A stretch of 63,708 bases of DNA, counting the filler. It is 4 parts of 4 records of this genome, joined end to end, with 100 filler letters (N's around TTAATTAATTAA, not from the genome) between each part and the next. Parts side by side here need not be neighbours in the genome. Positions count along the whole stretch, not along the records: positions 1 to 28,234 come from SRR22947727_46; 3 more parts are not named here. One strand, 5' to 3'. The translations under genes were made by a program, and so were the position numbers. The notes beneath the pieces were generated by a model. It searched no databases. It saw only the letters and a list, made by a program, of their open reading frames with translations, and was not told the origin of the DNA. Positions 1-63,708 of the stretch are shown one piece after another; position 1 is the stretch's first letter; each line of letters begins with the position of its first letter.

Positions 1-28
1 GTGGGTTCGAACCCCATCGCTCGCCCCA
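1..28 (+). tRNA. 3' fragment of a tRNA, most likely tRNA-His (5' part outside the window)
   Basis: GTGGG-TTCGAAC-CCCAT T-arm, then acceptor strand CGCTCGC, discriminator C and encoded CCA. The C discriminator and close match to the E. coli tRNA-His 3' end (GTGGGTTCGAATCCCATTAGCCACCCCA) point to His. Anticodon not visible. Confidence 0.7.
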
Positions 29-45
29 TTAAATTAGGTAAAAGC

Positions 46-1341
46 ATGAGTAGCAAATTAAAAAAATTAAAAGATTTAGAGAGAAAACTTATAGTCTCAA
101 TTCCTGTTGAAGATTACAATTTAAAATTCCAATCTAAATTAAATAATATAAAAGGTCAGGCAAAACTAGATGGTTTCAGAAAAGGTAAAGTTCCAAATGA
201 TGTTTTAGAACAAAAATATGGGAAATCTATTCATGCTGATGTTGTAAATGATTTAATACAAAACTCTTATCCAAAAGCTCTAGCTGAAAATAAAATTCGA
301 CCAGCTTCTGCTCCTACAATCAATCTTGAAAGCGAAGATCCATCAAAACCAATTTCATATTCGGCTATATTTGAAGTCTTTCCAGAGATCAAACTAAAGC
401 TAAGTAGATGGACAAATTATGACAAAGTTTCTATCTCTATCACTGACGCCGATATAGATTTAGCCATTAAAGATATTGTTAAGAGATATGGAGGCTGGAA
501 AGATGTTAAAAGAAAGGCAAAGAAAGACGATCAGGTAGTAATAGACTTTGTTGGAAGAATTAACAATGAAGAATTTGAGGGCAATTCAGCACAAGAATTT
601 AAGTTGGTTTTAGGAAGCAATTCAATGATTCCTGGATTTGAGGATGGTATTTTAGATAAAGAGCCTTCAAAATTTTCTATACAAGCTAAATTTCCAGATG
701 ACTACTTCAAGAGTGACTTAGCAGGAGTTGAAGCTGAATTTGAAATTAACCTTAAAAATGTTCAAGAGCTTCACGAAGCAGAAATAAACAATGACTTATT
801 TAAAAAATTAGATATGGATGTAAAAGATGAATCTAGTTTTAAAGAAGAAATATCAAAAAGAATGACAAAGGAAGTCGAAGTTCAAGAGAAGGATCTTACA
901 AAAGAATCTATTTACGAGACTTTATTAAAAACTAATTCTTTTAATGTTCCCAATATCACTGTTAAAGAACAAGCAGATCTTATGAGAAAAGATGCCTTAA
1001 TGAGAATTGGCCATACAGAAGATAAAGCAGAGGATGACTTATTTCCAATTGAAACCTTCATGGATAATGCAGAAAAAAGAGTGAAACTTGATTTACTTTT
1101 TGCTGAATTAGTAAAGCATTTTGAAATCACAGTTGATTCGATGACATTAGATTCATTTATTGAAAAAGAATCTAAGAAATACAAGGATTCTGAACAATTT
1201 AAACAATGGATTAAAAATCAACCACAGCAACTTGAGCAATTTAGGATGATTGCCTTGGAGCAACAATTGATTGAAAATTTAGAAAAAGCCCTTAAATCTA
1301 AGGATAAGGTGATAAAATTTTCAGAACTTGCAAATAAATAA
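46..1341 (+). CDS. tig: Trigger factor
   Basis: GFRKGKVP ribosome-binding signature, FKBP-type domain ([26 protein letters not shown]), upstream of clpP. Start moved to ATG 46 because 1-28 is tRNA. Confidence 0.95.
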
Positions 1342-1354
1342 TAAATATATGTAT

Positions 1355-1969
1355 ATGAAAGAAATAGAGTCAGCATTAATTCCAATGGTAATCGAGCAAA
1401 CACCTCGTGGTGAAAGATCTTTTGATATCTACTCAAGACTTTTAAAAGAAAGAGTTATATTTTTATCTGGTCCCGTAGATGACTATATGTCTAATTTGGT
1501 TGTTGCTCAATTATTATTCTTAGAGTCCGAAAATCCAGAAAAGGATATATCTATATATATAAACTCTCCAGGAGGTAGCATTTCTGCCGGACTAGCTATT
1601 TATGACACAATGCAATTTGTATCACCGTCAATTTCAACCCTATGTATTGGTCAGGCTGCTAGTATGGGAGCAATATTGTTAGCGGGTGGGGATAAGGATA
1701 AAAGATTTGCTTTGCCTAATTCAAGAATTATGATCCATCAACCTCTAGGAGGTTTTCAGGGTCAGGCTTCTGATTTTGAAATACATGCAAAAGAAATTCT
1801 TCATATGAAAAAAGTGGTTAATGAAATTCTTGCAAAGCACACTGGACAAACTATCAAGAAAATAGAGAAAGATACTGATCGAGATAATTTTTTAGATGCA
1901 CCAGCAGCAATAAAGTATGGCATTGTTGATAGTATTTTAAATAAAAGAGATAAACCTAATGCCAAGTGA
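1355..1969 (+). CDS. clpP: ATP-dependent Clp protease proteolytic subunit
   Basis: [27 protein letters not shown] (catalytic Ser), MIHQP (His). Start ATG 1355 (or 1349). Confidence 0.97.
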
Positions 1970-3212
1970 TACTTCAGCTGATAAATTAAATTGCTCATTT
2001 TGTGGAAAGGTACAAGATGATGTAAAAAAATTAATAGCCGGGCCAAGTGTTTACATCTGTAATGAGTGTGTTGATTTGTGCAATGACATCATTGAAGAAG
2101 AAATTAAAAGTGAAGAAGATATTTCTTTAGATGAACTTCCTTCACCTCTTGAAATTTTTCAAAAACTTGATGAGTATGTTATTGGCCAAGAAAAAGCTAA
2201 AAAAGTACTTTCAGTTGCTGTATATAACCATTATAAAAGGCTTAAGAAAAACGATCTAAAAAACGATGTTGAGCTGCAAAAAAGTAATGTCTTATTACTA
2301 GGTCCCACAGGAAGTGGTAAAACTTTATTAGCTCAGACCTTAGCAAAAATTTTAAACGTTCCCTTTACTATTGCTGATGCAACCACATTAACTGAAGCCG
2401 GTTATGTAGGGGAGGACGTTGAAAATATAATTCAGAAACTGCTGCAAATGTCCGATTATGATCCAGAAAAAGCTCAGCTAGGTATCGTCTATATTGATGA
2501 GATAGATAAAATTGCAAGAAAATCTGATAATCCCTCGATAACAAGAGATGTTTCTGGCGAAGGTGTTCAGCAAGCTCTTCTAAAACTCATTGAAGGAACT
2601 GTTGCATCCATTCCGCCTCAAGGTGGAAGAAAGCATCCTCAACAAGAGTTCATTCAAATTGATACCTCAAATATATTATTTATTTGTGGTGGCGCATTTT
2701 CAGGTCTAGACAAGGTTATTGATCAAAGGAATTCAAATACTGGCATAGGTTTTGGTGCTGAAGTTAATAAAACATCTAATGTTCAATCCATATCTAAAAG
2801 TGTTGATAATCTTGAGCCCGAGGATCTAGTTAAATATGGTTTAATTCCTGAGTTTGTTGGTAGACTTCCAGTAATTTCAAATTTACATGAGTTGGATGAG
2901 TATGCTTTAGTAAGAATTCTTAAAGAACCAAAAAATGCATTAGTGAATCAATATAAGCATTTATTTGAAATAGATAATGTTGAATTAAATTTTAGAGATG
3001 AAGCTCTTGTTGAAATTGCTAGACAAGCTATAAAAAGAAAAACAGGTGCTAGGGGCTTGCGTTCGATAATGGAAGACATTCTTATGGAAACTATGTTTGA
3101 ACTTCCTAATGTTGACTTAGAAAAAGTTATCATTGATGAAAATACTGTTATTTCAAAATCAGAGCCAATTAAATTACTTAAAACTTCAAGAAAAAAATCC
3201 TCTGCTAATTGA
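1959..3212 (+). CDS. clpX: ATP-dependent Clp protease ATP-binding subunit ClpX
   Basis: C4 zinc finger (CSFC...CNEC), Walker [13 protein letters not shown] pore loop, RKHP, IGF loop. Confidence 0.98.
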
Positions 3213-3242
3213 TATTTTTATAACTATCCCTATATTGGGTAT

Positions 3243-5651
3243 ATGAAAGATATAAAATTAGACTTACCCTTAATACCTCTTAGAGATGTTATCGTTTTTC
3301 CTGGAATAGTTACAACTTTATTTGTTGGTAGATCAAAATCAATAGAAGCCCTAAATGTTGCAATGTCTTCAAATAAAAAGCTTGTACTAGTTAGTCAGCT
3401 TGATCCCGCAATTGAAGATCCTGAATTTAAAGATATTTATAAAAATGCATCAATCAGCAATTTACTCCAATTAATAAAGCTTCCAGATGGGACAATGAAA
3501 GTTCTTGTTGAAGGCCATAAAAGATGTTCTATAGAAGAACTTGTTAGCAAAGACTCTCATGATATTGCTAGAGTTATCTCTATTGATGATATACCTCTTA
3601 AAGAAGCAGACGCCTCAAACTTAGTTAGATTTATAAAGGCTAAATTTGAAGATTATATTGGCATAACAAAAAGAATTCCTCCTGAAATAGTCTCAACTGT
3701 TGATTCATTAGATGATCTTTCAAAGCTTATAGATACAATCACAGGGCATTTGCCTGTCGAAACATCAAAAAAACAAGAAATATTGGCTATTGCTGACCTT
3801 AAAGAGAGATCAGAGAAGGTATTAATGTTTATTGAATCTCAGCTTGATGTCGTGGATGTTGAAAAAAAAATCAGAGAGCGTGTAAAAAAACAAATGGAAA
3901 AATCTCAAAGGGAATATTACCTCAATGAGCAGATTAAAGCGGCCCAAAAGGAACTTGGAGAAATTGGAGAAGAGGGAGATGAGTTGGAACTCTTAGAAGA
4001 TAAAATTAATTCAGTAGGAATGCCAAAAGATGCATTAAAAAAAGCAAAAAGTGAATTAGCAAAATTTAAGCATATGTCACCATCCTCAGCTGAAGCCTCT
4101 GTTGTTCGATCTTATCTAGATTGTCTTGTAGAGGTCCCTTGGAAAAAACGTTCAAAAGTAAAGACTGATATTCAAGCCTCTTTAGATATATTAGAGGAAG
4201 ATCATTATGGTCTTGAAGAAGTCAAAGAAAGAATTATTGAATATCTTGCAGTTCAAAAAAGAGTTAAATCAATGAAAGCACCAGTTTTATGCCTGGTTGG
4301 TCCTCCGGGAGTCGGTAAGACATCACTTGGAGAGTCAATAGCAAGAGCTACAAATAGAAAGTTTGTAAGAATGTCTCTTGGCGGGGTTAGAGATGAGTCT
4401 GAAATTAGAGGGCATAGAAGAACATATATTGGTTCAATGCCAGGAAAAATAGTTCAAAAGCTTTCTAAAGTTGGTGTTAAAAATCCTCTTTTCTTGTTAG
4501 ATGAAATAGATAAGATTGGTATGGATCACAGGGGGGACCCTGCTTCAGCATTGCTAGAAGTTCTAGATCCTGAACAAAATAATAGCTTCAGCGACCATTA
4601 TTTAGAAGTTGATTATGATTTATCAGAAGTAATGTTTGTTTGCACGGCTAATAGTTTAAATATTCCTACTCCTCTATTAGATAGAATGGAAATAATTAGA
4701 ATTCCAGGATACATAGAGGATGAAAAACTTAATATAGCTTCAAAATATTTACTACCAAAACAGATGGAAAGAAACGGTCTTCTTGAAAAAGAAATTAACC
4801 TAAATAAAGAAGTGATACTTTCATTAATTAGATATTACACAAGAGAGGCTGGTGTCAGAGGACTTGAAAGACAAATAGCAAAAATAATGAGAAAAGTAGT
4901 TAAAGAAAGACTTATAACAAAAAAGAATGTAAATAAATCAACAAACATTACTAATAAAAATCTTGAGAAGTTCTCTGGCGTAAGAAAGTTTAAATATGGT
5001 ATTGCTGAGAAAGAAAATGCTGTTGGTCAAGTGACTGGTTTGGCTTGGACAGAAGTAGGTGGCGAGCTTTTAACAATCGAAGCCTCTCATATATATGGTA
5101 AAGGAAGGATTATTAAAACTGGATCCTTGGGCGATGTTATGCAAGAATCCATTCAAGCTGCTTTGACTGTTGTTAGATCTAGAGCTGCCTCTCTTGGAAT
5201 AAAGCCTGATTTCTATGAAAAACATGATGTGCATATTCATGTTCCAGAGGGAGCCACTCCAAAAGACGGTCCTAGTGCTGGCGGAGCTATGGCTGTTTCA
5301 TTAATTTCTATTTTTACTGGAATTCCTGTTAGGTCCGATACTGCTATGACTGGTGAAATAACATTAAGAGGTCAGATATTAAAAATTGGCGGCCTTAAAG
5401 AAAAGCTTCTTGCTGCAAAAAGAGGTGGCATAAAGAATGTAATCATTCCAAAAGAAAATGAAGCAGACTTGCAAGAGATTCCTGAACAAATTCTTAAATC
5501 ATTAAATATTATTCCGGTAGAGTGGATAGATGAAGTTATTTCTCATGCCCTTGTTAGCGAGCCAACTCCACTTAATAAATCTTCGTCAAATATAAAAAAT
5601 AAAACAACAAGATCTGGAAAGGCAAAAACAGAAAATAAGCAAACCCATTAA
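3243..5651 (+). CDS. lon: Lon protease
   Basis: GPPGVGKT Walker A, RRTYIGSMPG, PKDGPSAG catalytic Ser, IGGLKEK Lys. Confidence 0.98.
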   Translation: MKDIKLDLPLIPLRDVIVFPGIVTTLFVGRSKSIEALNVAMSSNKKLVLVSQLDPAIEDPEFKDIYKNASISNLLQLIKLPDGTMKVLVEGHKRCSIEELVSKDSHDIARVISIDDIPLKEADASNLVRFIKAKFEDYIGITKRIPPEIVSTVDSLDDLSKLIDTITGHLPVETSKKQEILAIADLKERSEKVLMFIESQLDVVDVEKKIRERVKKQMEKSQREYYLNEQIKAAQKELGEIGEEGDELELLEDKINSVGMPKDALKKAKSELAKFKHMSPSSAEASVVRSYLDCLVEVPWKKRSKVKTDIQASLDILEEDHYGLEEVKERIIEYLAVQKRVKSMKAPVLCLVGPPGVGKTSLGESIARATNRKFVRMSLGGVRDESEIRGHRRTYIGSMPGKIVQKLSKVGVKNPLFLLDEIDKIGMDHRGDPASALLEVLDPEQNNSFSDHYLEVDYDLSEVMFVCTANSLNIPTPLLDRMEIIRIPGYIEDEKLNIASKYLLPKQMERNGLLEKEINLNKEVILSLIRYYTREAGVRGLERQIAKIMRKVVKERLITKKNVNKSTNITNKNLEKFSGVRKFKYGIAEKENAVGQVTGLAWTEVGGELLTIEASHIYGKGRIIKTGSLGDVMQESIQAALTVVRSRAASLGIKPDFYEKHDVHIHVPEGATPKDGPSAGGAMAVSLISIFTGIPVRSDTAMTGEITLRGQILKIGGLKEKLLAAKRGGIKNVIIPKENEADLQEIPEQILKSLNIIPVEWIDEVISHALVSEPTPLNKSSSNIKNKTTRSGKAKTENKQTH

Positions 5652-5739
5652 AACCCTCTATTTACTTGACTTTTACGCATAAAAAGCTTTTGATATAGGG
5701 GTATTTATATAAATAAATTTATACAGAGGAGTATTTAAT

Positions 5740-6018
5740 ATGAATAAATCAGATTTGATTGATGCAGTTGCAGGTAACGCGGATATTTCTAAAGCTTCAG
5801 CAGGCAGAGCTGTTGATGCAGTTTTAGGAGGTATCGGTGATGCTTTAGGTAATGGTGATTCAGTATCACTAGTAGGTTTTGGAACATTTTCAGTAAGACA
5901 TAGAGCTGCTAGAGAGGGTAGAAATCCTCAAACTGGCGCATCAATGCATATTGCAGCTTCTAAAGTTCCTGGTTTTAAAGCTGGAAAAGGCCTTAAAGAT
6001 AAGGTTAAAAACAGTTAA
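5740..6018 (+). CDS. hupB: DNA-binding protein HU
   Basis: [30 protein letters not shown]; lon-hupB-ppiD synteny. Confidence 0.95.
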
Positions 6019-6032
6019 TTTTTAATAACTAT

Positions 6033-6061
6033 AAAAAAGGGTGCTCTAGCACCCTTTTTTT
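6033..6061. terminator. Rho-independent terminator after hupB
   Basis: AAAAAAGGGTGCT-CT-AGCACCCTTTTTTT hairpin flanked by A and T tracts. Confidence 0.85.
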
Positions 6062-6079
6062 ATCTATAATGTTTTTACT

Positions 6080-7954
6080 ATGATGGAATCACTAAGAAAT
6101 TTTTTAACAGGACCAAGATTATTTATTGTAATAGCTGCTTGCGCTTTACCATTTGTTTTTCTAGGAACCTCCTCTCTTGCAAATCCTATTGGAGCATCCC
6201 TTGGCTCAATTAATGGTGAAGATGTTTCTCAAGGTGATTTTCAAGTAGCAACTAATTTTGCAATACAAAAATATCAAAATATATATGGAGATGATTTTGA
6301 TTTCGCTTCATTGGATGATGAGATTCAAATGGAACTGATCAAACAAGAGTTAATAATACAAAAATCACTGCTAGCTGAAGCAAGGTCTTTAGGACTGATC
6401 AATAATGTAACTCAGAGAGAGGCAAAAAAAAGCATAATCTCGAATCCTTCATTTTGGATTGATGGCAGATTTGATGAAAACACTTTTGAAGCCCAAGCCA
6501 ATGCAAATGGTTTCACCAAAGATGAATATATAGATCAGATATCCTTACTCCTGGCTTCTGATATATACAGAACAGCTATAAACCCATACGGATTCTCTTC
6601 AGATGAGGAGGCTAGTGATTTGGCATTGATATTAGAACAATCAGTTGATATTAATTTTATAAAAATAGATTCTTCCAGATTAGAGCAAGGAATTACAAAT
6701 ACAAATGAAGAGCTTATAGATTACTACAATGATAATGAAATAGCTTTTTACTCTGATGAGGCTAGGACATTCAAATATTTTGTTCTCAAATCAGGGGATT
6801 ATATGGAACAAGTCAATATACCTGATGGATATTTAGAATCCACATATGAAAATTATGTCTTAAACAATCAAAACAATAATGAAATCAGGCTTTCGCATAT
6901 TATGATAGAAAAATCTAATCATGATTCCCTGGAGATAGCTTATAACTTAATTGAAGATATCAAAAATCAACTAATTGATGGAAAAGATTTCTCTTCATTA
7001 GCAAGTCAATATAGTGATGATGTGGTCAATAAGGATTTGGGTGGTGATTTAGAGTATTTTGACAGCGAAATATTTCCGCCTGAATTTTCAGATGCTATCG
7101 ATGGCCTAGGCCTTAATGAGATTAGTGATATTGTTGAATTAAATGATACTTTTCATATTTTAAAAATTACTGAATATAATGAGTATCAGCTTGCAACTTT
7201 TGAAGATATGAAAGATATTTTTTCAAAAGAGCTTTTAGAAACTGAGTCTCTTGCATTGATGAAAGACGACTATGAATCTATAGACTCAATGATACTTACT
7301 AATATCTCATTTGAAGAAGTGGCTCAATCATTAGCTATAGATAAAGTTATTACAGAATCTAATACAATTAACGATTTTAATAATATTCAATTTAATCAAA
7401 ACATAAAAGATTATATATTTTCTCAAGATACAGAAATTGGATCTGTTGCAAGTTTTGATATTAATGAATCAGTTTTTGTTGTCTCTTTATTAGGAATAAC
7501 TCCATCCACTTTAAAGAAGTTTGATGATGTAAAAAAAGAGGTTGCTACTTCATTATCAAAAAGCAAAACCACTTCAAAGAAATTTCTATTAGTTGATGAA
7601 ATTATAGATGCAAAACAAACTGATGATGGACTATCTTTTATCTCTGCTTATGACTTTATCTCAACTGATGCATTTATTGGAGTTAAAAGAGGTTCTTCAT
7701 TGTTGCCGCAAGAAGTTATATCTGAAGCTTTTAAAGTTAATCCTGGAATTTCTTTAACAACATTTGCTAATAATGGAGATGCTTATATCATTGATGTTGC
7801 TTCTAAAAATAAACCAACAAATCAAGAAATTAATAACATTATTGAGCAGTACAAGAAATTTTCTGAAGATAGGTATGTAAATCTTCTTACTGAACTAATA
7901 AGTAACGATATCTTTAATACATCCCAAGTGAATTTAAATAATCTGGTTTTTTAA
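6080..7954 (+). CDS. ppiD: Periplasmic chaperone / parvulin-type PPIase PpiD
   Basis: N-terminal membrane anchor, SurA-N-like region, rotamase motifs (RLSHIMI, FSSLASQYSDD, GGDL); follows hupB. Confidence 0.85.
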   Translation: MMESLRNFLTGPRLFIVIAACALPFVFLGTSSLANPIGASLGSINGEDVSQGDFQVATNFAIQKYQNIYGDDFDFASLDDEIQMELIKQELIIQKSLLAEARSLGLINNVTQREAKKSIISNPSFWIDGRFDENTFEAQANANGFTKDEYIDQISLLLASDIYRTAINPYGFSSDEEASDLALILEQSVDINFIKIDSSRLEQGITNTNEELIDYYNDNEIAFYSDEARTFKYFVLKSGDYMEQVNIPDGYLESTYENYVLNNQNNNEIRLSHIMIEKSNHDSLEIAYNLIEDIKNQLIDGKDFSSLASQYSDDVVNKDLGGDLEYFDSEIFPPEFSDAIDGLGLNEISDIVELNDTFHILKITEYNEYQLATFEDMKDIFSKELLETESLALMKDDYESIDSMILTNISFEEVAQSLAIDKVITESNTINDFNNIQFNQNIKDYIFSQDTEIGSVASFDINESVFVVSLLGITPSTLKKFDDVKKEVATSLSKSKTTSKKFLLVDEIIDAKQTDDGLSFISAYDFISTDAFIGVKRGSSLLPQEVISEAFKVNPGISLTTFANNGDAYIIDVASKNKPTNQEINNIIEQYKKFSEDRYVNLLTELISNDIFNTSQVNLNNLVF

Positions 7955-7955
7955 T

Positions 7956-9557
7956 ATGAAATATTTAGTCCTAATTTTATCTTTTTTTTTAATTGGCTGT
8001 TCTTCAAGTAAATCTCCTGTTGATTTGGCAGTTGAATCAAAAATTTTTCATTATGGAAATGGTACTGAGCCTCAAGGTCTTGATCCTCATATTGTTACTG
8101 GGGTACCTGAACATCATTTATTATTAGCATTATGTGAAGGTTTGACTAGTTCAAATCCAAGAGGGGGAGAGAGTTTACCAGGATCAGCCTCTTCATGGAC
8201 AGTAAGTGAAGATGGTAAGACATATACTTTTTATCTTCAAGAAAATGGGAAATGGTCAAACGGCGATCCGGTTACAGCCAATGATTTTGTATGGTCTTGG
8301 GAAAGAATTTTAACAGCAAGTCTAGGCTCTCAATATCCTGATATGCTTTACTCTGTAGTAAATGCAGAAGAGTTTCATACTGGCTTAATCAGTGATTTTT
8401 CTATGGTTGGGGTAAGGGCTATTGATGAAGATGTATTACAAGTAACATTAAAAGAGCCTACTCCATTTTTTCTTGGGCTTTTGAGTCATTACAGCACATG
8501 GCCAGTCCATAAACCTACTGTTTTAGAACATGGATCTATCGATGATAGAAATGGACAATGGACAAGACCTGGAAATTTCGTTTGTAATGGACCTTTTAAC
8601 TTAAAATCATGGGAGCTTAATAAGAAGATTGTTGTTGGAAAGAATCCATTATATTGGGATGCAAATATTGTCGAGTTAAATGAGATACATTTCTATCCTA
8701 TTTCAAATGAAATGACTGAAGAGCGAATGTTTCGTGCAGGACAACTCCATGTCACTAATACTTTTCCCTCAAATAAATGCGAGCCTGATATTCAAGAAAA
8801 AAATCCAAATTTACAAATTCACCCATACATGGGAACTTATTTTTACAGGTTTAATACAAAAAATGAAGCACTAAAAGATGTCAGAGTTAGAAAAGCTCTA
8901 GCTTATTCTATAGATAGAAAAAAAATTGTTGAATCTGTGACACGATGTGGTCAAATTCCAGCATACTCATTTACTCCTCCAGGCTCCAATGGATTTTTTC
9001 CTGATACTAAAATACCTTTTGATGTTGAATTAGCTAAAAGCCTGCTTAAAGATGCTGGTTATGAATCAGGTGAGAGTTTTCCGGTCCTTGAGATATTATT
9101 TAATACAAGCGAAGGGCACAGAAAAGTTGCTTTAGCCATTCAGCAAATGTGGCAACAAAATCTTGGTATAAATGTTGAATTAGTAAATCAGGATTGGAAA
9201 GTTTACCTTAGCCGAGAAATGATTGGAGATTTTCAAGTTTCGAGAGCTGGATGGATTGGAGATTACGAGGATCCAAATACTTTTTTAGATACCTTAAGGC
9301 CCAACAGAGGTAACAATAAAACTGGCTGGGATAATTATGAGTTTGATAATTTATTAATTAAAGCTAATGCGACATTAGATACTGAAGAGAGATATAAGAT
9401 ATTAATGGAAGCTGAAAGATTGTTAATTGATGAAATGCCTATTGCTCCTATATATACTTATGTCAGAGTTTATCAACTCCATGAAGATATAAAGGGTTGG
9501 TACCCAAATATTTTAAGTCATCATCATCCTAAATATCTTAGAATTGAAAACGATTAG
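7956..9557 (+). CDS. oppA: Peptide ABC transporter substrate-binding lipoprotein (OppA-like)
   Basis: Lipobox LIGC, EPQGLDPH, WSNGDPVTANDF, NGPF, RAGWIGDY. Confidence 0.88.
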   Translation: MKYLVLILSFFLIGCSSSKSPVDLAVESKIFHYGNGTEPQGLDPHIVTGVPEHHLLLALCEGLTSSNPRGGESLPGSASSWTVSEDGKTYTFYLQENGKWSNGDPVTANDFVWSWERILTASLGSQYPDMLYSVVNAEEFHTGLISDFSMVGVRAIDEDVLQVTLKEPTPFFLGLLSHYSTWPVHKPTVLEHGSIDDRNGQWTRPGNFVCNGPFNLKSWELNKKIVVGKNPLYWDANIVELNEIHFYPISNEMTEERMFRAGQLHVTNTFPSNKCEPDIQEKNPNLQIHPYMGTYFYRFNTKNEALKDVRVRKALAYSIDRKKIVESVTRCGQIPAYSFTPPGSNGFFPDTKIPFDVELAKSLLKDAGYESGESFPVLEILFNTSEGHRKVALAIQQMWQQNLGINVELVNQDWKVYLSREMIGDFQVSRAGWIGDYEDPNTFLDTLRPNRGNNKTGWDNYEFDNLLIKANATLDTEERYKILMEAERLLIDEMPIAPIYTYVRVYQLHEDIKGWYPNILSHHHPKYLRIEND

Positions 9558-9562
9558 TATAA

Positions 9563-10483
9563 ATGCTTAGCATTTTTTTTAAACGCCTCTTACTAGCTAT
9601 ACCAGTTTTAATAGTTGTCGCAAGTATTACATTTTTTCTTGTAAGGCTGGCTCCGGGCGGGCCTTTTGATGCTGAAAAGGCTGTCTCAGAACAGGTTATG
9701 AAGAATCTTAATGAAGTTTATAATTTGAATGCCCCATTATCTGAACAATATTTTGATTACATGTCTGGTGTTTTGGTTGGTGATTTTGGTCCATCATTTA
9801 GATTTCCTGGTCGTTCAGTTACTGAATTAATTATGACAGGCTTGCCTGTTACATTTGAGCTAGCAATTTATTCGATGTTAATTGCTTTATTTATTGGGGT
9901 ATTATCTGGAGTTACAGCTGCTCTTAAAAGAAATACTTTTTTAGATTATATTCCAATGTCTATAGCAATGATTGGAATATGTGTACCGACTTTCTTGCTG
10001 GGTCCTTTACTGGTCTTAATTTTTGGTATCAATCTTGAACTGTTACCTGTTTCTGGTTGGGATCAATTGCCTGGAGATAAAATATTACCATCCATTACTC
10101 TTGGTTTTGCTTATGCTGCATATATTGCAAGGCTTAGTAGGGGTGGCATGCTTGAAATTCTTAATCAAGATTTTATTAGGACTGCTAGGGCTAAAGGACT
10201 TTCTGAAACAAGGGTTGTTACAAAACATGCCATGCAGGGAGGTTTGATTCCAGTTGTTTCTTTTCTAGGCCCAGCTGTAGCTGGACTTTTAGCAGGTTCA
10301 TTTGTTGTTGAAACAATTTTTCAAATTCCTGGATTGGGTAGATTTTATGTAGAGGCAGCATTTAATAGAGACTATACGATGATCTTAGGTACTACAATTT
10401 TCTTTTCTTTTATGATTGTAGTCTTTAATTTATTATCAGACATGCTTGCTTTATGGCTTAATCCAAGGTCGAGGGATGTTTAA
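9563..10483 (+). CDS. oppB: Peptide ABC transporter permease
   Basis: APGGPF, GDFGPS, EAA-loop RTARAKGL, ETIFQIPGLG. Confidence 0.9.
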   Translation: MLSIFFKRLLLAIPVLIVVASITFFLVRLAPGGPFDAEKAVSEQVMKNLNEVYNLNAPLSEQYFDYMSGVLVGDFGPSFRFPGRSVTELIMTGLPVTFELAIYSMLIALFIGVLSGVTAALKRNTFLDYIPMSIAMIGICVPTFLLGPLLVLIFGINLELLPVSGWDQLPGDKILPSITLGFAYAAYIARLSRGGMLEILNQDFIRTARAKGLSETRVVTKHAMQGGLIPVVSFLGPAVAGLLAGSFVVETIFQIPGLGRFYVEAAFNRDYTMILGTTIFFSFMIVVFNLLSDMLALWLNPRSRDV

Positions 10484-11334
10484 TGTCTAACACATCTTCA
10501 TTATGGTCAGACGCACTTTCAAGACTATTAAAAAACAAAGCTGCTGTTGCTGGTGCGCTTATATTAGTCATTTTAATAACCTTAGCTTTGCTAGCTCCAT
10601 GGATTGCTCCATACCCTTATGCATACCAAGACCTTGATTTGGGTGCCTCAGCACCATCTTCAGCACACTTACTAGGAACAGATGTCTTAGGAAGAGATTT
10701 ATTTTCTAGAATTTTGTATGGGGCTAGAATTTCACTCTTAGTTGGTTTTATTGCAACAACTGTAGCTTTAATTATCGGTGTTTCATGGGGGATTATTGCT
10801 GGTTATTTTGGTGGAAAAATTGACTCAGTTATGATGAGAATCGTTGATGTTTTATATGGCTTGCCATTTATCATTTTTATAATTCTTTTGATGGTAATTT
10901 TTGGAAGAAATCTTTGGCTTTTATTTCTTGCAATAGGCGCTATCGAATGGCTGACAATGGCAAGAATTGTCAGGGCTCAGGTTTTAACATTAAAAAATCA
11001 GGAGTTTGTATTAGCAGCTCAAGCTATGGGTGTGAGTAATTTTTCAATGTTTAGAAGGCATTTATTACCTAACATACTAGGACCAATTGCCGTTTATGCA
11101 ACTTTAACAATTCCTCAGGTTATGCTTCTTGAGAGTTTTTTAAGTTTTTTAGGTCTTGGAATTCAGCCTCCAATGAGTAGTTGGGGAACTCTAATTAAAG
11201 ATGGTGTTGAATCAATGGAGGAGTATAGCTGGCTTCTGATTTATCCAGGATTAACGTTTACCATTACGTTATTTGCATTGAATTTTTTTGGTGATGGCTT
11301 GAGAGATGCTTTGGATCCAAAAACATCTGACTAA
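10483..11334 (+). CDS. oppC: Peptide ABC transporter permease
   Basis: LGTDVLGRD, ESFLSFLGLG, GDGLRDALDP. Confidence 0.9.
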   Translation: MSNTSSLWSDALSRLLKNKAAVAGALILVILITLALLAPWIAPYPYAYQDLDLGASAPSSAHLLGTDVLGRDLFSRILYGARISLLVGFIATTVALIIGVSWGIIAGYFGGKIDSVMMRIVDVLYGLPFIIFIILLMVIFGRNLWLLFLAIGAIEWLTMARIVRAQVLTLKNQEFVLAAQAMGVSNFSMFRRHLLPNILGPIAVYATLTIPQVMLLESFLSFLGLGIQPPMSSWGTLIKDGVESMEEYSWLLIYPGLTFTITLFALNFFGDGLRDALDPKTSD

Positions 11335-11339
11335 TACAT

Positions 11340-12839
11340 TTAAAAAGCTCTTATAGCTACTTTTATAATTTGACCTGGCATTAATTGGTTAGATTTAATC
11401 TCATTTAGCTCTTTAATACTGTCAACGGTAACGTCGAACAATTCAGATATTTTATAAAAATTATCACCTTGCTTAACTGAATATAAGATTGTTCTTTTCT
11501 TAGAATCAATATTGCGATGAATATTTTTATTACCAATTGTTAATTGTTGGCCGAGCCTAAGAAAAGAGTTTTGATCAAGTTCATTGATTTTTATTAGCTC
11601 AGTTAATTCAATGTTATATTTTTTTGAAATATCCCAAAGGGTGTCTCCCTCAGAAACTATATGCATTTCATAGGGAATAAAATTATTAGAGTTTGAGCTG
11701 CTTAAAGGAATTAAAAGAGTATCATCAATGGATAAAAGATCTTTTTCTAAGTAATTTATCTTTTTTATTATTCTAACTTCTGTATCGTATTTTCTAGCCA
11801 AATTCCAAAGATTATCGCCATATACAACCTTGTGTGATATCCAGTTTATTTGATTCACATTTTCAAATGGGCTTTCTGGTATATTTAAAAGATAAGTTTT
11901 TTCAATTGGAACATAAAAAATACTTTTATCTCTTGGTGCTGATGCCCATTTAGTATACCCAGCATTTAGTTGATAGATAAGTTCAGGTTTAATTTCCAAA
12001 TACTCGCTGAGAGATAAAATTTCAACCTGGCCAGGTATTTCTATTTTTTTTACAACAGACTCAACAGGAATATTTGGAAGTGATACTCCATATCTATCTG
12101 AATTAAATATTATTTCTCTAATTGCAATATATTTTGGGATATAGTTTGAAACTTGTTCATTCAAACTCAATGACCAAAAGTCTGTTTTTAAACCCTTTCT
12201 TTTATTTTTATTAATTTGCCTATCAAGATAGGTTGGACCAGCATTATATGCAGCTAAAGCAAGATATATGTCATTATCAAATCTCTCAAACAGGTATTTA
12301 AAATATCCTATTGCAGCATGTGTTGATCTAAATGGATCATGACGATCTTCATTCCACCATGATTTTTCTAAATTATAAAGTCTTCCTGTTTTTGGCATAA
12401 ATTGCCATAAGCCCACAGCTCCTGAAGGTGAGATTGAGAAAGGATCGTAATCGCTTTCTATAAACGGAATTAAAGCCAGCTCTACAGGTAGGTTTGCTGC
12501 CTCAAGCTCTTGAATAACATAATATATAAAATAATAGGACTTATTAAAATAATCATTAAGAGTATTTTTGTTATTAAGATAATTTGAAATAAAAAATAAA
12601 GTTTTTTCATCCAAAGCAATATTTTGATCATAATCATTATTAATAATCATGTATTCCCATACATTTTTAGCAACTGGCTCTACTTCCTCAATCACAAGAA
12701 AATTTTCAGCAACGCATATATCAGTTAAAGAACCATACCCGCATTGAATATCAACATTACTTATTGGAGCTTGATTATATTGGCAGCTAGAAAGAGCAAA
12801 TAAAAAAAGTAAAGAAAATATTAGAAGTTGTCTTTCCAT
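11340..12839 (-). CDS. mltD: Membrane-bound lytic murein transglycosylase D with LysM domains
   Basis: Lipobox-like LSSC, SLT motifs IES / GLWQFMP / AAYNAG, three LysM repeats (GDNLW, GDTLW, GDNFY); adjacent to gloB. Confidence 0.88.
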   Translation of the reverse strand: MERQLLIFSLLFLFALSSCQYNQAPISNVDIQCGYGSLTDICVAENFLVIEEVEPVAKNVWEYMIINNDYDQNIALDEKTLFFISNYLNNKNTLNDYFNKSYYFIYYVIQELEAANLPVELALIPFIESDYDPFSISPSGAVGLWQFMPKTGRLYNLEKSWWNEDRHDPFRSTHAAIGYFKYLFERFDNDIYLALAAYNAGPTYLDRQINKNKRKGLKTDFWSLSLNEQVSNYIPKYIAIREIIFNSDRYGVSLPNIPVESVVKKIEIPGQVEILSLSEYLEIKPELIYQLNAGYTKWASAPRDKSIFYVPIEKTYLLNIPESPFENVNQINWISHKVVYGDNLWNLARKYDTEVRIIKKINYLEKDLLSIDDTLLIPLSSSNSNNFIPYEMHIVSEGDTLWDISKKYNIELTELIKINELDQNSFLRLGQQLTIGNKNIHRNIDSKKRTILYSVKQGDNFYKISELFDVTVDSIKELNEIKSNQLMPGQIIKVAIRAF

Positions 12840-13585
12840 AATCTTAGTGCTTTAAAAATTTCCTTAGTTTCTTTTAGTGTATTAAATTTGGTAGAAATAT
12901 TTTCTTGAACTTCTTTACTATCACATCTTAAAAAAGGATTTGTTTTAAGTTCTGTAGATAATAATGAAGGCAGTGAGGGAATTCCTTTTTCTCTTAATTT
13001 TATAACTTCATTATATCTTGAAAGTATATTTTGGTTAAATGGTTCAGCTTCTTTTGCAAATTCTAGATTAGATAGGGTATATTCATGACCACAGTAAATC
13101 TTGGTATTATTTGGAAGATTTTTTAACTTAAGTAATGATTCATGCATTTGTTCAAATGTACCTTCAAAGACTTTTCCACATCCTGCGGCAAATAATGCAT
13201 CTCCACAAAAAAGAATTGGATTTCCATTATTTTTAGAATAATAAGCTATATGATCAAGGGTGTGTCCAGGTATTTCAATTATTTGAAACTCGATACCAAT
13301 AATATTTATATTATCTCCATCCCTGAGTCTTTTGCTAATAGTCTCAATATTATTATTTGGACCAAAAACATCAACAGGATAATAAGAGGTTATTTCATCA
13401 ACCCCGCCAGTATGATCAAGGTGGTGGTGGGTAATAAATATAGCCTTTAAATCTAGTTGATTTTTATCTATATGATTAATAACATTTGAGCTTTCTCCAG
13501 GATCAATTACTATTGACCCTTCATTAGTTGTCACTAACCAAATATAATTATCTGTAAATGCTTCAATTGACTCAATGTTAAACAT
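12821..13585 (-). CDS. gloB: Hydroxyacylglutathione hydrolase (glyoxalase II)
   Basis: DNYIW, THHHLDH metallo-beta-lactamase motif, GHEYT, TNPFLR. Confidence 0.93.
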   Translation of the reverse strand: MFNIESIEAFTDNYIWLVTTNEGSIVIDPGESSNVINHIDKNQLDLKAIFITHHHLDHTGGVDEITSYYPVDVFGPNNNIETISKRLRDGDNINIIGIEFQIIEIPGHTLDHIAYYSKNNGNPILFCGDALFAAGCGKVFEGTFEQMHESLLKLKNLPNNTKIYCGHEYTLSNLEFAKEAEPFNQNILSRYNEVIKLREKGIPSLPSLLSTELKTNPFLRCDSKEVQENISTKFNTLKETKEIFKALRLWKDNF

Positions 13586-13607
13586 AAGGGAATTCTAAGT
13601 TAAATTT

Positions 13608-14039
13608 ATGAAAACAGTAAATATTTATACCGATGGTGCCTGCAGAGGCAATCCTGGTCCAGGAGGCTGGGGTGTTCTTATTGAGCATGGAGAGATTAAA
13701 AAAGAACTTTATGGTGGAATGAAGGAAACTACCAATAACCAAATGGAATTACAAGCAGCCATAGAAGGACTAAAGGCTCTTTCAGAACCTTGCATAGTGA
13801 ACTTAACGACTGATTCAAAATACGTCATGCAAGGCATTACCTTATGGATTAGTAATTGGAAAAAAAATAATTGGAAGAACGCGACAAAAAAAAATGTCAA
13901 AAATAAAGAGTTATGGGTTGAATTAGATAAATATCAAGATAAACATGATGTAAGATGGCATTGGGTAAAAGGACACTCAGGACATACTAAAAATGAAATA
14001 GCGGACCAGCTAGCTAACAAAGGTATAGAAACTCTTTAA
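13608..14039 (+). CDS. rnhA: Ribonuclease HI
   Basis: [36 protein letters not shown]. Confidence 0.97.
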
Positions 14040-14041
14040 TT

Positions 14042-14761
14042 ATGGCAAAAAAATATATTATTTTAGATACTGAAACAACTGGACTAGAAGTTTTGCAGGG
14101 TCATAGAATTATAGAAATAGGTGCTGTCTTAATAAATGACAGAAAAAAGTCTAAAGAACATTTTCATACCTACCTAAACCCCTCACGATTGATAGATGAA
14201 GAGGCATCAAAAGTGCATGGCATTATGAATGAAGATCTTCTTAATAAGCCTTCATTTGATGAGATTGCTGAAGAGTTTTTAGAGTTTGTAGATGGATCAA
14301 CATTGGTTATTCACAATGCCGCTTTTGATGTAGGCTTTTTAAATAATGAACTTAAATTAGCCTCTTCTAAATATCCTATGCTTCAGGATATATGTGAAAT
14401 AGAAGATTCTTTAGCAATTGCAAAAGATAAGTTTCCCGGACAAAGAAATTCTTTGGATGCACTTGCTAATCGTTTTGAAATTTCAAACTATGACAGAACT
14501 TTTCATGGAGCACTCCTCGATGCTAATATTCTTGCCGACGTCTATATGATGTTAACAGGTGGACAAAGCAAGTTTGAGTTTAGCTCTAATAGTATGAATT
14601 TAAATAACCAAAATAATGATTCTGGAAATAAAATATCTAAAGATGGTCTTAATTTAAAATTAATCAAAGCCGATAAACAAGATTTAAAAGAGCATGAACT
14701 AAGACTTCTTGATATTGAAGAAAGGAACTCTGTTAGAACATTGTGGAGAGAAATACATTGA
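14042..14761 (+). CDS. dnaQ: DNA polymerase III epsilon subunit
   Basis: LDTETTG, HNAAFD, HGALLDA DEDDh motifs, MLTGGQ clamp-binding region. Confidence 0.95.
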   Translation: MAKKYIILDTETTGLEVLQGHRIIEIGAVLINDRKKSKEHFHTYLNPSRLIDEEASKVHGIMNEDLLNKPSFDEIAEEFLEFVDGSTLVIHNAAFDVGFLNNELKLASSKYPMLQDICEIEDSLAIAKDKFPGQRNSLDALANRFEISNYDRTFHGALLDANILADVYMMLTGGQSKFEFSSNSMNLNNQNNDSGNKISKDGLNLKLIKADKQDLKEHELRLLDIEERNSVRTLWREIH

Positions 14762-16158
14762 AAAAAGTTGTAACAAGATTTGCACCAAGTCCAACAGGAA
14801 CTCTTCATATTGGAGGCTTAAGAACTGCATTATTTAATTATGTATATGCAAAGAAATATAAAGGTTTATTTTTAATTCGTATTGAGGATACTGATAAAGC
14901 AAGATCTACTAAAGAATTTGAAAAAAATATTTTAGAAAGTCTTAAATCAATTGGCCTTTCTCCTGATAAAGATCCAATTAATCAATCTTTAAGAGGGGAT
15001 ATATACAAAGCAGCCGCACAAAAAATTATTGATTCAGGTCAAGCATACTATTGTGATTGTTCAATTGAAAGATTAGATAAGATGCGGGCAGAACAACAAT
15101 CATTAGGTCAAAAACCTCAATATGATGGCAAATGTAGAAATTTAAATCTTAAAAAATCCGATAATACTGTCTTAAGACTAAAAACTCCTCTTGATGGCGA
15201 GGTTGTTGTAAAAGATTATGTTAGAGGAGATATAGTATTTAATAATTCTGAACTGGATGACTTAATAATTTTAAGGAGTGACGGTACTCCCACTTATCAC
15301 TTATGTAATGTTGTAGATGACTTCGAGCAAGGGGTAACAACAGTCATCAGGGGAGAGGATCATATTAGTAACACGCCAAGACAAATTCATATTCAAAATG
15401 CGCTTGAATACCCTAACCTTGAGTATGCTCACTTGCCCTTGGTTCTTGGTCCAGACAAAAAGCGGCTTTCCAAAAGGCATGCTGCAACAAGCCTAGAAGA
15501 GTATAAGTTAGAGGGTTATTTAGACTCAGCTATTTTAAATACTTTGGCAAGATTAGGCTGGTCTCGGGGAGACAAAGAAGTATTTTACATGGAAGATCTC
15601 ATAAGAGATTTTAAAATAACTGAAATTCAAAAAGCTGGAGCTATTTTTGATATTACTAAATTAGATTATTTAAATACTCAGCATTTGGCAAATCTAAATT
15701 TAAATCAACTAATTAAATTTTTAACGCCATTTTTAGAAGAATTAAATATAGATCTTGAGTCTCATGCAAAAAAAGAATTTTTGATAATGTCTATGCGCTC
15801 TTCTGCATCTACATTGAAAGCTATTGCTCAAAATTTAGAATGTTATTTCAAAGATATAAATGAATATGATCAAAAGGCAATAAATAAGTTTCTTGGGGGC
15901 TCATCCAAAATTCTTTCAGATCTTAAGACAAGACTATCTAAAGTCGATGATTGGAATGAAACCACTATAGATAAAATTCTACAAGATTATAGAGAAGAAG
16001 AGGGACTCAAAGTGCCCATGGTCAATCAACCTTTGAGAATTGCCATGACAGGCTCTACCAATTCACCCTCTTTGGGTTTAACACTTTCTTTATTTCATAA
16101 AGATGAAGCTATTAAGAGAATTGATAAGCTTATAAGACTTGTTGAGATAGATAATTAA
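14758..16158 (+). CDS. gltX: Glutamate--tRNA ligase
   Basis: TRFAPSPTG, HIGG, RIEDTD, RGEDH, RLSKR. Probable TTG start at 14758 with GGAGAG RBS. Confidence 0.96.
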   Translation: MKKVVTRFAPSPTGTLHIGGLRTALFNYVYAKKYKGLFLIRIEDTDKARSTKEFEKNILESLKSIGLSPDKDPINQSLRGDIYKAAAQKIIDSGQAYYCDCSIERLDKMRAEQQSLGQKPQYDGKCRNLNLKKSDNTVLRLKTPLDGEVVVKDYVRGDIVFNNSELDDLIILRSDGTPTYHLCNVVDDFEQGVTTVIRGEDHISNTPRQIHIQNALEYPNLEYAHLPLVLGPDKKRLSKRHAATSLEEYKLEGYLDSAILNTLARLGWSRGDKEVFYMEDLIRDFKITEIQKAGAIFDITKLDYLNTQHLANLNLNQLIKFLTPFLEELNIDLESHAKKEFLIMSMRSSASTLKAIAQNLECYFKDINEYDQKAINKFLGGSSKILSDLKTRLSKVDDWNETTIDKILQDYREEEGLKVPMVNQPLRIAMTGSTNSPSLGLTLSLFHKDEAIKRIDKLIRLVEIDN

Positions 16159-17008
16159 AGAAATCGTTGCATTCATTACTAACAATATCTTTTTTAATTG
16201 CATATATTGTGTATAAAAAGTTTTCACCAAGAATATTTGAAATAGTTACTCGTTCTTGATTTGCTTTCTTGCAGGTATTTTCATCTAAGATCGAGATTCC
16301 TAACTTGCTATCAACTAGGGACAAGGCTGAGTTGTAAGAATCTGTTTTTATAATGGTATTGATCATAATATTCTCATTTTTAATATACTCACTAATGCTT
16401 GATTTTTCATAAAATGAAAGCAGGTTTGTTACTTCGATAAAAGGCAGATGAGATATATCTTTTAAATCTATGTCATTACTTAAATGATAAGATTTTGGTG
16501 ATACTAATTTATGCATACCTCTTTTGAGAATAGTAGATGTTGTGTTAGATTGTGGTTTTGAGTTATAGCATATTGTTATGTCTATTTCTGGTTTATATCT
16601 ATCTTCAATCAAATCAATACTGTTTAAGTTAATGAGATTAAATTTAACTTCAGAATTTATTTTATTATATTTTTTTATTATCTGAGGGATAATGCTATCT
16701 GCAAGAGATGGAGTTGTCCCAATATTAATGTAGTCTATAGATCTTGTTTTATAAGTATTAGCTATAGCATTAAAACTCTTTAACTGACTATGAACAATAG
16801 AGGCATGTTCATATAAATCATCTGCCTCGATACTTGGAATTAACTTCTTTCCTTCTCTCAGAAATAACTTGAAATTTAAATTTTTTTCAATAACTCTTAA
16901 TGTTTTACTTACAGAAGGTTGAGAAATCTGCAATCTTTTTGCAGCAGCTGTCATTGAGGAAGTTCTATAAACCTCATAAAAAATTTCTATTTGTTTTGCT
17001 GATAACAT
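16130..17008 (-). CDS. LysR-family transcriptional regulator
   Basis: N-terminal HTH (SMTAAAKRLQISQPSVS...LFLR), 292 aa, divergent from the TonB-dependent receptor. Confidence 0.9.
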   Translation of the reverse strand: MLSAKQIEIFYEVYRTSSMTAAAKRLQISQPSVSKTLRVIEKNLNFKLFLREGKKLIPSIEADDLYEHASIVHSQLKSFNAIANTYKTRSIDYINIGTTPSLADSIIPQIIKKYNKINSEVKFNLINLNSIDLIEDRYKPEIDITICYNSKPQSNTTSTILKRGMHKLVSPKSYHLSNDIDLKDISHLPFIEVTNLLSFYEKSSISEYIKNENIMINTIIKTDSYNSALSLVDSKLGISILDENTCKKANQERVTISNILGENFLYTIYAIKKDIVSNECNDFFNYLSQQVL

Positions 17009-17010
17009 CT

Positions 17011-17025
17011 ATAACCTTTGGTTAT
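17011..17025. promoter_or_regulatory. Putative LysR recognition site
   Basis: Perfect dyad ATAACC-TTT-GGTTAT containing T-N11-A (17012/17024), 2 nt upstream of the lysR start codon, in the divergent intergenic region. Confidence 0.65.
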
Positions 17026-17056
17026 TATTATACTAATATAATAATAAAATTTATGC

Positions 17057-17086
17057 TAGACAAGAAAATGCATAGAGCTATATACT
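17057..17086 (+). promoter_or_regulatory. Putative sigma70 promoter of the TonB-dependent receptor
   Basis: TAGACA (17057-17062), 18-nt spacer, TATACT (17081-17086). Confidence 0.4.
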
Positions 17087-17122
17087 TTGTAAGATTTATT
17101 TAATATATATGGGGAAAATTTC

Positions 17123-20100
17123 ATGTTAAAAAAATTTTTATTTCTATTTCCATTGGTTATAAGTGTTTATTCTTATGCCCAAGAAGTTGAACAAGATGAG
17201 GCTGATGTTGAAGAGGTTGTAACAGTTGGTTCGCAAATTAAAGGTGCTACTATTACTGGACTACTTCCAGTTACTGTAATCACAAGCGAAGAGATAGATC
17301 AAATGGGCATTGAATCAGGCTCTGATTTAATTGAATCAATTATTTCACAGGGTGAAAATACATTAAATGAGGATCAAGATAGCACTGTTTTTAGTGCACG
17401 TGGTGATAACTCTGGCTTTAACTTAAGAAATTTTGGAGTAGGCAATACTTTAACATTGCTTAATGGAAGAAGAATGGTGAATACAGCTGGCTATAATACT
17501 GATTTTGTTGGCGGGTCTGTTGTTCCTGTTAAATCTGTAAATGCAAATGAGATACCTGTTGGAAGTGTCGCAAGAGTTGAGGTTCTAAGAGATGGAGCTT
17601 CTGCTATTTATGGTGCAGACGCAGTAGCTGGTGTGGTTAATACAGTTCTAAGAGATGATTATGATGGATTAACTGTAAGGACTAAATTTACAGCTTTTGA
17701 TCATTTTGCTGAAGAAAACTCTCAATTAAATATCACTTTTGGGAAGGATTTAGCTGATGGCGTCACTAATATTAATGCAAGCTATACATATTATGACGGA
17801 GGAGCTAAATTTGCTCGTGAAGACCCAAGATGGTTGGCTGGTAATGCAATGCTCAATGAATATATTGACTTTTGGAATCTTATACCAGGAGGAGCAGACT
17901 ATTCAGATGATGGTGCATCTAATCCTTATACAAATGCTTCATCGCAAACTCCGTGGGGCAGGTGGATACCATTAGATGGACATGAAACGGCTTGGACGAT
18001 ATACCCTATTGATATAACTGCTTATCCACTCGGTATGTTAGGAACAGATGGTGAACCTTTAATGTATGACAGGAGAAGTAAATGTCAAGAAGTCTCAGCT
18101 ATAGGAATTGGCCCTGATGGAGCTGGAGTTTCTCCTTTAAACTTATGTATTGAAGATTTAACAAGTAGTAATAGAATAAATTGGAATCATGATAGACAAG
18201 CATATTCCTCAAAAGATAGACATAATTTATTTATATATATTAATAGTGAGTTTATGGGATATGAAACTTTTTCAGAAATTGGATATTACACTGCTAAAAA
18301 TACTCGGCAATTATATGGTTCATCAACTCTGGGTACTCTTGCTGTAAGTAAAACTCAGTCTCTTATTATTCCAGAAACCAATCCGTATTTAAGAAAGATA
18401 TTTGATTATTATATGGCTTGCCAAGATGATAGCATCTCTTCAAATTTAAATTATACAACTACACCTGATAACTGTACTTTAGACGGTTCAGGCCCTGATA
18501 ATGGCTCAACATCCTCCGGCGCAGACTTTTTTAATGATAGTTATAGTACTTATGGTCCAATGGCCGCTGGTTATTTTAGATTCCCCAATCTGAGAACAAA
18601 CACTACTGAGCTTGAAACAATAAGACTGCTTCAAGGTATAAGAGGAAGTTTTAATAATTGGGATTGGGAAAGTGCTATTTTATACTCAAAAGCAACTTCA
18701 GATGATTCTACAGATGGAAGAGTTGCAATGGATTTATTAGATTATGGTTTATCAAAAACAGACGAAACTGCAATCAATCTTTTTGCTGGTGGAATGGAGG
18801 GTATGAACCTTGAGCAAGCTTTAATAACTGTAAAGAGATCTCAAGAGACTGCTCTTAGCATGATTGATTTTAAAATGACTAATGCAAATATTGGTGATAT
18901 AGGCGCTGGTCCAATTGCAATGCTGGTTGGTGCAGAGATAAGAAATGAATCCTTTGATGATGACCTTGATGATAGACTTGATGGAACAATTCAATGGTAT
19001 GATCAAACTGTTTGTACTGCTGGAGAAGGTCGTGCATATGATGCAGCTACAAATTCAATTACTTATACAGTTGCACCTGTTTGTAGTTCTGATATAACAC
19101 CAACATATGTAGAAAGAGGTAAAGGTAATAGTGATCAAACTTTCGGATCAGAGGAGGGAACTTTTCCATTTGCTTCTGCCGTAGCAATGTCAAGTCCACA
19201 ACCAGACTCTAGTGGTGACAGAACTACATCTTCTTTGTTTGTTGAATTACAAATACCAGTTTTAGAAAATTTAGATGCACAAGTTGCCATAAGACATGAA
19301 TCATTCTCAGATGTAAATTCTGCAACTGTTGGAAAAATTGCATTGGGTTATTATGTAAATCCAACTCTATCTTTTAGGGGTTCTGCGTCAACCACATATA
19401 GAGCTCCAAATTTAATTACTGTTAATTCTCCATACATTCCTAGAAATAGTAGTTATACAGATGCTCTTGGTTCATATCTTGGAAACGGGTTTGATGTAGG
19501 TGCAATTAATCCAGATACTGGAACATTATATCCCGAGGATGAAGAGCAAGTATATTGGGATATAACTGCTTATAAATTAGCGGCATCAGTCGGCAATCCA
19601 GACCTAGAGTCTGAAGAGGCTGTAAACAAATCATTTGGTTTTATATATACACCATCTGATAATTTAATTATTACTGTCGATAAATGGTCTATAGCTAAAG
19701 AGAAAACTATAGGTATTTTTGGTGCTGAAAATAATTCTGCATATGATTTACTATTAAGACTTGATGGCTCATGTGAGGGTAATTCTGCTGTTATTAGAGG
19801 TAATTCTCCAAGCCAGGCTGAGTGGGATCAATATTTTCCTGATACTAATTTGTGTCCAGCAGGACAAATACTTAGGATTGAAGATCCATTTATGAATCTT
19901 GATGATAGATATATATCAGGTACAGATTTATCTCTATTTTTTGATAAAGAAACAAGTTGGGGTGATTTTGGTTTTAGATATCAATCATCAATATTAGATA
20001 AATTTACTCAAACATCTTCTGGTCCAGCAGCTGAAATTGTTGCAGCTGATGAAGCTGGATTATTTGCAAATACGTCTGTCGATGTTACTGGATTTGAATC

Positions 20101-20506
20101 GCTTTTAGGTGTAAATGCTGTTCATAAGAAAAAAGGTTTTTATTCTTTTAGCTTTAAAAGAGGTGACTATACAACGACTATTAGAACAAATTTTAAAAGT
20201 GGATTTGAATATCCAAGTTCAAGTAAATCTGCTGGCACATCAGGTACATATTGGGAGGAGTGTTATCAATGTGATTCACCTGTAACCTTAACAGATTCTG
20301 TATATTGGCTTCGTGCTATGTCTACAACTGATTTATCAGTAGCCTATAAAACTAAGCTTAAAGGTAATAGATTAAATGCTAGATTTACTGTAAAAAATAT
20401 ATTTGATGAAAGAGCCCCAACTGTTGATAAAACCTATGGTTATTGGATGGGAGCACACAATGACTTTGGTACATACTATAATTTAGATCTTAAATTCATA
20501 TTTTAA
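17123..20506 (+). CDS. TonB-dependent receptor (large, Cys-rich loops)
   Basis: Signal peptide, TonB box EEVVTVGS, plug motifs TLTLLNGRR and RVEVLRDGASAIYGADAVAGVVN, GNPDLESE, KNIFD, C-terminal Phe. Confidence 0.93.
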   Translation: MLKKFLFLFPLVISVYSYAQEVEQDEADVEEVVTVGSQIKGATITGLLPVTVITSEEIDQMGIESGSDLIESIISQGENTLNEDQDSTVFSARGDNSGFNLRNFGVGNTLTLLNGRRMVNTAGYNTDFVGGSVVPVKSVNANEIPVGSVARVEVLRDGASAIYGADAVAGVVNTVLRDDYDGLTVRTKFTAFDHFAEENSQLNITFGKDLADGVTNINASYTYYDGGAKFAREDPRWLAGNAMLNEYIDFWNLIPGGADYSDDGASNPYTNASSQTPWGRWIPLDGHETAWTIYPIDITAYPLGMLGTDGEPLMYDRRSKCQEVSAIGIGPDGAGVSPLNLCIEDLTSSNRINWNHDRQAYSSKDRHNLFIYINSEFMGYETFSEIGYYTAKNTRQLYGSSTLGTLAVSKTQSLIIPETNPYLRKIFDYYMACQDDSISSNLNYTTTPDNCTLDGSGPDNGSTSSGADFFNDSYSTYGPMAAGYFRFPNLRTNTTELETIRLLQGIRGSFNNWDWESAILYSKATSDDSTDGRVAMDLLDYGLSKTDETAINLFAGGMEGMNLEQALITVKRSQETALSMIDFKMTNANIGDIGAGPIAMLVGAEIRNESFDDDLDDRLDGTIQWYDQTVCTAGEGRAYDAATNSITYTVAPVCSSDITPTYVERGKGNSDQTFGSEEGTFPFASAVAMSSPQPDSSGDRTTSSLFVELQIPVLENLDAQVAIRHESFSDVNSATVGKIALGYYVNPTLSFRGSASTTYRAPNLITVNSPYIPRNSSYTDALGSYLGNGFDVGAINPDTGTLYPEDEEQVYWDITAYKLAASVGNPDLESEEAVNKSFGFIYTPSDNLIITVDKWSIAKEKTIGIFGAENNSAYDLLLRLDGSCEGNSAVIRGNSPSQAEWDQYFPDTNLCPAGQILRIEDPFMNLDDRYISGTDLSLFFDKETSWGDFGFRYQSSILDKFTQTSSGPAAEIVAADEAGLFANTSVDVTGFESLLGVNAVHKKKGFYSFSFKRGDYTTTIRTNFKSGFEYPSSSKSAGTSGTYWEECYQCDSPVTLTDSVYWLRAMSTTDLSVAYKTKLKGNRLNARFTVKNIFDERAPTVDKTYGYWMGAHNDFGTYYNLDLKFIF

Positions 20507-20523
20507 GTTTGGTTAATTAATTT

Positions 20524-20554
20524 AAAAAGGGAGTTTTTTGGCTCCCTTTTTTTT
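20524..20554. terminator. Rho-independent terminator after the TonB receptor
   Basis: AAAAAGGGAG-TTTTTTGG-CTCCCTTTTTTTT hairpin. Confidence 0.8.
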
Positions 20555-20571
20555 AAAGGCGGTAAATAAAA

Positions 20572-22008
20572 ATGAACGCATATAGAAAAAAAGGTTTTTT
20601 AATTGGTGTATTTGTTTTTTTGATGCTGTTAATTCTGCCTATTCCAAACGGATTAAATGCTTCCGCATGGTCAGTTGCGGCTGTTGTAACATTAATGGCT
20701 ATTTGGTGGGCAACTGAAGCAATACCAGTTCCTGTTACAGCACTATTGCCATTAGCCTTATTTCCTTTGCTTGATGTAGTTTCCTTTAAAGAGGCTGCAT
20801 TGCCATATGCAAATCCAAATATTTATCTTTTTTTAGGGGGTTTTATGTTAGCTCTTGCTATTGAAAGATCTGGACTACATAAGCGTATGGCACTTCATAT
20901 GATTATTGCTTCTGGGTCAGATGGGTCAAAGCTGATCGGTGGTTTTATGATAGTTGCTGCGTTGATAAGTATGTTTGTAATGAACACATCTACAACATTA
21001 ATGCTTTTACCAATTGGCTTAGCTGTATGTTCTGTTGTAAGCACAACTATTCCTGGTATTAGCTCTTCTGAAACTAAATTTTTTGATACAGCTCTAATGC
21101 TTGGTATTGCTTATGCAGCTACCATTGGTGGGATGTCTACGCTGGTTGGAACTGCCCCAAATATCGTCTTTAGTGCCTTTATGCAAGAAACTTATAATGT
21201 TGAAATTTCAATGTCTGATTGGATGACATTAGGAGTTCCATTAGCTGTCATTATGCTTTTTTCTGCATGGATTGTTTTAACAAAATTTGTATTCCCAACC
21301 TCATTTGTTACAACTAATGAGACTAGAACCTATTTAAAAGAAATGCTCTTAGACTTGGGACCTCTTTCAAAAGATGAGATTAAAATTTCTATTATTTTTG
21401 CATTAACGGCACTTGCATGGATCACAAGATCTATTATAGATAACTATGAGATGCTTAGTGGATTAACTGATGCGGGAATAGCTATTATCTCTGCTATTTT
21501 ATTATTTATTATACCTTCATCCTCTCATAAGGGTGAGCTCTTAAATTGGGAAAAGAGCAATGAGCTGCCATGGGGCCTCTTAATTTTATTTGGAGGAGGG
21601 CTTTCTATTGCTGCTCAAATTAATTCAAGTGGTCTAGGGGTATGGATTGGAGAGAGCCTAAGTGTTTTGGGATCAGTTCCTCCAATATTCTTAATCTTAG
21701 CAGTAGCAGCATTGATTATTTTCTTAACTGAAATAACAAGCAATGTTGCAACTACCTCAACCTTTTTACCTGTTTTTGGAGCAGTTGCAGCAGGTATTGG
21801 AGTATTGCCAGTTTCGCTTACTGTTCCAGTGTGCTTGGCTGCAAGTTGTGCATTCATGCTACCGGTAGCAACTCCTCCAAATGCTATAGTTTATGGTTCT
21901 GGTAAATTTACAATAGCAACAATGATGAAAGCAGGATTTTTATTAAATATTATTGGTATCTTTGTAGTAACTTTGTTTGCTTACTTTATAGCTCCACAAG
22001 TTTTTTAA
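20572..22008 (+). CDS. DASS/SLC13-family sodium:anion (di/tricarboxylate or sulfate) symporter
   Basis: WWATEAIP, LFLGGF, GLHKR, GTAPN, WGLLILFGGG, TEITSNVAT, FMLPVATPPNAIV; multi-TM. Confidence 0.92.
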   Translation: MNAYRKKGFLIGVFVFLMLLILPIPNGLNASAWSVAAVVTLMAIWWATEAIPVPVTALLPLALFPLLDVVSFKEAALPYANPNIYLFLGGFMLALAIERSGLHKRMALHMIIASGSDGSKLIGGFMIVAALISMFVMNTSTTLMLLPIGLAVCSVVSTTIPGISSSETKFFDTALMLGIAYAATIGGMSTLVGTAPNIVFSAFMQETYNVEISMSDWMTLGVPLAVIMLFSAWIVLTKFVFPTSFVTTNETRTYLKEMLLDLGPLSKDEIKISIIFALTALAWITRSIIDNYEMLSGLTDAGIAIISAILLFIIPSSSHKGELLNWEKSNELPWGLLILFGGGLSIAAQINSSGLGVWIGESLSVLGSVPPIFLILAVAALIIFLTEITSNVATTSTFLPVFGAVAAGIGVLPVSLTVPVCLAASCAFMLPVATPPNAIVYGSGKFTIATMMKAGFLLNIIGIFVVTLFAYFIAPQVF

Positions 22009-23756
22009 TGCATGCTTTGAAATTTTGTCTAATATTTTTTCTTTGTTTATTAGTTGAATCTAGAAGTTATATAGATTACGAGTCACCTTATCATCCAGTC
22101 GTTGGAACAGAAGGCATGGTTGTTACTCAAAACTATTTATCATCTGAAATTGGAATTGAAATTTTAAATAAAGGAGGAAATGCAATTGATGCTGCTGTAG
22201 CCGTTGGTTTTTCCCTAGCAGCTACTCTTCCAAGAGCAGGTAACTTAGGCGGTGGTGGCTTCATGCTAGTTTACATTAAAAAAAATGATGAAATTTTTTT
22301 TATAGATTATCGCAGCTCATCTCCTCTTAACTCAAATTTAGAAAATATATTCAATCTGATAACTGATACAAATACTAAATTAGAATTATTGCCAAATAGT
22401 TTTGATAAAAATAAGTATGAACTTGTTAATACTGGTTACAAAGCGCCTGCAGTACCAGGAACTGTTGCAGGTTTGCTTGAAGCACATAAACAATTTGGAA
22501 AACTTACACTAGAAGAAATTTTACAACCTGTTATCAAGCAAGCGACTAATGGAGTCCCAGTTACCTATGATTTACATAAAGCAATTGAAAGCACTCCTAG
22601 ATTAAAATCTGATCATGAATCAAGAAAAATTTACTTTAAAGATAACAAACCATTAAGAGAAAGTTCAATTTTTATAGTACCTGGTTTGGCAAAAACAATT
22701 TCTTTAATTGCTAAAAATGGTAGAGATGGTTTTTATAAAGGTGAAACCGCAGATAAGATTATTACAGCAATGAATAATAATGGCGGATTATTTTCAGAGA
22801 AGGATTTAATAAATTATAAACCCTATACAAGAAAGCCAATCTCAGTAAATTATCGAGGTAATAAAGTTTATACAGCCGGACCACCTTCTGGAGGTGGTAT
22901 TACTCTTTTAACAGCCTTAAGAATTTTAGAACAATTTGATTTATCTAAACATGAAAGCAATTCAAGTACGACATATCATCTTATTTCAGAGGCAATCAGA
23001 AGAGGTCATAATAATAGATCTAGTGAAGTTGGTGACCCACTTTTTTACAATGTACCTGTAAACGAATTGCTCTCTAAAGACAGAATAAAGGAGTTATCTC
23101 AAAGCATCAGCTTAAAGAAAGCTAGCAAAGCTTCAATAATCAAACCTCTTAAGGTTATTAATGAAAGTAGAGATACAACTCACTACTCTATAATAGATTC
23201 TGATGGTAATGCTGTATCTAATACTTATACTCTTGGTGCATCATTTGGTTCAGGTGTAACAATTCCCGACACTGGTATTTTAATGAATAATCAAATGAAT
23301 AATTTAGTATATCAATCAGGAGATGTTACAAAAGTAGGGAGGAGGGTGAGTCCAGGAAATAAATTTCAACCCGGTAAAAGACCTATGAGCACTATGGCAC
23401 CTGTAATGGTGTTTAATAAAAATAATCAATTATCTTTAATCACCGGCTCCCCTGGTGGTTCTTACATACCTGCTGCTATATTAAGAGTAGTTTCTGGTGT
23501 AATTGATTTTAATTTGCAGATAGGCGACGCGACAATGCTACCGAGAGTTCATAAGGATTGGCCATATATTGGGCTAGATTATGAAAAAGCTATTAGCTCA
23601 GATGTTTTGTTCAAATTAAATAAAATTGGTCATAAAACAGAGGCAAACAAGACAATGGGAAGTACCCAAAGTATTCATATTGTTGACGAGATAAGATATG
23701 GTTTTGCTGATTTAAGAAGGCCAAATTCTGGTGTTGTAAAGCAACTTAATAATTAA
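22008..23756 (+). CDS. Gamma-glutamyltransferase-family Ntn amidohydrolase with an atypical donor site
   Basis: GGNAIDAAVA, GGGGFM, DYR, VPGTVAG, PPSGGG, autocleavage TTHYS (Thr390), GSPGG, DLRR; hydrophobic N-terminus. Alpha-amino-binding residues are substituted (see findings), so ggt is not assigned. Confidence 0.9.
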   Translation: MHALKFCLIFFLCLLVESRSYIDYESPYHPVVGTEGMVVTQNYLSSEIGIEILNKGGNAIDAAVAVGFSLAATLPRAGNLGGGGFMLVYIKKNDEIFFIDYRSSSPLNSNLENIFNLITDTNTKLELLPNSFDKNKYELVNTGYKAPAVPGTVAGLLEAHKQFGKLTLEEILQPVIKQATNGVPVTYDLHKAIESTPRLKSDHESRKIYFKDNKPLRESSIFIVPGLAKTISLIAKNGRDGFYKGETADKIITAMNNNGGLFSEKDLINYKPYTRKPISVNYRGNKVYTAGPPSGGGITLLTALRILEQFDLSKHESNSSTTYHLISEAIRRGHNNRSSEVGDPLFYNVPVNELLSKDRIKELSQSISLKKASKASIIKPLKVINESRDTTHYSIIDSDGNAVSNTYTLGASFGSGVTIPDTGILMNNQMNNLVYQSGDVTKVGRRVSPGNKFQPGKRPMSTMAPVMVFNKNNQLSLITGSPGGSYIPAAILRVVSGVIDFNLQIGDATMLPRVHKDWPYIGLDYEKAISSDVLFKLNKIGHKTEANKTMGSTQSIHIVDEIRYGFADLRRPNSGVVKQLNN

Positions 23757-23757
23757 T

Positions 23758-24546
23758 TTAGGTTTCTATTTCGTTCAAAGGCATTGCTGCAATATTGAAT
23801 CCTGCGTCAACATAAGTAATTTCACCTGTAATGCCACTTGCATAATCAGAGCATAAAAATGCTGCAGTGTTTCCAACTTCCTCTGTTGTTACTGTTCTAC
23901 CTAAAGGTGCTCTATCTGAATGCTGGGAAAGCATCTTTCTAAAATTTTTAACTCCTGATGCAGCAAGAGTTTTTATTGGTCCGGCTGATATAGCATTTAC
24001 TCTAACTCCATCTCTGCCCATAGATGCAGCTAAAAATCTTGTATTAGCCTCTAAACTTGCTTTTGCTAGCCCCATAACGTTGTAGTTCGGCATTGTCTGA
24101 ACAGAGCCTAAATAAGATAATGTTAAAAGAGCAGAAGATTCATTTAATAAAGGCTTTGCTGCTTTAGCTAATGCAGTAAAACTATATGAGCTTATTTCGT
24201 GAGCAGTATTAAAACCTTCCCTTGTTGTTACATCTACAAAATTACCCTCTAACTGATCAGCTGGAGCAAAACCAATCGAATGAACCAAACCATCAAACGT
24301 TACCCAATTTTGTTGAACAAATTCAAAGCATTTAGATATTGATTGATCGTTGGCGACATCACACTCAATTAAAAGCTCAATACCAAGATCATCAGCTATG
24401 GGTTTAATATTTTTTAAAAGTCTTTCATTTTGATAGGCAAGAGCAATAGTTGCTCCTTGAGCAATCATACTCTTTGCTATACCAGCTGCAATTGAATATT
24501 TATTAGCAAGACCAAAGATAATAATTTTTTTATTTTTTAATAACAT
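23758..24546 (-). CDS. fabI: Enoyl-ACP reductase FabI
   Basis: GLANKYSIA, VHSIGFAP, YNVMGLAKASLE, NAISAGPIKTLAA. Start taken at ATG 24546. Confidence 0.96.
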   Translation of the reverse strand: MLLKNKKIIIFGLANKYSIAAGIAKSMIAQGATIALAYQNERLLKNIKPIADDLGIELLIECDVANDQSISKCFEFVQQNWVTFDGLVHSIGFAPADQLEGNFVDVTTREGFNTAHEISSYSFTALAKAAKPLLNESSALLTLSYLGSVQTMPNYNVMGLAKASLEANTRFLAASMGRDGVRVNAISAGPIKTLAASGVKNFRKMLSQHSDRAPLGRTVTTEEVGNTAAFLCSDYASGITGEITYVDAGFNIAAMPLNEIET

Positions 24547-24697
24547 TTTTTTGATTATTTTTATTTTATATACCAATTATATACCCATGAATAATAAAAA
24601 CTAATTCTTTAATTTAATTGACAAAAATAACCTTTATGGAACAAAATAAATGAAAACAGATATAATTTCTGTATACAAAATTTCATAGGGGAAAATT

Positions 24698-27600
24698 ATG
24701 AAAAATAAAATGAATAAAATTTTTGCATTGGTGCTTTTTTCTTCAGTAATGTTTGCGCAAGATGTTGAGGAAGTGGTAGAGGAAAATGCGGCTGATGAAA
24801 ATATCGAAGAGGTTGTAACAACTGGTTCAAGGATTGCCAGAGATCCGTTAGAGTCGGCACAACCAATCACAATATTAGAAGGCGATATGATTAGGAATAT
24901 GGGTCTAACAGCAGCTTCTGCTTTAACAGACCTTCCTGAGATTGACTCAGTAGCCTCAATTTCTGGTGATCAATCATCATTAGGGGCTGGACAATCTGTT
25001 GCATCAAATTTTGGTCTTAATTCCTCTAGAACTGTTACTTTGGTAAACGGAAGAAGATTTGTAGGATCATCTGGAATATCTTCAGGTGGTGGATCAGGTG
25101 GTGCTGTTAACTTAGCTAATGTTCCAACAGCTCTAATTGAAAGAATAGAGGTTGTGCCAGTTGGTGGTGCAGCTATTTACGGTGCTGACGCTATTGCTGG
25201 TGTGGTTAACTATGTACTAAAAGATGATTTTGAAGGTGCCGAGTTAATGATTGATAGATATGACTATAACGGTCTTGAAGATGATCTTGGTTTTGATTTA
25301 ACAATAGGTGGAAACTTTGCTGATGGCAGAGGAAATATTATTTTGAATGCTGCCATTGAAAGCAGGGATACAGTTCATGTGGAACAAGCAAATAGCAGAT
25401 ATAAAGATTGTCTACATGGTGGCTTTTACAAACTTGCTGCTGATACTGGGCAATCACAATTCTTTGGTTATGGTGATTATTACCCACAAGAAGTTGAGGC
25501 AACGAGAGGAGCTGAGTATCAAAACGAGGATGGTTGGCTGCCAATGGGTGTAGATGGTCATATGTGTAGCACACTAACATCTAATCCTGTTGAAGGTCTT
25601 GTTGCTGCGTATGGAGATAATGAAATTGGATCTGTTGGTGCATTCTGGAATGGAAACTTAAATGGTTCTGGAACTGCTCCAGCATGGTATAGATGGGGAG
25701 CACCTGGTCAGCTTGTACCATTTTTCCCCGGGACTCCTACAGAAACCACGGGTGCCTACTATACTGTTGGAGCTGATATTAAGAGAATTAATACCGACAA
25801 TATATTAAGAGCAGGTTATGAGAAGAAAAATATTTCAGTTTTCTTAAAATATGATATCAATGATAATACAGAATTTTTCTTTGATGTTTATCAAAATAAT
25901 TATTATGCAAGTGATACTGGTGAAGATTCTGGAGCTCATTATTCAGATTACTGGTTTGGTACTGCAGACAGTGATAATTGTACCTCTGATGGAGATGCAG
26001 CTGCATGGTCTATCAAAGATACTAATTGTTGGTCTTCATCTACTTCAATACCTGTTTTTACAGATGATCCTTTTTTAACTGCAGACTCTGTTGCAATTCT
26101 TGAGGCTGAAGGATTTGGTCCTAAGTATGGTGCTAATGGAGCATTGTGTGATGGAGAGCCATGTGGAACTCCAGCAATGATGCAAAAACTTTGGAAAGAT
26201 TTATCACCAGGTGGAAGAGGCGATCAATTTGAAGATAGAGCTAAAACTCAGTTTTATTCAATGGGCTTAACTGGTAATTTTGATATGTTTGATAAGAACT
26301 ATTCATACGAAGTTGGTTATAGTGAAGGTGAAACAAGAACTGATTCAACCTCTCCTGCAATCATTGCTGCAAGATTTATGGCTGCATTAGATTATAAAAT
26401 TAATCCAGATACAGGAGAAATTGATTGTAGATATAATTTTGATAATACTGTTGATTTACCCGCTTATATAGTTCCAGGTGGAGATTACTCCAATCTTGGT
26501 GGCGGTGTTGGCCTGGGTGCTACAGGTAGTTGTGTTCCATTAAATCCATGGGGTTATGACGTTGCAGCTAATGCAGATGCTTTAGATTATATGTCATCTT
26601 ATGGAAAAGAAGGAGCAACAATAACTCAGGAATCTACTTTTGCTTCAATGGCAGGAACTCTTGTTGATTTGCCTGCAGGACCATTAGAGTTTGTTGTTGG
26701 TTTTGACAACCGTAAAGAAGCTGCTAAATATGAAGCTGACCAACTTACTAAGTTTTATGTTGGCTTAAGAGGATCTGCTGTTTTAGATGGAAGTGGTGAG
26801 TATGAAGTGGAATCTCAATATTTTGAAATATCTGTTCCTGTTATATCAGGTATTCCTTATGTTCAAGATTTAAGGTTCGACTATGGTTATCGTGAAATTG
26901 ATAATAAAAACTCAGTTGGTTCAAGGTCATATGATGTTAGTGCTTTGAGTGTATTTTGGAGAGTTAATGATCAGCTTGCAGTAAGAGCTTCAGATCAAAC
27001 AACAACTAAGGCTCCAACAATTGATCAGCTTTTTGCGCCACTTAACCCAAGTTTTGAGCAAGCTAATGATCCTTGTGATGCAAGATATATTACCGATGGT
27101 GATAATCCTGCAAACAGAGCAGCAAATTGTGCTGCAGCAGGAATTACACAACCATTTTCTAGTTTTGTAGCTGGTGGAACGGTACAAGGTAAAGACGGTG
27201 GTAATAGATTCTTAGTTGATGAGAATGCAGAGACTTTCTCTTTAGGAGTTGTATATACGCCTAATTTCGATTTCATGGATCGTGTTGGTAATGTCTCTTT
27301 AACAGCTGATTATGTTGAAATCAACCTTAAAGATTACGTAACTACTTTTGATCTAGAAGACTTTATGGTTGCTTGTTATGATGCCGCAACTTATCCAAAT
27401 ACTTTTTGTAATAATTTTGAAAGATCTTCAGATGGCAATGTTATAGACTTTGAAACTGGTCCTGGTAACTCAGGTATCATTGACTTTGCAACCTATATTT
27501 ATAAATTAAATTGGAACAAAGAATATAGCTTTGGAGAATTATCTCTTAACTGGAGAGCAATGCAGCAAAAAGAAAGACTTGAAGCTGATTCAGGGGATCC

Positions 27601-27973
27601 TGCTGATTTAATAGATTCAACAGGTGATGCATCTAACCCAGAATGGACTCAAGATTTAACTCTTGGCTATTCTAAGGGTAAGCATTATGCATACTATAAA
27701 GCTGATTTTGTAGCTAGTGGATATATTGATAAAGTTGAAACTGATACTAGAGCAGATAAATACTTAGATAGAGCTGGCAATCCAATAACTGAATATGATG
27801 GATATTGGTTTGATACTGTTGGCTATGTATATGAGCATAATGATAATCTTCAATTTATAGTAAAAGTTAATAACCCTCTTGACCATGATGGTAGCGAAAG
27901 TAGGTACCAAGAAGAGAGAGCAGTTAGGTTACTTGGAAGAAGTATAACGACTTCTCTATATTATAAATTCTAA
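24698..27973 (+). CDS. TonB-dependent receptor (large, Cys-rich loops)
   Basis: Signal peptide, TonB box EEVVTTGSRI, RTVTLVNGRR, IERIEVVPVGGAAIYGADAIAGVVN, DPC...NC motif, C-terminal YKF. Confidence 0.93.
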   Translation: MKNKMNKIFALVLFSSVMFAQDVEEVVEENAADENIEEVVTTGSRIARDPLESAQPITILEGDMIRNMGLTAASALTDLPEIDSVASISGDQSSLGAGQSVASNFGLNSSRTVTLVNGRRFVGSSGISSGGGSGGAVNLANVPTALIERIEVVPVGGAAIYGADAIAGVVNYVLKDDFEGAELMIDRYDYNGLEDDLGFDLTIGGNFADGRGNIILNAAIESRDTVHVEQANSRYKDCLHGGFYKLAADTGQSQFFGYGDYYPQEVEATRGAEYQNEDGWLPMGVDGHMCSTLTSNPVEGLVAAYGDNEIGSVGAFWNGNLNGSGTAPAWYRWGAPGQLVPFFPGTPTETTGAYYTVGADIKRINTDNILRAGYEKKNISVFLKYDINDNTEFFFDVYQNNYYASDTGEDSGAHYSDYWFGTADSDNCTSDGDAAAWSIKDTNCWSSSTSIPVFTDDPFLTADSVAILEAEGFGPKYGANGALCDGEPCGTPAMMQKLWKDLSPGGRGDQFEDRAKTQFYSMGLTGNFDMFDKNYSYEVGYSEGETRTDSTSPAIIAARFMAALDYKINPDTGEIDCRYNFDNTVDLPAYIVPGGDYSNLGGGVGLGATGSCVPLNPWGYDVAANADALDYMSSYGKEGATITQESTFASMAGTLVDLPAGPLEFVVGFDNRKEAAKYEADQLTKFYVGLRGSAVLDGSGEYEVESQYFEISVPVISGIPYVQDLRFDYGYREIDNKNSVGSRSYDVSALSVFWRVNDQLAVRASDQTTTKAPTIDQLFAPLNPSFEQANDPCDARYITDGDNPANRAANCAAAGITQPFSSFVAGGTVQGKDGGNRFLVDENAETFSLGVVYTPNFDFMDRVGNVSLTADYVEINLKDYVTTFDLEDFMVACYDAATYPNTFCNNFERSSDGNVIDFETGPGNSGIIDFATYIYKLNWNKEYSFGELSLNWRAMQQKERLEADSGDPADLIDSTGDASNPEWTQDLTLGYSKGKHYAYYKADFVASGYIDKVETDTRADKYLDRAGNPITEYDGYWFDTVGYVYEHNDNLQFIVKVNNPLDHDGSESRYQEERAVRLLGRSITTSLYYKF

Positions 27974-27989
27974 GATAATAATAAACTTT

Positions 27990-28017
27990 AAGGGAGGCAA
28001 TAGCCTCCCTTTTTTTT
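27990..28017 (+). terminator. Rho-independent terminator
   Basis: AAGGGAGGC-AATA-GCCTCCCTT followed by a T-tract. Confidence 0.9.
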
Positions 28018-28204
28018 AAACGTACATGTTAAAAAAATGCTAAAAAAATTTAAAATCTATATACATAGATTAATAATTGCAATAGGCTCAAAAATATTCA
28101 TACGCTTAATGAATATTTATGTAAAAAAACAGGCAAAAAAATAAATATTATTTATACCTATTATCAATCTGTAGTTTTTTTATTTTTTTGTTAAAATTAA
28201 TCAA

Positions 28205-28234
28205 TTTTTTTAAATAAAGTGTTGACATGAATTT
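28205..28234 (+). promoter_or_regulatory. Consensus -35 box with AT-rich UP-like element at the contig end (downstream gene missing)
   Basis: TTTTTTTAAATAAAGTG then TTGACA (28222-28227); the -10 would fall in the N gap. Confidence 0.35.
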
Positions 28235-28334
28235 NNNNNNNNNNNNNNNNNNNNNNNNNNNNNNNNNNNNNNNNNNNNTTAATTAATTAANNNNNNNNNN
28301 NNNNNNNNNNNNNNNNNNNNNNNNNNNNNNNNNN
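28235..28334. other. Artificial contig linker
   Basis: N44-TTAATTAATTAA-N44; the 12-mer gives stop codons in all six frames; identical structure three times. Confidence 0.97.
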
Positions 28335-28335
28335 A

Positions 28336-30036
28336 TCGTTTTTTGGCAATAGTCAAACTTTAAATGAAGAAACCTCTGCTCTTTTAGATTCACTTAATAA
28401 ATACAAGTTTTTAAATTCTAGTAAAGCTCTTAATTATGGTCTTCAAGCTTTAGAAATAAATGATCCAGGTGCTATTTCACAAGATATAACAGATATTAAT
28501 GTAGCAATAGGAGAAGTACTTTTTTATCAAAATAACTTCGCTAAATCAATTGAATACTATATAGCTGCATTAAACATGCATAATCTTTTGCCTATAAAGG
28601 ATAGACTTCATAAATATGTAAATGAACCACCTTGGATACTAGTTGCTTTAGGAAACCTATATTATAAAATTGAAAGATTTGAAATTGCAGAAAAGAAATA
28701 TTTAGAAGCAATAGATAATTTCAATCTACTTGAAGAAGAATTTTCAATAGACAAAACCAATGGATTAAGTACTAGCAAAACCAATATAGCCTTGATTTAT
28801 TCAACTAAAGGAGATGTTCAGAAAGCTGAATCACAATATAAGGATGTATTAGAATTAAGAAAAAAAAATAATAATGCAGCATTTATTATTTATCAATACA
28901 TGGAATTGATGCGGTTTTATTACAAGTATAACATGACTGAAAAAGGAGATGATTTATATGATTTAGCAACTTCGTTATATAAAGAATCAATAGATATTGA
29001 AAAAGGAGATCGTCTTAAAGAAGTTAAAATATGGTACTCATATGTACTGTCAGTTTATGGATCTAACTTGTTAAAATTAAAAAAAATCAAAGAGGCGTTA
29101 ATTAGTTTAAATGAATCAAAAAAAATTACTGTAGCTCAAAATCATAATACTACAGTTTTACCTGATGTAGATTTGGAAATCGCTAAATGCTACTATGAAT
29201 TACAATCTTATAATAAAGCAGAAAATGTACTTTTAAAAGCTTTAAATTCTAATATTGTGCTTTTAGAACCTAATAATTCTAATCCTGACAAGAAAAAACT
29301 TGAAAAACTAATTTTCTTATCTAAAATTTATAATATTCAAGGTAAAAAAACAGAAATAATAAAAGTCAAAGATTCAATTATAAAAAACTATCAAAAACAA
29401 GATGATTATGATTTTAATATTATTGAAAATAGACTTGTTTTGTATGAGAAAGAAAAAGAAATAAATAAAAATAAATTAGAAAAAACTAGATTAACTTATA
29501 CCACATACATCGGGTTACTAAGCTTTATAATAATTATAATTGCTTTTTTTGCTAGATTTAAATTTCAAAGAGAAAGAAATTCTAGACTTGAACTTGAAAA
29601 AAATGAAGTCTCACTCAAACTAGAATCAAAAAACAGAGAGTTAGTAAGTAAAGCCAATTTCATTCTTCAAAGAAATGAATATTTAAAAAATATAATATCA
29701 AAATTGAATAAAAGTGAAGTAAACGAACAATCGTTTAGAAGAGTAAAAAAAGAAGTTTCTGAACTAATAAGCTCTGAAAAATCCTACGAAGAGTTTGACA
29801 AAATATTCACTAATGTTTATCCGAAATTTTATAAAATTTTAAATGATAAACATAATCTATCTCAAACTTATTTAAGACTGGCAGCTTATATTAGAATGAA
29901 TCAAAGTAATAACGAGATTGCTAAAATATGTGGCGTATCAATTCGAACAGTTGAAACTCAGAGATATAGATTATCAAAACTACTTAAGCTTGATAAGAAT
30001 GAAAATTTAAACTCATATATACACAAAATAAATTAA
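28336..30036 (+). CDS. TPR-repeat / transmembrane / LuxR-type HTH regulator (5'-truncated)
   Basis: Frame is open from the contig edge (SFFGNSQTL...). TPR-like helices, one TM (YIGLLSFIIIIIAFF), coiled coil, C-terminal HTH NNEIAKICGVSIRTVETQRYRL typical of Bacteroidetes. Confidence 0.82.
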   Translation, partial: SFFGNSQTLNEETSALLDSLNKYKFLNSSKALNYGLQALEINDPGAISQDITDINVAIGEVLFYQNNFAKSIEYYIAALNMHNLLPIKDRLHKYVNEPPWILVALGNLYYKIERFEIAEKKYLEAIDNFNLLEEEFSIDKTNGLSTSKTNIALIYSTKGDVQKAESQYKDVLELRKKNNNAAFIIYQYMELMRFYYKYNMTEKGDDLYDLATSLYKESIDIEKGDRLKEVKIWYSYVLSVYGSNLLKLKKIKEALISLNESKKITVAQNHNTTVLPDVDLEIAKCYYELQSYNKAENVLLKALNSNIVLLEPNNSNPDKKKLEKLIFLSKIYNIQGKKTEIIKVKDSIIKNYQKQDDYDFNIIENRLVLYEKEKEINKNKLEKTRLTYTTYIGLLSFIIIIIAFFARFKFQRERNSRLELEKNEVSLKLESKNRELVSKANFILQRNEYLKNIISKLNKSEVNEQSFRRVKKEVSELISSEKSYEEFDKIFTNVYPKFYKILNDKHNLSQTYLRLAAYIRMNQSNNEIAKICGVSIRTVETQRYRLSKLLKLDKNENLNSYIHKIN

Positions 30037-30084
30037 GCACAAATGGATGCCGTTTTGTTTGTTCTTTAATCATTATATTTAAAT

Positions 30085-30249
30085 ATGAAAAGATCTGATT
30101 ATTTTATATTAGGAGCTGCCTTTCTTAGTTTTTTATTTTCTGTATCCCTTTGGTTCTCAGGACAACAACAAGAAGGGTTGTATGTTGGAATATGGGTTCC
30201 GTCAATCTTAGCTGCAGGAGCCTACATTAAACAAATATTTAAAAAATGA
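30085..30249 (+). CDS. Small two-TM membrane protein (54 aa), not in ORF track
   Basis: MKRSDYFILGAAFLSFLFSVSLWFSGQQQEGLYVGIWVPSILAAGAYIKQIFKK; fills the gap, A-rich start context, coupled to the next ORF by ATGA. Confidence 0.75.
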   Translation: MKRSDYFILGAAFLSFLFSVSLWFSGQQQEGLYVGIWVPSILAAGAYIKQIFKK

Positions 30250-30422
30250 GTATTCAAATAATTTTTTTTATTGGAGTTCTTGTTTTTACAATCTTTATCA
30301 TTGGAGTTTTACTTATTCCTCGAGAATCAAATACAAATGCAGAAGAAAAAATTGAAACAGATGTTATGGACTACGACGGAATTGGAAATTATGGACGAAT
30401 TCCTGACAAGGATATCAAATAA
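30246..30422 (+). CDS. Small single-TM protein (58 aa), not in ORF track
   Basis: MSIQIIFFIGVLVFTIFIIGVLLIPRE...DYDGIGNYGRIPDKDIK; ATGA overlap with the upstream ORF. Confidence 0.7.
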   Translation: MSIQIIFFIGVLVFTIFIIGVLLIPRESNTNAEEKIETDVMDYDGIGNYGRIPDKDIK

Positions 30423-30449
30423 AACATAACTAATCCTCTTTTGTTAAAA

Positions 30450-31877
30450 ATGAAAAATATCTTTTTTTTAATTTCATTTTTAATAATTTTCAGTTGTAAC
30501 AACCCCTCTCATTTTTCAAAATTAGACCGTCCTAATATTATTTTAATTAATGTAGATGACCTTGGCTGGAAAGACTTGGGATTTATGGGCAGTCAATATT
30601 ATGAAACTCCTTTTTTAGATCAATTTGCAAAACAGGGTATAGTATTTACAAACGCCTATGCTAGTGCAGCAAATTGCGCTCCTAGCAGAGCCTCATTATT
30701 TTCAGGTCTTAATACACCAAGGCATGGCGTTTACACAGTTGGATCCTCAAAAAGAGGAGACAAAAGAACTAGAAAACTAGTTCCTGCAAAAAACAAAAAA
30801 TATTTAAACGATAGTATTTACACCTTGCCTGAAATGTTAAAGTCAGCAGGTTATGTTACTGCGAATTTTGGAAAATGGCACATAGGTAAAGATCCTAAAA
30901 CACAGGGTATAGATCATAACATTGGGGGAAGTAATAAAGGGAATCCTGGAAAAGACGGTTACTTTTCACCATATAAAATTGATTATATTAAAAATGAAAA
31001 GCCTGGAGAATATTTAACAGACAGGTTAACTAACGAAGCTGTTGATTTTATTTTAAAAAATGCAGGCTCACCCTTTTTTGCTAATCTTTCATTTTACTCA
31101 GTTCACACCCCTATTCAAGGAAAAAAAAGTTGGATAAAAAAATATGCTTCAAAAAATGGTATAAATGGTCAAGACAACCCTGAGTACGCAGCAATGGTAA
31201 GTTCTGTTGATGAAAATATTGGTAAAATTTTAAAAACGTTAGATGATTTAAAAATTGCTGAAAACACTTTAGTAGTTTTCACATCTGATAATGGAGGAAT
31301 TCGCTCAATTTCAAATCAATACCCGCTAAAAGCAGGAAAAGGAAGTTACTATGAAGGGGGAATTCGCGTTCCATTTGTTTTAAGATGGCCAAAAAAAATA
31401 TTTTCTGGAGTTAACAATAACAACATAAGTAATCTTGACATATATCCTACTATTCAAGATATTATAGATCCCAAAAATAAAGCCTTAACTCTTGATGGTG
31501 TAAGCTTAAAAAATCAATTTAAAGTTCCTTCAAAAATAAATAGAGATTTGTTTTTTCATTTCCCTATTTATCTAGAAGCTTATAATAAATTAGAAGACCA
31601 GGGCAGAGATCCATTATTTAGAACTAGACCTGGGTCAGTCATAATTTCAGGAAAATGGAAGCTTCATCATTATTTTGAAGATGAAGGTTTAGAACTATAT
31701 GACTTAAGTCAAGATATTGGAGAATCTAATAATTTAGCTGAACTCAAACCTAATATCTCGAAAAAACTTCTAAATAAATTAAATGATTGGAGAGAAAAGT
31801 CTAATGCTATAATTCCTAATGAAATAAATAAAGAATACGATAACTTTTTTGAAAAAAAATTAATGAATCAAAATTAA
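30450..31877 (+). CDS. Formylglycine-dependent (S1, Cys-type) sulfatase, lipoprotein
   Basis: Lipobox IFSC, PNIILINVDDLG, CAPSRASLFSG (CxPxR), GKWHIG, SDNGG, YEGGIRVP. Confidence 0.93.
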   Translation: MKNIFFLISFLIIFSCNNPSHFSKLDRPNIILINVDDLGWKDLGFMGSQYYETPFLDQFAKQGIVFTNAYASAANCAPSRASLFSGLNTPRHGVYTVGSSKRGDKRTRKLVPAKNKKYLNDSIYTLPEMLKSAGYVTANFGKWHIGKDPKTQGIDHNIGGSNKGNPGKDGYFSPYKIDYIKNEKPGEYLTDRLTNEAVDFILKNAGSPFFANLSFYSVHTPIQGKKSWIKKYASKNGINGQDNPEYAAMVSSVDENIGKILKTLDDLKIAENTLVVFTSDNGGIRSISNQYPLKAGKGSYYEGGIRVPFVLRWPKKIFSGVNNNNISNLDIYPTIQDIIDPKNKALTLDGVSLKNQFKVPSKINRDLFFHFPIYLEAYNKLEDQGRDPLFRTRPGSVIISGKWKLHHYFEDEGLELYDLSQDIGESNNLAELKPNISKKLLNKLNDWREKSNAIIPNEINKEYDNFFEKKLMNQN

Positions 31878-31893
31878 TTTGAGTTTCAAAAAA

Positions 31894-32313
31894 CTATTTG
31901 AATTTACGTTTTAAATATTCCAAAGCTCCTGTTGACCAAAAAGCCCATAATACTAGTAGTGGCTGGAAAAACAAACGAATTAATCGTTTATTATCTGAAT
32001 CTAGTCTTAAAGAATCGATTTCGTTTATATACTGGTTAATATTTCCTGGAAAAATTAAAATATAAAAAACCCCTAACGCAATTCCGGTTTTAACTTTTAA
32101 TTTCCCTCCAAGTATCATAAGTATTCCAAAAGCAATTTCTACATATCCAGAAATCAAAACAACCAAGTCCATTAAACCTTTATCGGTCGTTAGCCAAGTC
32201 GGAACCTGAGCTTGGAATTCTATTCTTCTAAAACTTAAATGTGCTATTCCAATATAAAGCATTATTGAGCCTAAAAGAACTCTGAAAATATTTTGAATAA
32301 TAGTTGTTTTCAT
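31894..32313 (-). CDS. DoxX-like membrane protein
   Basis: GIAH, QVPTW, SGYVEI, FPGNINQY, RLFFQP; 4 TM. Start at ATG 32313. Confidence 0.75.
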   Translation of the reverse strand: MKTTIIQNIFRVLLGSIMLYIGIAHLSFRRIEFQAQVPTWLTTDKGLMDLVVLISGYVEIAFGILMILGGKLKVKTGIALGVFYILIFPGNINQYINEIDSLRLDSDNKRLIRLFFQPLLVLWAFWSTGALEYLKRKFK

Positions 32314-32390
32314 TAATTTAATATTCGATTTCAAAAATACTTTTATTTGTTTTATAAGCTATCCAAAATTATGTTTAAATTAGAAATTCA

Positions 32391-32573
32391 ATGTTAGAAT
32401 CCTATTTTGACTGTCCGCATTGCTGGGAAAATCAACTTAAAATGATTGATCCTTCAATTTTAAATCAAACTTTTATTGAAGACTGTGAAACTTGTTGTAA
32501 CCCTTTGGAATTCAAAATTCAGATTCAAGATAATATTCTTTTATCTTTTGATGTTAATTCAATAGAACAATAA
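32391..32573 (+). CDS. CPXCG-motif cysteine-rich protein
   Basis: CPHCWE...IEDCETCCNP. Confidence 0.8.
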   Translation: MLESYFDCPHCWENQLKMIDPSILNQTFIEDCETCCNPLEFKIQIQDNILLSFDVNSIEQ

Positions 32574-32774
32574 ATGATTTGTATAAAAACTAATATTCCT
32601 AAAGACATATGTGAAATTGATGATGAACTAAAAGCAATTTATCATAGTACTGATACAATTTGTATTTGGGTTTTCAAAAGCAGAATAGATAGAAACAAAT
32701 TTATGGATGAAACTACAGGAATGTTGAAAAAGGATAGAGAAAATCATTATATCTTAAATTATAAAACAAAATGA
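32574..32774 (+). CDS. Hypothetical protein (66 aa)
   Basis: Abuts the upstream stop and overlaps the downstream start; no recognised motif. Confidence 0.6.
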   Translation: MICIKTNIPKDICEIDDELKAIYHSTDTICIWVFKSRIDRNKFMDETTGMLKKDRENHYILNYKTK

Positions 32775-33661
32775 AAAAACTACTTTATTTAATACTACTA
32801 ATACCAATATTTATTAGTGCACAAACCTTAAAATCGTTCGAATCTAGTGACGGAACTGAAATATATTATGAAGAATTTGGTCAAGGTAAAACATTAATTC
32901 TTTTATCGGGAGGCCCAGGTTTAAATCCAGATTATTTAAAAGAGCTTTCTACTACTTTATCAAAAAAATATAAATGTATAACTCTACACCAAAGGGGAAC
33001 AGGAAAATCAATTCTTGAGGAAGTCAATTCACAAACCGTAAACGTTGACAGGTACATTGAAGATTTAAATGGACTGTACAAAGAATTAGGTAATCAAAAA
33101 TTAATTTTAGTTGGTCACTCTTGGGGAGGAATGTTAAGTTTTTCATACGCTGCAAACGAACCAGAAAAAATTGAAAAAATTATATTATTGAATACTGGAG
33201 GAGTAACGGATAAGTTCTATTCTTGGTTTGGCAGCAACATTAATATGAGGCTGTTTCCTGAAGATTTAGAGCTTTACCAATCTCAGATTGATAATAAAAG
33301 ATCTACTTTAGTTGCTATTTGGCCTGGTTACTTTTTTGACAGAGAAATGGCATTAAAATCTAGACCTGCATTAGATTATAAATTTAATACTCAAGCTGGA
33401 ATTAATTCTTTAGCTTCTGGAGATTGGAGAAAAAGAAGTGAGGAAAGAGTTGAAAAATTAAAAAACTATACCGGACCGATCGATCTAATTACAGGAAGAC
33501 AAGATCCGGTAGGCGAATCTGTTGTTTATGAAGCAAAAACGGTGTTCCCTCAGCTTAACTACACTTTTATTGAGAGGTGTGGCCATTTTCCATGGCTTGA
33601 AAGAGAAGACAGATCAAAAATATTTTATGATCTTTTTGACAAAAGTCTAGATTTGAATTAA
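32771..33661 (+). CDS. Secreted alpha/beta hydrolase (proline iminopeptidase-like)
   Basis: Signal peptide, SGGPG oxyanion loop, QRGTGKS, GHSWGG nucleophile, GRQD, CGHFPWLE. Confidence 0.85.
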   Translation: MKKLLYLILLIPIFISAQTLKSFESSDGTEIYYEEFGQGKTLILLSGGPGLNPDYLKELSTTLSKKYKCITLHQRGTGKSILEEVNSQTVNVDRYIEDLNGLYKELGNQKLILVGHSWGGMLSFSYAANEPEKIEKIILLNTGGVTDKFYSWFGSNINMRLFPEDLELYQSQIDNKRSTLVAIWPGYFFDREMALKSRPALDYKFNTQAGINSLASGDWRKRSEERVEKLKNYTGPIDLITGRQDPVGESVVYEAKTVFPQLNYTFIERCGHFPWLEREDRSKIFYDLFDKSLDLN

Positions 33662-33664
33662 ATA

Positions 33665-33808
33665 CTATTTGATAAATTTTGAACCCAAAATTGCTAGTAG
33701 TCCAATAATAAGTATCACTAAATAATTTTCTAATAAAAAATCGAACATTCCTAAAACAAGACCAATTAAAAGCAATGTGATTCCTATATTTTTTAAATAG
33801 TATTTCAT
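33665..33808 (-). CDS. Small two-TM protein (47 aa), not in ORF track
   Basis: MKYYLKNIGITLLLIGLVLGMFDFLLENYLVILIIGLLAILGSKFIK; starts 2 nt after the thioesterase stop and fills the gap. Confidence 0.55.
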   Translation of the reverse strand: MKYYLKNIGITLLLIGLVLGMFDFLLENYLVILIIGLLAILGSKFIK

Positions 33809-33810
33809 AA

Positions 33811-34227
33811 TTATTGCTGTGTTTTAAACAAAAATACTGTATGCATAAGTGTGGTTGCTAACTTGTTTTCAGAATTATAAATCTCCCCTTTAACTGTTGC
33901 CATATTTTTTCCAATTTTAATCGTTTCGGCAACTACAGTAACTTTTCCTTGAAAAAGAGGTCTATGATGAAGACTGTTAAGATTTGTAGAATTTGGATAG
34001 CTTTTGCCTCCAGAATCTAATACAAGCAAAATACTTGTAGCGTCGTCTAGCATTGAAGTCATTTGCCCTCCTTGAACATTTTTATTAGGGTTTAATGTTG
34101 ATGGGCCAAATTCTGCTTCTAATTTTAAGTAACCCTTTTTATATTCAAGAAATTTAAAATTAAAGAGTTTTCCTGTTCCCTCATTATTTTTCCAAAATTC
34201 TAGTAGCTTTTCAAATTCTTTTTCCAT
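33811..34227 (-). CDS. PaaI-family hot-dog thioesterase
   Basis: LNPNKNVQGGQMTSMLDD motif. Confidence 0.82.
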   Translation of the reverse strand: MEKEFEKLLEFWKNNEGTGKLFNFKFLEYKKGYLKLEAEFGPSTLNPNKNVQGGQMTSMLDDATSILLVLDSGGKSYPNSTNLNSLHHRPLFQGKVTVVAETIKIGKNMATVKGEIYNSENKLATTLMHTVFLFKTQQ

Positions 34228-34285
34228 TAAATATTTGTTTCAAAAACATAAAAATAACTTTTTTAGATGTTATATTTACTTGTGT

Positions 34286-34579
34286 ATGAAAAAAATACAA
34301 AGTTTTGATAGCGGGCAATGGAAAGCTTTCTTTAGGTGTTCAAATGATTTGTGTAGAGCTTGGTTCCCTTACAAAGTAATAGAAACTTTTTATGATGAAA
34401 CTTTAATCGAAGGGACTGAAAACAAAACAAAATGGCAAAAAGTATTTCATGCTGAAAAATACCCTGGAACAGTAAAGCGAAAGCGATGTAAAAAATGTCG
34501 TAATGAAATATTAGTAAGGCAAGTAAATAATAATAGTGGAGGTGGATTTTCTGCGGGGGGGGTAAATTTAAATAAATGA
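34286..34579 (+). CDS. Hypothetical protein with four Cys (possible zinc ribbon)
   Basis: CSNDLC ... CKKC; ATG 34286 preferred over the upstream TTG. Confidence 0.6.
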   Translation: MKKIQSFDSGQWKAFFRCSNDLCRAWFPYKVIETFYDETLIEGTENKTKWQKVFHAEKYPGTVKRKRCKKCRNEILVRQVNNNSGGGFSAGGVNLNK

Positions 34580-34582
34580 ATT

Positions 34583-35635
34583 ATGAAAAAAATATTTGAA
34601 AACTTAATGGAAAACAAAAACTTTAAACTGATTTTGATTTTTGGAGTTGTAAAAAAGATTATACTTATTCTATTATTAACTTTTCCGTTCTACTCTAATG
34701 GACAATCAAACCCGTACTCTGACAAATTTGCGCACACTTATTCAATAGTTGCAAAGGATGCCAATACAGGAGAAATGGCGGTAGGAGTACAAAGTCATTG
34801 GTTTTCAGTTGGAACACTTGTTAGTTGGGGTAAATCTGGTGTTGGTGTTGTAGCTACTCAATCGTTTGTTAATCCAAGTTATGGCCCTAATGGAATCGAA
34901 CTTATGGAAAATGGCGTATCTGCTAAAGAAGTACTAAAAAAATTAACTGACCAAGACGAAGGAAAAGATTTTAGACAAGCTGCAATGCTTGACGTTAATG
35001 GATCGGTAAGCGCATTTACTGGTGAAAAATGTATTGAAAGCGCAGGACATTTTGTTGGAGAAAATTTTTCCGTTCAAGCCAATATGATGTTAAATGATAA
35101 AGTTATTCCTGCAATGAAAAAAGCATTTCAAGATAATTCCAGCTTACCCTTAGCAGAAAGAATTATTAAAGTATTTGAAGCTGCTGAAAGTGTTGGAGGA
35201 GATATAAGAGGGAAGCAATCTGCAGCACTAATAGTTGTAGGGGCTGAAAAAACTTCTAATGTTTGGGAGGATAAAAAAATTGATCTTAGAGTAGACGACA
35301 ACAGCAATCCAATAAAAGAAATTAAAAGACTTTTAAAAGTTCACAGAGCCTACGAGCACATGAACAGAGGAGATCTTGCTATTGAAGAAAACGATATGGA
35401 TAAGGCTTTAAGCGAGTATGGAAAAGCTCAAGTTTTATTTCCTGAAAATCATGAAATGAGTTTTTGGAAAGCAATAGCGCTTTTAAACAATGGTAAAAAA
35501 GATGCAGCTAAACCAATTTTAAAAAGAGTTTTTAAAGAAAATTCCAATTGGAAAAAGTTAATTTATAGATTACCGAAATCAGGGCTTATTTTAATGAAAA
35601 CCAAAGAACTAGATTCTTATTTAAATAATTTATAA
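34583..35635 (+). CDS. DUF1028 (Ntn-hydrolase-like) protein with C-terminal TPR
   Basis: TYSIVAKD, GVGVVATQ, QANMM, GGDIRGKQSAAL, DLRVDD, helical TPR tail. Confidence 0.82.
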   Translation: MKKIFENLMENKNFKLILIFGVVKKIILILLLTFPFYSNGQSNPYSDKFAHTYSIVAKDANTGEMAVGVQSHWFSVGTLVSWGKSGVGVVATQSFVNPSYGPNGIELMENGVSAKEVLKKLTDQDEGKDFRQAAMLDVNGSVSAFTGEKCIESAGHFVGENFSVQANMMLNDKVIPAMKKAFQDNSSLPLAERIIKVFEAAESVGGDIRGKQSAALIVVGAEKTSNVWEDKKIDLRVDDNSNPIKEIKRLLKVHRAYEHMNRGDLAIEENDMDKALSEYGKAQVLFPENHEMSFWKAIALLNNGKKDAAKPILKRVFKENSNWKKLIYRLPKSGLILMKTKELDSYLNNL

Positions 35636-35698
35636 GTTCAAAACATTCGTTTAAGTATTTTTTATTAATTTTAGTTTTCTAACTAAAAATTATTATTA

Positions 35699-36484
35699 AT
35701 GAAAAAATTATTATCACTCTTTTTTGTAGCAGCATTATTTGTAAGCTGTAATACAAATCCAAAGTATGAAGCAAATTTAGCTACGGCTCAAAAATTATTT
35801 GAATTACACGGCGAAGAAGACTTAGAAGGTCAATTAGCATTACTTAGTAAAGACATGGAGCTTATCACTCCTATGTATGACTCTGAGCCAGGAAATTACG
35901 ATACTTACGCTGCCATGATGAAAGGATATCATGACGGTTATGAAGACATTCTATACACTGCTAATGTGTGGCTTCCTGGATCAAGTCCAGAAGGTAAATT
36001 AGACGGAAGTGTTAGAACGTATGGCACTTGGACTGGTAAAAACTCAATTACAGGAAAAGAAGTTAATTTAAAAGGATACTGGTATTTTAATTTTGATGAT
36101 GAAGGAAAGGTAATCACACAAGGTGATTTTTTTGATATTGGTGGAATGATGCAGGCCGTTGGAACAAAAACTCCTGTACTAGTAAAGCTTAAAGTTAAGC
36201 CAGGTAAAAAACAAGCTATGATTGATTTACTTAATACTCCAGATGGATTACAAACAACTAGAGATTATGACGGTTGTATGTCTTTAGAAGCATTTTTTAA
36301 CGATGATACTAACACCTATTATGTTTACGGAAATTGGGCATCATATGATCACTATCAAAAATATCTTGATTGGAGATTTAATGCAGATGAAAGTAAATTG
36401 GCCCAACAAGTAGTTGCGCTTTGTGTTGGTGGAGAAAAAGGGTTAACTCCTTTATTCCCTAACTCTGACTACGCTTCATTCTAA
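35699..36484 (+). CDS. Lipoprotein with NTF2/SnoaL-like domain fused to an ABM-like domain
   Basis: Lipobox FVSC; VRTYGTWTG...FNFDDEGKV..GDFFD; C-terminal LKVKPGK...TRDYDGC...W.SYDHYQKYLDWR. Confidence 0.65.
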   Translation: MKKLLSLFFVAALFVSCNTNPKYEANLATAQKLFELHGEEDLEGQLALLSKDMELITPMYDSEPGNYDTYAAMMKGYHDGYEDILYTANVWLPGSSPEGKLDGSVRTYGTWTGKNSITGKEVNLKGYWYFNFDDEGKVITQGDFFDIGGMMQAVGTKTPVLVKLKVKPGKKQAMIDLLNTPDGLQTTRDYDGCMSLEAFFNDDTNTYYVYGNWASYDHYQKYLDWRFNADESKLAQQVVALCVGGEKGLTPLFPNSDYASF

Positions 36485-36500
36485 ATTATATTTTAAACCA

Positions 36501-36538
36501 AAAAAAAGGGGATATTAAAGTTAGTATCCCCTTTTTTT
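36501..36538. terminator. Bidirectional terminator between convergent genes
   Basis: AAAAAAAGGGGATATTAA-AG-TTAGTATCCCCTTTTTTT. Confidence 0.88.
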
Positions 36539-36556
36539 ATTATTAAATATTGTATA

Positions 36557-37246
36557 TCAATATCTTGCTAATACTTCTACTATAAAATCTTGAACATGTT
36601 CAACCTCTCCTCTATTTATAAAATAATCGTTCATTGCTTTTGAGTAGTTTTCTTCAAGATCCTGATGCATACTTAAATGTCCATTTAAACCTGTACCACC
36701 AATAACTACCCAATGTGAAGCGCCATTTGGTCTATTAATATCGTATGTGCCAAAACCTACAACTCTGTTTTCAAAAACATCAGAAGCAGATTTAACTATT
36801 TTATCGTGTGCTTTTTTAAAAGCTACAGGATCTTTTGGTGAGATATCCCAAATGTGCCCCCATGGGAATTCTTTAACATCTCCTTCTTGCCAGCTCATAA
36901 TTCTACCAGCTTTAGCTGTCCCCCAGCTTTCAACATGATTACTAAACTGTGCCCAAAAAGCATCATTTTCAAATTCTTTCATATCACCTTCAACTCTTCC
37001 TCCATTGTTTAACTCCCAAATCCAAACAAGTCTGTGAGTCCTTCCGTCGTGACGGCCATGTCTTAATCGCTCAAGAAGAATACCGCCAGATTTAAATTTT
37101 GCATCAGCATAAAATTCATTAAAAAGTTCAACCAAATCGTCTTGTGAATTAGGTTCTGCAGTAATGTTTATTGTATTAAATGCCATCTGTTGAGCAGAAA
37201 TACTAAAAGTAATAAATGTAAATAGTGTAAATAATAATTTTTTCAT
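36557..37246 (-). CDS. Secreted hypothetical protein
   Basis: Signal peptide ending SISA-Q; two halves each with a G-x-[TS]-H motif. Confidence 0.7.
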   Translation of the reverse strand: MKKLLFTLFTFITFSISAQQMAFNTINITAEPNSQDDLVELFNEFYADAKFKSGGILLERLRHGRHDGRTHRLVWIWELNNGGRVEGDMKEFENDAFWAQFSNHVESWGTAKAGRIMSWQEGDVKEFPWGHIWDISPKDPVAFKKAHDKIVKSASDVFENRVVGFGTYDINRPNGASHWVVIGGTGLNGHLSMHQDLEENYSKAMNDYFINRGEVEHVQDFIVEVLARY

Positions 37247-37300
37247 TGTAATTTTATTTTTAATTAATTACCATAAATATAATAAAACATTCTTTAAAGT

Positions 37301-37957
37301 ATGTTAAGAGCCGTAATCTTTGATATGGATGGCGTTATTGTAAATAGCGAGCCTTTACACCATTTAGCTTATAAAAAAATGTTTAAAGAATTTCAATTAG
37401 ATGTTTCAAATAGTTTGTACGAATCTTTTACTGGTCAATCAACACATTCCATTTGTAAACAATTGTGCAAAATATTCAAATTAAATACTGATCCTAGTGC
37501 ATTAGTTATTTCCAAACGAAAACACTTCAAAAATATTTTTGACAATGACATTTCGTTTAAAATGATTGATGGAGCATTAGAGTTAATTCAAGATTATTTC
37601 GAAAATAACATAATTCTAGTTTTAGCTTCTTCAGCATCAATGACAAACATTGACAGAATTTTTCAAAAATTTGATTTGAATAAATACTTTAAATCAAAAA
37701 TAAGTGGTGCTGATCTCAAAGAATCAAAACCAAACCCTGAAATATTTTTAAAAGCAGCTAAACTTACAGGATACAATAAGGAAGAGTGTATTGTTATTGA
37801 AGATTCTACAAACGGAATCAAAGCAGCTAAATCTGCAGGAATATATTGTGTAGGTTACAACAGTTTTAATTCAAAAAATCAAAATTACGATAACGCCAAT
37901 ATTGTCATTAGCGATTTAAATGAAATTAAGTTTAATAAAATTTCCAAAAGATTATAG
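37301..37957 (+). CDS. HAD-family phosphatase (beta-PGM-like)
   Basis: IFDMDGV, ASS, KPNPEIF, IEDS..GI.AA. Confidence 0.9.
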   Translation: MLRAVIFDMDGVIVNSEPLHHLAYKKMFKEFQLDVSNSLYESFTGQSTHSICKQLCKIFKLNTDPSALVISKRKHFKNIFDNDISFKMIDGALELIQDYFENNIILVLASSASMTNIDRIFQKFDLNKYFKSKISGADLKESKPNPEIFLKAAKLTGYNKEECIVIEDSTNGIKAAKSAGIYCVGYNSFNSKNQNYDNANIVISDLNEIKFNKISKRL

Positions 37958-37975
37958 TTAACTTAGAAAAAAAAA

Positions 37976-39217
37976 GTGCACAAAGAATCACACATGATGA
38001 GCTACGGCTACACCCCTGAGTGGAGTGAAGGCTCAGTAAAGCCACCTATTTTTCAAACTTCAACTTTCGTATTCAAAACAGCAGAAGAAGGAAAGCGTTT
38101 TTTCGAAGTTGCTTATGGAAAATCTGAACTAAACGCAAAAGAAGAAATAGGTCTAATTTATTCCAGAATCAACAATCCCAATATGCAAATTCTTGAAGAA
38201 AGACTTGCAATACTTGAAGGAAGCGAATCTTCAGCAGCATTTGAAAGCGGAATGAGTGCTATATCAACTACAATGCTTACCTATCTGAAACCCGGAGATG
38301 TTTTAATTTATGGTAATCCGGTTTATGGCGGAACTCACCATTTTATAACACATTTTTTAAAGGATTTGGGGGTTAAAGTTTTGCCATTTTCTTCTACTAC
38401 AAAAAACGAAAAAATACTAAAACAACTTAAATCTGAGGAGTTTTCTGGGCCAGTTAAAATGATTTACTTTGAATCTCCTGCCAATCCAACAAACTCATTA
38501 TTTGATTTAGAAAGTCTACAGAGGCTTAAATCAATTATTTCCTCTGAGCCTGGTAATAATAATGTTGTGCTGGTAATGGACAATACTTACTTAGGTCCTT
38601 TGTGGCAAAAGCCTTTAGATTTTGGGGTGGATATTGTCTGCTATTCTGCAACAAAGTTTTTAAATGGACATAGTGATGTAATTGCAGGATGTGTTATGGG
38701 AAAAGAGCAAGCTATTACACCAATCAAAACACTTAGAACTTTTTTAGGGAGTATGATCGCTCCTTATACCGCTTGGCTTTTAACTAGAAGTCTAGAAACT
38801 TTACATTTAAGAATGTCTAAACAAGGTGAAAATGCAGAAAAAGTAGTTGAGTTTTTATTAAACCAAGAAACTGTAAAAACTGTTTCATTCCCTGGCATTG
38901 AATCTATGGGAGAAACACAAAATGAAATTTTCAAAAAACAGTGCAATGGAGCTGGAGCTATGATAAGTTTTGAAGTCTTTGGAGGTGAAAAAGAAGCGTT
39001 CAATGTTTTAAACAAACTAAAGCTTATAAAACTAGCTGTTAGTCTTGGTAGTAACGAAAGTTTAGCTCAACATCCTCACTCAATGACTCATGCAGATGTA
39101 CCTGACAATATAAAAGAAGAAATAGGAATTAATAAAGGTCTAATTAGGCTGAGTGTAGGTATTGAAAATGCCAATGATATTATTGACGATTTAAAACAAG
39201 CGTTAAAAGATATTTAG
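37976..39217 (+). CDS. Cys/Met-metabolism PLP enzyme (methionine gamma-lyase / cystathionine gamma-synthase family)
   Basis: PPIFQTSTF, YSRINNP, SGMSAI, YGGT, ESPANPT, DNT, SATKFLNGH (PLP Lys), AVSLG, RLSVGIE. Confidence 0.88.
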   Translation: MHKESHMMSYGYTPEWSEGSVKPPIFQTSTFVFKTAEEGKRFFEVAYGKSELNAKEEIGLIYSRINNPNMQILEERLAILEGSESSAAFESGMSAISTTMLTYLKPGDVLIYGNPVYGGTHHFITHFLKDLGVKVLPFSSTTKNEKILKQLKSEEFSGPVKMIYFESPANPTNSLFDLESLQRLKSIISSEPGNNNVVLVMDNTYLGPLWQKPLDFGVDIVCYSATKFLNGHSDVIAGCVMGKEQAITPIKTLRTFLGSMIAPYTAWLLTRSLETLHLRMSKQGENAEKVVEFLLNQETVKTVSFPGIESMGETQNEIFKKQCNGAGAMISFEVFGGEKEAFNVLNKLKLIKLAVSLGSNESLAQHPHSMTHADVPDNIKEEIGINKGLIRLSVGIENANDIIDDLKQALKDI

Positions 39218-39237
39218 TACTTTTACAAAAAAATTTT

Positions 39238-39351
39238 ATGAAAAATAAATTTGATTTTCTTATTTCTAATAACGTTTATGGCGTAATGACTGTTGCCATA
39301 ATTGCACTTGTAATAACTGCTGTTGCAGTAGCTTATTACACTTATTACTAA
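39238..39351 (+). CDS. Small single-TM protein (37 aa), not in ORF track
   Basis: MKNKFDFLISNNVYGVMTVAIIALVITAVAVAYYTYY; fills the gap and ends 2 nt before the next ATG. Confidence 0.5.
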   Translation: MKNKFDFLISNNVYGVMTVAIIALVITAVAVAYYTYY

Positions 39352-39353
39352 AA

Positions 39354-39812
39354 ATGTATTCAATAGGTTTTGATAACACTATAATCAAAAGTCTAGAGCT
39401 AGTAGATACTAATCTCCTTTTTCCTCACGAGAAAACAATTAAAAAAAATTCGTCAACACTAACCAATTTTTTAAAATCATTTGAGGATTATATTATAATC
39501 TCTTCTATTTTATGCTGCTCTAAAACAATGGTTATAATTGATGGTCATCACAGGTATTTTACCCTTAAAAAGCTTGGCTTTAAAAAAATTCCTGTAACTA
39601 AAATTGATTACTTTTCTAAAAGTATTGTCACAAATAAAACAGAAAAATACTCTAAACAAGAAATTATTGATAATGCCATCAGTGGTAAATTAATGGAGCC
39701 TAAAAGTACTAGTCATAAAATTTATTGTAATAAGTCAAAAAGATGGCAACCTATAATGCTATTATCAAGTTTATTTAAAATTGATGTTAAATCTTCTCTG
39801 GAAAATCTGTAA
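39354..39812 (+). CDS. ParB/sulfiredoxin-fold protein, short SerK/SbnI-like form
   Basis: LFPHE, IIDGHHR, KLG..KIPV..IDY, PKSTSH. Confidence 0.7.
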   Translation: MYSIGFDNTIIKSLELVDTNLLFPHEKTIKKNSSTLTNFLKSFEDYIIISSILCCSKTMVIIDGHHRYFTLKKLGFKKIPVTKIDYFSKSIVTNKTEKYSKQEIIDNAISGKLMEPKSTSHKIYCNKSKRWQPIMLLSSLFKIDVKSSLENL

Positions 39813-40524
39813 TTATACCGTCAACCTTTAGGCTTTTAACTTTAATTATATCTAATTTATTATTTACTGTCCAAGTATATATTTTAAGCCCTGAACTAAA
39901 TATTTTTTTAACATTTTTCTGATTTAATGTCTTATAATTAGGATTAATTGCAATCGCATTTAAAGTTAAAGCAGGAGAGATGGCTTTCAGAGGATCTTCC
40001 TCAGTAATAAGTGCTATTTTTACATCACTGTCTAAGTTTCTTAATTTAGATAATTCATCCCAATTAAAGCTTGAAAACAATATATTTGACAGATTGATTT
40101 TCCCTAATTTAACATATTTATTAACTATCTCTAAAGATCCTTTTGAAGTATTAGACCCTTTTAATTCGATGTTTAAAAACACTTCTTTACCAATCGATTT
40201 AAAAACTTCATCAAGGGTTGGAATTGAATGTTTAGATCCTAAAATATTTAACTCTTTTAGTTCTGAAAGAGATTTTTCTTCAATATAACCCGTTCCATTG
40301 GTTAAATTGTTTAATGTCTTATCATGAAACAAAACTATCTCTCCAGTTAAACAGCGAAAAACATCAATCTCAATTCCGTCAGCGCCTAACTCAATAGCCT
40401 TTTTAATTGACGCAATAGTGTTCTCGGCTACATGACCTTTTGCGCCACGATGACCAATATTTAAAATTGAATTTTGTGCATTTAAGTTGACAAAAAATAA
40501 AAGAAGAAAAATTACTTTTTTCAT
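39787..40524 (-). CDS. Glycerophosphodiester phosphodiesterase
   Basis: GHRGA, ENT, IEID, HD, NIELK, WTVN, DGIITDFP; signal peptide. Confidence 0.92.
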   Translation of the reverse strand: MKKVIFLLLFFVNLNAQNSILNIGHRGAKGHVAENTIASIKKAIELGADGIEIDVFRCLTGEIVLFHDKTLNNLTNGTGYIEEKSLSELKELNILGSKHSIPTLDEVFKSIGKEVFLNIELKGSNTSKGSLEIVNKYVKLGKINLSNILFSSFNWDELSKLRNLDSDVKIALITEEDPLKAISPALTLNAIAINPNYKTLNQKNVKKIFSSGLKIYTWTVNNKLDIIKVKSLKVDGIITDFPEKI

Positions 40525-40570
40525 AAAATTTAATATAAAATTGATAATACAATTTAGTTATATTTAATTA

Positions 40571-41095
40571 ATGGATTTAACGCTGAAAAATTTAGTTGAG
40601 GCAGAACAAAAGGCTCAACAATTATTTAACGAAATAGAAAATAAAAATATTCTTATTGCTGGAAATTCTGAAAACAAAATAAATGAATTGATTTTCGACT
40701 TAGCATTTAACATGTTTGGAATAAAAAAATACTGGCATAAAAGAATAGTAAGGTGTGGGGAAAACACTTTATATCCTTATAATGAAAATCCAGAAAATTT
40801 GATTTTAAAAAAAGATGACATATTATTTCTAGATTTTGGTCCTATATTCGAAGAATGGGAAGCGGATTTTGGAAGAACTTATGTTGTTGGAAACAACCCT
40901 TTGAAAAAAAAATTAAAGAATGATATTGAAAAGGCTTGGTATGAGGGCAAAAAACATTTTAACTCAAAGACAAAAATAACTGGGGCACAATTATATAGCT
41001 ACTGTAATGGGTTAGCTAAAAAATACGGATGGGAGTTTGGCGGAGAAATTGCAGGTCACATAATAGGACAATATCCTCACGAAAAACTTGAAAAA
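40571..41095 (+). CDS. M24-family metallopeptidase (3'-truncated)
   Basis: WHKRIVR.G.NT, LDFGP, EADFGRT, AGH; runs into the linker. Confidence 0.8.
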
Positions 41096-41195
41096 NNNNN
41101 NNNNNNNNNNNNNNNNNNNNNNNNNNNNNNNNNNNNNNNTTAATTAATTAANNNNNNNNNNNNNNNNNNNNNNNNNNNNNNNNNNNNNNNNNNNN
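41096..41195. other. Artificial contig linker
   Basis: N44-TTAATTAATTAA-N44. Confidence 0.97.
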
Positions 41196-41196
41196 A

Positions 41197-42060
41197 AAAA
41201 TTTTTGATAATATTTGGATTCAACCTGCTGCCGGTGACGCAGGAGGTTCATTGGGTTCTGCTTTAGCTTTGTGGCATGTAGAGCAAGGCAATAAAAGAGA
41301 AGTTAATTTGAAAGACAATATGAAAGGATCATATTTAGGACCCGAATATTCTCAAGATCAAATTGAAAGTGAATTAAAAAAAATTGGAGCTAGATTTAAT
41401 ATATTCAATTATGAAGAGTTAATTGATCAAACAGCAAATTATTTATCTCAAGAAAATGCTATTGGTTGGTTTCAAGGGAGAATGGAATTTGGACCAAGAG
41501 CTTTGGGAGGTAGATCAATTTTAGGTGATCCAAGATCAGAAAAAATGCAAAAAAATTTAAACTTAAAAGTCAAATATAGAGAAAGTTTTCGCCCATTTGC
41601 CCCATCAATTTTGAGAGAAGATTTATCTCATTGGTTTGATATAAATGTTGATAGTCCTTATATGCTCTTGGTAGCTAATATTAAGTCTGAAAAAAAAATA
41701 GAAATGACTGAGCAACAAAAAAAACTTTTTGGTATTGATAAATTGAACATTAAAAGATCAGAAATACCTGCAGTTACTCATGTTGATTACTCTGCCAGAT
41801 TACAGACTGTTACTAAAGATAATAATAAATATTATTATGATTTAATTTCTAAATTTAAGGAGAAAACAGGTTGTCCTGTTATCGTTAACACATCTTTCAA
41901 TGTTCGTGGTGAGCCTATTGTTAATACTCCAAAAGATGCATTTAATTGTTTTATGGGTACCGAATTAGATTTTCTTATTATAGGAAATTGTATTTTAGAC
42001 AAAAAAGATCAAGATATAAATCTTAAAAAAGATTATTCAAACGAGTTTGAATTAGATTAA
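41197..42060 (+). CDS. O-carbamoyltransferase (NodU/CmcH family), C-terminal part (5'-truncated)
   Basis: Open frame from the contig edge: QPAAGDAGG, GRMEFGPRALG.RS, KYRESFRPFAP, HVDYSARLQTV, NTSFNVRGEP. Confidence 0.92.
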   Translation, partial: KIFDNIWIQPAAGDAGGSLGSALALWHVEQGNKREVNLKDNMKGSYLGPEYSQDQIESELKKIGARFNIFNYEELIDQTANYLSQENAIGWFQGRMEFGPRALGGRSILGDPRSEKMQKNLNLKVKYRESFRPFAPSILREDLSHWFDINVDSPYMLLVANIKSEKKIEMTEQQKKLFGIDKLNIKRSEIPAVTHVDYSARLQTVTKDNNKYYYDLISKFKEKTGCPVIVNTSFNVRGEPIVNTPKDAFNCFMGTELDFLIIGNCILDKKDQDINLKKDYSNEFELD

Positions 42061-42139
42061 ATTTATATATTTAATTTATGATATATTACTTTAAAAAATT
42101 ATTAAAAAAAGTATTTATAAATTTAAAATTTAAAATTAA

Positions 42140-43927
42140 TTGAAAAATAATTTAGTTATATACCCATCTAATCAGTTCTACTTAAATAATTTAAATAATA
42201 TTTTTATCGATAGGTTTGTGTCTGATCAATATTATGAAAATATAAATTATTCAGATGAATCTCAATACGTAATTACAAAAATTGACTCAAAAACTAGAAA
42301 AGAAAATTTTTCATTAGCAGATAGAGTATTTTATGAAATTTTAGATTGCATCAAAAATGAATTTAATTTCATTTTCAAAAATAATTTTGATATAAAATTT
42401 TATGAAATTATAATTGGTCCATGGCTAAGATATTTTGTTTACCAATTTATTAATAAATATAAGGCAATTTTAACTGCCATCAATAATCACAGTATAGATA
42501 TGTGTACAATTTATGATACATCAGAATTATTATATTTTTTTAATAATACAGAGTTATTATCTAATGCAGCAAATGATAATAAATGGAATGCTGGTATTTA
42601 TTCTTATATTTTAGAAAATTTAAATACTAAAATAAAATTTAAAAAAATTATTTTAGAGGATAAAATATTATATAATTCAATTATAAAGAAGAAAAAAAAA
42701 AATAAAGTTTACAACTTTTTAAATTATTTATCTGATAAAATACCAAATTATTCAAATGGCCTCATTTATAGGACTGGTTTTGGAGGTCATGGTTTTTATT
42801 ATGAAAAAAAATTAGAAGTTACCTTAAAACAAATACCAAGATATTATAAATTAGACTTTGAATATAACATTTCAAAATATAATTTGAATTTTAGATCTAA
42901 ATTTAATTTTGAAAAGTTTCAAAGAAAAGATTCATATAATCACAATAATGAATTTGTTAAAGTTTGTGACTTAATATTAGGTATTTTGTCTAAATCTATT
43001 CCAATTATTTTTATTGAAGATTTTAATTATATGATGAATTTTTCAGATAAACTTAACTTTCCAAAAAAACCTGAATTTATTTTAACTAGTTTTGCTCATG
43101 AAACAATAGAACCTTTCAAGTTTTATTTGGCCTGTCAAAAATTTAAGAATAAAAAATTAAAGTACTTTATTTATCAGCATGGAAGTTCATTTATTACAAG
43201 TATAGACTCTAGTTATGGACATGTATTTAAAACTGCAGATTTTGTTATAATTTGGGGCAAGACAAAAGACCCAATTTTCAAAAATATTATAAGCCATCAA
43301 AATTTTAAACTTCTAGACAAAAGGTATTTTGCAGATAAACAGTGTGACGATATATTAATTTTTATGAGATCATCTGGTTCTAATTTATCACCATATGATA
43401 TTTATAGTGAAAAAATTAATAAGATAAATTTAATGTTAGAATTTTTAAAGAAAATTGATAATAAATTTAAATCTAAAATAATTATAAGAGCTCATCCAAA
43501 CGCTAAAAAAATATTTAAAAAATATGATGATTTTTTCAATATTAATGATCACAAATATAAATTAGATTATGGTAAAATACCTTATTTTAAAGCCTTAAAT
43601 AGAGCTAAGCTTATAATTTTTGGGTATGACTCTTCTGGTATTCTCGAAGCAATAATTGCAAACAAGCCATTTGTATGTTTGTGGCCTAATTTATTTGAAC
43701 ATTTAAATGAATTTGTAAAAGCAGACTATAAATTGTTAAAAGAGGTTAAGATATTATTTGATAATCCTGATGAACTTAGTGAACATATTAAAAACAACTG
43801 GGAAAATTTAAATGATTGGTGGCTTGAAGAAGATACGCAAAGAAATTTGAAAAAATTTTCAGAGAACTTTTCAATAAAGCCTGATAAAAATTTTTATAAA
43901 AATCTGAATAAAATGTTAATTAATTAA
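42140..43927 (+). CDS. Putative glycan transferase, LIC12162-like
   Basis: IIIGPWL, YQHGS, WG, RAHP, YDSSG.LEA..ANKP, WW; typical of surface-glycan clusters. Confidence 0.65.
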   Translation: MKNNLVIYPSNQFYLNNLNNIFIDRFVSDQYYENINYSDESQYVITKIDSKTRKENFSLADRVFYEILDCIKNEFNFIFKNNFDIKFYEIIIGPWLRYFVYQFINKYKAILTAINNHSIDMCTIYDTSELLYFFNNTELLSNAANDNKWNAGIYSYILENLNTKIKFKKIILEDKILYNSIIKKKKKNKVYNFLNYLSDKIPNYSNGLIYRTGFGGHGFYYEKKLEVTLKQIPRYYKLDFEYNISKYNLNFRSKFNFEKFQRKDSYNHNNEFVKVCDLILGILSKSIPIIFIEDFNYMMNFSDKLNFPKKPEFILTSFAHETIEPFKFYLACQKFKNKKLKYFIYQHGSSFITSIDSSYGHVFKTADFVIIWGKTKDPIFKNIISHQNFKLLDKRYFADKQCDDILIFMRSSGSNLSPYDIYSEKINKINLMLEFLKKIDNKFKSKIIIRAHPNAKKIFKKYDDFFNINDHKYKLDYGKIPYFKALNRAKLIIFGYDSSGILEAIIANKPFVCLWPNLFEHLNEFVKADYKLLKEVKILFDNPDELSEHIKNNWENLNDWWLEEDTQRNLKKFSENFSIKPDKNFYKNLNKMLIN

Positions 43928-44953
43928 ATGAAAAAAAAAAAGAATATTAAACTAAGCATTTGTATACCAACATATAATAGGCCAACCCATTTAGAAAATT
44001 GTTTAGAAGCAATTTATATAAGCCAAAAAAATTGTAAAAAACCTAGTATTGAAGTTTGCGTCTCAGATAATGGCTCAAAACATGATATTAGAAAGATTAT
44101 AAAGAGGTATTCAAAAAAATTAAATATAAAATTTAACAGATTTAATCGTAACTTGGGAATTACTCCTAATTTTTTAAAAGTAGTAGACATGGCAGCTGGT
44201 GAATTTGTATGGACTATCGGTAATGATGATTTACTTTTACCAAATTCATTAAATAAAATTTTTCAACTTTTAAAAAAATATAAAAAAACAGATTATTTTT
44301 TTATTAATTCATATAATTTAAATTCAAATTATCTAGAAAAATATAAACATCCTTTTTCAACCTATAATTTACCAAACAATATGGAAAAATTTTCTAAAAT
44401 AAATAAAAGTAAGTCAACTAAATTTTGGGAATTAATTGATCCGGATGTTTCTTTTGATTTTTTATTAGGAATGTTTTTTTCTCTATTTAGAAGAAAATTA
44501 TGGAATGAAAATGTCAAATATATAAATATGACAAACGCAAAAGATAAAAGATGGATGTCAACACCAGATAACACATATTTTAATACAATTATATTTGCCA
44601 ATGCTTTTAAAAATTCAAAAGCATATTTTCAAGCTAATCCATTAAGTGTAAATCTTGGTGGTGTAAGAGAGTGGGTAGCAATGTATGAGTTTATAGTAAT
44701 AGTAAGAATACCTGGAATTTTAGATTATTATAGATCAAGAGGCTTACCATTTATTCAATATTATCGATGTAAAAATTTTGCATTGAGAGATTTTGCTAAG
44801 TGTATGGGTAAAATTCTTTTATCTAAAGATAGAAGAGCTTATAATTATTTTAATTTTTGGATGTATATATTAAAAAATTTACATTTTTATAATATTTATT
44901 TTTCTTTTTTTTATCCAATATTTAGAAAATTTAAAACTTTTTTAGGAAAATGA
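43928..44953 (+). CDS. Glycosyltransferase family 2
   Basis: SICIPTYNR, VSDNGS, NLG, GNDD. Confidence 0.88.
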   Translation: MKKKKNIKLSICIPTYNRPTHLENCLEAIYISQKNCKKPSIEVCVSDNGSKHDIRKIIKRYSKKLNIKFNRFNRNLGITPNFLKVVDMAAGEFVWTIGNDDLLLPNSLNKIFQLLKKYKKTDYFFINSYNLNSNYLEKYKHPFSTYNLPNNMEKFSKINKSKSTKFWELIDPDVSFDFLLGMFFSLFRRKLWNENVKYINMTNAKDKRWMSTPDNTYFNTIIFANAFKNSKAYFQANPLSVNLGGVREWVAMYEFIVIVRIPGILDYYRSRGLPFIQYYRCKNFALRDFAKCMGKILLSKDRRAYNYFNFWMYILKNLHFYNIYFSFFYPIFRKFKTFLGK

Positions 44954-45723
44954 AATATTTAGTTGTTTGTGGTGGAGATAGATCAAAGCATAAAGTTGCT
45001 TTAAGTATATTGAAATATTTTATCAAAGAACAAAAAAATAACACAAAAAATATTTTTGTTTGTGTTGTAGATGCAAATAAAGAGATATGTGATTTTTTGA
45101 AAAAAAAAAAAATTAATTTTCTTTCAAAAAATATTAAAAATTATTTACTTAATTTAGAAACATATAGTTTCGATTGGCTGTTAAATATTTGGGGCTCCCT
45201 TATTTATAAGAATAAAATTTTAAAGAAATTTAAAAATAATCTTAATTTACACCCTTCCTATTTACCTTATGCTAAAGGTAAAGACCCTTACGTTTGGAGT
45301 ATACAAAAACAATATCCTTTAGGGGTAACCATACATGAAATGAATAGTAAAATTGATAGTGGAAAATTTTTTGTAAGAAAAAAATTTACTTTGGATTTCC
45401 CATATAATGGTGGGGATGTATTTGATCAATCCTTAAAACAATGCATTGTGGAATTTAAAAAAAATTGGAAAAATATTAGAAATCAAAAAATTAAAAAAAA
45501 GAAACTAAAAAAAACTAAAGTTAAAACTTTTAAAAGGGCTGATTTAGTTTATGACAATTTTATAGATTTAAATAAAAAAAATAATATAATTTTGAAAAAA
45601 TTCATCTATAAAGTATTAAGTCATGATTTTAATTTTAATAAGTTACAATTAAAAATTAATAAAAGTATTTACAACATAAAGATTGATTTAAAAAAAAGTA
45701 ATAAAAAAAATTGGTATAAATGA
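44950..45723 (+). CDS. Formyltransferase (sugar N-formyltransferase-like)
   Basis: NLHPSYLP..KG..P and GVTIH......IDSG, retaining the Asn/His/Asp catalytic residues. Confidence 0.75.
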   Translation: MKYLVVCGGDRSKHKVALSILKYFIKEQKNNTKNIFVCVVDANKEICDFLKKKKINFLSKNIKNYLLNLETYSFDWLLNIWGSLIYKNKILKKFKNNLNLHPSYLPYAKGKDPYVWSIQKQYPLGVTIHEMNSKIDSGKFFVRKKFTLDFPYNGGDVFDQSLKQCIVEFKKNWKNIRNQKIKKKKLKKTKVKTFKRADLVYDNFIDLNKKNNIILKKFIYKVLSHDFNFNKLQLKINKSIYNIKIDLKKSNKKNWYK

Positions 45724-46886
45724 AAAATATAAGATTATTTCAACCTTCTTTAGATTCAAGAGAGTTAAACTCTATAAAAAAAGTTTTTAAAAAATCTTGG
45801 ATAGGATATGGAACAGAAGTTCAAAAATTTGAAAGAGAATGGAGTAAATTTTTTAATGTTAAACATAGTATTGCGGTTAACTCGTGTACAGCAGCATTAC
45901 ATCTATCACTTTTGTGTAATAATTTTAAAAAAGGAAAAAAAGTTTTAGTACCAGCTATAACTTTTAGTGCAACTGCAGCAGCAGTTCTTTATTGTGGTTT
46001 AATACCAGTGTTTGTAGATATAAATAATGATGATTTAAATATGAATATTGAAGACATGAAAAAAAAATTCACAAAAGATTGTGTTGCGGTTATGCCAGTT
46101 CATTTTGGAGGACATCCATGTGAGATGGACAAAATTATGAGTTGGGCCAATAAAAAAAAAATTATTGTAATAGAGGATTGTGCTGAAACTTGTGGTGGTT
46201 ATTATAAAGGAAAAAAGCTTGGTACATGGGGGCACTTTGGATGCTTTAGTTTTGAAGAAAAAAAAATGATGACCACTGGTGATGGTGGTATGATTGTTAC
46301 AAACAATATGACCAGTGCAAAAAAACTAAAATCATTAAGTTTCCATGGATGGGACAAAGACCCCTTACTTAGACACAAACAAAGATATTTAAAAAATTCT
46401 CAAAATTCTAAAAAAAATTTACATTGGTATTATGAAATTAAATATCTAGGATATAAATATAATATGAATGATCTTGAAGCATCAATTGGAAGAGTTCAGT
46501 TGAAGAAACTTTCTTTTTTAAATAATTCAAGAATAGATTTTTTAAAACAATACTTAAAAAATTTAAAAAGATGTAAAAACTTAATTCCTACATTTCCTTA
46601 TAACTTAAAAAAATCCTCATATTGGATGTTTTCAATCAGAACTCAAAATAGAGATAAATTAATTTCATTTTTGAAAAAGAATAATATTTCATCAAGTGTT
46701 CATTTGATGCCTCTACCTCTCCACCCACTATATAAAAAATATAAAGCAAAAATTCCTAATGCTTTAAAAATTTGGAAAGAATTAATTACTTTGCCTCTCC
46801 ACCCAAATTTAAAAAAAAAAGAAATAAATTATATCAATGGCAAACTTAAAGAATTTAGTTTAGAAAGAAATGCATATGAGATGTAA
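45720..46886 (+). CDS. DegT/DnrJ/EryC1/StrS nucleotide-sugar aminotransferase
   Basis: NSCTAAL, VHFGG, EDCAE, SFEEKKMMTTGDGG (PLP Lys), GYKYNM, LPLHP. Confidence 0.9.
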   Translation: MKNIRLFQPSLDSRELNSIKKVFKKSWIGYGTEVQKFEREWSKFFNVKHSIAVNSCTAALHLSLLCNNFKKGKKVLVPAITFSATAAAVLYCGLIPVFVDINNDDLNMNIEDMKKKFTKDCVAVMPVHFGGHPCEMDKIMSWANKKKIIVIEDCAETCGGYYKGKKLGTWGHFGCFSFEEKKMMTTGDGGMIVTNNMTSAKKLKSLSFHGWDKDPLLRHKQRYLKNSQNSKKNLHWYYEIKYLGYKYNMNDLEASIGRVQLKKLSFLNNSRIDFLKQYLKNLKRCKNLIPTFPYNLKKSSYWMFSIRTQNRDKLISFLKKNNISSSVHLMPLPLHPLYKKYKAKIPNALKIWKELITLPLHPNLKKKEINYINGKLKEFSLERNAYEM

Positions 46887-48153
46887 AAACTGCAATAATA
46901 CCAAGTTAAAAAAAGTATTTAGAATAGGCAAACAGGTAATAAGTAGTGTTTTTTATAATAAGCCTAAGACAGGTTTAAAAAAATATTCTTTAGATTTATA
47001 TAAGTGCTCCAAATGTGACTTGGTACAATTTAGTTCATTACCACCATTAGAAGATATGTATGGCTTGACTTATGGTTACAATACTTCCTTAAGTCCATTA
47101 ATGGTCAATCATATGAGGGAAAAATTTAAGTTTTTAAAATCTAATTATAAGAAATTGCTTAAAGGTCAAATATTAGATATAGGATCAAATGATGGAACTT
47201 TCTTAAATCTTTTGAAAAGCTTAAAAGGTGTTAAATTATATGGTATGGACCCATCATCTAAAAAATTTCTTAAAAATTACAAAAAAAATATTTCTGTTAT
47301 TACAGATTTTTTTTCAAAAAAAAAATTATTAGAAAATATTTCATCTGAACAAGCTAAAAAAAAGTTTAACATTATAACTTCATTTGCGATGTTTTATGAT
47401 ATTGAAGATCCAAATAGCTTTTGTAAAGATATTTATGATCTTTTAAGCAAAAATGGAATTTGGATTGTAGAATTTTCTTACTTACCACTTCTATTTAAAA
47501 ATTTAACATATGATCAAATATGTCATGAACATGTTACTTATTATTCGTTAACAACTTTTAATAAAATTTTGAAAAATAATAATATGAAAGTTATTGATTT
47601 GAGCTTTAATGAAATTAATGGTGGAAGTATAGAAGTAATATGTGCAAAAAAATATTCTAAAATTGAGGCTAAACCAATTGTTAAAAAAACTTTTGATGAA
47701 GAGGCAAATATTAATAAAAATATTTTTAATCTTTTTCAAAATAGAGTTGATAATGTTAAAAAAACGTTGATTGAATTTTTGAAAAATATACCATCAAAAA
47801 ATATAATGGGTTATGGAGCCTCAACTAAAGGAAATATAGTCCTTAATCATTTAAAATTATCAAATAAAAACTTATCACATATTTGTGATGCTAACCCATT
47901 TAAATATGGCAGATATACTCCAGATAGCAATATCAAGATTATTTCAAAAAAAGAAATGAGAAAACGAAACCCAAAATATCTTTTAGTTTTAATTTGGTCT
48001 TTTAGATCTGAGGTCATAAAACAAGAAATTAACTATATTAAAAAAGGTGGAAAATTAATATTTCACCTACCTATTTTTCATGTAATAGATAAAAATAATT
48101 ATAAGAAATATTTAAATTCTAAATTTGACAGTTTGTCATACTCGATAAATTAA
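46870..48153 (+). CDS. NDP-hexose C-methyltransferase (zinc-binding, SAM-dependent)
   Basis: CKNC...CSKC zinc site, DIGSNDG, YDQICHEH..YY, GGS, YGASTKG. Confidence 0.85.
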   Translation: MHMRCKNCNNTKLKKVFRIGKQVISSVFYNKPKTGLKKYSLDLYKCSKCDLVQFSSLPPLEDMYGLTYGYNTSLSPLMVNHMREKFKFLKSNYKKLLKGQILDIGSNDGTFLNLLKSLKGVKLYGMDPSSKKFLKNYKKNISVITDFFSKKKLLENISSEQAKKKFNIITSFAMFYDIEDPNSFCKDIYDLLSKNGIWIVEFSYLPLLFKNLTYDQICHEHVTYYSLTTFNKILKNNNMKVIDLSFNEINGGSIEVICAKKYSKIEAKPIVKKTFDEEANINKNIFNLFQNRVDNVKKTLIEFLKNIPSKNIMGYGASTKGNIVLNHLKLSNKNLSHICDANPFKYGRYTPDSNIKIISKKEMRKRNPKYLLVLIWSFRSEVIKQEINYIKKGGKLIFHLPIFHVIDKNNYKKYLNSKFDSLSYSIN

Positions 48154-49209
48154 ATGTTGAATTTAAAATTTTTTAAAAATAAAAAAATTTTTATAACAGG
48201 GCACACTGGTTTCAAGGGATCTTGGTTATCATATATTCTTTATTTGAGTGGAGCAAAAGTTACTGGCTATAGTCTTAAGCCAAATACAAAACAAGATAAT
48301 TTTTATTTACTACAATTAGATAAAAAAATTAAAAATTATTATCATGATGTCAGAGATGAAGAAAATTTAAAAAAGAAAATTCAATTATCTAAACCGGATA
48401 TAATTTTTCATTTAGCCGCTCAACCTCTAGTTAGAGAGTCCTATAAGAATCCAAAATTTACGTTTTCTACAAATGTAATTGGAACGTTAAATATTTTAGA
48501 AATTATTCGTAAAACTAAAAGTATAAAATCTGCTGTAATAATTACATCAGACAAGTGTTACAAGAATTATGAAAAAAAAGAAGGATACTCAGAGATTAGT
48601 GAATTAGGTGGAGAAGACCCATACAGTGCATCAAAAGCTGCAGCAGAAAATATATTTTATTCTTACCAAAAATCTTTTTTCAAATATAGAAATAATGTTG
48701 GATTAGTTTCAGTTAGAGCAGGAAATGTAATAGGTGGAGGAGATTGGTCGCAAGATAGAATTATTCCAGATTTAATTAAATCAATAATTTTAAAAAAAAA
48801 ATTTATAATAAGAAGTCCAAAATCAACACGACCTTGGCAACATGTTTTCGATCTACTTAATGGCTATCTCATTTTAAGTAAAAAAATTTATAGAAATGAC
48901 AAATCTAATGGATCTTGGAATTTTGGACCGAACAAGAGTCAAGTAACAGTTAAAGAAGTAATTTCTAAGTTGATTAAAATTATGGGGATAAGAAAAAAGT
49001 ATTTTATAAAGATTGATAAAAAAATTAAAGAAACAGGTTTATTAAGCTTAAAAACAAATAAATCAAAAAAATACTTGAAATGGAAACCAAAACTTTCATT
49101 TATACAAACTCTAAAAATAACTGCTGCATGGTATTTATGTTATATTAAAGATAGAAAAAATATTCAAAAATTAAGTAAAATACAAGTAGAGGACTTTTTT
49201 AATGATTGA
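48154..49209 (+). CDS. rfbG: CDP-glucose 4,6-dehydratase
   Basis: TGHTGFKGSWL, HLAAQPLV, TSDKCY, DPYSASK, RAGNVIGGGDW, RPWQHV. Confidence 0.93.
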   Translation: MLNLKFFKNKKIFITGHTGFKGSWLSYILYLSGAKVTGYSLKPNTKQDNFYLLQLDKKIKNYYHDVRDEENLKKKIQLSKPDIIFHLAAQPLVRESYKNPKFTFSTNVIGTLNILEIIRKTKSIKSAVIITSDKCYKNYEKKEGYSEISELGGEDPYSASKAAAENIFYSYQKSFFKYRNNVGLVSVRAGNVIGGGDWSQDRIIPDLIKSIILKKKFIIRSPKSTRPWQHVFDLLNGYLILSKKIYRNDKSNGSWNFGPNKSQVTVKEVISKLIKIMGIRKKYFIKIDKKIKETGLLSLKTNKSKKYLKWKPKLSFIQTLKITAAWYLCYIKDRKNIQKLSKIQVEDFFND

Positions 49210-49651
49210 AGGAGTTAAAGTTATTCCAAAAAAACAAATCATAGATGAGCGAGGAAAAATTATGCATATGGTCAGAAATGATGACAAACATTTTACAAAA
49301 TTTGGAGAAGTGTATTTTTCTTATTCACATCCAAATACAGTTAAAGCTTGGCATCTTCATAAACGAATGACTGTAAATTACGTTTGTGTTATAGGAAAAA
49401 TTAAACTTGTTTTGTTTGATGATCGATCAGGAAGCTCTACAAAAGGAAAATTACAAGAAATATTTTTAACTACAGAAAATTATAGTTTAGTTAGTGTGCC
49501 TCCAGGCATATGGAATGGATTTAAATCTATAGAAAATAAATTTTCGATCATAGCAAATTGTTCAGATATACCTCATGAATCTGAAGAAATGTTAAGAAAG
49601 CCGCACAATGATCCATATTTTAATTATAGTTGGGATATAGAGATAATATGA
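49202..49651 (+). CDS. RmlC-like cupin nucleotide-sugar 3,5-epimerase
   Basis: DERG, KAWHLH, VLFDDR, PPGIWNGF. Confidence 0.8.
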   Translation: MIEGVKVIPKKQIIDERGKIMHMVRNDDKHFTKFGEVYFSYSHPNTVKAWHLHKRMTVNYVCVIGKIKLVLFDDRSGSSTKGKLQEIFLTTENYSLVSVPPGIWNGFKSIENKFSIIANCSDIPHESEEMLRKPHNDPYFNYSWDIEII

Positions 49652-50343
49652 AAGTCGTAATTTTAGCTGGTGGAAAAGGTACAAGAATATCAGAGTATAC
49701 AAAGATGATACCAAAGCCAATGGTCCAAATTGGATCAAAACCAATTCTAGAACATATAATTAATTATTATATGAAATATGGATTTAAAGATTTTTTAATA
49801 GCTAGTGGATATAAACATACAATAATTAAAAACTATTTTAAAAAAAAAAAAATTTCAGCCAATATTAATGTAATTAATACTGGTCTGGACTCGTTAACTG
49901 GCAGAAGATTAATTAAATTAAAAAATGAATTAAAAGAAACATTTATGCTTACTTATGGAGATGGATTGTCAAACGTAAATTTAAATGACCTTCTTAAATT
50001 TCATAAAAAAAATAAAAAGAAAATTACTGTAACAGCAGTTCATCCCCCTGCTAGGTTTGGAGAATTGAGCATTAATAAAAATCTTGTCTCAGAGTTTGAA
50101 GAAAAGCCTCAATTACAAAAAGGTTGGATTAATGGAGGTTTTTTTGTAGTAGAGCCTGATTTTTTAGAATTAATTGGTAAAAAAAATGTAATGCTTGAAA
50201 GATCTCCTTTAATAAAAGCTGTTAAAACAAAAAATTTAGCTGCGTATAGACATACAGATTTTTGGTTTTGTATGGATACTCTCAGAGACAAAAAGGTATT
50301 GGATGAAATGGTAAAAAATAAAAATTCTCCATGGACTAAATAA
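49648..50343 (+). CDS. rfbF: Glucose-1-phosphate cytidylyltransferase
   Basis: VVILAGGKGTR, PKPM, TYGDG, INGGFF, FW.CMDTLRD. Start at ATG 49648. Confidence 0.9.
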   Translation: MKVVILAGGKGTRISEYTKMIPKPMVQIGSKPILEHIINYYMKYGFKDFLIASGYKHTIIKNYFKKKKISANINVINTGLDSLTGRRLIKLKNELKETFMLTYGDGLSNVNLNDLLKFHKKNKKKITVTAVHPPARFGELSINKNLVSEFEEKPQLQKGWINGGFFVVEPDFLELIGKKNVMLERSPLIKAVKTKNLAAYRHTDFWFCMDTLRDKKVLDEMVKNKNSPWTK

Positions 50344-51221
50344 TGCCAAGAATAGCAATCTTTGGAGGTACTGGCTATTTAGCAACAATTATTAAACAAC
50401 AAAATTATTCAAAAAAGAATAAATATATTTTTTTTTCGAGAAAAAAAAATTCTAAAAATTATATTAATTTTTCAAATTTTGAAAAAAATAAATTTTTTTT
50501 AAAAAATATAGATTTTATAATTCATTTAATTGGCCCAAGTCAAAATCAATTAAAAAAAAATTCATCACTAGGAATTGATAAAAAACAAATAACTACTAAA
50601 ATTTGTGATTTGTGTATAGCTCATAATATAAAGTTAATTTATATTTCTTCTATGCAGGTATACAAAAATTATGGAAAAAGTAATCTTTCTATAAATTCTA
50701 GTATCAATTTAAAAAATTTATACGCAAAATCACACTTTGACTCAGAAAGAATAATTGAAAGAAAATTTCTTAATTATAAACATATGTACACAATTTTAAG
50801 AATGGGTAATGTTTTTGGTTTTAAAAATTATGTAAATATAAGAGAACTAAATAATAATATGATTCATGGATTATGCAATTCAGCGATCATAAAAAAGGAA
50901 ATTAATATTAAGAATGGTGATGTTCAAAGAACTTTTATACCATCAAAGATTTTTGTAAATATAATTAATAAAACAATACAAAAAAAAATTTTCAATAATT
51001 CAATAATGAATATTACTTACAAAAACTATAATTTAAAAAATATTGCTTTAATAATAAAAAAAAGATTTAAATTAATTTTTAATTTAAATATTAAAATTAA
51101 GATTGAAAATTTTAATGATAAAAAAAAATATTCAGTTTATACAAATAAAAAATATAAATTTAAATTTTTTGAAAAAAAAATATATGACGAAATAGATCAA
51201 GTTTTAAAAAATATTAAATAA
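50343..51221 (+). CDS. NAD-dependent epimerase/reductase (extended SDR)
   Basis: FGGTGYL, ISS..VY, YAKSH, LR.GNVFG. Confidence 0.75.
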   Translation: MPRIAIFGGTGYLATIIKQQNYSKKNKYIFFSRKKNSKNYINFSNFEKNKFFLKNIDFIIHLIGPSQNQLKKNSSLGIDKKQITTKICDLCIAHNIKLIYISSMQVYKNYGKSNLSINSSINLKNLYAKSHFDSERIIERKFLNYKHMYTILRMGNVFGFKNYVNIRELNNNMIHGLCNSAIIKKEINIKNGDVQRTFIPSKIFVNIINKTIQKKIFNNSIMNITYKNYNLKNIALIIKKRFKLIFNLNIKIKIENFNDKKKYSVYTNKKYKFKFFEKKIYDEIDQVLKNIK

Positions 51222-51274
51222 TAATTATGAATTATTTTATAAAGTAAATCTAATATTTTAGTAAATATGGAGAA

Positions 51275-52165
51275 TTGATTTTGAATAACAAAAATGAACA
51301 TCTCGTCTCAATAATTATTCCTACTTACAACCATGCAAGTTATCTTGGTCGTGCATTGCAATCAGTTATTAACCAAACCTATACAGATTGGGAAGCAATT
51401 GTAATCGATAATCACTCAACTGATAAAACGGATCAAGTAATGTTAAAATTTAAAGATCCTCGAATTAAATATTTAAAGATTAATAATGATGGCATAATTG
51501 CCAAATCAAGAAACAAAGGAATTAAAGTTGCTAAAGGAAAATGGGTTGCTTTTTTAGACTCTGATGATTGGTGGACTTCAGATAAGCTAAAAATGTGCTT
51601 AAGTTTTGCTAATGAAAATGTAGATTTAATTTATCATGATTTAAAAATTGAGTATGATAATAAAAAATTTTTTAGAAGGAAAAAAATTAAAACTCGTAAA
51701 TTGAAAAAACCTATATTAATAGATCTATTAGTTGCTGGTAATGCTATTGGGAATTCATCAGTTGTGTTACGCAAGAAGATACTTGAAAGAATTGGTGGAA
51801 TAGATGAAAGTAAAGAATTAGTTGCTGCAGAAGATTATAATGCGTGGTTAAAAATTTCCCAGTTAACTGATCAATTCTGTTATTTGCCAATGAAACTTGG
51901 TTATTATTTAATTCACAGTCAAAGCATTTCAAAAAAAAATATGTCTTTACCAGTTAGAAATGTTGTACGAAAATTTATGTCAGAATTAAATCGTAAGCAA
52001 AAAATAAAATTAGAAGCTAACCTAAGATATTTATCAGGACGCTTTTATTATCTAAATCATAATTTTGAAAAATCAAAAAAAGACTTGTTTTTCACATTAT
52101 GTCATGGATTTATTCATTTGAGATTTCGTGCTTTATTAATGATTTTTATCATGATTTTGAGATGA
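51275..52165 (+). CDS. Glycosyltransferase family 2
   Basis: VSIIIPTYN, IDNHSTD, FLDSDD, EDY. Confidence 0.9.
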   Translation: MILNNKNEHLVSIIIPTYNHASYLGRALQSVINQTYTDWEAIVIDNHSTDKTDQVMLKFKDPRIKYLKINNDGIIAKSRNKGIKVAKGKWVAFLDSDDWWTSDKLKMCLSFANENVDLIYHDLKIEYDNKKFFRRKKIKTRKLKKPILIDLLVAGNAIGNSSVVLRKKILERIGGIDESKELVAAEDYNAWLKISQLTDQFCYLPMKLGYYLIHSQSISKKNMSLPVRNVVRKFMSELNRKQKIKLEANLRYLSGRFYYLNHNFEKSKKDLFFTLCHGFIHLRFRALLMIFIMILR

Positions 52166-52278
52166 TTTATTTATGTAGTATGCATATACTATAAGCAATT
52201 ATTATTTTAAAATAATTTTGATAAAATTTTTTTTTAAACATTATTAATTAAAAAATTTGCCATGATAGATAGATTCAA

Positions 52279-53343
52279 ATGTTAGTTTATTGGTTTCCTT
52301 TTGTATTATCTCTATTCATGACTTTATATACAAATAATAAAAAAGAAAAAAAAAAATTCTTGAATTATTCATTTTCTTGGAAATTGTTATTCGTCTCTTT
52401 AGTTTTGATGATTGGCTTAAGATATGAAATAGGTGGTGATTGGAGCACTTATAATTCACAAATTGATAATATTAAAAATATTGATTTAATAGATGGTTTG
52501 ATAAAATACAGAGGGCAATTTTATCAGTTTTTTAATTTATTGGGAAAAAAATGGGGTGATATTTATTTAGTTAATACTATTTGTGCATTTATTTTCACGA
52601 TAGGTTTATTATCATTCTGTAGAACACAACCGCGGCCTTGGTTGGCTGTTTTAGTATCAGTCCCTTATCTTGTGACTGTTGTTGCTATGGGTTATACGCG
52701 ACAATCAGTTGCTATAGGTTTTGTTATGTTAGCTTTAGCAGCACTTTCTGATGGTCATGTTTATCGATATATCTTTTGGGTGCTTATAGGAGCAACTTTT
52801 CATAAAACTGCGATTATAATTTTACCTTTAGTAATTTTTTTTTCAGAAAAGCAAATAATTATAAGACTTTTTATGGTTATTATAATTTCATTGATATTTT
52901 ATGGGCTAATTTTTGAAGATTTTATGTCAGCATTTATAAAAATTTATCTTCAAAATCCAGTACAGTCTGATGGAACCATTATTCGTATACTTATGAATAT
53001 TTTACCTTCCCTAATCTTTCTGATCTATATTCGTCGTTTTAATTTATCTTTACCACATAAAAATTTTTGGATTTGGTTTGTTTTATCTGGTTTATCTTTA
53101 TCTGGATTGTTATTATTTTTAGAATCATCAACTGCTATTGATAGAATGGCACTTTATTGGTTACCACTACAAATATTTATTTGGTCAAGAATACCTGATG
53201 CATTAAGTAATTCTGCTTACTCTAAATTTATATGGATAATGTTTATTTCTTTATATAGTGGTTTAATATTATTAACATGGTTATTATTTGCTAGTCATGC
53301 TTACATGTGGATACCATATAAATTCTATCCATTTATGTTTTAA
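52279..53343 (+). CDS. EpsG-family polysaccharide polymerase (Wzy-like)
   Basis: GLRYEIGGDW..Y, RQSVA, FHKTA, DRMALY; multi-TM. Confidence 0.82.
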   Translation: MLVYWFPFVLSLFMTLYTNNKKEKKKFLNYSFSWKLLFVSLVLMIGLRYEIGGDWSTYNSQIDNIKNIDLIDGLIKYRGQFYQFFNLLGKKWGDIYLVNTICAFIFTIGLLSFCRTQPRPWLAVLVSVPYLVTVVAMGYTRQSVAIGFVMLALAALSDGHVYRYIFWVLIGATFHKTAIIILPLVIFFSEKQIIIRLFMVIIISLIFYGLIFEDFMSAFIKIYLQNPVQSDGTIIRILMNILPSLIFLIYIRRFNLSLPHKNFWIWFVLSGLSLSGLLLFLESSTAIDRMALYWLPLQIFIWSRIPDALSNSAYSKFIWIMFISLYSGLILLTWLLFASHAYMWIPYKFYPFMF

Positions 53344-53369
53344 AAATGTATAGAAATTTATTTAAAAAA

Positions 53370-54503
53370 TTATTTAGGCAATTTTAAATTATAAGCTTCA
53401 CCCCAAGTTTTATTGTAAGTTAAAATCATCTTACTGATATCAAATTTTTTTTTTATTCTTTGTCTCACTAAGTTACAGCGCTTTTGCCAGTTTTTTTTAT
53501 TTACTTCAATAATTGCTTGTTCAATTGCTTTGGCAAGTTTATAGGGATTTTTTGGAGGAACTATCCATCCAGAATTACCAACAATTAAAGCACAATCTCC
53601 AACATCCGTCACTACGCAAGGGGTGCCGCAAGCCATTGCTTCAGGTATTACATTTGGAAATCCTTCACTTTTACTACATAAAATATTTATATCTAGTCCA
53701 TTCATTACTTGAGGAATATCATTTTTTTTACCTAATAATTTAACATGATTATTTAATTGTAATTTTTTTATTTCTCGAATTACAAATTTATTTTTTTTAT
53801 TCATATCTGAACCGATAAGAACACATAAAAAATCTATATTTTTAAATTTAATTATAGAAAGTGCTTTAAATAAATTTGTATGGTCTTTGATTTGATGATA
53901 ACGAGCAACAATACCAATTAATGGTAATGATTTTTTAATCTTAAGTTTTTTACGAAAATATAATTTTTGTTTTTTATTAGGTTTTAGTAACGATAGATCA
54001 TAACCGCTTGAAACTAAACGTAATTTTTTTTTTGAATATCTAAGTTTTTCACAGTTAACTTTTGAACTCTTTGATACAACTATAATTAATTTAGGTAGTA
54101 AGTATGAAAGTCTTGCTAATAATTTTATTAACAAAATAGTTCTTAATCTTACAGAGCCAATTTCTAGTTTTGAGTAAACTATATTCCATACTATATTTCT
54201 CATACCAGCTAATCTTGCAGCTATACTACCTACAAAATCTCCATGGATAAGCCATGTTTGTACAACATTAGGTTTTAAAAAACGAATTAATTTAACAAGA
54301 TCAAAAAATTTAAAAACTGAATAAGATGTCATATTCATGCAATAAATTTTAATACCTAACTTTTTTAATAATGAAAAATATTTATCTCCATTGGTAAGTG
54401 AAATAACAATATGTTCATTAGATATGTCATACTTGCAAATCTTATATAAAATATTTTCGGCACCACCATCTTTTAAACCAGTAATAATATGAATAATTTT
54501 CAT
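53370..54503 (-). CDS. Glycosyltransferase family 4
   Basis: GGAE, EGFPNV..EAMACG, TDVGD. Confidence 0.9.
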   Translation of the reverse strand: MKIIHIITGLKDGGAENILYKICKYDISNEHIVISLTNGDKYFSLLKKLGIKIYCMNMTSYSVFKFFDLVKLIRFLKPNVVQTWLIHGDFVGSIAARLAGMRNIVWNIVYSKLEIGSVRLRTILLIKLLARLSYLLPKLIIVVSKSSKVNCEKLRYSKKKLRLVSSGYDLSLLKPNKKQKLYFRKKLKIKKSLPLIGIVARYHQIKDHTNLFKALSIIKFKNIDFLCVLIGSDMNKKNKFVIREIKKLQLNNHVKLLGKKNDIPQVMNGLDINILCSKSEGFPNVIPEAMACGTPCVVTDVGDCALIVGNSGWIVPPKNPYKLAKAIEQAIIEVNKKNWQKRCNLVRQRIKKKFDISKMILTYNKTWGEAYNLKLPK

Positions 54504-54738
54504 AAATTTATCTAATTTACTAACCTTTTTTACTTAAGAAACTAACTTTTATAAATATTTTTATATTAAATATAATTATTTATATCAATTTCATAACTTC
54601 ATAATAATTGCTAGTTTATTTTATATTCATTTTAGTTGCATATGTTATAACAATTTATTTAGAGTTAATAATTTTGACAATCTTATTTGAACACTACTTA
54701 AATTCTTTTATTATGAAAATGAATAGTTTTTAAAATTT

Positions 54739-55758
54739 ATGAATAATGATATTAAAAAGATTATTGTTACTGGATCAGCTGGTTTTATTGGTTTTTCGCT
54801 TTGTATAAATCTTTTAGACTCAGGAAACAAAGTGATAGGTGTTGACAATCATAATGATTATTATGATCCAAGAATAAAAGAGTCGAGATTTAAAATACTT
54901 GCAAAATACCCAAATTATCAACATTATCAAATAGATCTTAGTGATCAAAAAAGTTTAGAAAAAGTTTTTAGCGACCACAAACCGGAGAAAGTGGTAAACT
55001 TAGCAGCACAAGCAGGTGTGCGTTACTCTATTGAAAATCCTTTAGCATATATTAGTAGCAACATTGTTGGTTTTACTCATATTTTAGAAAATTGTCGTAA
55101 CTATAAAGTTGAACATTTAGTTTATGCTAGCTCTTCAAGTGTCTATGGAGCTAATACTAAAATGCCTTTTTCAGAACATGATAGTGCAAATCATCCTTTA
55201 TCTCTTTATGCAGCATCTAAAAAATCTAACGAGTTAATGGCACACTCATATAGCTATCTTTACGAATTGCCAACAACTGGGCTGAGATTTTTTACAGTTT
55301 ATGGCCCTTGGGGAAGACCTGATATGGCTCTTTTTAAATTTACCAAAGCCATTTTGGAAGAAAAAACTATAGATGTGTTTAATTATGGAAAACATACCCG
55401 AGATTTTACCTATATTGACGATATTGTTTCTGGAATAATAAAAACTCTTGATAACCCAGCAACTAGCAATATTGATTGGAATAGCAAACTTCCAGATCCA
55501 TCAAGTAGTAAGGCACCATGGCGTATTTATAATATCGGCAATAGCAAACCCGTGGAACTTATGGAATACATAAATGCTCTTGAAAAATCACTTAAAAAAA
55601 AAGCAAAGGTAAATTTCTTACCTCTACAGATGGGCGATGTACCAGATACTCATGCAGATATATATAATTTAAAAAATAGATTTAACTATAATCCTTTAAC
55701 ATCAGTTTATGAAGGAGTTTCTAAATTTGTAGATTGGTATAAAAGTTATTATCTATAA
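54739..55758 (+). CDS. UDP-glucuronate 4-epimerase-like NAD-dependent epimerase
   Basis: [39 protein letters not shown]. Confidence 0.9.
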
Positions 55759-55769
55759 TGAACATTAAA

Positions 55770-55869
55770 NNNNNNNNNNNNNNNNNNNNNNNNNNNNNNN
55801 NNNNNNNNNNNNNTTAATTAATTAANNNNNNNNNNNNNNNNNNNNNNNNNNNNNNNNNNNNNNNNNNNN
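55770..55869. other. Artificial contig linker
   Basis: N44-TTAATTAATTAA-N44. Confidence 0.97.
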
Positions 55870-55870
55870 T

Positions 55871-56200
55871 GATATTGATTGGCAGGGTGCTGACCAAATA
55901 AAAAATAAAAAGTTAAATTACAAATTGATTACTTTTTTTATACTTCCTCCAAGCAAAAAAGTTTTATTTGAGAGATTGTCAAATAGAGATATGAAAGACA
56001 AATTAATTGTAGAAGAAAGAATGAAAGAATTTAGTAGAGATGTGCTGCACTGGATAAATTATGATTATGTAATTATAAATGATGATCTTGAAGAGTGCTA
56101 TGCAAAAATTAACAATTTAATTGAAGCAGAAGTTAATAATGGCTCAAAAGATTACGATAAAGAGTTTATCAGAAAACATGTCGATTTATTAACTACCTGA
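55871..56200 (+). CDS. gmk: Guanylate kinase, C-terminal part (5'-truncated)
   Basis: [27 protein letters not shown]; convergent with rsmA as in Alphaproteobacteria. Confidence 0.9.
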
Positions 56201-56977
56201 TTCTTCAAATTCCTTAACTAGCTTAAAATATACTTCAGGTTCTAAATTTTGTGGTCTTAAATTTAAATCAATATTAAATTTTTCAGATACTTTTTTTGGA
56301 ACTTTGAAAACCTGGTTAAATGGTTTTTTTAACATTTTTCTTCTTTGGCTAAAAAAAACTCTTGTAATCATCTCAAGATTTTTAGGATTCTTTAATTTAA
56401 AAAATTTATCTTTAGGAGTAAATAGTAACAAAGAACTATTAACTTTAGGTTTTGGAGAAAAACTTTCTGGTTTAATATCTATTATTTTTTTAATATTCAA
56501 TTTCCAATTTGATAAAATTGATAGCCGTCCATAATTGGAAGTATTTGTTTTTGCAATAATTCTATCTGCAACTTCTTTTTGAAACATCAAAACTAAACTA
56601 TCAAACCAAAATTCATTATTTAATCTTATGATCCATTTTGACAAAATTTCTGTAGAGATATTGTATGGAAGATTTCCAAATACTGTTAATTTTTCATTGC
56701 AAATTTTATTTGCATCTATATTTAAAACGTCATCATTAATTATATTAATTTCGTTATCAAATTTTTCTTTTAACAACAACGCTAAATCGTCATCTTTTTC
56801 TATAACAAATATTTTCTGTGGGTTTTTTTTGTAGATAAAAGATGTTAGATTTCCACTTCCCGGGCCTATTTCTAATATTGCTTTACCTTCAATTTTTACT
56901 GTATCAACTATTTGAGAAAGGACATTTCGATCAATTAAAAAGTTTTGTCCTAAACTTTTTTTTGCTTTAACAGTCAC
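56189..56977 (-). CDS. rsmA: 16S rRNA adenine dimethyltransferase
   Basis: [34 protein letters not shown]. Confidence 0.96.
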
Positions 56978-57942
56978 TTATTGTCAAAAAATTTAAGAGC
57001 ACTTACAAGACTCTTTGGATTGGAAATATTTTTACCAAGCATTGAAAAATTTGGTCCATGATCTGGTGAAATTCTGATATAGGGTAGCCCCAGAGTAATA
57101 TTAATAGCATCAAATCCAAAAATAGTTTTGATAGGAGTTAAAACTTGGTCATGATACATTCCAATTATTACATCATAGTTCTTTGATTGCTCCTTTAAAA
57201 AAATTGTATCCGCTGCAAATGGACCAGAAACCTTATATTTATTTTTTATTAAATAGTTAATAGCAGGAATTATAATTTTTTTTTCTTCACTTGTTTCAAA
57301 GTTGCTTTCACAATGAGGATTTAAGCCTGTAATTGCAATTTTAGGTTTTTTATTAAATTTTTTATAATAAAAATTAACAATTAATTTAACTTGCTTAACA
57401 ATTTTTGCCTTAGATAAATATTTATGAACATTTTTTAGTGGTAAATGTGTTGTTAAAGGGCTTACAGATAATTTCTTATTATAAATTAACATTGCCACGT
57501 TATCTTTTGTATTAGTTTCGTGTGCTAAATATTCAGTAATACCTGGGAAATTTCCAGATAAAAAATGTCTTTTAGATATTGGTCCATTTATTAAACCAGC
57601 GCATTCATTTTTTTTTAACAACATACTAGCTATTTTGAAGCATTTAGAAATATATTTGTTAGATTTATTTGTTATTTTTTCAAAAGGTTTTTTAAATGAA
57701 AAATCAACATCAATTATATAAGTTCTAGAATTATTTAGTTTTGCCAAATCAAAATTATTTTTGCTAATTAAAAAAAATTTATGATTAATCTTCAATTTTT
57801 TCATTTGTTTGATCATCAAATTTTTAGAAACAATTAAAACTATTGGGTGTTTAAATCTATTTTTTTTCAGAGCCTTAAAAAAAATTTCAATAAATATACT
57901 AAACGGCTCTCCAGCAACAATTATTATTGGTTTATAATTCAT
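56974..57942 (-). CDS. pdxA: 4-hydroxythreonine-4-phosphate dehydrogenase
   Basis: TTHLPL, GLNPH, ADT, MYHDQ, TLGLP..R.SPDHG. Confidence 0.93.
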   Translation of the reverse strand: MNYKPIIIVAGEPFSIFIEIFFKALKKNRFKHPIVLIVSKNLMIKQMKKLKINHKFFLISKNNFDLAKLNNSRTYIIDVDFSFKKPFEKITNKSNKYISKCFKIASMLLKKNECAGLINGPISKRHFLSGNFPGITEYLAHETNTKDNVAMLIYNKKLSVSPLTTHLPLKNVHKYLSKAKIVKQVKLIVNFYYKKFNKKPKIAITGLNPHCESNFETSEEKKIIIPAINYLIKNKYKVSGPFAADTIFLKEQSKNYDVIIGMYHDQVLTPIKTIFGFDAINITLGLPYIRISPDHGPNFSMLGKNISNPKSLVSALKFFDNK

Positions 57943-58861
57943 GAATTTTTGTATTGATCTTAACTTTATTAAAATAGATTTTAGAAAATTGTTCCAGTTT
58001 TTTATCTATTTCAAAATTATAAATTTTATTAAATTCTTTTTCTTCATCAATTTCACTTTTTTCAAATTTTATATTATCAACCTTTAATATTAAAAAATTA
58101 GCACCTATTTTTATTGTTTCTGTGTAATCACCTAAATTTGTTTTGCTCAAGATTTTAGAAATTTTATCTGATAGGCTGATCTCATCTACCCATCCAATGC
58201 TTCCCCCATATTTATTGGTGTCTGCAATGCTGTAAAGATTTGCAGTATTTTTAAAACCTATCTCATTAATACTTTCAGAGATACTATCAACTTTATCTTT
58301 TAAAGATACATTTTGATCTTTTTCAAAAATTATTTCTGATAATTCATATATCTTTTTATCTTTAATCAATTTTCTTTTAGCAATTTTTTCGATAATAGCG
58401 TTTTTGTCAATATCAATCTGGTTTTTATACTTTTCAAAAATTAATTTGTTCCAATAATGATCTATTTCAATTTTTTTTTTAATACTTTCAATAGTTAAGT
58501 CATATGTATTTAAGAAAACTTCTAGCTCACTTAAATTGTTTAAATTCAATTTAATATAAAAATTTTTTAAAAAAGAATCTAAATTAGGATCTTCTTGATT
58601 TAATTCAAAATATTTTAATAGCTCCTTTTTTTTAATTGTTTCTTTGATTATTGATTTTTTTGCCAGATCTGTTAATTTTTTTTCATTTAGTGTTTCAAGA
58701 TTTGTATTTAAAGCAACTAAAAATTTAGCTTCTTTTTTGACATCAATATTTGTAATTATCTCCTCATCAATTTTGAATACAATATTAACATTCTCTAAAC
58801 TAAAAGCTTTTAAGTTTACTAGGATTACCAAAGTGATAAAAAAAATTATTTTTTGTTTCAT
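57932..58861 (-). CDS. surA: SurA-like periplasmic chaperone / PPIase
   Basis: IITNID, YELSEI, F...A..YS, GG.IGW; lptD-surA-pdxA-rsmA synteny. Confidence 0.78.
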   Translation of the reverse strand: MKQKIIFFITLVILVNLKAFSLENVNIVFKIDEEIITNIDVKKEAKFLVALNTNLETLNEKKLTDLAKKSIIKETIKKKELLKYFELNQEDPNLDSFLKNFYIKLNLNNLSELEVFLNTYDLTIESIKKKIEIDHYWNKLIFEKYKNQIDIDKNAIIEKIAKRKLIKDKKIYELSEIIFEKDQNVSLKDKVDSISESINEIGFKNTANLYSIADTNKYGGSIGWVDEISLSDKISKILSKTNLGDYTETIKIGANFLILKVDNIKFEKSEIDEEKEFNKIYNFEIDKKLEQFSKIYFNKVKINTKIHEL

Positions 58862-61161
58862 TAAGGTTTAAGATTAGGACTTGATGTTTGACCAAATGGC
58901 ATAATTGTTAGTTTAAAAAAAATATTTTCCTCAGGTTTTAATGCGCCATCTGAATAGTAATCTTTGTTGTATTCTAAAGCAGCTACAAGACAATCGTTTC
59001 TATACTCATATATTAAATTGTAAAATTCAGCTACGTCTGTTTCTATATTTTTTCTTGTACTAAAACTTAAGCTTTTTGAATTGTCATTATTGCTAATTTT
59101 ACTAATATTAGAAAGATAACTTGTATCTGTGTCAGAATTATTTTCGTTTAAATATTCAAATGTGCTTACAAAATTATTAATTTTTAGTTCTGTACCTAGT
59201 AACTCGTAGCTCGTATCGTTAAGGTTTTCTTTAAGTGCAAAATCATAATTTATCTTAAAATTTTGGCTTGGATTAATGTTTATTTGTCCAACTATATCTG
59301 ATGATTTACTATTTAAACCACTTTTTTTGGGAAGTTTTTTATCTTCTTCTGGCCTAAAAATACTTGCTATTTTTAAACCAATTATCTCGTTGTCTGATTT
59401 GTCTGATTTAGAATAATCTATACCGTAGGTTAAAGACGCACCGCCTTCAACGGAAGTAGATGTTCCAAGTCTATTAAAGGCAAAAATATTATTTATATCT
59501 AATCTTGTATCATCATCAGCCATATTCTTTGAATTGTTAGGGCTATATTTAAAAGTCATTAATGGACCTAAAGTAGTATTGAATCTTTCTGATTTCTTTA
59601 TTAAAGGATATGAAGTGTTGTATTCAAAAAGTAAGTCTATTTTATTATCCATCCCCCCTTTATAATTTGAAGAATTTGAAGAGTCTGTGTTACTGTTTTT
59701 GAATAAATAAGTATAAGTATTTCTAAAACCTTTTTTTGATATTATTGGATCAGAATTAAAAATAAGGTCATTAACAATTATTTTTTCATTTACATTGGTA
59801 TTATGTGTTTTTGCATAACCGAATGTATTTAATGAAAAATTTCCATTAATATTAGTGTTATTTTTAAATTCTTTTAAAAGATTAAAATTTGGATAAATAA
59901 ATTCATATCTATCTCGATCTGGTTTATTTAAATCTTCATAAATTTCAACACTAGAGGTTAAAGATAGATCATCGTTATTAGCATTTATTTCCAAATAAGA
60001 GTGCATTACAGAGTCACTTTCAATTATGGGTGATTTTAATTTATATGATTTTAAATAGTCATCACTAGAAGTTTGTTGAAGTTTGAGTGATAAGATACTT
60101 TCATCAAAATTAAAAAAACTAATTTTTTTATTTATTAATGAAAAAAAATGACTTTTGAATGGTTTATCTTTTTCATTTAAAAAGCTAAAATCAAATAACT
60201 TCTTACTATTTTTTCCAACTTCTCTAAATTCAGTTTGCAATAAAAGTTTATTTTTGGAATAAAATCTTGGATTTAGGGTAAAATCTTTATTATTGGCAAG
60301 TACATGATAATAAGGGGTATTTAATGAAGTTCCCAACCCAGAAGAACTCATAATAGTTGGCATTAAAAAACCAGATTGTCTTTTTACAGTAGGATCAGGA
60401 TGAAAAAATTTTGGAAAATAAAAAACAGGAGTATCATAAACTTTTAACCAAGCATTTTTATAAAAAATCATTTTTTTTTGTTTAGAATGTGTTATTTTTT
60501 CAGCAGACATTTGCCAAGGTGGACATGTGTCATTTTTTTTACATGTAGTAAAAACACCTTTAGATATAATTGTGTCAGTCCCGTTAGATACAATTGTAGC
60601 CCCTTTAAGTCTTGGCTCATTATCTTTTTTAAAAGAATTATTGGTAAAGTCGATTGAAATATCTTTCCCTAACAATTTTTTTGACTTTAAATTTAAAAAT
60701 GATTTTTCAAGTTTGTAATGATTTTTTTCAATATCAATTATTTTGGTATTTCCTAATTTTATCAATTTATCATCTAGGGTATATAAAAAGTTTTCAATAA
60801 AAAAAATATTTCCAAAACTATCTTCAATTGTAGATTTTTTATTTGATGAAATTGATCTTTTTTTATTGTTATATGCAATAAAGTTAGATTTAATTAAAAT
60901 ATTATTTTTTGAGTCATTTACCTCTACTTTATCTGAAGCTTCAAGAACTAATTTTTCTTTATCATAATAAAATTTTTTAGCTTTTATTATAAAATTACCT
61001 TCAGCTGTTGTTACAGTTCCATCTGTTGCTTCTATTATATTTCCTTCTTTAGATATGTTGATTTCAGAAGTATCAAAAATAAATTCATCACTTGTAGAAT
61101 TAGCTAAAAAAATAAGATAGAAAAAAATTATCAGTATATTTAACTTAAATTTATTTTTCAT
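58861..61161 (-). CDS. lptD: LPS assembly protein LptD
   Basis: FTTC, PPW, HPDPTVKRQSGFL.P, YRNDC; operon position. Confidence 0.9.
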   Translation of the reverse strand: MKNKFKLNILIIFFYLIFLANSTSDEFIFDTSEINISKEGNIIEATDGTVTTAEGNFIIKAKKFYYDKEKLVLEASDKVEVNDSKNNILIKSNFIAYNNKKRSISSNKKSTIEDSFGNIFFIENFLYTLDDKLIKLGNTKIIDIEKNHYKLEKSFLNLKSKKLLGKDISIDFTNNSFKKDNEPRLKGATIVSNGTDTIISKGVFTTCKKNDTCPPWQMSAEKITHSKQKKMIFYKNAWLKVYDTPVFYFPKFFHPDPTVKRQSGFLMPTIMSSSGLGTSLNTPYYHVLANNKDFTLNPRFYSKNKLLLQTEFREVGKNSKKLFDFSFLNEKDKPFKSHFFSLINKKISFFNFDESILSLKLQQTSSDDYLKSYKLKSPIIESDSVMHSYLEINANNDDLSLTSSVEIYEDLNKPDRDRYEFIYPNFNLLKEFKNNTNINGNFSLNTFGYAKTHNTNVNEKIIVNDLIFNSDPIISKKGFRNTYTYLFKNSNTDSSNSSNYKGGMDNKIDLLFEYNTSYPLIKKSERFNTTLGPLMTFKYSPNNSKNMADDDTRLDINNIFAFNRLGTSTSVEGGASLTYGIDYSKSDKSDNEIIGLKIASIFRPEEDKKLPKKSGLNSKSSDIVGQININPSQNFKINYDFALKENLNDTSYELLGTELKINNFVSTFEYLNENNSDTDTSYLSNISKISNNDNSKSLSFSTRKNIETDVAEFYNLIYEYRNDCLVAALEYNKDYYSDGALKPEENIFFKLTIMPFGQTSSPNLKP

Positions 61162-62230
61162 TAATCCTCACTAAACCAATTAAAATAAAAATCATAAGTA
61201 ATAATAATGGCAACCATGTGGACGCTATAAGTGGTATTTTTCCATTCTCACCCAACAAATTGAATAAATAGTAAAAATAATAAATTATAACTGAGAATAG
61301 AACTCCAGAAATAATGTGATAAATCATTGGTTTATTTCTTTTTATATTAAGCATTATAATTGCTGAAAATACTGACATTATTGATAAATAAATAGGAAAA
61401 GAATAAAGTTGATTTAAATGTGAGGTAATTTCAGTTGTTGAGTAACCCAAATCTTTATAATCCCGCTTTAGTTTTTTAAGCTCCAATATGTTGAGAGACG
61501 TCAAATTTCTAAACATGCTGTTAATTTTTTTAAGATCAAAATGAGTAAAAATAAAAATATTATTTTGTAATATTTTTGTAGAATTATTCAGAGAAATAGT
61601 TGGTTTAAAAATATTCCATTTTTCATTTGATACATCAACTTTTTCTGACTCAATAATTTGAATTAAATTATAACCTAAATCAAATTCAGCTATAGATACA
61701 TTTTCAAGATATTTTCCATTTATTTTTGAAGCATTAATCACATATTTTTTTTCATCAAGTTCATCTTTTATCCACAAACCGTTTTCTGTTATTACAGCTA
61801 AATATTTATCATCTTTAGAATAATCATTTTTTAAATCAAAATACAAAAATTTAAGTTGTGATGAAATTTGATAAAATATAAGTATCAAAAAAATTCCTAA
61901 AACTATCGATGTAAATGACAATATCTTTATTATTTTAATATTATTTAAACCATGAACTTTTAAAAATTCTAATTCATTTCTCTCAATTAATTCTAAAAAG
62001 AAAAACTGAGAGGATATTAGAAAAATAAATGGAAAAATTTCAAACAAAGTTGAAGGAGCATTCAGTATAGTTAATAAAAAAGGAAAATAAATACTGACAT
62101 CTATATCTTTAAAATATGAAATTTCCTCAAAAATACTTAAAATAAATATTAAAGATAAAAAAATTCCAGAAAGAAGAATAATCTTTCTTAAAAAAAGTTT
62201 TATAAGGTAATTTTGATATATTTTTATCAT
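61151..62230 (-). CDS. lptG: LPS export permease LptG
   Basis: YjgP/Q architecture, NE motif, GLWIKD. Confidence 0.8.
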   Translation of the reverse strand: MIKIYQNYLIKLFLRKIILLSGIFLSLIFILSIFEEISYFKDIDVSIYFPFLLTILNAPSTLFEIFPFIFLISSQFFFLELIERNELEFLKVHGLNNIKIIKILSFTSIVLGIFLILIFYQISSQLKFLYFDLKNDYSKDDKYLAVITENGLWIKDELDEKKYVINASKINGKYLENVSIAEFDLGYNLIQIIESEKVDVSNEKWNIFKPTISLNNSTKILQNNIFIFTHFDLKKINSMFRNLTSLNILELKKLKRDYKDLGYSTTEITSHLNQLYSFPIYLSIMSVFSAIIMLNIKRNKPMIYHIISGVLFSVIIYYFYYLFNLLGENGKIPLIASTWLPLLLLMIFILIGLVRINEK

Positions 62231-63369
62231 AATTTTACTTTAGCCTTTAAAGATAAATAAATAGTTATAAATGTTAGCAAAGGTAAAATAAGAAAGAAGT
62301 ACAAACCTATTTGCCCGCTAGATGAAAACCTTAAAGATAATTCTGATATTACTATTACAAAAAAAATAATCAAAAATAAAAAAATTTTAAATTTATCAAA
62401 ATCATCATTTTCTTTTGATTTAAGTATAAGTAGACAGCTAATTAAAGAAAGTAGTGGAAGATAAAAAGGTTTATAAAATCTTTTTAAAAATTCTTGTTTA
62501 ATTGCATTCATTGATTCTATTTTACATTGAAGAAATTTTGTATTATCAAAATCACTAATCTTATTTCTATAATTTAAATATAAACACTCAATTATATCGC
62601 TACTTGGAACCTCTTGAATTTTTGGATAAGTTGTACTCTTTGATGTATACTTTGATAAGTTAAAATTTATTTTTTCAAATGTAAAATTAGTAATTTTTTT
62701 ATTTTCTTTATTTATCATTTCACCTTCATATAATTCAAAGAGTCGATTATTATTAGAGTTAATCAAACGTCCTTTTTTTGCATAAATTATTTGAAAACTT
62801 TCTTCTGTTTGTTCATCACTTTTTTTTGTAAATAAATCCTTAAGAAATATATTATTATAATCTCCTGATTCATCCTTTGACTCAATGAAGATTGTAAGAC
62901 CCGATACAGTATCAATAAATTTACCTTCTTTTATTAATGCTGGAAAAAAATCTACATTTGATGTCCTGATAAAAGTTCTAGCTTCATTTTGAGAGTATGG
63001 AGAAATAAAACTACCAAGAAAAATTTGAAAAATTGTTACCAAAAGAGAATAAAAGATAACAACATTAATAAACTGGATTTTTTTAACACCATTAGTCCAA
63101 AATATCAGTAGCTCATTTTTACTTTCATATTTTAATATTTGATAGAAAAGAGAGATAAAAAAAACAAAGGGAAGTATTCTATGAATTATTTTTGGAAAAT
63201 TGAGAGCACTATAAGAAAAGTAAACATAAAGGCTATGACCATCCTCAGTAACAAAATCTAAAAAATTTACTGCCTGAATTACCCATACAATTAAACCCAA
63301 TACAAAGGCTATGGTGATAAAAAGTTTTAAAGTATCTTTTATAAACTTTTGAAATAGTATTTTTTTCAT
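62227..63369 (-). CDS. lptF: LPS export permease LptF
   Basis: VWVIQ, NEL....G, EGKF; first gene of the pair, divergent from pepA. Confidence 0.82.
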   Translation of the reverse strand: MKKILFQKFIKDTLKLFITIAFVLGLIVWVIQAVNFLDFVTEDGHSLYVYFSYSALNFPKIIHRILPFVFFISLFYQILKYESKNELLIFWTNGVKKIQFINVVIFYSLLVTIFQIFLGSFISPYSQNEARTFIRTSNVDFFPALIKEGKFIDTVSGLTIFIESKDESGDYNNIFLKDLFTKKSDEQTEESFQIIYAKKGRLINSNNNRLFELYEGEMINKENKKITNFTFEKINFNLSKYTSKSTTYPKIQEVPSSDIIECLYLNYRNKISDFDNTKFLQCKIESMNAIKQEFLKRFYKPFYLPLLSLISCLLILKSKENDDFDKFKIFLFLIIFFVIVISELSLRFSSSGQIGLYFFLILPLLTFITIYLSLKAKVKL

Positions 63370-63430
63370 TGAAATTTTTTAATATTAAACATATATAGCA
63401 GAAACACGTACAGAGTGTATTTAAAAATTT

Positions 63431-63708
63431 ATGTCTATTCAAATTAACTTTAAAAATTATGCGTCAAACAAGAGTCCAGCAAACCTAGTCTTATTTGTTG
63501 ATGAAAAATTCAATATAAGTAATTTAAAAAAATATCTTTCAAATTCTGAATTTTCTTACATATCTGACTTACTAAAAAATAGTGATTTAAAAAAAGACAT
63601 ACTATTTTTTGATGTAAATTCAAAAAAAACAATATTTTTAGTATCTATGAAGAAGGATATAAAAATATCAAATATAGAAAATTTAGGAGCTAAATTTCAT
63701 GGTTATAT
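63431..63708 (+). CDS. pepA: Leucyl aminopeptidase, N-terminal part (runs off the window; not in ORF track)
   Basis: Open frame MSIQINFKNYASNKSPANLVLFVDEKF...IENLGAKFHGY; divergent from lptF, the usual pepA position. Catalytic domain is outside the window. Confidence 0.7.
   Translation, partial: MSIQINFKNYASNKSPANLVLFVDEKFNISNLKKYLSNSEFSYISDLLKNSDLKKDILFFDVNSKKTIFLVSMKKDIKISNIENLGAKFHGY

Follow-up and report, generated by a model that had tools for sequence, protein, structure and literature searches.

What task, if any, is shared by the four genes that stand between gltX (14743-16158) and fabI (23758-24576, minus strand) in SAR86, an abundant ocean bacterium? The window, by which we mean the whole 63.7 kb stretch of SAR86-type DNA that was analysed, carries at this place a gene for a LysR-type regulator of 292 residues (16130-17008, minus strand), whose 3' end runs 29 nt into gltX, and, divergent from it, a gene for a TonB-dependent outer-membrane receptor of 1127 residues (17123-20506, plus strand). 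Two more plus-strand genes encode a DASS/SLC13-type Na+-coupled di/tricarboxylate symporter of 478 residues (20572-22008) and a GGT-fold Ntn hydrolase of 582 residues that is predicted to be exported (22008-23756). An earlier, sequence-only reading had proposed these open reading frames and families; our ORF search returned exactly the same coordinates, and Pfam and NCBIfam profiles, by which gltX and fabI were also identified, agreed on all four families. A receptor, a dicarboxylate importer and a GGT-like enzyme with an altered pocket, all apparently under one regulator, look like an undescribed nutrient-scavenging unit, and we found no published description of such a receptor-DASS-GGT locus in the literature. 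For comparison we used a set of 72 related loci, and each denominator given below counts those whose flank was long enough on the side concerned.

Regulator, receptor and carrier

The regulator has an N-terminal HTH_1 domain (PF00126) and a LysR substrate domain (PF03466). The divergent spacer holds an unstranded dyad of the T-N11-A type, ATAACCTTTGGTTAT (ATAAC-N5-GTTAT, 17011-17025), 3 nt from the LysR start codon. This is the single match to the pattern in 63.7 kb; shuffled sequences hold 0.19 matches on average and 17 of 100 shuffles hold at least one, so that the match in the window is weak evidence when taken alone. The dyad recurs in 25 of the 29 homologous LysR-receptor spacers, with the inner five nucleotides variable. 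A sigma-70-like promoter for the receptor gene, TAGACA-N18-TATACT (17057-17086, plus strand), is a consensus match only (10 of 12 positions), and TAGACA and a -10-like box are found at the same offset from the dyad in 19 of the 29 spacers. We predict from this arrangement that the box is a regulator site upstream of the receptor promoter. A LysR orthologue is present in 29 of the 55 related loci having at least 6 kb of upstream sequence, and missing in 26.

Pfam places a plug at residues 49-171 of the receptor and a barrel at residues 680-1093. The segment 17123-17642 encodes a signal peptide, a TonB-box-like EEVVTVG (read by eye) and the plug, and the protein ends in KFIF, with the terminal aromatic residue of TonB-dependent receptors. 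It can be aligned over its full length with the receptors in the same place in ten other loci (29-37% identity), and over only about 220 residues with TBDR2 (33-35%). The nucleotide similarity to one related locus, L001, ends at 17642 and picks up again at 20514, and the barrel allele (17643-20506) was absent from all related loci retrieved. Downstream of the receptor gene lies an intrinsic-terminator-like hairpin, AAAAAGGGAG..CTCCCTTTTT, with a 12-pair stem and a T run (20524-20554, plus strand). Compared with shuffled sequence it reaches a z-score of only -1.72, but throughout the related loci the receptor gene is followed by a hairpin of the form GGGAG(C)...(G)CTCCC and a T run, whichever gene comes next. 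The hairpin probably holds the receptor mRNA in excess over the mRNA of the carrier and the enzyme.

The carrier matches PF00939 and scores 289.9 bits with the DASS profile TIGR00785 (cut-off 198.6), which places it in the DASS/SLC13 family (TC 2.A.47). Its best solved relatives are NaCT (SLC13A5), NaDC1 and VcINDY (275-203 bits), NaCT being the closest. The second hairpin-tip motif, TSNVATT, is shared with NaCT and NaDC1, whereas the sulfate carrier NaS1 has SNP at this place. At the first tip the carrier has MNT for the SNT of NaCT, a change of Ser to Met, and at the second both have SNV. By these motifs the protein is predicted to be a carboxylate-type carrier. Its stop codon overlaps the start codon of the enzyme gene in the sequence TAATG (22006-22010, plus strand), and in most SAR86 loci the two gene ends coincide or lie within a few nucleotides. 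The stretch was found in 16 RNA-library runs, and RNA-library contigs span the DASS-GGT overlap in two studies. The dyad operator, the terminator between the receptor and DASS genes and the translational coupling of the DASS and GGT genes had all been suggested from the window alone, and all three hold up; each of these elements recurs in related loci.

The substrates named in the sequence-only reading, succinyl or glutaryl amides, desferrioxamine and poly-gamma-Glu, are speculative candidates. One candidate function that goes back to it is siderophore recycling, in which a succinyl- or citryl-amide siderophore would be imported, its amide would be cut and the DASS carrier would take up the succinate or citrate. 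The named matches of the receptor are indeed siderophore and B12 receptors, and NaCT is a citrate carrier. However, these receptor matches are weak and confined to the plug, and the receptor is much longer (1127 residues) than the matched solved siderophore and B12 receptors (about 590-725). The predicted control by a LysR protein also argues against it, and no iron-release or reductase genes were seen in any of the loci examined. We consider siderophore recycling very unlikely.

An altered subsite in the GGT-fold enzyme

The enzyme is a member of the GGT family (MEROPS T03) by profile (PF01019, 480 bits, cut-off 27) and passes the NCBI equivalog cut-off for gamma-glutamyltransferase (TIGR00066, 481.7 bits, cut-off 357.85). 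Its N-terminus, MHALKFCLIFFLCLLVESRS, suggests export. To read the pocket, we aligned the protein without gaps to E. coli GGT (2e0w) and checked the codons, all on the plus strand. The E. coli residues T391, T409, R114, S462, G483 and G484 are kept, and the catalytic and autoprocessing residues of the window's protein are the nucleophile T390 (23175-23177), T408 and the oxyanion hole G483-G484. The alpha-carboxylate site (Arg114, Ser462 and Ser463 in E. coli) is present as R102, S461 and T462, with Ser replaced by Thr at the last position (23391-23393). By contrast, the alpha-amino site of canonical glutathione hydrolases and gamma-glutamyltranspeptidases (EC 3.4.19.13 / 2.3.2.2; Asn411 or Glu, Gln/Glu430, Asp433) reads G410, Q429 and N432 in the window's protein. 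N411 has become G410 (23235-23237), and D432 and D433 have become N431 and N432 (23298-23303); where true GGTs hold the alpha-ammonium of the substrate by acidic and polar side chains, this enzyme has Gly and Asn. The lid-loop segment exists, with V443 (23334-23336) in place of the aromatic gate Tyr444.

Except at the Tyr444 position, the changed residues recur in all 65 orthologous ORFs of more than 430 aa in the related loci, a set in which the Asn-Asn motif is favoured because the peptide patterns used for retrieval included LMNNQMNN. The altered alpha-amino subsite is invariant across sequences of 40-99% identity. The Tyr444 position varies among orthologues (R, E, K, I, V, Q, N, S, D) and is Y or F in canonical paralogues. 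In a search of 1.84 billion proteins without motif bias, Asp433 was kept in 130 of the best 150 representatives and replaced by Asn in 14, all of which have Gly or Ser instead of Asn411; the branch uniting the N433 group is weakly supported (FastTree, SH-like 47).

What would such a pocket accept? According to the published description of the E. coli D433N mutant, the substitution confers glutaryl-7-ACA acylase activity and abolishes transpeptidation, with gamma-glutamyl hydrolysis still at 82%; Asn is also what class IV cephalosporin acylases have at this position (PMC8062742). GGT variants altered at Asp433 are described as hydrolysing many glutaryl conjugates (PMC11421214). Thus the remodelling at the Asp433 position that had been read from the DNA is supported by the alignment and the codons, and the glutaryl-amide chemistry attached to it is supported in print. 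The label "amino-blind" was too strong: given the hydrolysis that the mutant is described as keeping, Asn433 does not exclude ordinary gamma-glutamyl donors. An aminoless pocket would suit the succinyl or citryl group of a siderophore, but the spacing of the alpha-carboxylate site, to judge by the GGT fold, would match an acyl group of five carbons.

The main rival explanation is a hydrolase-only salvage of ordinary gamma-glutamyl compounds such as glutathione, GSSG, gamma-Glu-Cys and gamma-glutamyl peptides. The receptor would take these up and the enzyme would free glutamate without wasteful transpeptidation, SAR86 gaining reduced sulfur and nitrogen. This is consistent with the equivalog score (482 bits against 358), with the intact catalytic residues and alpha-carboxylate site, and with the loss of transpeptidation at 82% hydrolysis in D433N (PMC8062742). 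The published accounts of SAR86, in their treatment of sulfur, connect its ggt with sulfur obtained from glutathione and describe it as lacking assimilatory sulfate reduction (PMC3358033, PMC11582366). We nevertheless regard salvage as somewhat unlikely. The subsite is unchanged down to 40% identity, against the retention of Asp433 in most of the best family representatives, and neither glutamate nor Cys-Gly gives a role to a carboxylate-type DASS carrier. Moreover, the two complete 1.3-Mb SAR86 genomes examined both encode, besides the variant, a separate exported canonical GGT (N-E-D-D-F/Y pocket). Glutathione hydrolysis therefore needs no second enzyme, and the enzyme of the locus is a specialised paralogue.

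Conservation and rearrangement of the neighbourhood

Do the four genes belong together? Most related loci belong to a single taxonomic order and have gltX and fabI as common flanks. Of 57 related loci, 54 have a receptor orthologue and the other three hold frameshifted pieces of one; DASS occurs in 52 of 55, and a carrier of either the DASS or the DAACS type in 50 of 51. An exported M20D amidohydrolase, which has no match anywhere in the window, is encoded in 36 of the 50 related loci that have the flank, and no AbgT was seen there. In a second gammaproteobacterial lineage (at least 12 loci) the order is different and the flanks are unrelated: DASS and LysR genes on the minus strand precede receptor, GGT and DAACS genes on the plus strand. 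One Sphingomonas genome has two copies of a trio consisting of DAACS, the variant GGT and a second GGT; one copy (L072) is followed by a receptor of 29% identity, and the flanks of the other (L078) hold no recognisable receptor. In the control, none of the six loci that surround other GGT paralogues, whose pockets are canonical or of another type, had such a receptor, DASS or DAACS. The check proposed earlier for a conserved neighbourhood came out positive. SAR86 keeps the four genes side by side, and the second lineage has them in rearranged form; they are not "accessory", as the earlier reading called them, in the strain-level sense, but form a conserved SAR86 locus, usually with the M20D amidohydrolase.

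The genes could also be neighbours without a shared task, kept in place by slow rearrangement in streamlined SAR86 genomes, with the pocket changes as neutral drift in a spare paralogue. The origin of most related loci in one taxonomic order and their common flanks are consistent with this, as is the terminator that separates the receptor gene from the remainder, and a flank-keeping inversion can explain the M20D and thiolase-like neighbours. We disfavour this explanation and find it highly improbable, since the same four gene families recur in the second lineage in another order and between other flanks, and one alphaproteobacterial genome has two copies of the variant GGT with DAACS, one of them adjoined by a related receptor. 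The DASS-GGT overlap and the LysR box are conserved, and the invariance of the pocket residues over 40-99% identity is not drift. In addition, Steroidobacteraceae MAG proteins fuse the variant GGT to a hydrolase-fold domain that is encoded by a separate gene in some SAR86 loci.

The DAACS carriers bear on the product. In the sister lineages the DAACS gene adjoins the enzyme gene, and the DRILDM.R motif of Glu/Asp transporters is present in all 13 gammaproteobacterial loci with DAACS and in the two Sphingomonas copies. The products therefore probably include glutamate or aspartate, rather than a plain dicarboxylate alone. This counts in favour of gamma-glutamyl salvage, and siderophore recycling leaves these carriers unexplained.

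A proposed uptake and processing unit and its known relatives

The explanation that we consider best, with a probability of roughly 45%, is a LysR-controlled uptake and processing unit for an acidic amide whose acyl group lacks a free alpha-ammonium. The receptor would import a compound with a gamma-glutamyl-like acyl group of this kind. One possibility is that the gamma-glutamyl unit is N-acylated, as it is in folyl-poly-gamma-glutamates, in internal gamma-glutamyl chains and in the stem peptides of peptidoglycan. Another is a C4-C6 dicarboxyl amide (glutaryl, succinyl, citryl) that is aminoless or carries a hydroxyl. Siderophore recycling would be a special case of this explanation. The periplasmic enzyme would hydrolyse the amide without transpeptidation and the DASS carrier would take in the resulting di- or tricarboxylate; in the sister lineages the Glu/Asp-type DAACS would take in released glutamate or aspartate. 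Against this proposal, the DAACS carriers fit simple glutamate release as well, and the conserved order inside SAR86 may be plain inheritance.

Among known enzymes, E. coli Ggt (PDB 2dbu, 2e0w; E-value 3.8e-113) has the same fold and length, is likewise an exported proenzyme, and shares the Thr nucleophile, Thr409, the Gly-Gly oxyanion hole, Arg114, Ser462 and the lid-loop segment. It differs at Asn411, Asp432, Asp433, Tyr444 and Ser463, which are Gly, Asn, Asn, Val and Thr in the window's enzyme, and E. coli ggt stands alone, whereas the window's gene lies behind TonB receptor and DASS genes. The Asn at Asp433 is shared with class IV cephalosporin (glutaryl-7-ACA) acylases and E. coli D433N as described in print (PMC8062742, PMC11421214); those are laboratory mutants or enzymes known for an industrial side activity only, and Gly411, Thr463 and the gene context lie outside their description. 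B. subtilis GGT and B. anthracis CapD, a weak PDB match, are GGT-fold enzymes that act on gamma-glutamyl chains. The former degrades polyglutamate, and no polyglutamate genes were found near the window's GGT gene. In each of the two Sphingomonas copies the variant has as its tandem neighbour a paralogue of the B. subtilis type (Glu411, Glu/Gln430, Asp433, no lid loop). The window's enzyme differs from B. subtilis GGT and CapD in having the lid-loop segment and in its subsite residues, which are Gly, Gln and Asn. In the carrier, M-N-T at the first tip replaces the S-N-T of VcINDY, NaDC1 and NaCT.

In E. coli, the LysR gene abgR is divergent from abgABT, the genes for import and cleavage of p-aminobenzoyl-glutamate. 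Most SAR86 loci resemble this system in that they add an exported M20D amidohydrolase of the AbgB-containing family (TIGR01891; PDB 3io1 match). The window, without M20D and AbgT, is not of the abgRABT type; its uptake genes are those of a TonB receptor and a DASS carrier, and its central enzyme is a GGT-fold hydrolase. Receptor-plus-enzyme loci in SAR86 are described by Dupont et al. with lipid-related examples, and none of the examples in that description pairs a receptor with a GGT-family enzyme (PMC3358033). In its overall plan the unit resembles the TonB-receptor-centred loci of marine and plant-associated Proteobacteria, which likewise combine a receptor, a periplasmic hydrolase, an inner-membrane carrier and a local regulator.

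Gene order and conservation of the locus

The window has a G+C content of about 32%, and among public sequences it is closest to SAR86 assemblies from single cells and metagenomes. Open reading frames and profile searches gave the gene order gloB, rnhA, dnaQ, gltX, LysR, receptor, DASS, GGT, fabI and a second large receptor; the gene coordinates proposed in the sequence-only reading matched these ORFs exactly, and the profile searches supplied the identities. The gene for the LysR-type regulator lies on the minus strand (16130-17008). The plus strand carries the genes for the 1127-aa TonB-dependent receptor (17123-20506), the DASS symporter (20572-22008) and the GGT-family protein, hereafter the variant (22008-23756); the DASS stop codon overlaps the GGT start codon in the sequence TAATG at 22006-22010. 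On the minus strand, fabI ends 1 nt from the end of GGT (23756-23758), ahead of the ORF of the second large receptor (24698-27973). In another part of the window, a 91-aa ORF (55925-56200) matching the C-terminal third of guanylate kinase only (profile positions 116-182) sits at the edge of a block of sugar-modification and glycosyltransferase genes (41-55 kb).

Conservation of the neighbourhood was counted over 72 variant-enzyme loci, each gene being scored only where the flank in question was long enough. An orthologous receptor (>300 bits) was present in 54 of 57 loci, the remaining three holding frameshifted pieces of it, and DASS was present in 52 of 55. Either DASS or DAACS, a Glu/Asp-type carrier, was found in 50 of 51 loci, LysR in 29 of 55, and an exported M20D amidohydrolase, with HmrA, Xaa-Arg dipeptidase and an AbgB-like protein as nearest solved relatives, which do not decide its substrate, in 36 of 50. 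Most loci, mostly from SAR86, have the gltX and fabI flanks in common, and agreement among the SAR86 loci could therefore be inheritance. Three observations go beyond it. In a second gammaproteobacterial lineage, which includes MAGs labelled Woeseia, the flanks are unrelated and the gene order differs, with DASS and LysR on the minus strand followed by receptor, GGT and DAACS on the plus strand. One Sphingomonas genome holds a trio of DAACS, variant GGT and B. subtilis-like GGT twice, one copy adjoining a receptor 29% identical to that of the window at full length, the other with no recognisable receptor in its flanks. Finally, 859-aa proteins from Steroidobacteraceae MAGs consist of a variant GGT fused to an alpha/beta-hydrolase-fold-like domain. 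The counterpart of this domain in one SAR86 sublineage is an exported protein (32% identity, E 7e-35) with a gene of its own, placed between those for the receptor and DASS. These arrangements make it very improbable that the genes are neighbours by chance. Six control loci, each around a GGT paralogue with a different pocket, contained no such receptor, DASS or DAACS. The four genes of the neighbourhood proposed from the sequence keep together in SAR86 and, in another order, in the second lineage. The locus is real and conserved, occurs in RNA libraries from the environment, and makes sense as a unit for uptake and processing.

The M20D gene, a thiolase-like gene and a small methyltransferase gene lie between GGT and fabI in the majority of the remaining SAR86 loci (L003-L006, L013 and others; L numbers denote the related loci compared); all three are absent from the window and its two closest relatives (L001 and L002). 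We rejected them as cluster members. Compared with L013 and others, one SAR86 sublineage (L028, L037, L053, L055, L065 and L070) has the receptor-DASS-GGT core inverted with respect to its flanks, which are gltX at one end and M20D plus the thiolase-like gene at the other; inversion between fixed flanks explains adjacency in both arrangements, so that these genes are not independent support. The separate hydrolase-fold gene (nine loci: L028, L037, L047, L050, L053, L055, L064, L065 and L070) encodes 285 aa that weakly match the PHB-depolymerase esterase family. Its nucleophile elbow is GHGAG (Ser to Gly) in all nine copies, suggesting that the protein may be non-catalytic; the Steroidobacteraceae fused domain has GHSAG. 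In L056, L060 and L073 the whole locus is in pieces, several genes at once, which looks like frameshift-rich assembly rather than gene decay.

Regulation, RNA libraries and the receptor

The sequence-only reading placed a dyad operator between the divergent LysR and receptor genes. This dyad, ATAAC-N5-GTTAT, occurs once in the window and recurs, its central bases differing, in 25 of 29 LysR-receptor spacers. A TAGACA-N16-19 -10-like box stands at a fixed distance from it in SAR86 and was seen in 19 of the 29 spacers. Dyad and box are arranged as in a classical divergent promoter under LysR control, to which LysR would presumably bind. The proposed terminator between the receptor and DASS genes was also recovered, as a 12-pair hairpin followed by a T run at 20524-20554, and a consensus scan of the plus strand from 18686 to 20800 detected no promoter-like site. 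Across related loci, the receptor gene is followed by a hairpin of the form GGGAG(C)...(G)CTCCC and a run of T, the next gene being DASS, GGT or the hydrolase-fold gene. A like hairpin, AAGGGAG..CTCCCTT, lies at 27990-28011, directly 3' of the second large receptor gene; hairpins of this kind have two matches in all 63.7 kb, against a shuffle mean of 0.01. The post-receptor hairpin may be a conserved attenuator or 3'-end element that leaves more receptor mRNA than downstream message.

Part of the stretch was found in 19 runs from 12 studies, 16 of the runs being recorded as RNA. The receptor gene was covered by RNA-library contigs in the four runs examined, where DNA may be present. The DASS/GGT junction was bridged by two contigs from two studies, which as contigs are no proof of transcription or of a single transcript. 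Among the contigs listed for these four libraries, which come from four studies, no piece bridged 20470-20529, across the terminator. In two runs a contig ends at 20470, a weak hint of a 3' end. Word depth was higher for receptor-gene contigs than for DASS/GGT contigs, for example 71-106 versus about 7 in one RNA-library run (X1), although such depths cannot rank genes.

Naming the receptor cargo from relatives was ruled out, the matches (siderophore and B12 receptors) being at plug level only. Between the window and L001 the GGT proteins are 99% identical and the flanking DNA 80-86% identical, but the receptor proteins only 32%. DNA similarity ends at 17642, where the plug ends, and returns at 20514, just past the receptor stop codon. 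The barrel-coding part (17643-20513) behaves as a swapped cassette, and the place is filled, depending on the lineage, by four or more such receptor types. Barrel swapping may tune the compound taken up or aid phage escape.

A GGT-fold enzyme with an altered donor pocket

The variant begins with MHALKFCLIFFLCLLVESRS, followed by SYIDY, upstream of the region alignable to mature E. coli GGT; this stretch looks like a signal peptide. From the nucleophile to past residue 433 (E. coli numbering) the alignment has no gaps. Thr391, Thr409, Arg114, Ser462, Gly483 and Gly484 are unchanged, while Asn411 is replaced by Gly, Asp432 and Asp433 by Asn, Tyr444 by Val and Ser463 by Thr (codons verified). According to a review of bacterial GGTs (PMC8062742), the donor pocket includes Asn411, Gln430 and Asp433, of which Asp433 contacts the alpha-amino group; the lid-loop Tyr444 bonds to Asn411, and Asn at position 433 is a feature of class IV cephalosporin acylases. 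The same text reports that D433N abolishes transpeptidation, keeps 82% of hydrolysis and gains glutaryl-7-ACA acylase activity, and a 2024 paper used such a GGT variant for cleaving many glutaryl conjugates (PMC11421214). The remodelled pocket described from the sequence is therefore real, and published work gives grounds for linking it to aminoless acyl groups, but the term "amino-blind" was overstated, given the hydrolysis that D433N keeps. This residual hydrolysis also speaks for a serious rival, unlikely in our judgement, in which the enzyme would act as a hydrolase only and salvage ordinary gamma-glutamyl compounds.

Against this rival stands the paralogue content of SAR86. Each of three 1.3 Mb genomes, two of them closed chromosomes, has three PF01019 matches. 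On each closed chromosome they comprise an exported canonical GGT (Asn, Glu, Asp, Asp, Phe, Ser and Ser at 411, 430, 432, 433, 444, 462 and 463), the variant, and a very divergent GGT without Arg114 or the lid loop (L075, 6308-8005, and L077, 6300-7982, from genomes G001 and G002; Ser, Tyr, Arg and Glu at 114, 411, 430 and 432). The divergent gene in L075 is surrounded by carboxylesterase, esterase, thioesterase and BCCT carrier genes. In two publications, SAR86 "ggt" is simply a route from glutathione to cysteine (PMC3358033, PMC11582366), yet only one of the three paralogues in the two complete genomes is canonical, which corrects this annotation habit. The canonical paralogue can already serve that route, which argues that the variant does something else. 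The window also encodes a peptide-type ABC importer (7956-11334; a family-5 solute-binding protein and two Opp-type permeases, no adjoining ATPase gene), followed by an MltD-like lytic transglycosylase and gloB. SAR86 publications that mention a "glutathione or oligopeptide transporter" may be referring to this importer.

Taking one ORF of more than 430 aa from each of 65 related loci (broken genes in seven loci excluded), we found Gly, Gln, Asn, Asn, Ser and Thr at 411, 430, 432, 433, 462 and 463, with no aromatic residue at 444, in 65 of 65 orthologues, including one Sphingomonas protein at 40% identity. Three further GGT-family ORFs in related loci have canonical or B. subtilis-like residues. 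This set is biased, because it was collected with peptide patterns including LMNNQMNN. An unbiased check was made with an exhaustive HMMER search, scoring the best 150 representatives at 50% identity: Asp433 was retained in 130 and replaced by Asn in 14, all of which have Gly or Ser at 411, and the full pattern (Arg114, Gly/Ser411, Gln430, Asn433, Thr463) was present in nine. In a FastTree tree, ten strict-pattern rows fall inside a group of 13 tips, all Asn433, united by a weak branch (support 47); the broader label (14 rows) requires 3 changes, where shuffles averaged 13.5. The variant pocket occurred in one of 201 sampled alphaproteobacterial species, the starting genome itself, and in two of 300 scored gammaproteobacterial species, one being the starting genome; loci from both surveys had flanks of 1.5 kb only, hence no gene context. 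ESM Atlas matches were solely "glutathione hydrolase proenzyme" clusters.

Carriers, proposed route and comparison with known systems

The DASS protein is nearest to NaCT, NaDC1 and VcINDY and has the same second tip motif, TSNVATT, whereas the sulfate carrier NaS1 has SNP there; a di- or tricarboxylate is thus its likely cargo. The DAACS carrier of the sister loci has aspartate and glutamate transporters as best matches, with the motif DRILDM.R kept in all 15 loci, NMDGT in the 13 gammaproteobacterial ones and GMDGA in both Sphingomonas copies. From work on GltPh, we take the Asp and Arg of DRILDM.R to bind the amino group and side-chain carboxylate of the substrate. A carrier of this type beside the enzyme suggests that glutamate or aspartate is probably also released. 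An acid-CO-NH-Glu compound, or an N-blocked gamma-glutamyl chain, would yield products feeding both carriers; plain gamma-glutamyl peptides would feed DAACS only.

In the best-supported mechanism, to which we assign a probability of about 0.45, the enzyme would split an acidic amide in the periplasm, the acyl part having no free alpha-ammonium, and the released carboxylate would then be imported by the carrier. A siderophore as substrate would be a minor special case of this mechanism, and an improbable one. It is conceivable, if doubtful, that SAR86 and a few other marine Proteobacteria possess a pathway devoted to harvesting N-blocked gamma-glutamyl compounds, leading from the outer membrane into the cytoplasm, with a natural GGT-fold amidase lacking alpha-amino recognition at its core; folyl-poly-gamma-glutamates, oligo-gamma-glutamates and peptidoglycan stem peptides would be candidate cargo. 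If this is true, such an amidase would represent a new physiological specificity in a textbook enzyme family.

Titles and abstract openings of literature on gene clusters combining a TonB-dependent receptor, gamma-glutamyltransferase and dicarboxylate genes contained no such locus, the text of PMC3400609 contains neither "glutamyl" nor "glutathione", and nothing was found on TonB-dependent poly-gamma-glutamate degradation. We found no published description of the locus in the literature on SAR86, TonB-dependent receptors, GGT and poly-gamma-glutamate. SAR86 rank among the surface ocean's most abundant bacteria and, to our knowledge, what their many TonB receptors import is largely unknown. The locus offers a concrete and testable pairing of receptor, carrier and enzyme, in which the enzyme pocket restricts what the cargo can be chemically. 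Activity on aminoless or N-blocked amides, if borne out, would give the class IV "cephalosporin acylases" a natural function and make the enzyme a ready-made biocatalyst of a kind now made by mutagenesis. By profile and catalytic residues the variant is a member of the GGT family, but it lacks two defining features of the canonical glutathione hydrolases, their alpha-amino site and their lid-loop aromatic residue.

Follow-up and report, generated by a model that had tools for sequence, protein, structure and literature searches.

The closest described system to the protein analysed here is the periplasmic γ-glutamyltransferase (GGT) of Escherichia coli (PDB 2DBU, 2DBX, 2E0W), the gene for which forms a stand-alone locus. 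The SAR86 variant has in common with this enzyme its fold, a signal peptide (predicted in the case of SAR86), the threonine nucleophile, Thr409, Arg114, Ser462, the Gly-Gly oxyanion hole and the lid loop, but differs from it in the donor pocket, where Asn411 is replaced by glycine, Asp432 and Asp433 by two asparagines, Ser463 by threonine, Tyr444 by a non-aromatic residue and Leu446 by arginine. Its gene, moreover, belongs to a receptor-symporter cluster. A further likeness is to the E. coli abgABT system for p-aminobenzoyl-glutamate utilisation, in which an M20D-type amidohydrolase acting on N-aroyl-glutamate is paired with an importer; relatives of the SAR86 locus also carry a secreted M20D protein (TIGR01891, 257 bits), although such a gene is absent both from the locus itself and from the whole 63.7-kb stretch of DNA that was analysed, hereafter the window. 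The abg enzymes are cytoplasmic, and the abg system is not known to include a GGT-family enzyme or a TonB-dependent receptor.

Replacement of Asp433 by asparagine has been described in both engineered and natural GGT homologues. EcGGT D433N (+Y444A/G484A) and PnGGT D406N are reported to hydrolyse glutaryl amides (PMC8062742, PMC11421214), the latter, termed "GGTxe" and derived from P. nitroreducens, cleaving many glutaryl and sulfobutanoyl amides (PMC11421214), while the E. coli D433N enzyme is stated to retain ~82% of its hydrolytic activity (PMC8062742). These engineered enzymes share Asn433 and the loss of the lid tyrosine with the SAR86 variant, but the natural protein additionally has Gly411, Asn432, Thr463 and Arg446, and keeps Gly484. 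Class IV cephalosporin acylases, which are said to prefer GGT substrates, naturally have asparagine at the position of Asp433 and inspired the D433N mutation (PMC8062742); with its Asn432, the SAR86 variant is likewise a GGT homologue with asparagine at this position, the class IV feature as given in that source, and it can be likened by description to the acylase from Pseudomonas sp. SE83 (P15557; PMC8062742, PMC3279353). Finally, H. bilis Bgh1 is a natural paralogue of a canonical GGT in the same organism; its lid tyrosine is replaced by histidine, and it has both a D→N and an S→T change. It is reported to be neither autoprocessed nor active as a GGT, and H. bilis expressing it gave no GL-7-ACA activity (PMC3279353). 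Bgh1 also has a Gly→Ser change in the oxyanion motif, which is lacking in the SAR86 variant, where the catalytic residues are strongly conserved. An asparagine at this position is therefore no novelty among natural GGT homologues, since both the class IV acylases (PMC8062742) and Bgh1 (PMC3279353) already carry it. In Verma 2015, which describes TXN, TXS/E and SXY/F clades, a term search found no TXG/Asn433 clade, and the literature searched on class IV acylases, on SAR86, TonB-dependent and glutamyl topics, and on GGT paralogues with TonB gave no description of this GGT subfamily or locus.

The 582-aa product of the SAR86 gene scores 480 bits against PF01019 (cut-off 27) and 481.7 bits against the TIGR00066 equivalog (cut-off 357.85), and at 436.1 bits it remains below the cut-off of 990 for the E. 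coli-type Ggt equivalog NF007187. Its top match among PDB sequences by phmmer is the E. coli GGT precursor 2e0w (E 3.8e-113), and the SAR86 variant is 36-38% identical to E. coli Ggt. The initial annotation had asked for a comparison with CapD, and here the relation proved remote (3g9k large chain, E 1.7e-38; small chain, E 2.3e-8), E. coli GGT being so much closer. An AF2 model (pLDDT 93.6) has the GGT fold, with 2e0w as its best Foldseek match (TM 0.94 on target), and the predicted signal peptide, MHALKFCLIFFLCLLVESRS, aligns ahead of the mature start of E. coli GGT. Matches in the ESM Atlas are to "glutathione hydrolase proenzyme" clusters only, and the sequence-cluster names of relatives are all the generic "gamma-glutamyltransferase".

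From a manual alignment without gaps, it had been proposed initially that the protein lost the α-amino pocket of GGT but kept catalysis and the carboxylate site. Residues 390-469 indeed align to E. coli GGT without a gap by phmmer, pairing T390 with T391, T408 with T409, G410 with N411, Q429 with Q430, N431 with D432, N432 with D433, V443 with Y444, S461 with S462 and T462 with S463, while elsewhere R102 pairs with R114 and the GSPGG motif (480-484) supplies G483/G484. The pairs were identical when the protein was aligned by MAFFT with E. coli K-12 Ggt (annotated record sequence). A proper alignment could have restored the amino-pocket residues, but both methods again gave Gly411 and Asn433, and every residue pair that had been read by eye was recovered. 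The codons of Arg102 and of GSPGG fall outside the span originally assigned to the feature, 23175..23400. The features of the locus are collected in the table, and E. coli numbering is used below for conserved positions.

Table. Features of the variant GGT locus, in window coordinates
Feature	Position	Strand	Basis
LysR-family regulator, divergent from receptor gene	16130..17008	-	PF00126 + PF03466
TonB-dependent receptor, 1127 aa	17123..20506	+	Plug and barrel domains
12-bp hairpin followed by U run, terminator- or attenuator-like, between receptor and symporter genes	20524..20551	+	RNA fold
DASS (SLC13-type) sodium-coupled anion symporter	20572..22008	+	PF00939 258 bits; TIGR00785 290 bits vs 198.6
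GGT-family Ntn hydrolase proenzyme, altered donor pocket, 582 aa	22008..23756	+	PF01019, TIGR00066, AF2/Foldseek
Predicted Sec signal peptide, residues 1-20, MHALKFCLIFFLCLLVESRS	22008..22067	+	Read by eye: basic n-region, hydrophobic core
Arg102 (= E. coli Arg114), α-carboxylate ligand	22311..22313	+	Alignment; invariant 181/181
Thr390 (= Thr391), nucleophile and predicted autoprocessing site (cleavage before Thr390)	23175..23177	+	T in 180/181
Gly410, replacing Asn411	23235..23237	+	Alignment; G in 181/181
Asn431-Asn432, replacing Asp432-Asp433	23298..23303 (N432 23301-23303)	+	N,N in 181/181
Lid loop, residues 437-448, without aromatic gate residue, invariant Arg445 (= Leu446)	23316..23351	+	Clade alignment
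Val443 (= Tyr444), within lid loop	23334-23336	+	Alignment
Ser461-Thr462 (= Ser462-Ser463)	23388..23393	+	S,T in 181/181
GSPGG, oxyanion-hole glycines 483/484	23445..23459	+	G,G in 181/181

Conservation was assessed over 181 distinct SAR86-clade sequences (55-99% identity) and against 119 canonical GGTs that had been chosen for asparagine at 411 and aspartate at 433. The Ntn catalytic set of Thr391, Thr409 and Gly483-Gly484 is present in the 582-aa protein and in the clade (Thr391 in 180/181, the others throughout), as is the α-carboxylate site, in which Arg114 and Ser462 are invariant and position 463 is threonine in all 181 sequences, a conservative change. The α-amino cradle (Asn411, Gln/Glu430, Asp433), conversely, reads Gly, Gln, Asn, and Asp432 is also asparagine, so that G411, Q430, N432, N433 and T463 are all invariant in 181/181. 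Position 432 is aspartate in 109/119 canonical GGTs and position 430 is glutamate in 105/119. The claim that Gln430 is retained thus applies relative to E. coli, but relative to most canonical enzymes this residue represents one more lost negative charge. The aromatic lid residue, phenylalanine in 56, tyrosine in 55 and tryptophan in 2 of the 119 canonical GGTs, is valine in the 582-aa protein and variable in the clade, where the six commonest residues (E 79, M 47, R 16, I 13, K 11, V 7) include no aromatic one, while an arginine at the position of Leu446 is invariant. Furthermore, the median net charge of the region equivalent to E. coli 434-458 is +4 in the clade as opposed to +1 in canonical GGTs, and 21 clade-specific fixed replacements, including those at 411, 430, 432, 433, 446, 461 and 463, mostly take away negative or add positive charge. 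Values of dN/dS for the variant gene, 0.08-0.21 against seven orthologues, indicate that it is under purifying selection, and by the measure of this conservation the pocket pattern is not a matter of chance. The proposal of a lost amino pocket beside intact catalytic and carboxylate sites hence stands in respect of the residues: two of the three amine ligands and the lid tyrosine are gone, and those expected to serve catalysis and carboxylate binding are kept.

Five related SAR86 genomes of ~1.3 Mb, reached via their loci, were checked for paralogues, and all five possess a canonical GGT (N411, E430, D432, D433, F444, S462, S463); one 1.3-Mb genome encodes three GGT paralogues, of which one is the altered-pocket variant. 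Since SAR86 also carries a canonical GGT, the variant is a diverged paralogue rather than a product of decay. In an unrooted FastTree phylogeny of 163 rows, with local support values and without bootstraps, the SAR86 variants fall in a 27-row clade of G/S411-N433 proteins (local support 99), which lies beside or within the E. coli-type GGTs and far from the canonical SAR86 copies. Among the tree rows, N433 co-occurs with T463 in 25/28 and with G/S411 in 28/28 cases; these are raw counts, and the coupled change of N433 with T463, G/S411, a non-aromatic residue at 444 or a non-Asp residue at 432 amounts to only 2-3 independent pairs on the tree.

A 10-row profile of the subfamily was searched against 401 Pseudomonadota genomes. 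Its top loci were mostly canonical GGTs, so that the profile does not discriminate the subfamily; 29 loci were read, and G411/N433 was seen in two, the row for L091 being a mis-picked ORF. A single-protein search, of which 28 loci were read, gave 23 canonical proteins and 5 variants. By these counts the G411/N433 subfamily is rare among the sampled Pseudomonadota, a sample screened in part. The N-terminal "extension" of the 797-aa ORF in L098 does not look like a domain; the genome is GC-rich, and the ORF was apparently called too long.

Within the window, the stop codon of the DASS gene overlaps the start of the GGT gene by 1 nt. Across 72 related loci, a DASS gene is present in 62 and lies directly upstream of the GGT gene on the same strand in 45; 65 loci have a TonB-dependent receptor, 48 a secreted M20D amidohydrolase and 30 a LysR homologue, the detection of the last being limited by flank length. 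The cluster contains no sulfur-related gene. As annotated, the conserved cluster is thus composed of a LysR regulator, a TonB-dependent receptor, a DASS symporter and the GGT, often together with a secreted M20D amidohydrolase. The receptor at 17123..20506 shares 37% identity (1168 aa) with its syntenic SAR86 counterpart in L005 and 27-30% identity (809-1170 aa) with those accompanying variant GGTs in L073, L120, L149 and L151. By these identities it belongs, as a divergent member, to the type of receptor found alongside this GGT subfamily. A second, unrelated receptor at 24698..27973 matches it over only ~220 aa. The hairpin downstream of the receptor gene folds at -16 kcal/mol with a z-score of only -2.0, and does not appear among the terminators of a consensus scan; a terminator-like structure nonetheless lies between them, so that the receptor gene may not be co-transcribed with DASS-GGT. 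In RNA libraries of three studies, contigs of at least 95% identity extend over the receptor gene, DASS, the DASS-GGT junction and GGT, although such contigs may include DNA, give neither strand nor level and cannot rank the genes. The GGT gene is partly without cover in runs X1, X2 and X6, and word depth, as taken from contigs only, is lower 3' of the hairpin.

Six variant loci were found outside SAR86, five with Asn433 and one with G411/T433. A receptor gene lies near the variant GGT in five of them (L073, L119, L120, L149 and L151), and four of these receptors, that of L119 being the exception, are full-length relatives of the SAR86 receptor. Four of the six loci encode a glutamate, dicarboxylate or amino-acid carrier, and four a second amidohydrolase; the glutamate-type carriers in related loci are SDF and GltS, and the partner amidohydrolases are secreted M20D or Amidohydro_3 proteins, with the SAR86 M20D 57% identical to that of L151. 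On this evidence, receptor-GGT modules with glutamate carriers and a second amidohydrolase recur in other Pseudomonadota. In addition, L119 carries genes for a D-amino-acid dehydrogenase and a D-amino-acid aldolase-fold protein, and L120 a GDSL esterase. Protein P0134 is an N433-type GGT with a fused domain homologous to a free secreted protein of 10/72 SAR86 loci (E 1e-36 to 1e-39).

Purifying selection on the variant gene, with a canonical GGT paralogue alongside it, is most naturally read as a sign that donor specificity has changed. On balance, we lean toward the variant being a functional secreted Ntn amidohydrolase of the GGT family that acts on γ-glutamyl-type acyl groups without a free α-ammonium, working together with the receptor and the importer. 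The acyl group would most likely be an N-acylated γ-glutamyl, but it could be glutaryl or 2-oxoglutaryl. The proenzyme would probably cleave itself before Thr390, and the terminal carboxylate of the acyl group would be anchored via Arg102, Ser461 and Thr462. In place of the anionic Asn/Asp cradle and the tyrosine gate that would accommodate a free α-ammonium, the pocket has glycine, two asparagines, glutamine and the invariant lid arginine, and should therefore be both roomier and more basic. The substrate would be carried into the periplasm by the dedicated TonB-dependent receptor, and its γ-amide cleaved by the variant GGT; in most relatives the secreted N-acyl-amino-acid amidohydrolase would complete the breakdown, and the acidic products would be imported by the DASS symporter or, in relatives, by SDF/GltS carriers, with the LysR regulator governing the gene set. 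Counting against this proposal are the ~82% hydrolysis left in E. coli D433N (PMC8062742), with which a free-amine substrate is compatible, the unprocessed and inactive state of Bgh1 with its similar changes (PMC3279353), the missing M20D gene and the hairpin between receptor and DASS-GGT.

The pattern of Asn433 and a lost lid tyrosine led the initial annotation to see a natural version of the engineered glutaryl-7-ACA acylase. The resemblance in these two features holds, although Asn433 had a natural precedent in the class IV acylases (PMC8062742). If the protein were such a counterpart of D433N/Y444A GGT and the class IV acylases, its substrates would be glutaryl or 2-oxoglutaryl amides lacking an α-amino group, with the dicarboxylate imported by DASS; the breadth of amides cleaved by PnGGT D406N (PMC11421214), the translational coupling to a di/tricarboxylate-type symporter, directly upstream in 45/72 loci, and the more basic pocket are all consistent with this, and the esterase-like partners (the P0134 fusion, its homologue in 10/72 SAR86 loci and the L120 GDSL esterase) would suit polycarboxylates with both ester and amide bonds. 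Yet the room opened by Asn411→Gly would be superfluous for an amino-free chain, secreted N-acyl-amino-acid amidohydrolases and SDF/GltS carriers in related loci indicate glutamate as the end product, and H. bilis with Bgh1 is reported to show no GL-7-ACA activity (PMC3279353). A siderophore substrate would likewise be at odds with the search for Fur boxes at ≤3 mismatches, the sole match in the window lying at 54850 and none near the receptor gene, a weak result in an AT-rich genome. Such an acylase thus appears unlikely. With the secreted N-acyl-amino-acid amidohydrolase and the glutamate-type carriers in related loci, the genomic surroundings suit a glutamyl substrate with a blocked nitrogen no less well than a glutaryl one without an amino group. 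A more specific and more speculative form of this idea is that the G411/N433 subfamily is a new type of periplasmic γ-glutamyl endopeptidase that cleaves N-blocked γ-(D)-glutamyl bonds in organic nitrogen plentiful in the sea, the receptor importing the substrate and the amidohydrolase freeing glutamate for uptake. Targets would be, for example, the L-Ala-γ-D-Glu-|-mDAP bond of peptidoglycan fragments or the internal bonds of γ-linked polyglutamyl compounds. Hints in this direction are the loss of the ammonium cradle with Asn411→Gly, the secreted M20D/Amidohydro_3 partners, the SDF and GltS carriers and, from a single locus, the D-amino-acid enzymes of L119.

Alternatively, the protein could be an ordinary γ-glutamyl or glutathione hydrolase, perhaps hydrolysis-only, that supplies cysteine from dissolved glutathione, possibly taken up in oxidised or metal-bound form via the receptor; oxidised glutathione is larger than the usual porin size limit, which would suit this view. 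So would the score above the TIGR00066 equivalog cut-off and the residual activity of E. coli D433N, which means that this mutation alone does not imply lost γ-glutamyl hydrolysis (PMC8062742). SAR86 is also described as lacking assimilatory sulfate reduction, its ggt genes being read as a glutathione route to cysteine (PMC3358033, PMC11582366). However, 5/5 streamlined 1.3-Mb genomes encode a canonical GGT whose amine triad is complete, and purifying selection with five invariant pocket changes makes a redundant copy improbable; Asp432 is missing along with two of the three amine ligands, the charge of the pocket is reversed and the cluster is without sulfur-related genes, leaving this alternative decidedly doubtful. 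Were the protein instead non-catalytic or unprocessed like Bgh1, which also shows D→N and S→T changes and has lost the lid tyrosine (PMC3279353), it would be at most a periplasmic binding protein. This seems highly improbable: Thr391, Thr409, Gly-Gly, Arg114 and Ser462 are kept in 180-181/181 sequences down to 55% identity, dN/dS is low (0.08-0.21), and the oxyanion Gly→Ser change is, in this comparison, peculiar to Bgh1 (PMC3279353).

SAR86 belong to the surface ocean's most abundant bacteria, and in the SAR86 genome papers each ggt gene is counted as a glutathione-to-cysteine route (PMC3358033, PMC11582366). The conserved, charge-reversed pocket and the association with both an outer-membrane receptor and an anion importer suggest that another class of dissolved organic matter is probably targeted, the SAR86 variant probably acting on an acidic amide different from glutathione. 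If the endopeptidase reading is true, part of SAR86 "glutathione use" would be a different route for scavenging nitrogen and carbon. In addition, the subfamily provides naturally evolved GGT scaffolds with Asn433 that could serve biocatalysis on glutaryl or N-acyl-glutamyl amides, for which the cited work used engineered point mutants only (PMC8062742, PMC11421214). As other Pseudomonadota have this receptor-GGT module too, one biochemical characterization would annotate the whole subfamily that is now labelled "gamma-glutamyltransferase".

The open reading frame that carries the altered pocket is, by its profile matches, clearly a member of the gamma-glutamyltranspeptidase (GGT) family: it scores 480 bits against PF01019 and 481.7 bits against TIGR00066 (cut-off 357.85), while against the E. 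coli-type equivalog NF007187 its score of 436 falls far short of the cut-off of 990. The N-terminus, judged by eye, resembles a Sec signal peptide. An AlphaFold2 model built from an input alignment of 90 rows has a mean pLDDT of 93.6, and Foldseek pairs it best with 2e0w, the precursor of E. coli GGT (TM 0.94 on the target).

The initial annotation had proposed that this homologue retains catalysis and the carboxylate site and has lost residues that hold the alpha-amino group of glutamate. The HMMER alignment with 2e0w (E 3.8e-113) is gap-free from residue 390 to 469, and a MAFFT alignment with the annotated E. coli K-12 Ggt gives the identical register. In both, the retained residues are as described, namely T390 (T391 in E. 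coli), T408 (T409), R102 (R114) and S461 (S462), together with GSPGG and its G483 and G484, and so are the substitutions G410 for N411, N432 for D433, T462 for S463 and V443 for Y444; the codons also lie where they had been placed. E. coli numbering is used for the clade below. Beyond that list, Asp432 of E. coli is also replaced by Asn, and Leu446, which follows the lid glycine, by an Arg that is invariant in the SAR86 variant clade. Gln430 is the E. coli residue, but the family mostly has Glu here (105 of 119 canonical GGTs, which carry N411 and D433).

A search across 5.8 billion proteins returned, among the matches listed, 120 relatives at 73-99% identity, and G411, N432, N433 and T463 occur in all 121 sequences when the query is included. 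Pooling the listed relatives with the ORFs of 71 genome loci gave 181 distinct sequences (55-99% identity), in which the five pocket changes are invariant, as are the catalytic and carboxylate-site residues, T391 being present in 180. Pairwise dN/dS between the window gene and seven orthologues is 0.08-0.21, with dS saturated. At 21 positions the clade is fixed for a residue that differs from the 119 canonical GGTs; seven of these (411, 430, 432, 433, 446, 461 and 463) belong to the known donor site or lid, and most of the others likewise lose negative or gain positive charge (D336N, Y359R, Q493R, H516K). The median net charge over the equivalent of E. coli 434-458 is +4 in the variant clade versus +1 in canonical GGTs. 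Together, the invariant changes, the dN/dS values, the fixed positions and the charge shift indicate that the pocket was first rebuilt and then kept constant.

Among one-per-species genomes, 73 loci encode relatives, of which 71 are close (54-99% identity); these are mostly labelled SAR86, some only Gammaproteobacteria, and a few Woeseia or other. The nearest, L002, comes from a SAR86 single-cell genome (99%). Two or three PF01019 matches occur in each of five SAR86 genomes with a size near 1.3 Mb, and in all five a canonical GGT (N411, E430, D432, D433, F444, S462, S463) accompanies the variant. Four of the five hold a third, very divergent family member; in the three whose sequence was read (L080, L081 and L083, in genomes G004, G003 and G002) it has 559-565 aa, a signal-like N-terminus, and Arg114 replaced by Ser, Asn411 by Tyr and Ser462-Ser463 by His-Thr. 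Three GGT-family genes are unusual for a genome as small as 1.3 Mb. In an unrooted FastTree phylogeny of 163 rows, with local supports and no bootstraps, the SAR86 variants form one clade (support 100) within a clade of 27 rows (support 99) comprising 23 G411/N433, three S411/N433 and one G411/I433 sequences. The larger clade, which adjoins E. coli GGT, takes in sequences of Sphingomonas and of further Pseudomonadota, and the canonical SAR86 copies lie far from it. This position indicates that the variant represents a separate subfamily of long standing and no recent duplicate. A lid-less clade (protein clusters P0205 and P0255) appears to show a second origin of G411/N433/T463; independent origins are too few for coupling statistics.

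Features of the SAR86 gene cluster in the window
Feature	Position	Strand	Remarks
LysR regulator	16130..17008	-	
TonB-dependent receptor	17123..20506	+	conserved slot
12-bp hairpin with U run	20524-20551	+	-16 kcal/mol, z -2.0
DASS (SLC13-type anion) symporter	20572..22008	+	upstream of variant GGT
Variant GGT ORF	22008..23756	+	582 residues; contains 23175-23400

In the window, the ATG of the variant gene shares one base with the stop codon of the DASS gene. Synteny was counted over 72 loci including the window, and the figures are lower bounds, as many loci stop at contig edges: the receptor is present in at least 65 and DASS in at least 62, directly upstream of GGT on the same strand in at least 45 and on the opposite strand in at least 12. 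A secreted M20D amidohydrolase (TIGR01891, 257 bits) occurs in at least 48 loci, LysR in at least 30, an SDF carrier in at least 13 and a secreted 285-aa esterase-like protein in at least 10. No M20D gene adjoins GGT in the window, L002 or L003, and none was found across the whole window.

The block 21872-23771, which opens ~135 bases before the end of the DASS gene and closes shortly after the GGT stop, is 96-100% identical to L002 in DNA, versus only 60-86% for the flanks on either side, which points to recent recombination of that gene alone between diverged SAR86 lineages, or to chimeric assembly. The window receptor shares only 32-37% protein identity with same-slot receptors of other SAR86 loci, including the closest, L002 and L003, whereas its DASS neighbour is 80-83% identical; the receptor is a replaced or fast-diverging allele. 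It is real in nature, because RNA-library contigs match it at 95% or more.

Metatranscriptome contigs of three studies align to the window with at least 95% identity over the receptor gene, over DASS and across its junction with GGT, documenting presence in an RNA library, where strand, ends and level are not readable and DNA carry-over is possible. Two contig records extend across position 22008, by 34 and 48 bases, and one run covers much of the variant gene. In run X1 the summed contig word depth is 71-95 in the receptor gene against about 7 in DASS; the values for run X6 are 30-41 and 0-5. The change (region 20290-20560) coincides with the hairpin, and in a third run one contig stops at 20553; as genes cannot be ranked by contig depth, attenuation is no more than hinted at.

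Elsewhere in the window, a sulfatase (30441-31877, 209 bits) and a DUF1028 protein (34583-35635, 231 bits) are encoded downstream of another long TonB-dependent receptor (24698..27973) and are candidate additional scavenging genes. The stretch ~42000-56000 is low in GC (21-26%, versus 30-36% elsewhere) and rich in sugar-nucleotide and glycosyltransferase genes (DegT aminotransferase, C-methyltransferase, epimerases, GT2, GT1, EpsG), and resembles an island for surface polysaccharide.

Outside SAR86, six variant loci were examined, five with Asn433 (L073, L119, L120, L149, L150) and one with G411 and Thr433 (L151). In five of these loci a TonB-dependent receptor lies no more than about 5 kb away. 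Four encode a carrier of the glutamate, dicarboxylate or amino-acid kind (SDF in L073 and L149, GltS in L119, a permease in L120), and four a second amidohydrolase (Amidohydro_3 in L119, L120 and L149, M20D in L151). The receptors of L073, L120, L149 and L151 are 35-47% identical to one another over their full length, and their identity to the receptor common in SAR86 is 30-33%; the unrelated receptor 24698..27973 matches over the plug only. The M20D proteins of SAR86 and L151 share 57% identity, and the three Amidohydro_3 proteins 49-57%. The best model match of the latter (printed name 'amidohydrolase family protein') is PRK09061, under its cut-off, which we take to be the N-acyl-D-glutamate deacylase group. 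L119 also encodes a homologue of D-amino-acid dehydrogenase (333 bits against a cut-off of 383) and a protein with the D-amino-acid aldolase fold; these and a LysR gene (G048:C34, 14928-18001) lie beside the N433-type GGT, the receptor and a second GGT paralogue, with the GltS symporter and the secreted Amidohydro_3 on the other side. In P0134, an N433-type cluster of 24 members (859 aa, Steroidobacteraceae by their names), the C-terminal 284 aa form a domain homologous to the 285-aa protein that SAR86 makes in free form, with 32-33% identity (E 1e-36 to 1e-39, small database). The SAR86 protein of L066 (3688-4545) reads GHGAG where P0134 (residues 576-859) has GHSAG, so that the usual alpha/beta hydrolase nucleophile Ser appears to be replaced by Gly; its match to a PHB-depolymerase-family esterase model is weak (E 2.5e-6, under cut-off).

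The variant thus keeps its Ntn catalytic set and carboxylate anchor intact, has lost both the anionic cradle for the ammonium and the aromatic gate, and gains room (Gly410) and basic groups (Arg445 and others). It is under purifying selection, has a canonical paralogue within the same genomes, and lies in a receptor, importer and second-amidohydrolase neighbourhood conserved across classes. The proenzyme would be exported and cleave itself ahead of Thr390, and the mature enzyme would hydrolyse gamma-amides whose glutamyl-type acyl group lacks a free alpha-ammonium. We tentatively favour an N-acylated gamma-glutamyl donor, because the partners belong to N-acyl-amino-acid amidohydrolase types, relatives have glutamate-type carriers, and a Gly at 411 leaves space for a substituent. 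The initial annotation read the same residues, correctly observed, as a glutaryl acylase, and this is borne out only in part: an amino-free glutaryl or 2-oxoglutaryl donor is plausible and has in its favour the tight coupling of the DASS carrier and the D433N precedents, yet seems the less probable choice. In E. coli GGT, D433N abolishes transpeptidation, leaves ~82% of hydrolysis and confers glutaryl-7-ACA acylase activity, which rises 50-fold on adding Y444A/G484A (available text of PMC8062742), and PnGGT D406N is described as a broad glutaryl and sulfobutanoyl amidase (available text of PMC11421214).

An ordinary glutathione hydrolase, with the cradle and gate lost, is somewhat more doubtful still. 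It is very improbable that the variant is a dead paralogue like Bgh1 of H. bilis, a natural protein that carries D->N, S->T, Tyr->His and Gly->Ser and is unprocessed and inactive; H. bilis itself shows no GL-7-ACA activity (available text of PMC3279353).

Asn is also natural at position 433 in class IV cephalosporin acylases (available text of PMC8062742); from these and Bgh1 (PMC3279353), a natural Asn433 is already known, and the part of which our literature search found no description is the G411/N432/N433/T463/R446 clade with its receptor-linked locus. In their available portions, Verma 2015 lists only the GGT clades TXN, TXS/E and SXY/F, and SAR86 genome papers assign ggt genes to a glutathione route and do not tell the paralogues apart. 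The variant GGT is part of a conserved and so far uncharacterised uptake module in a very abundant marine lineage.
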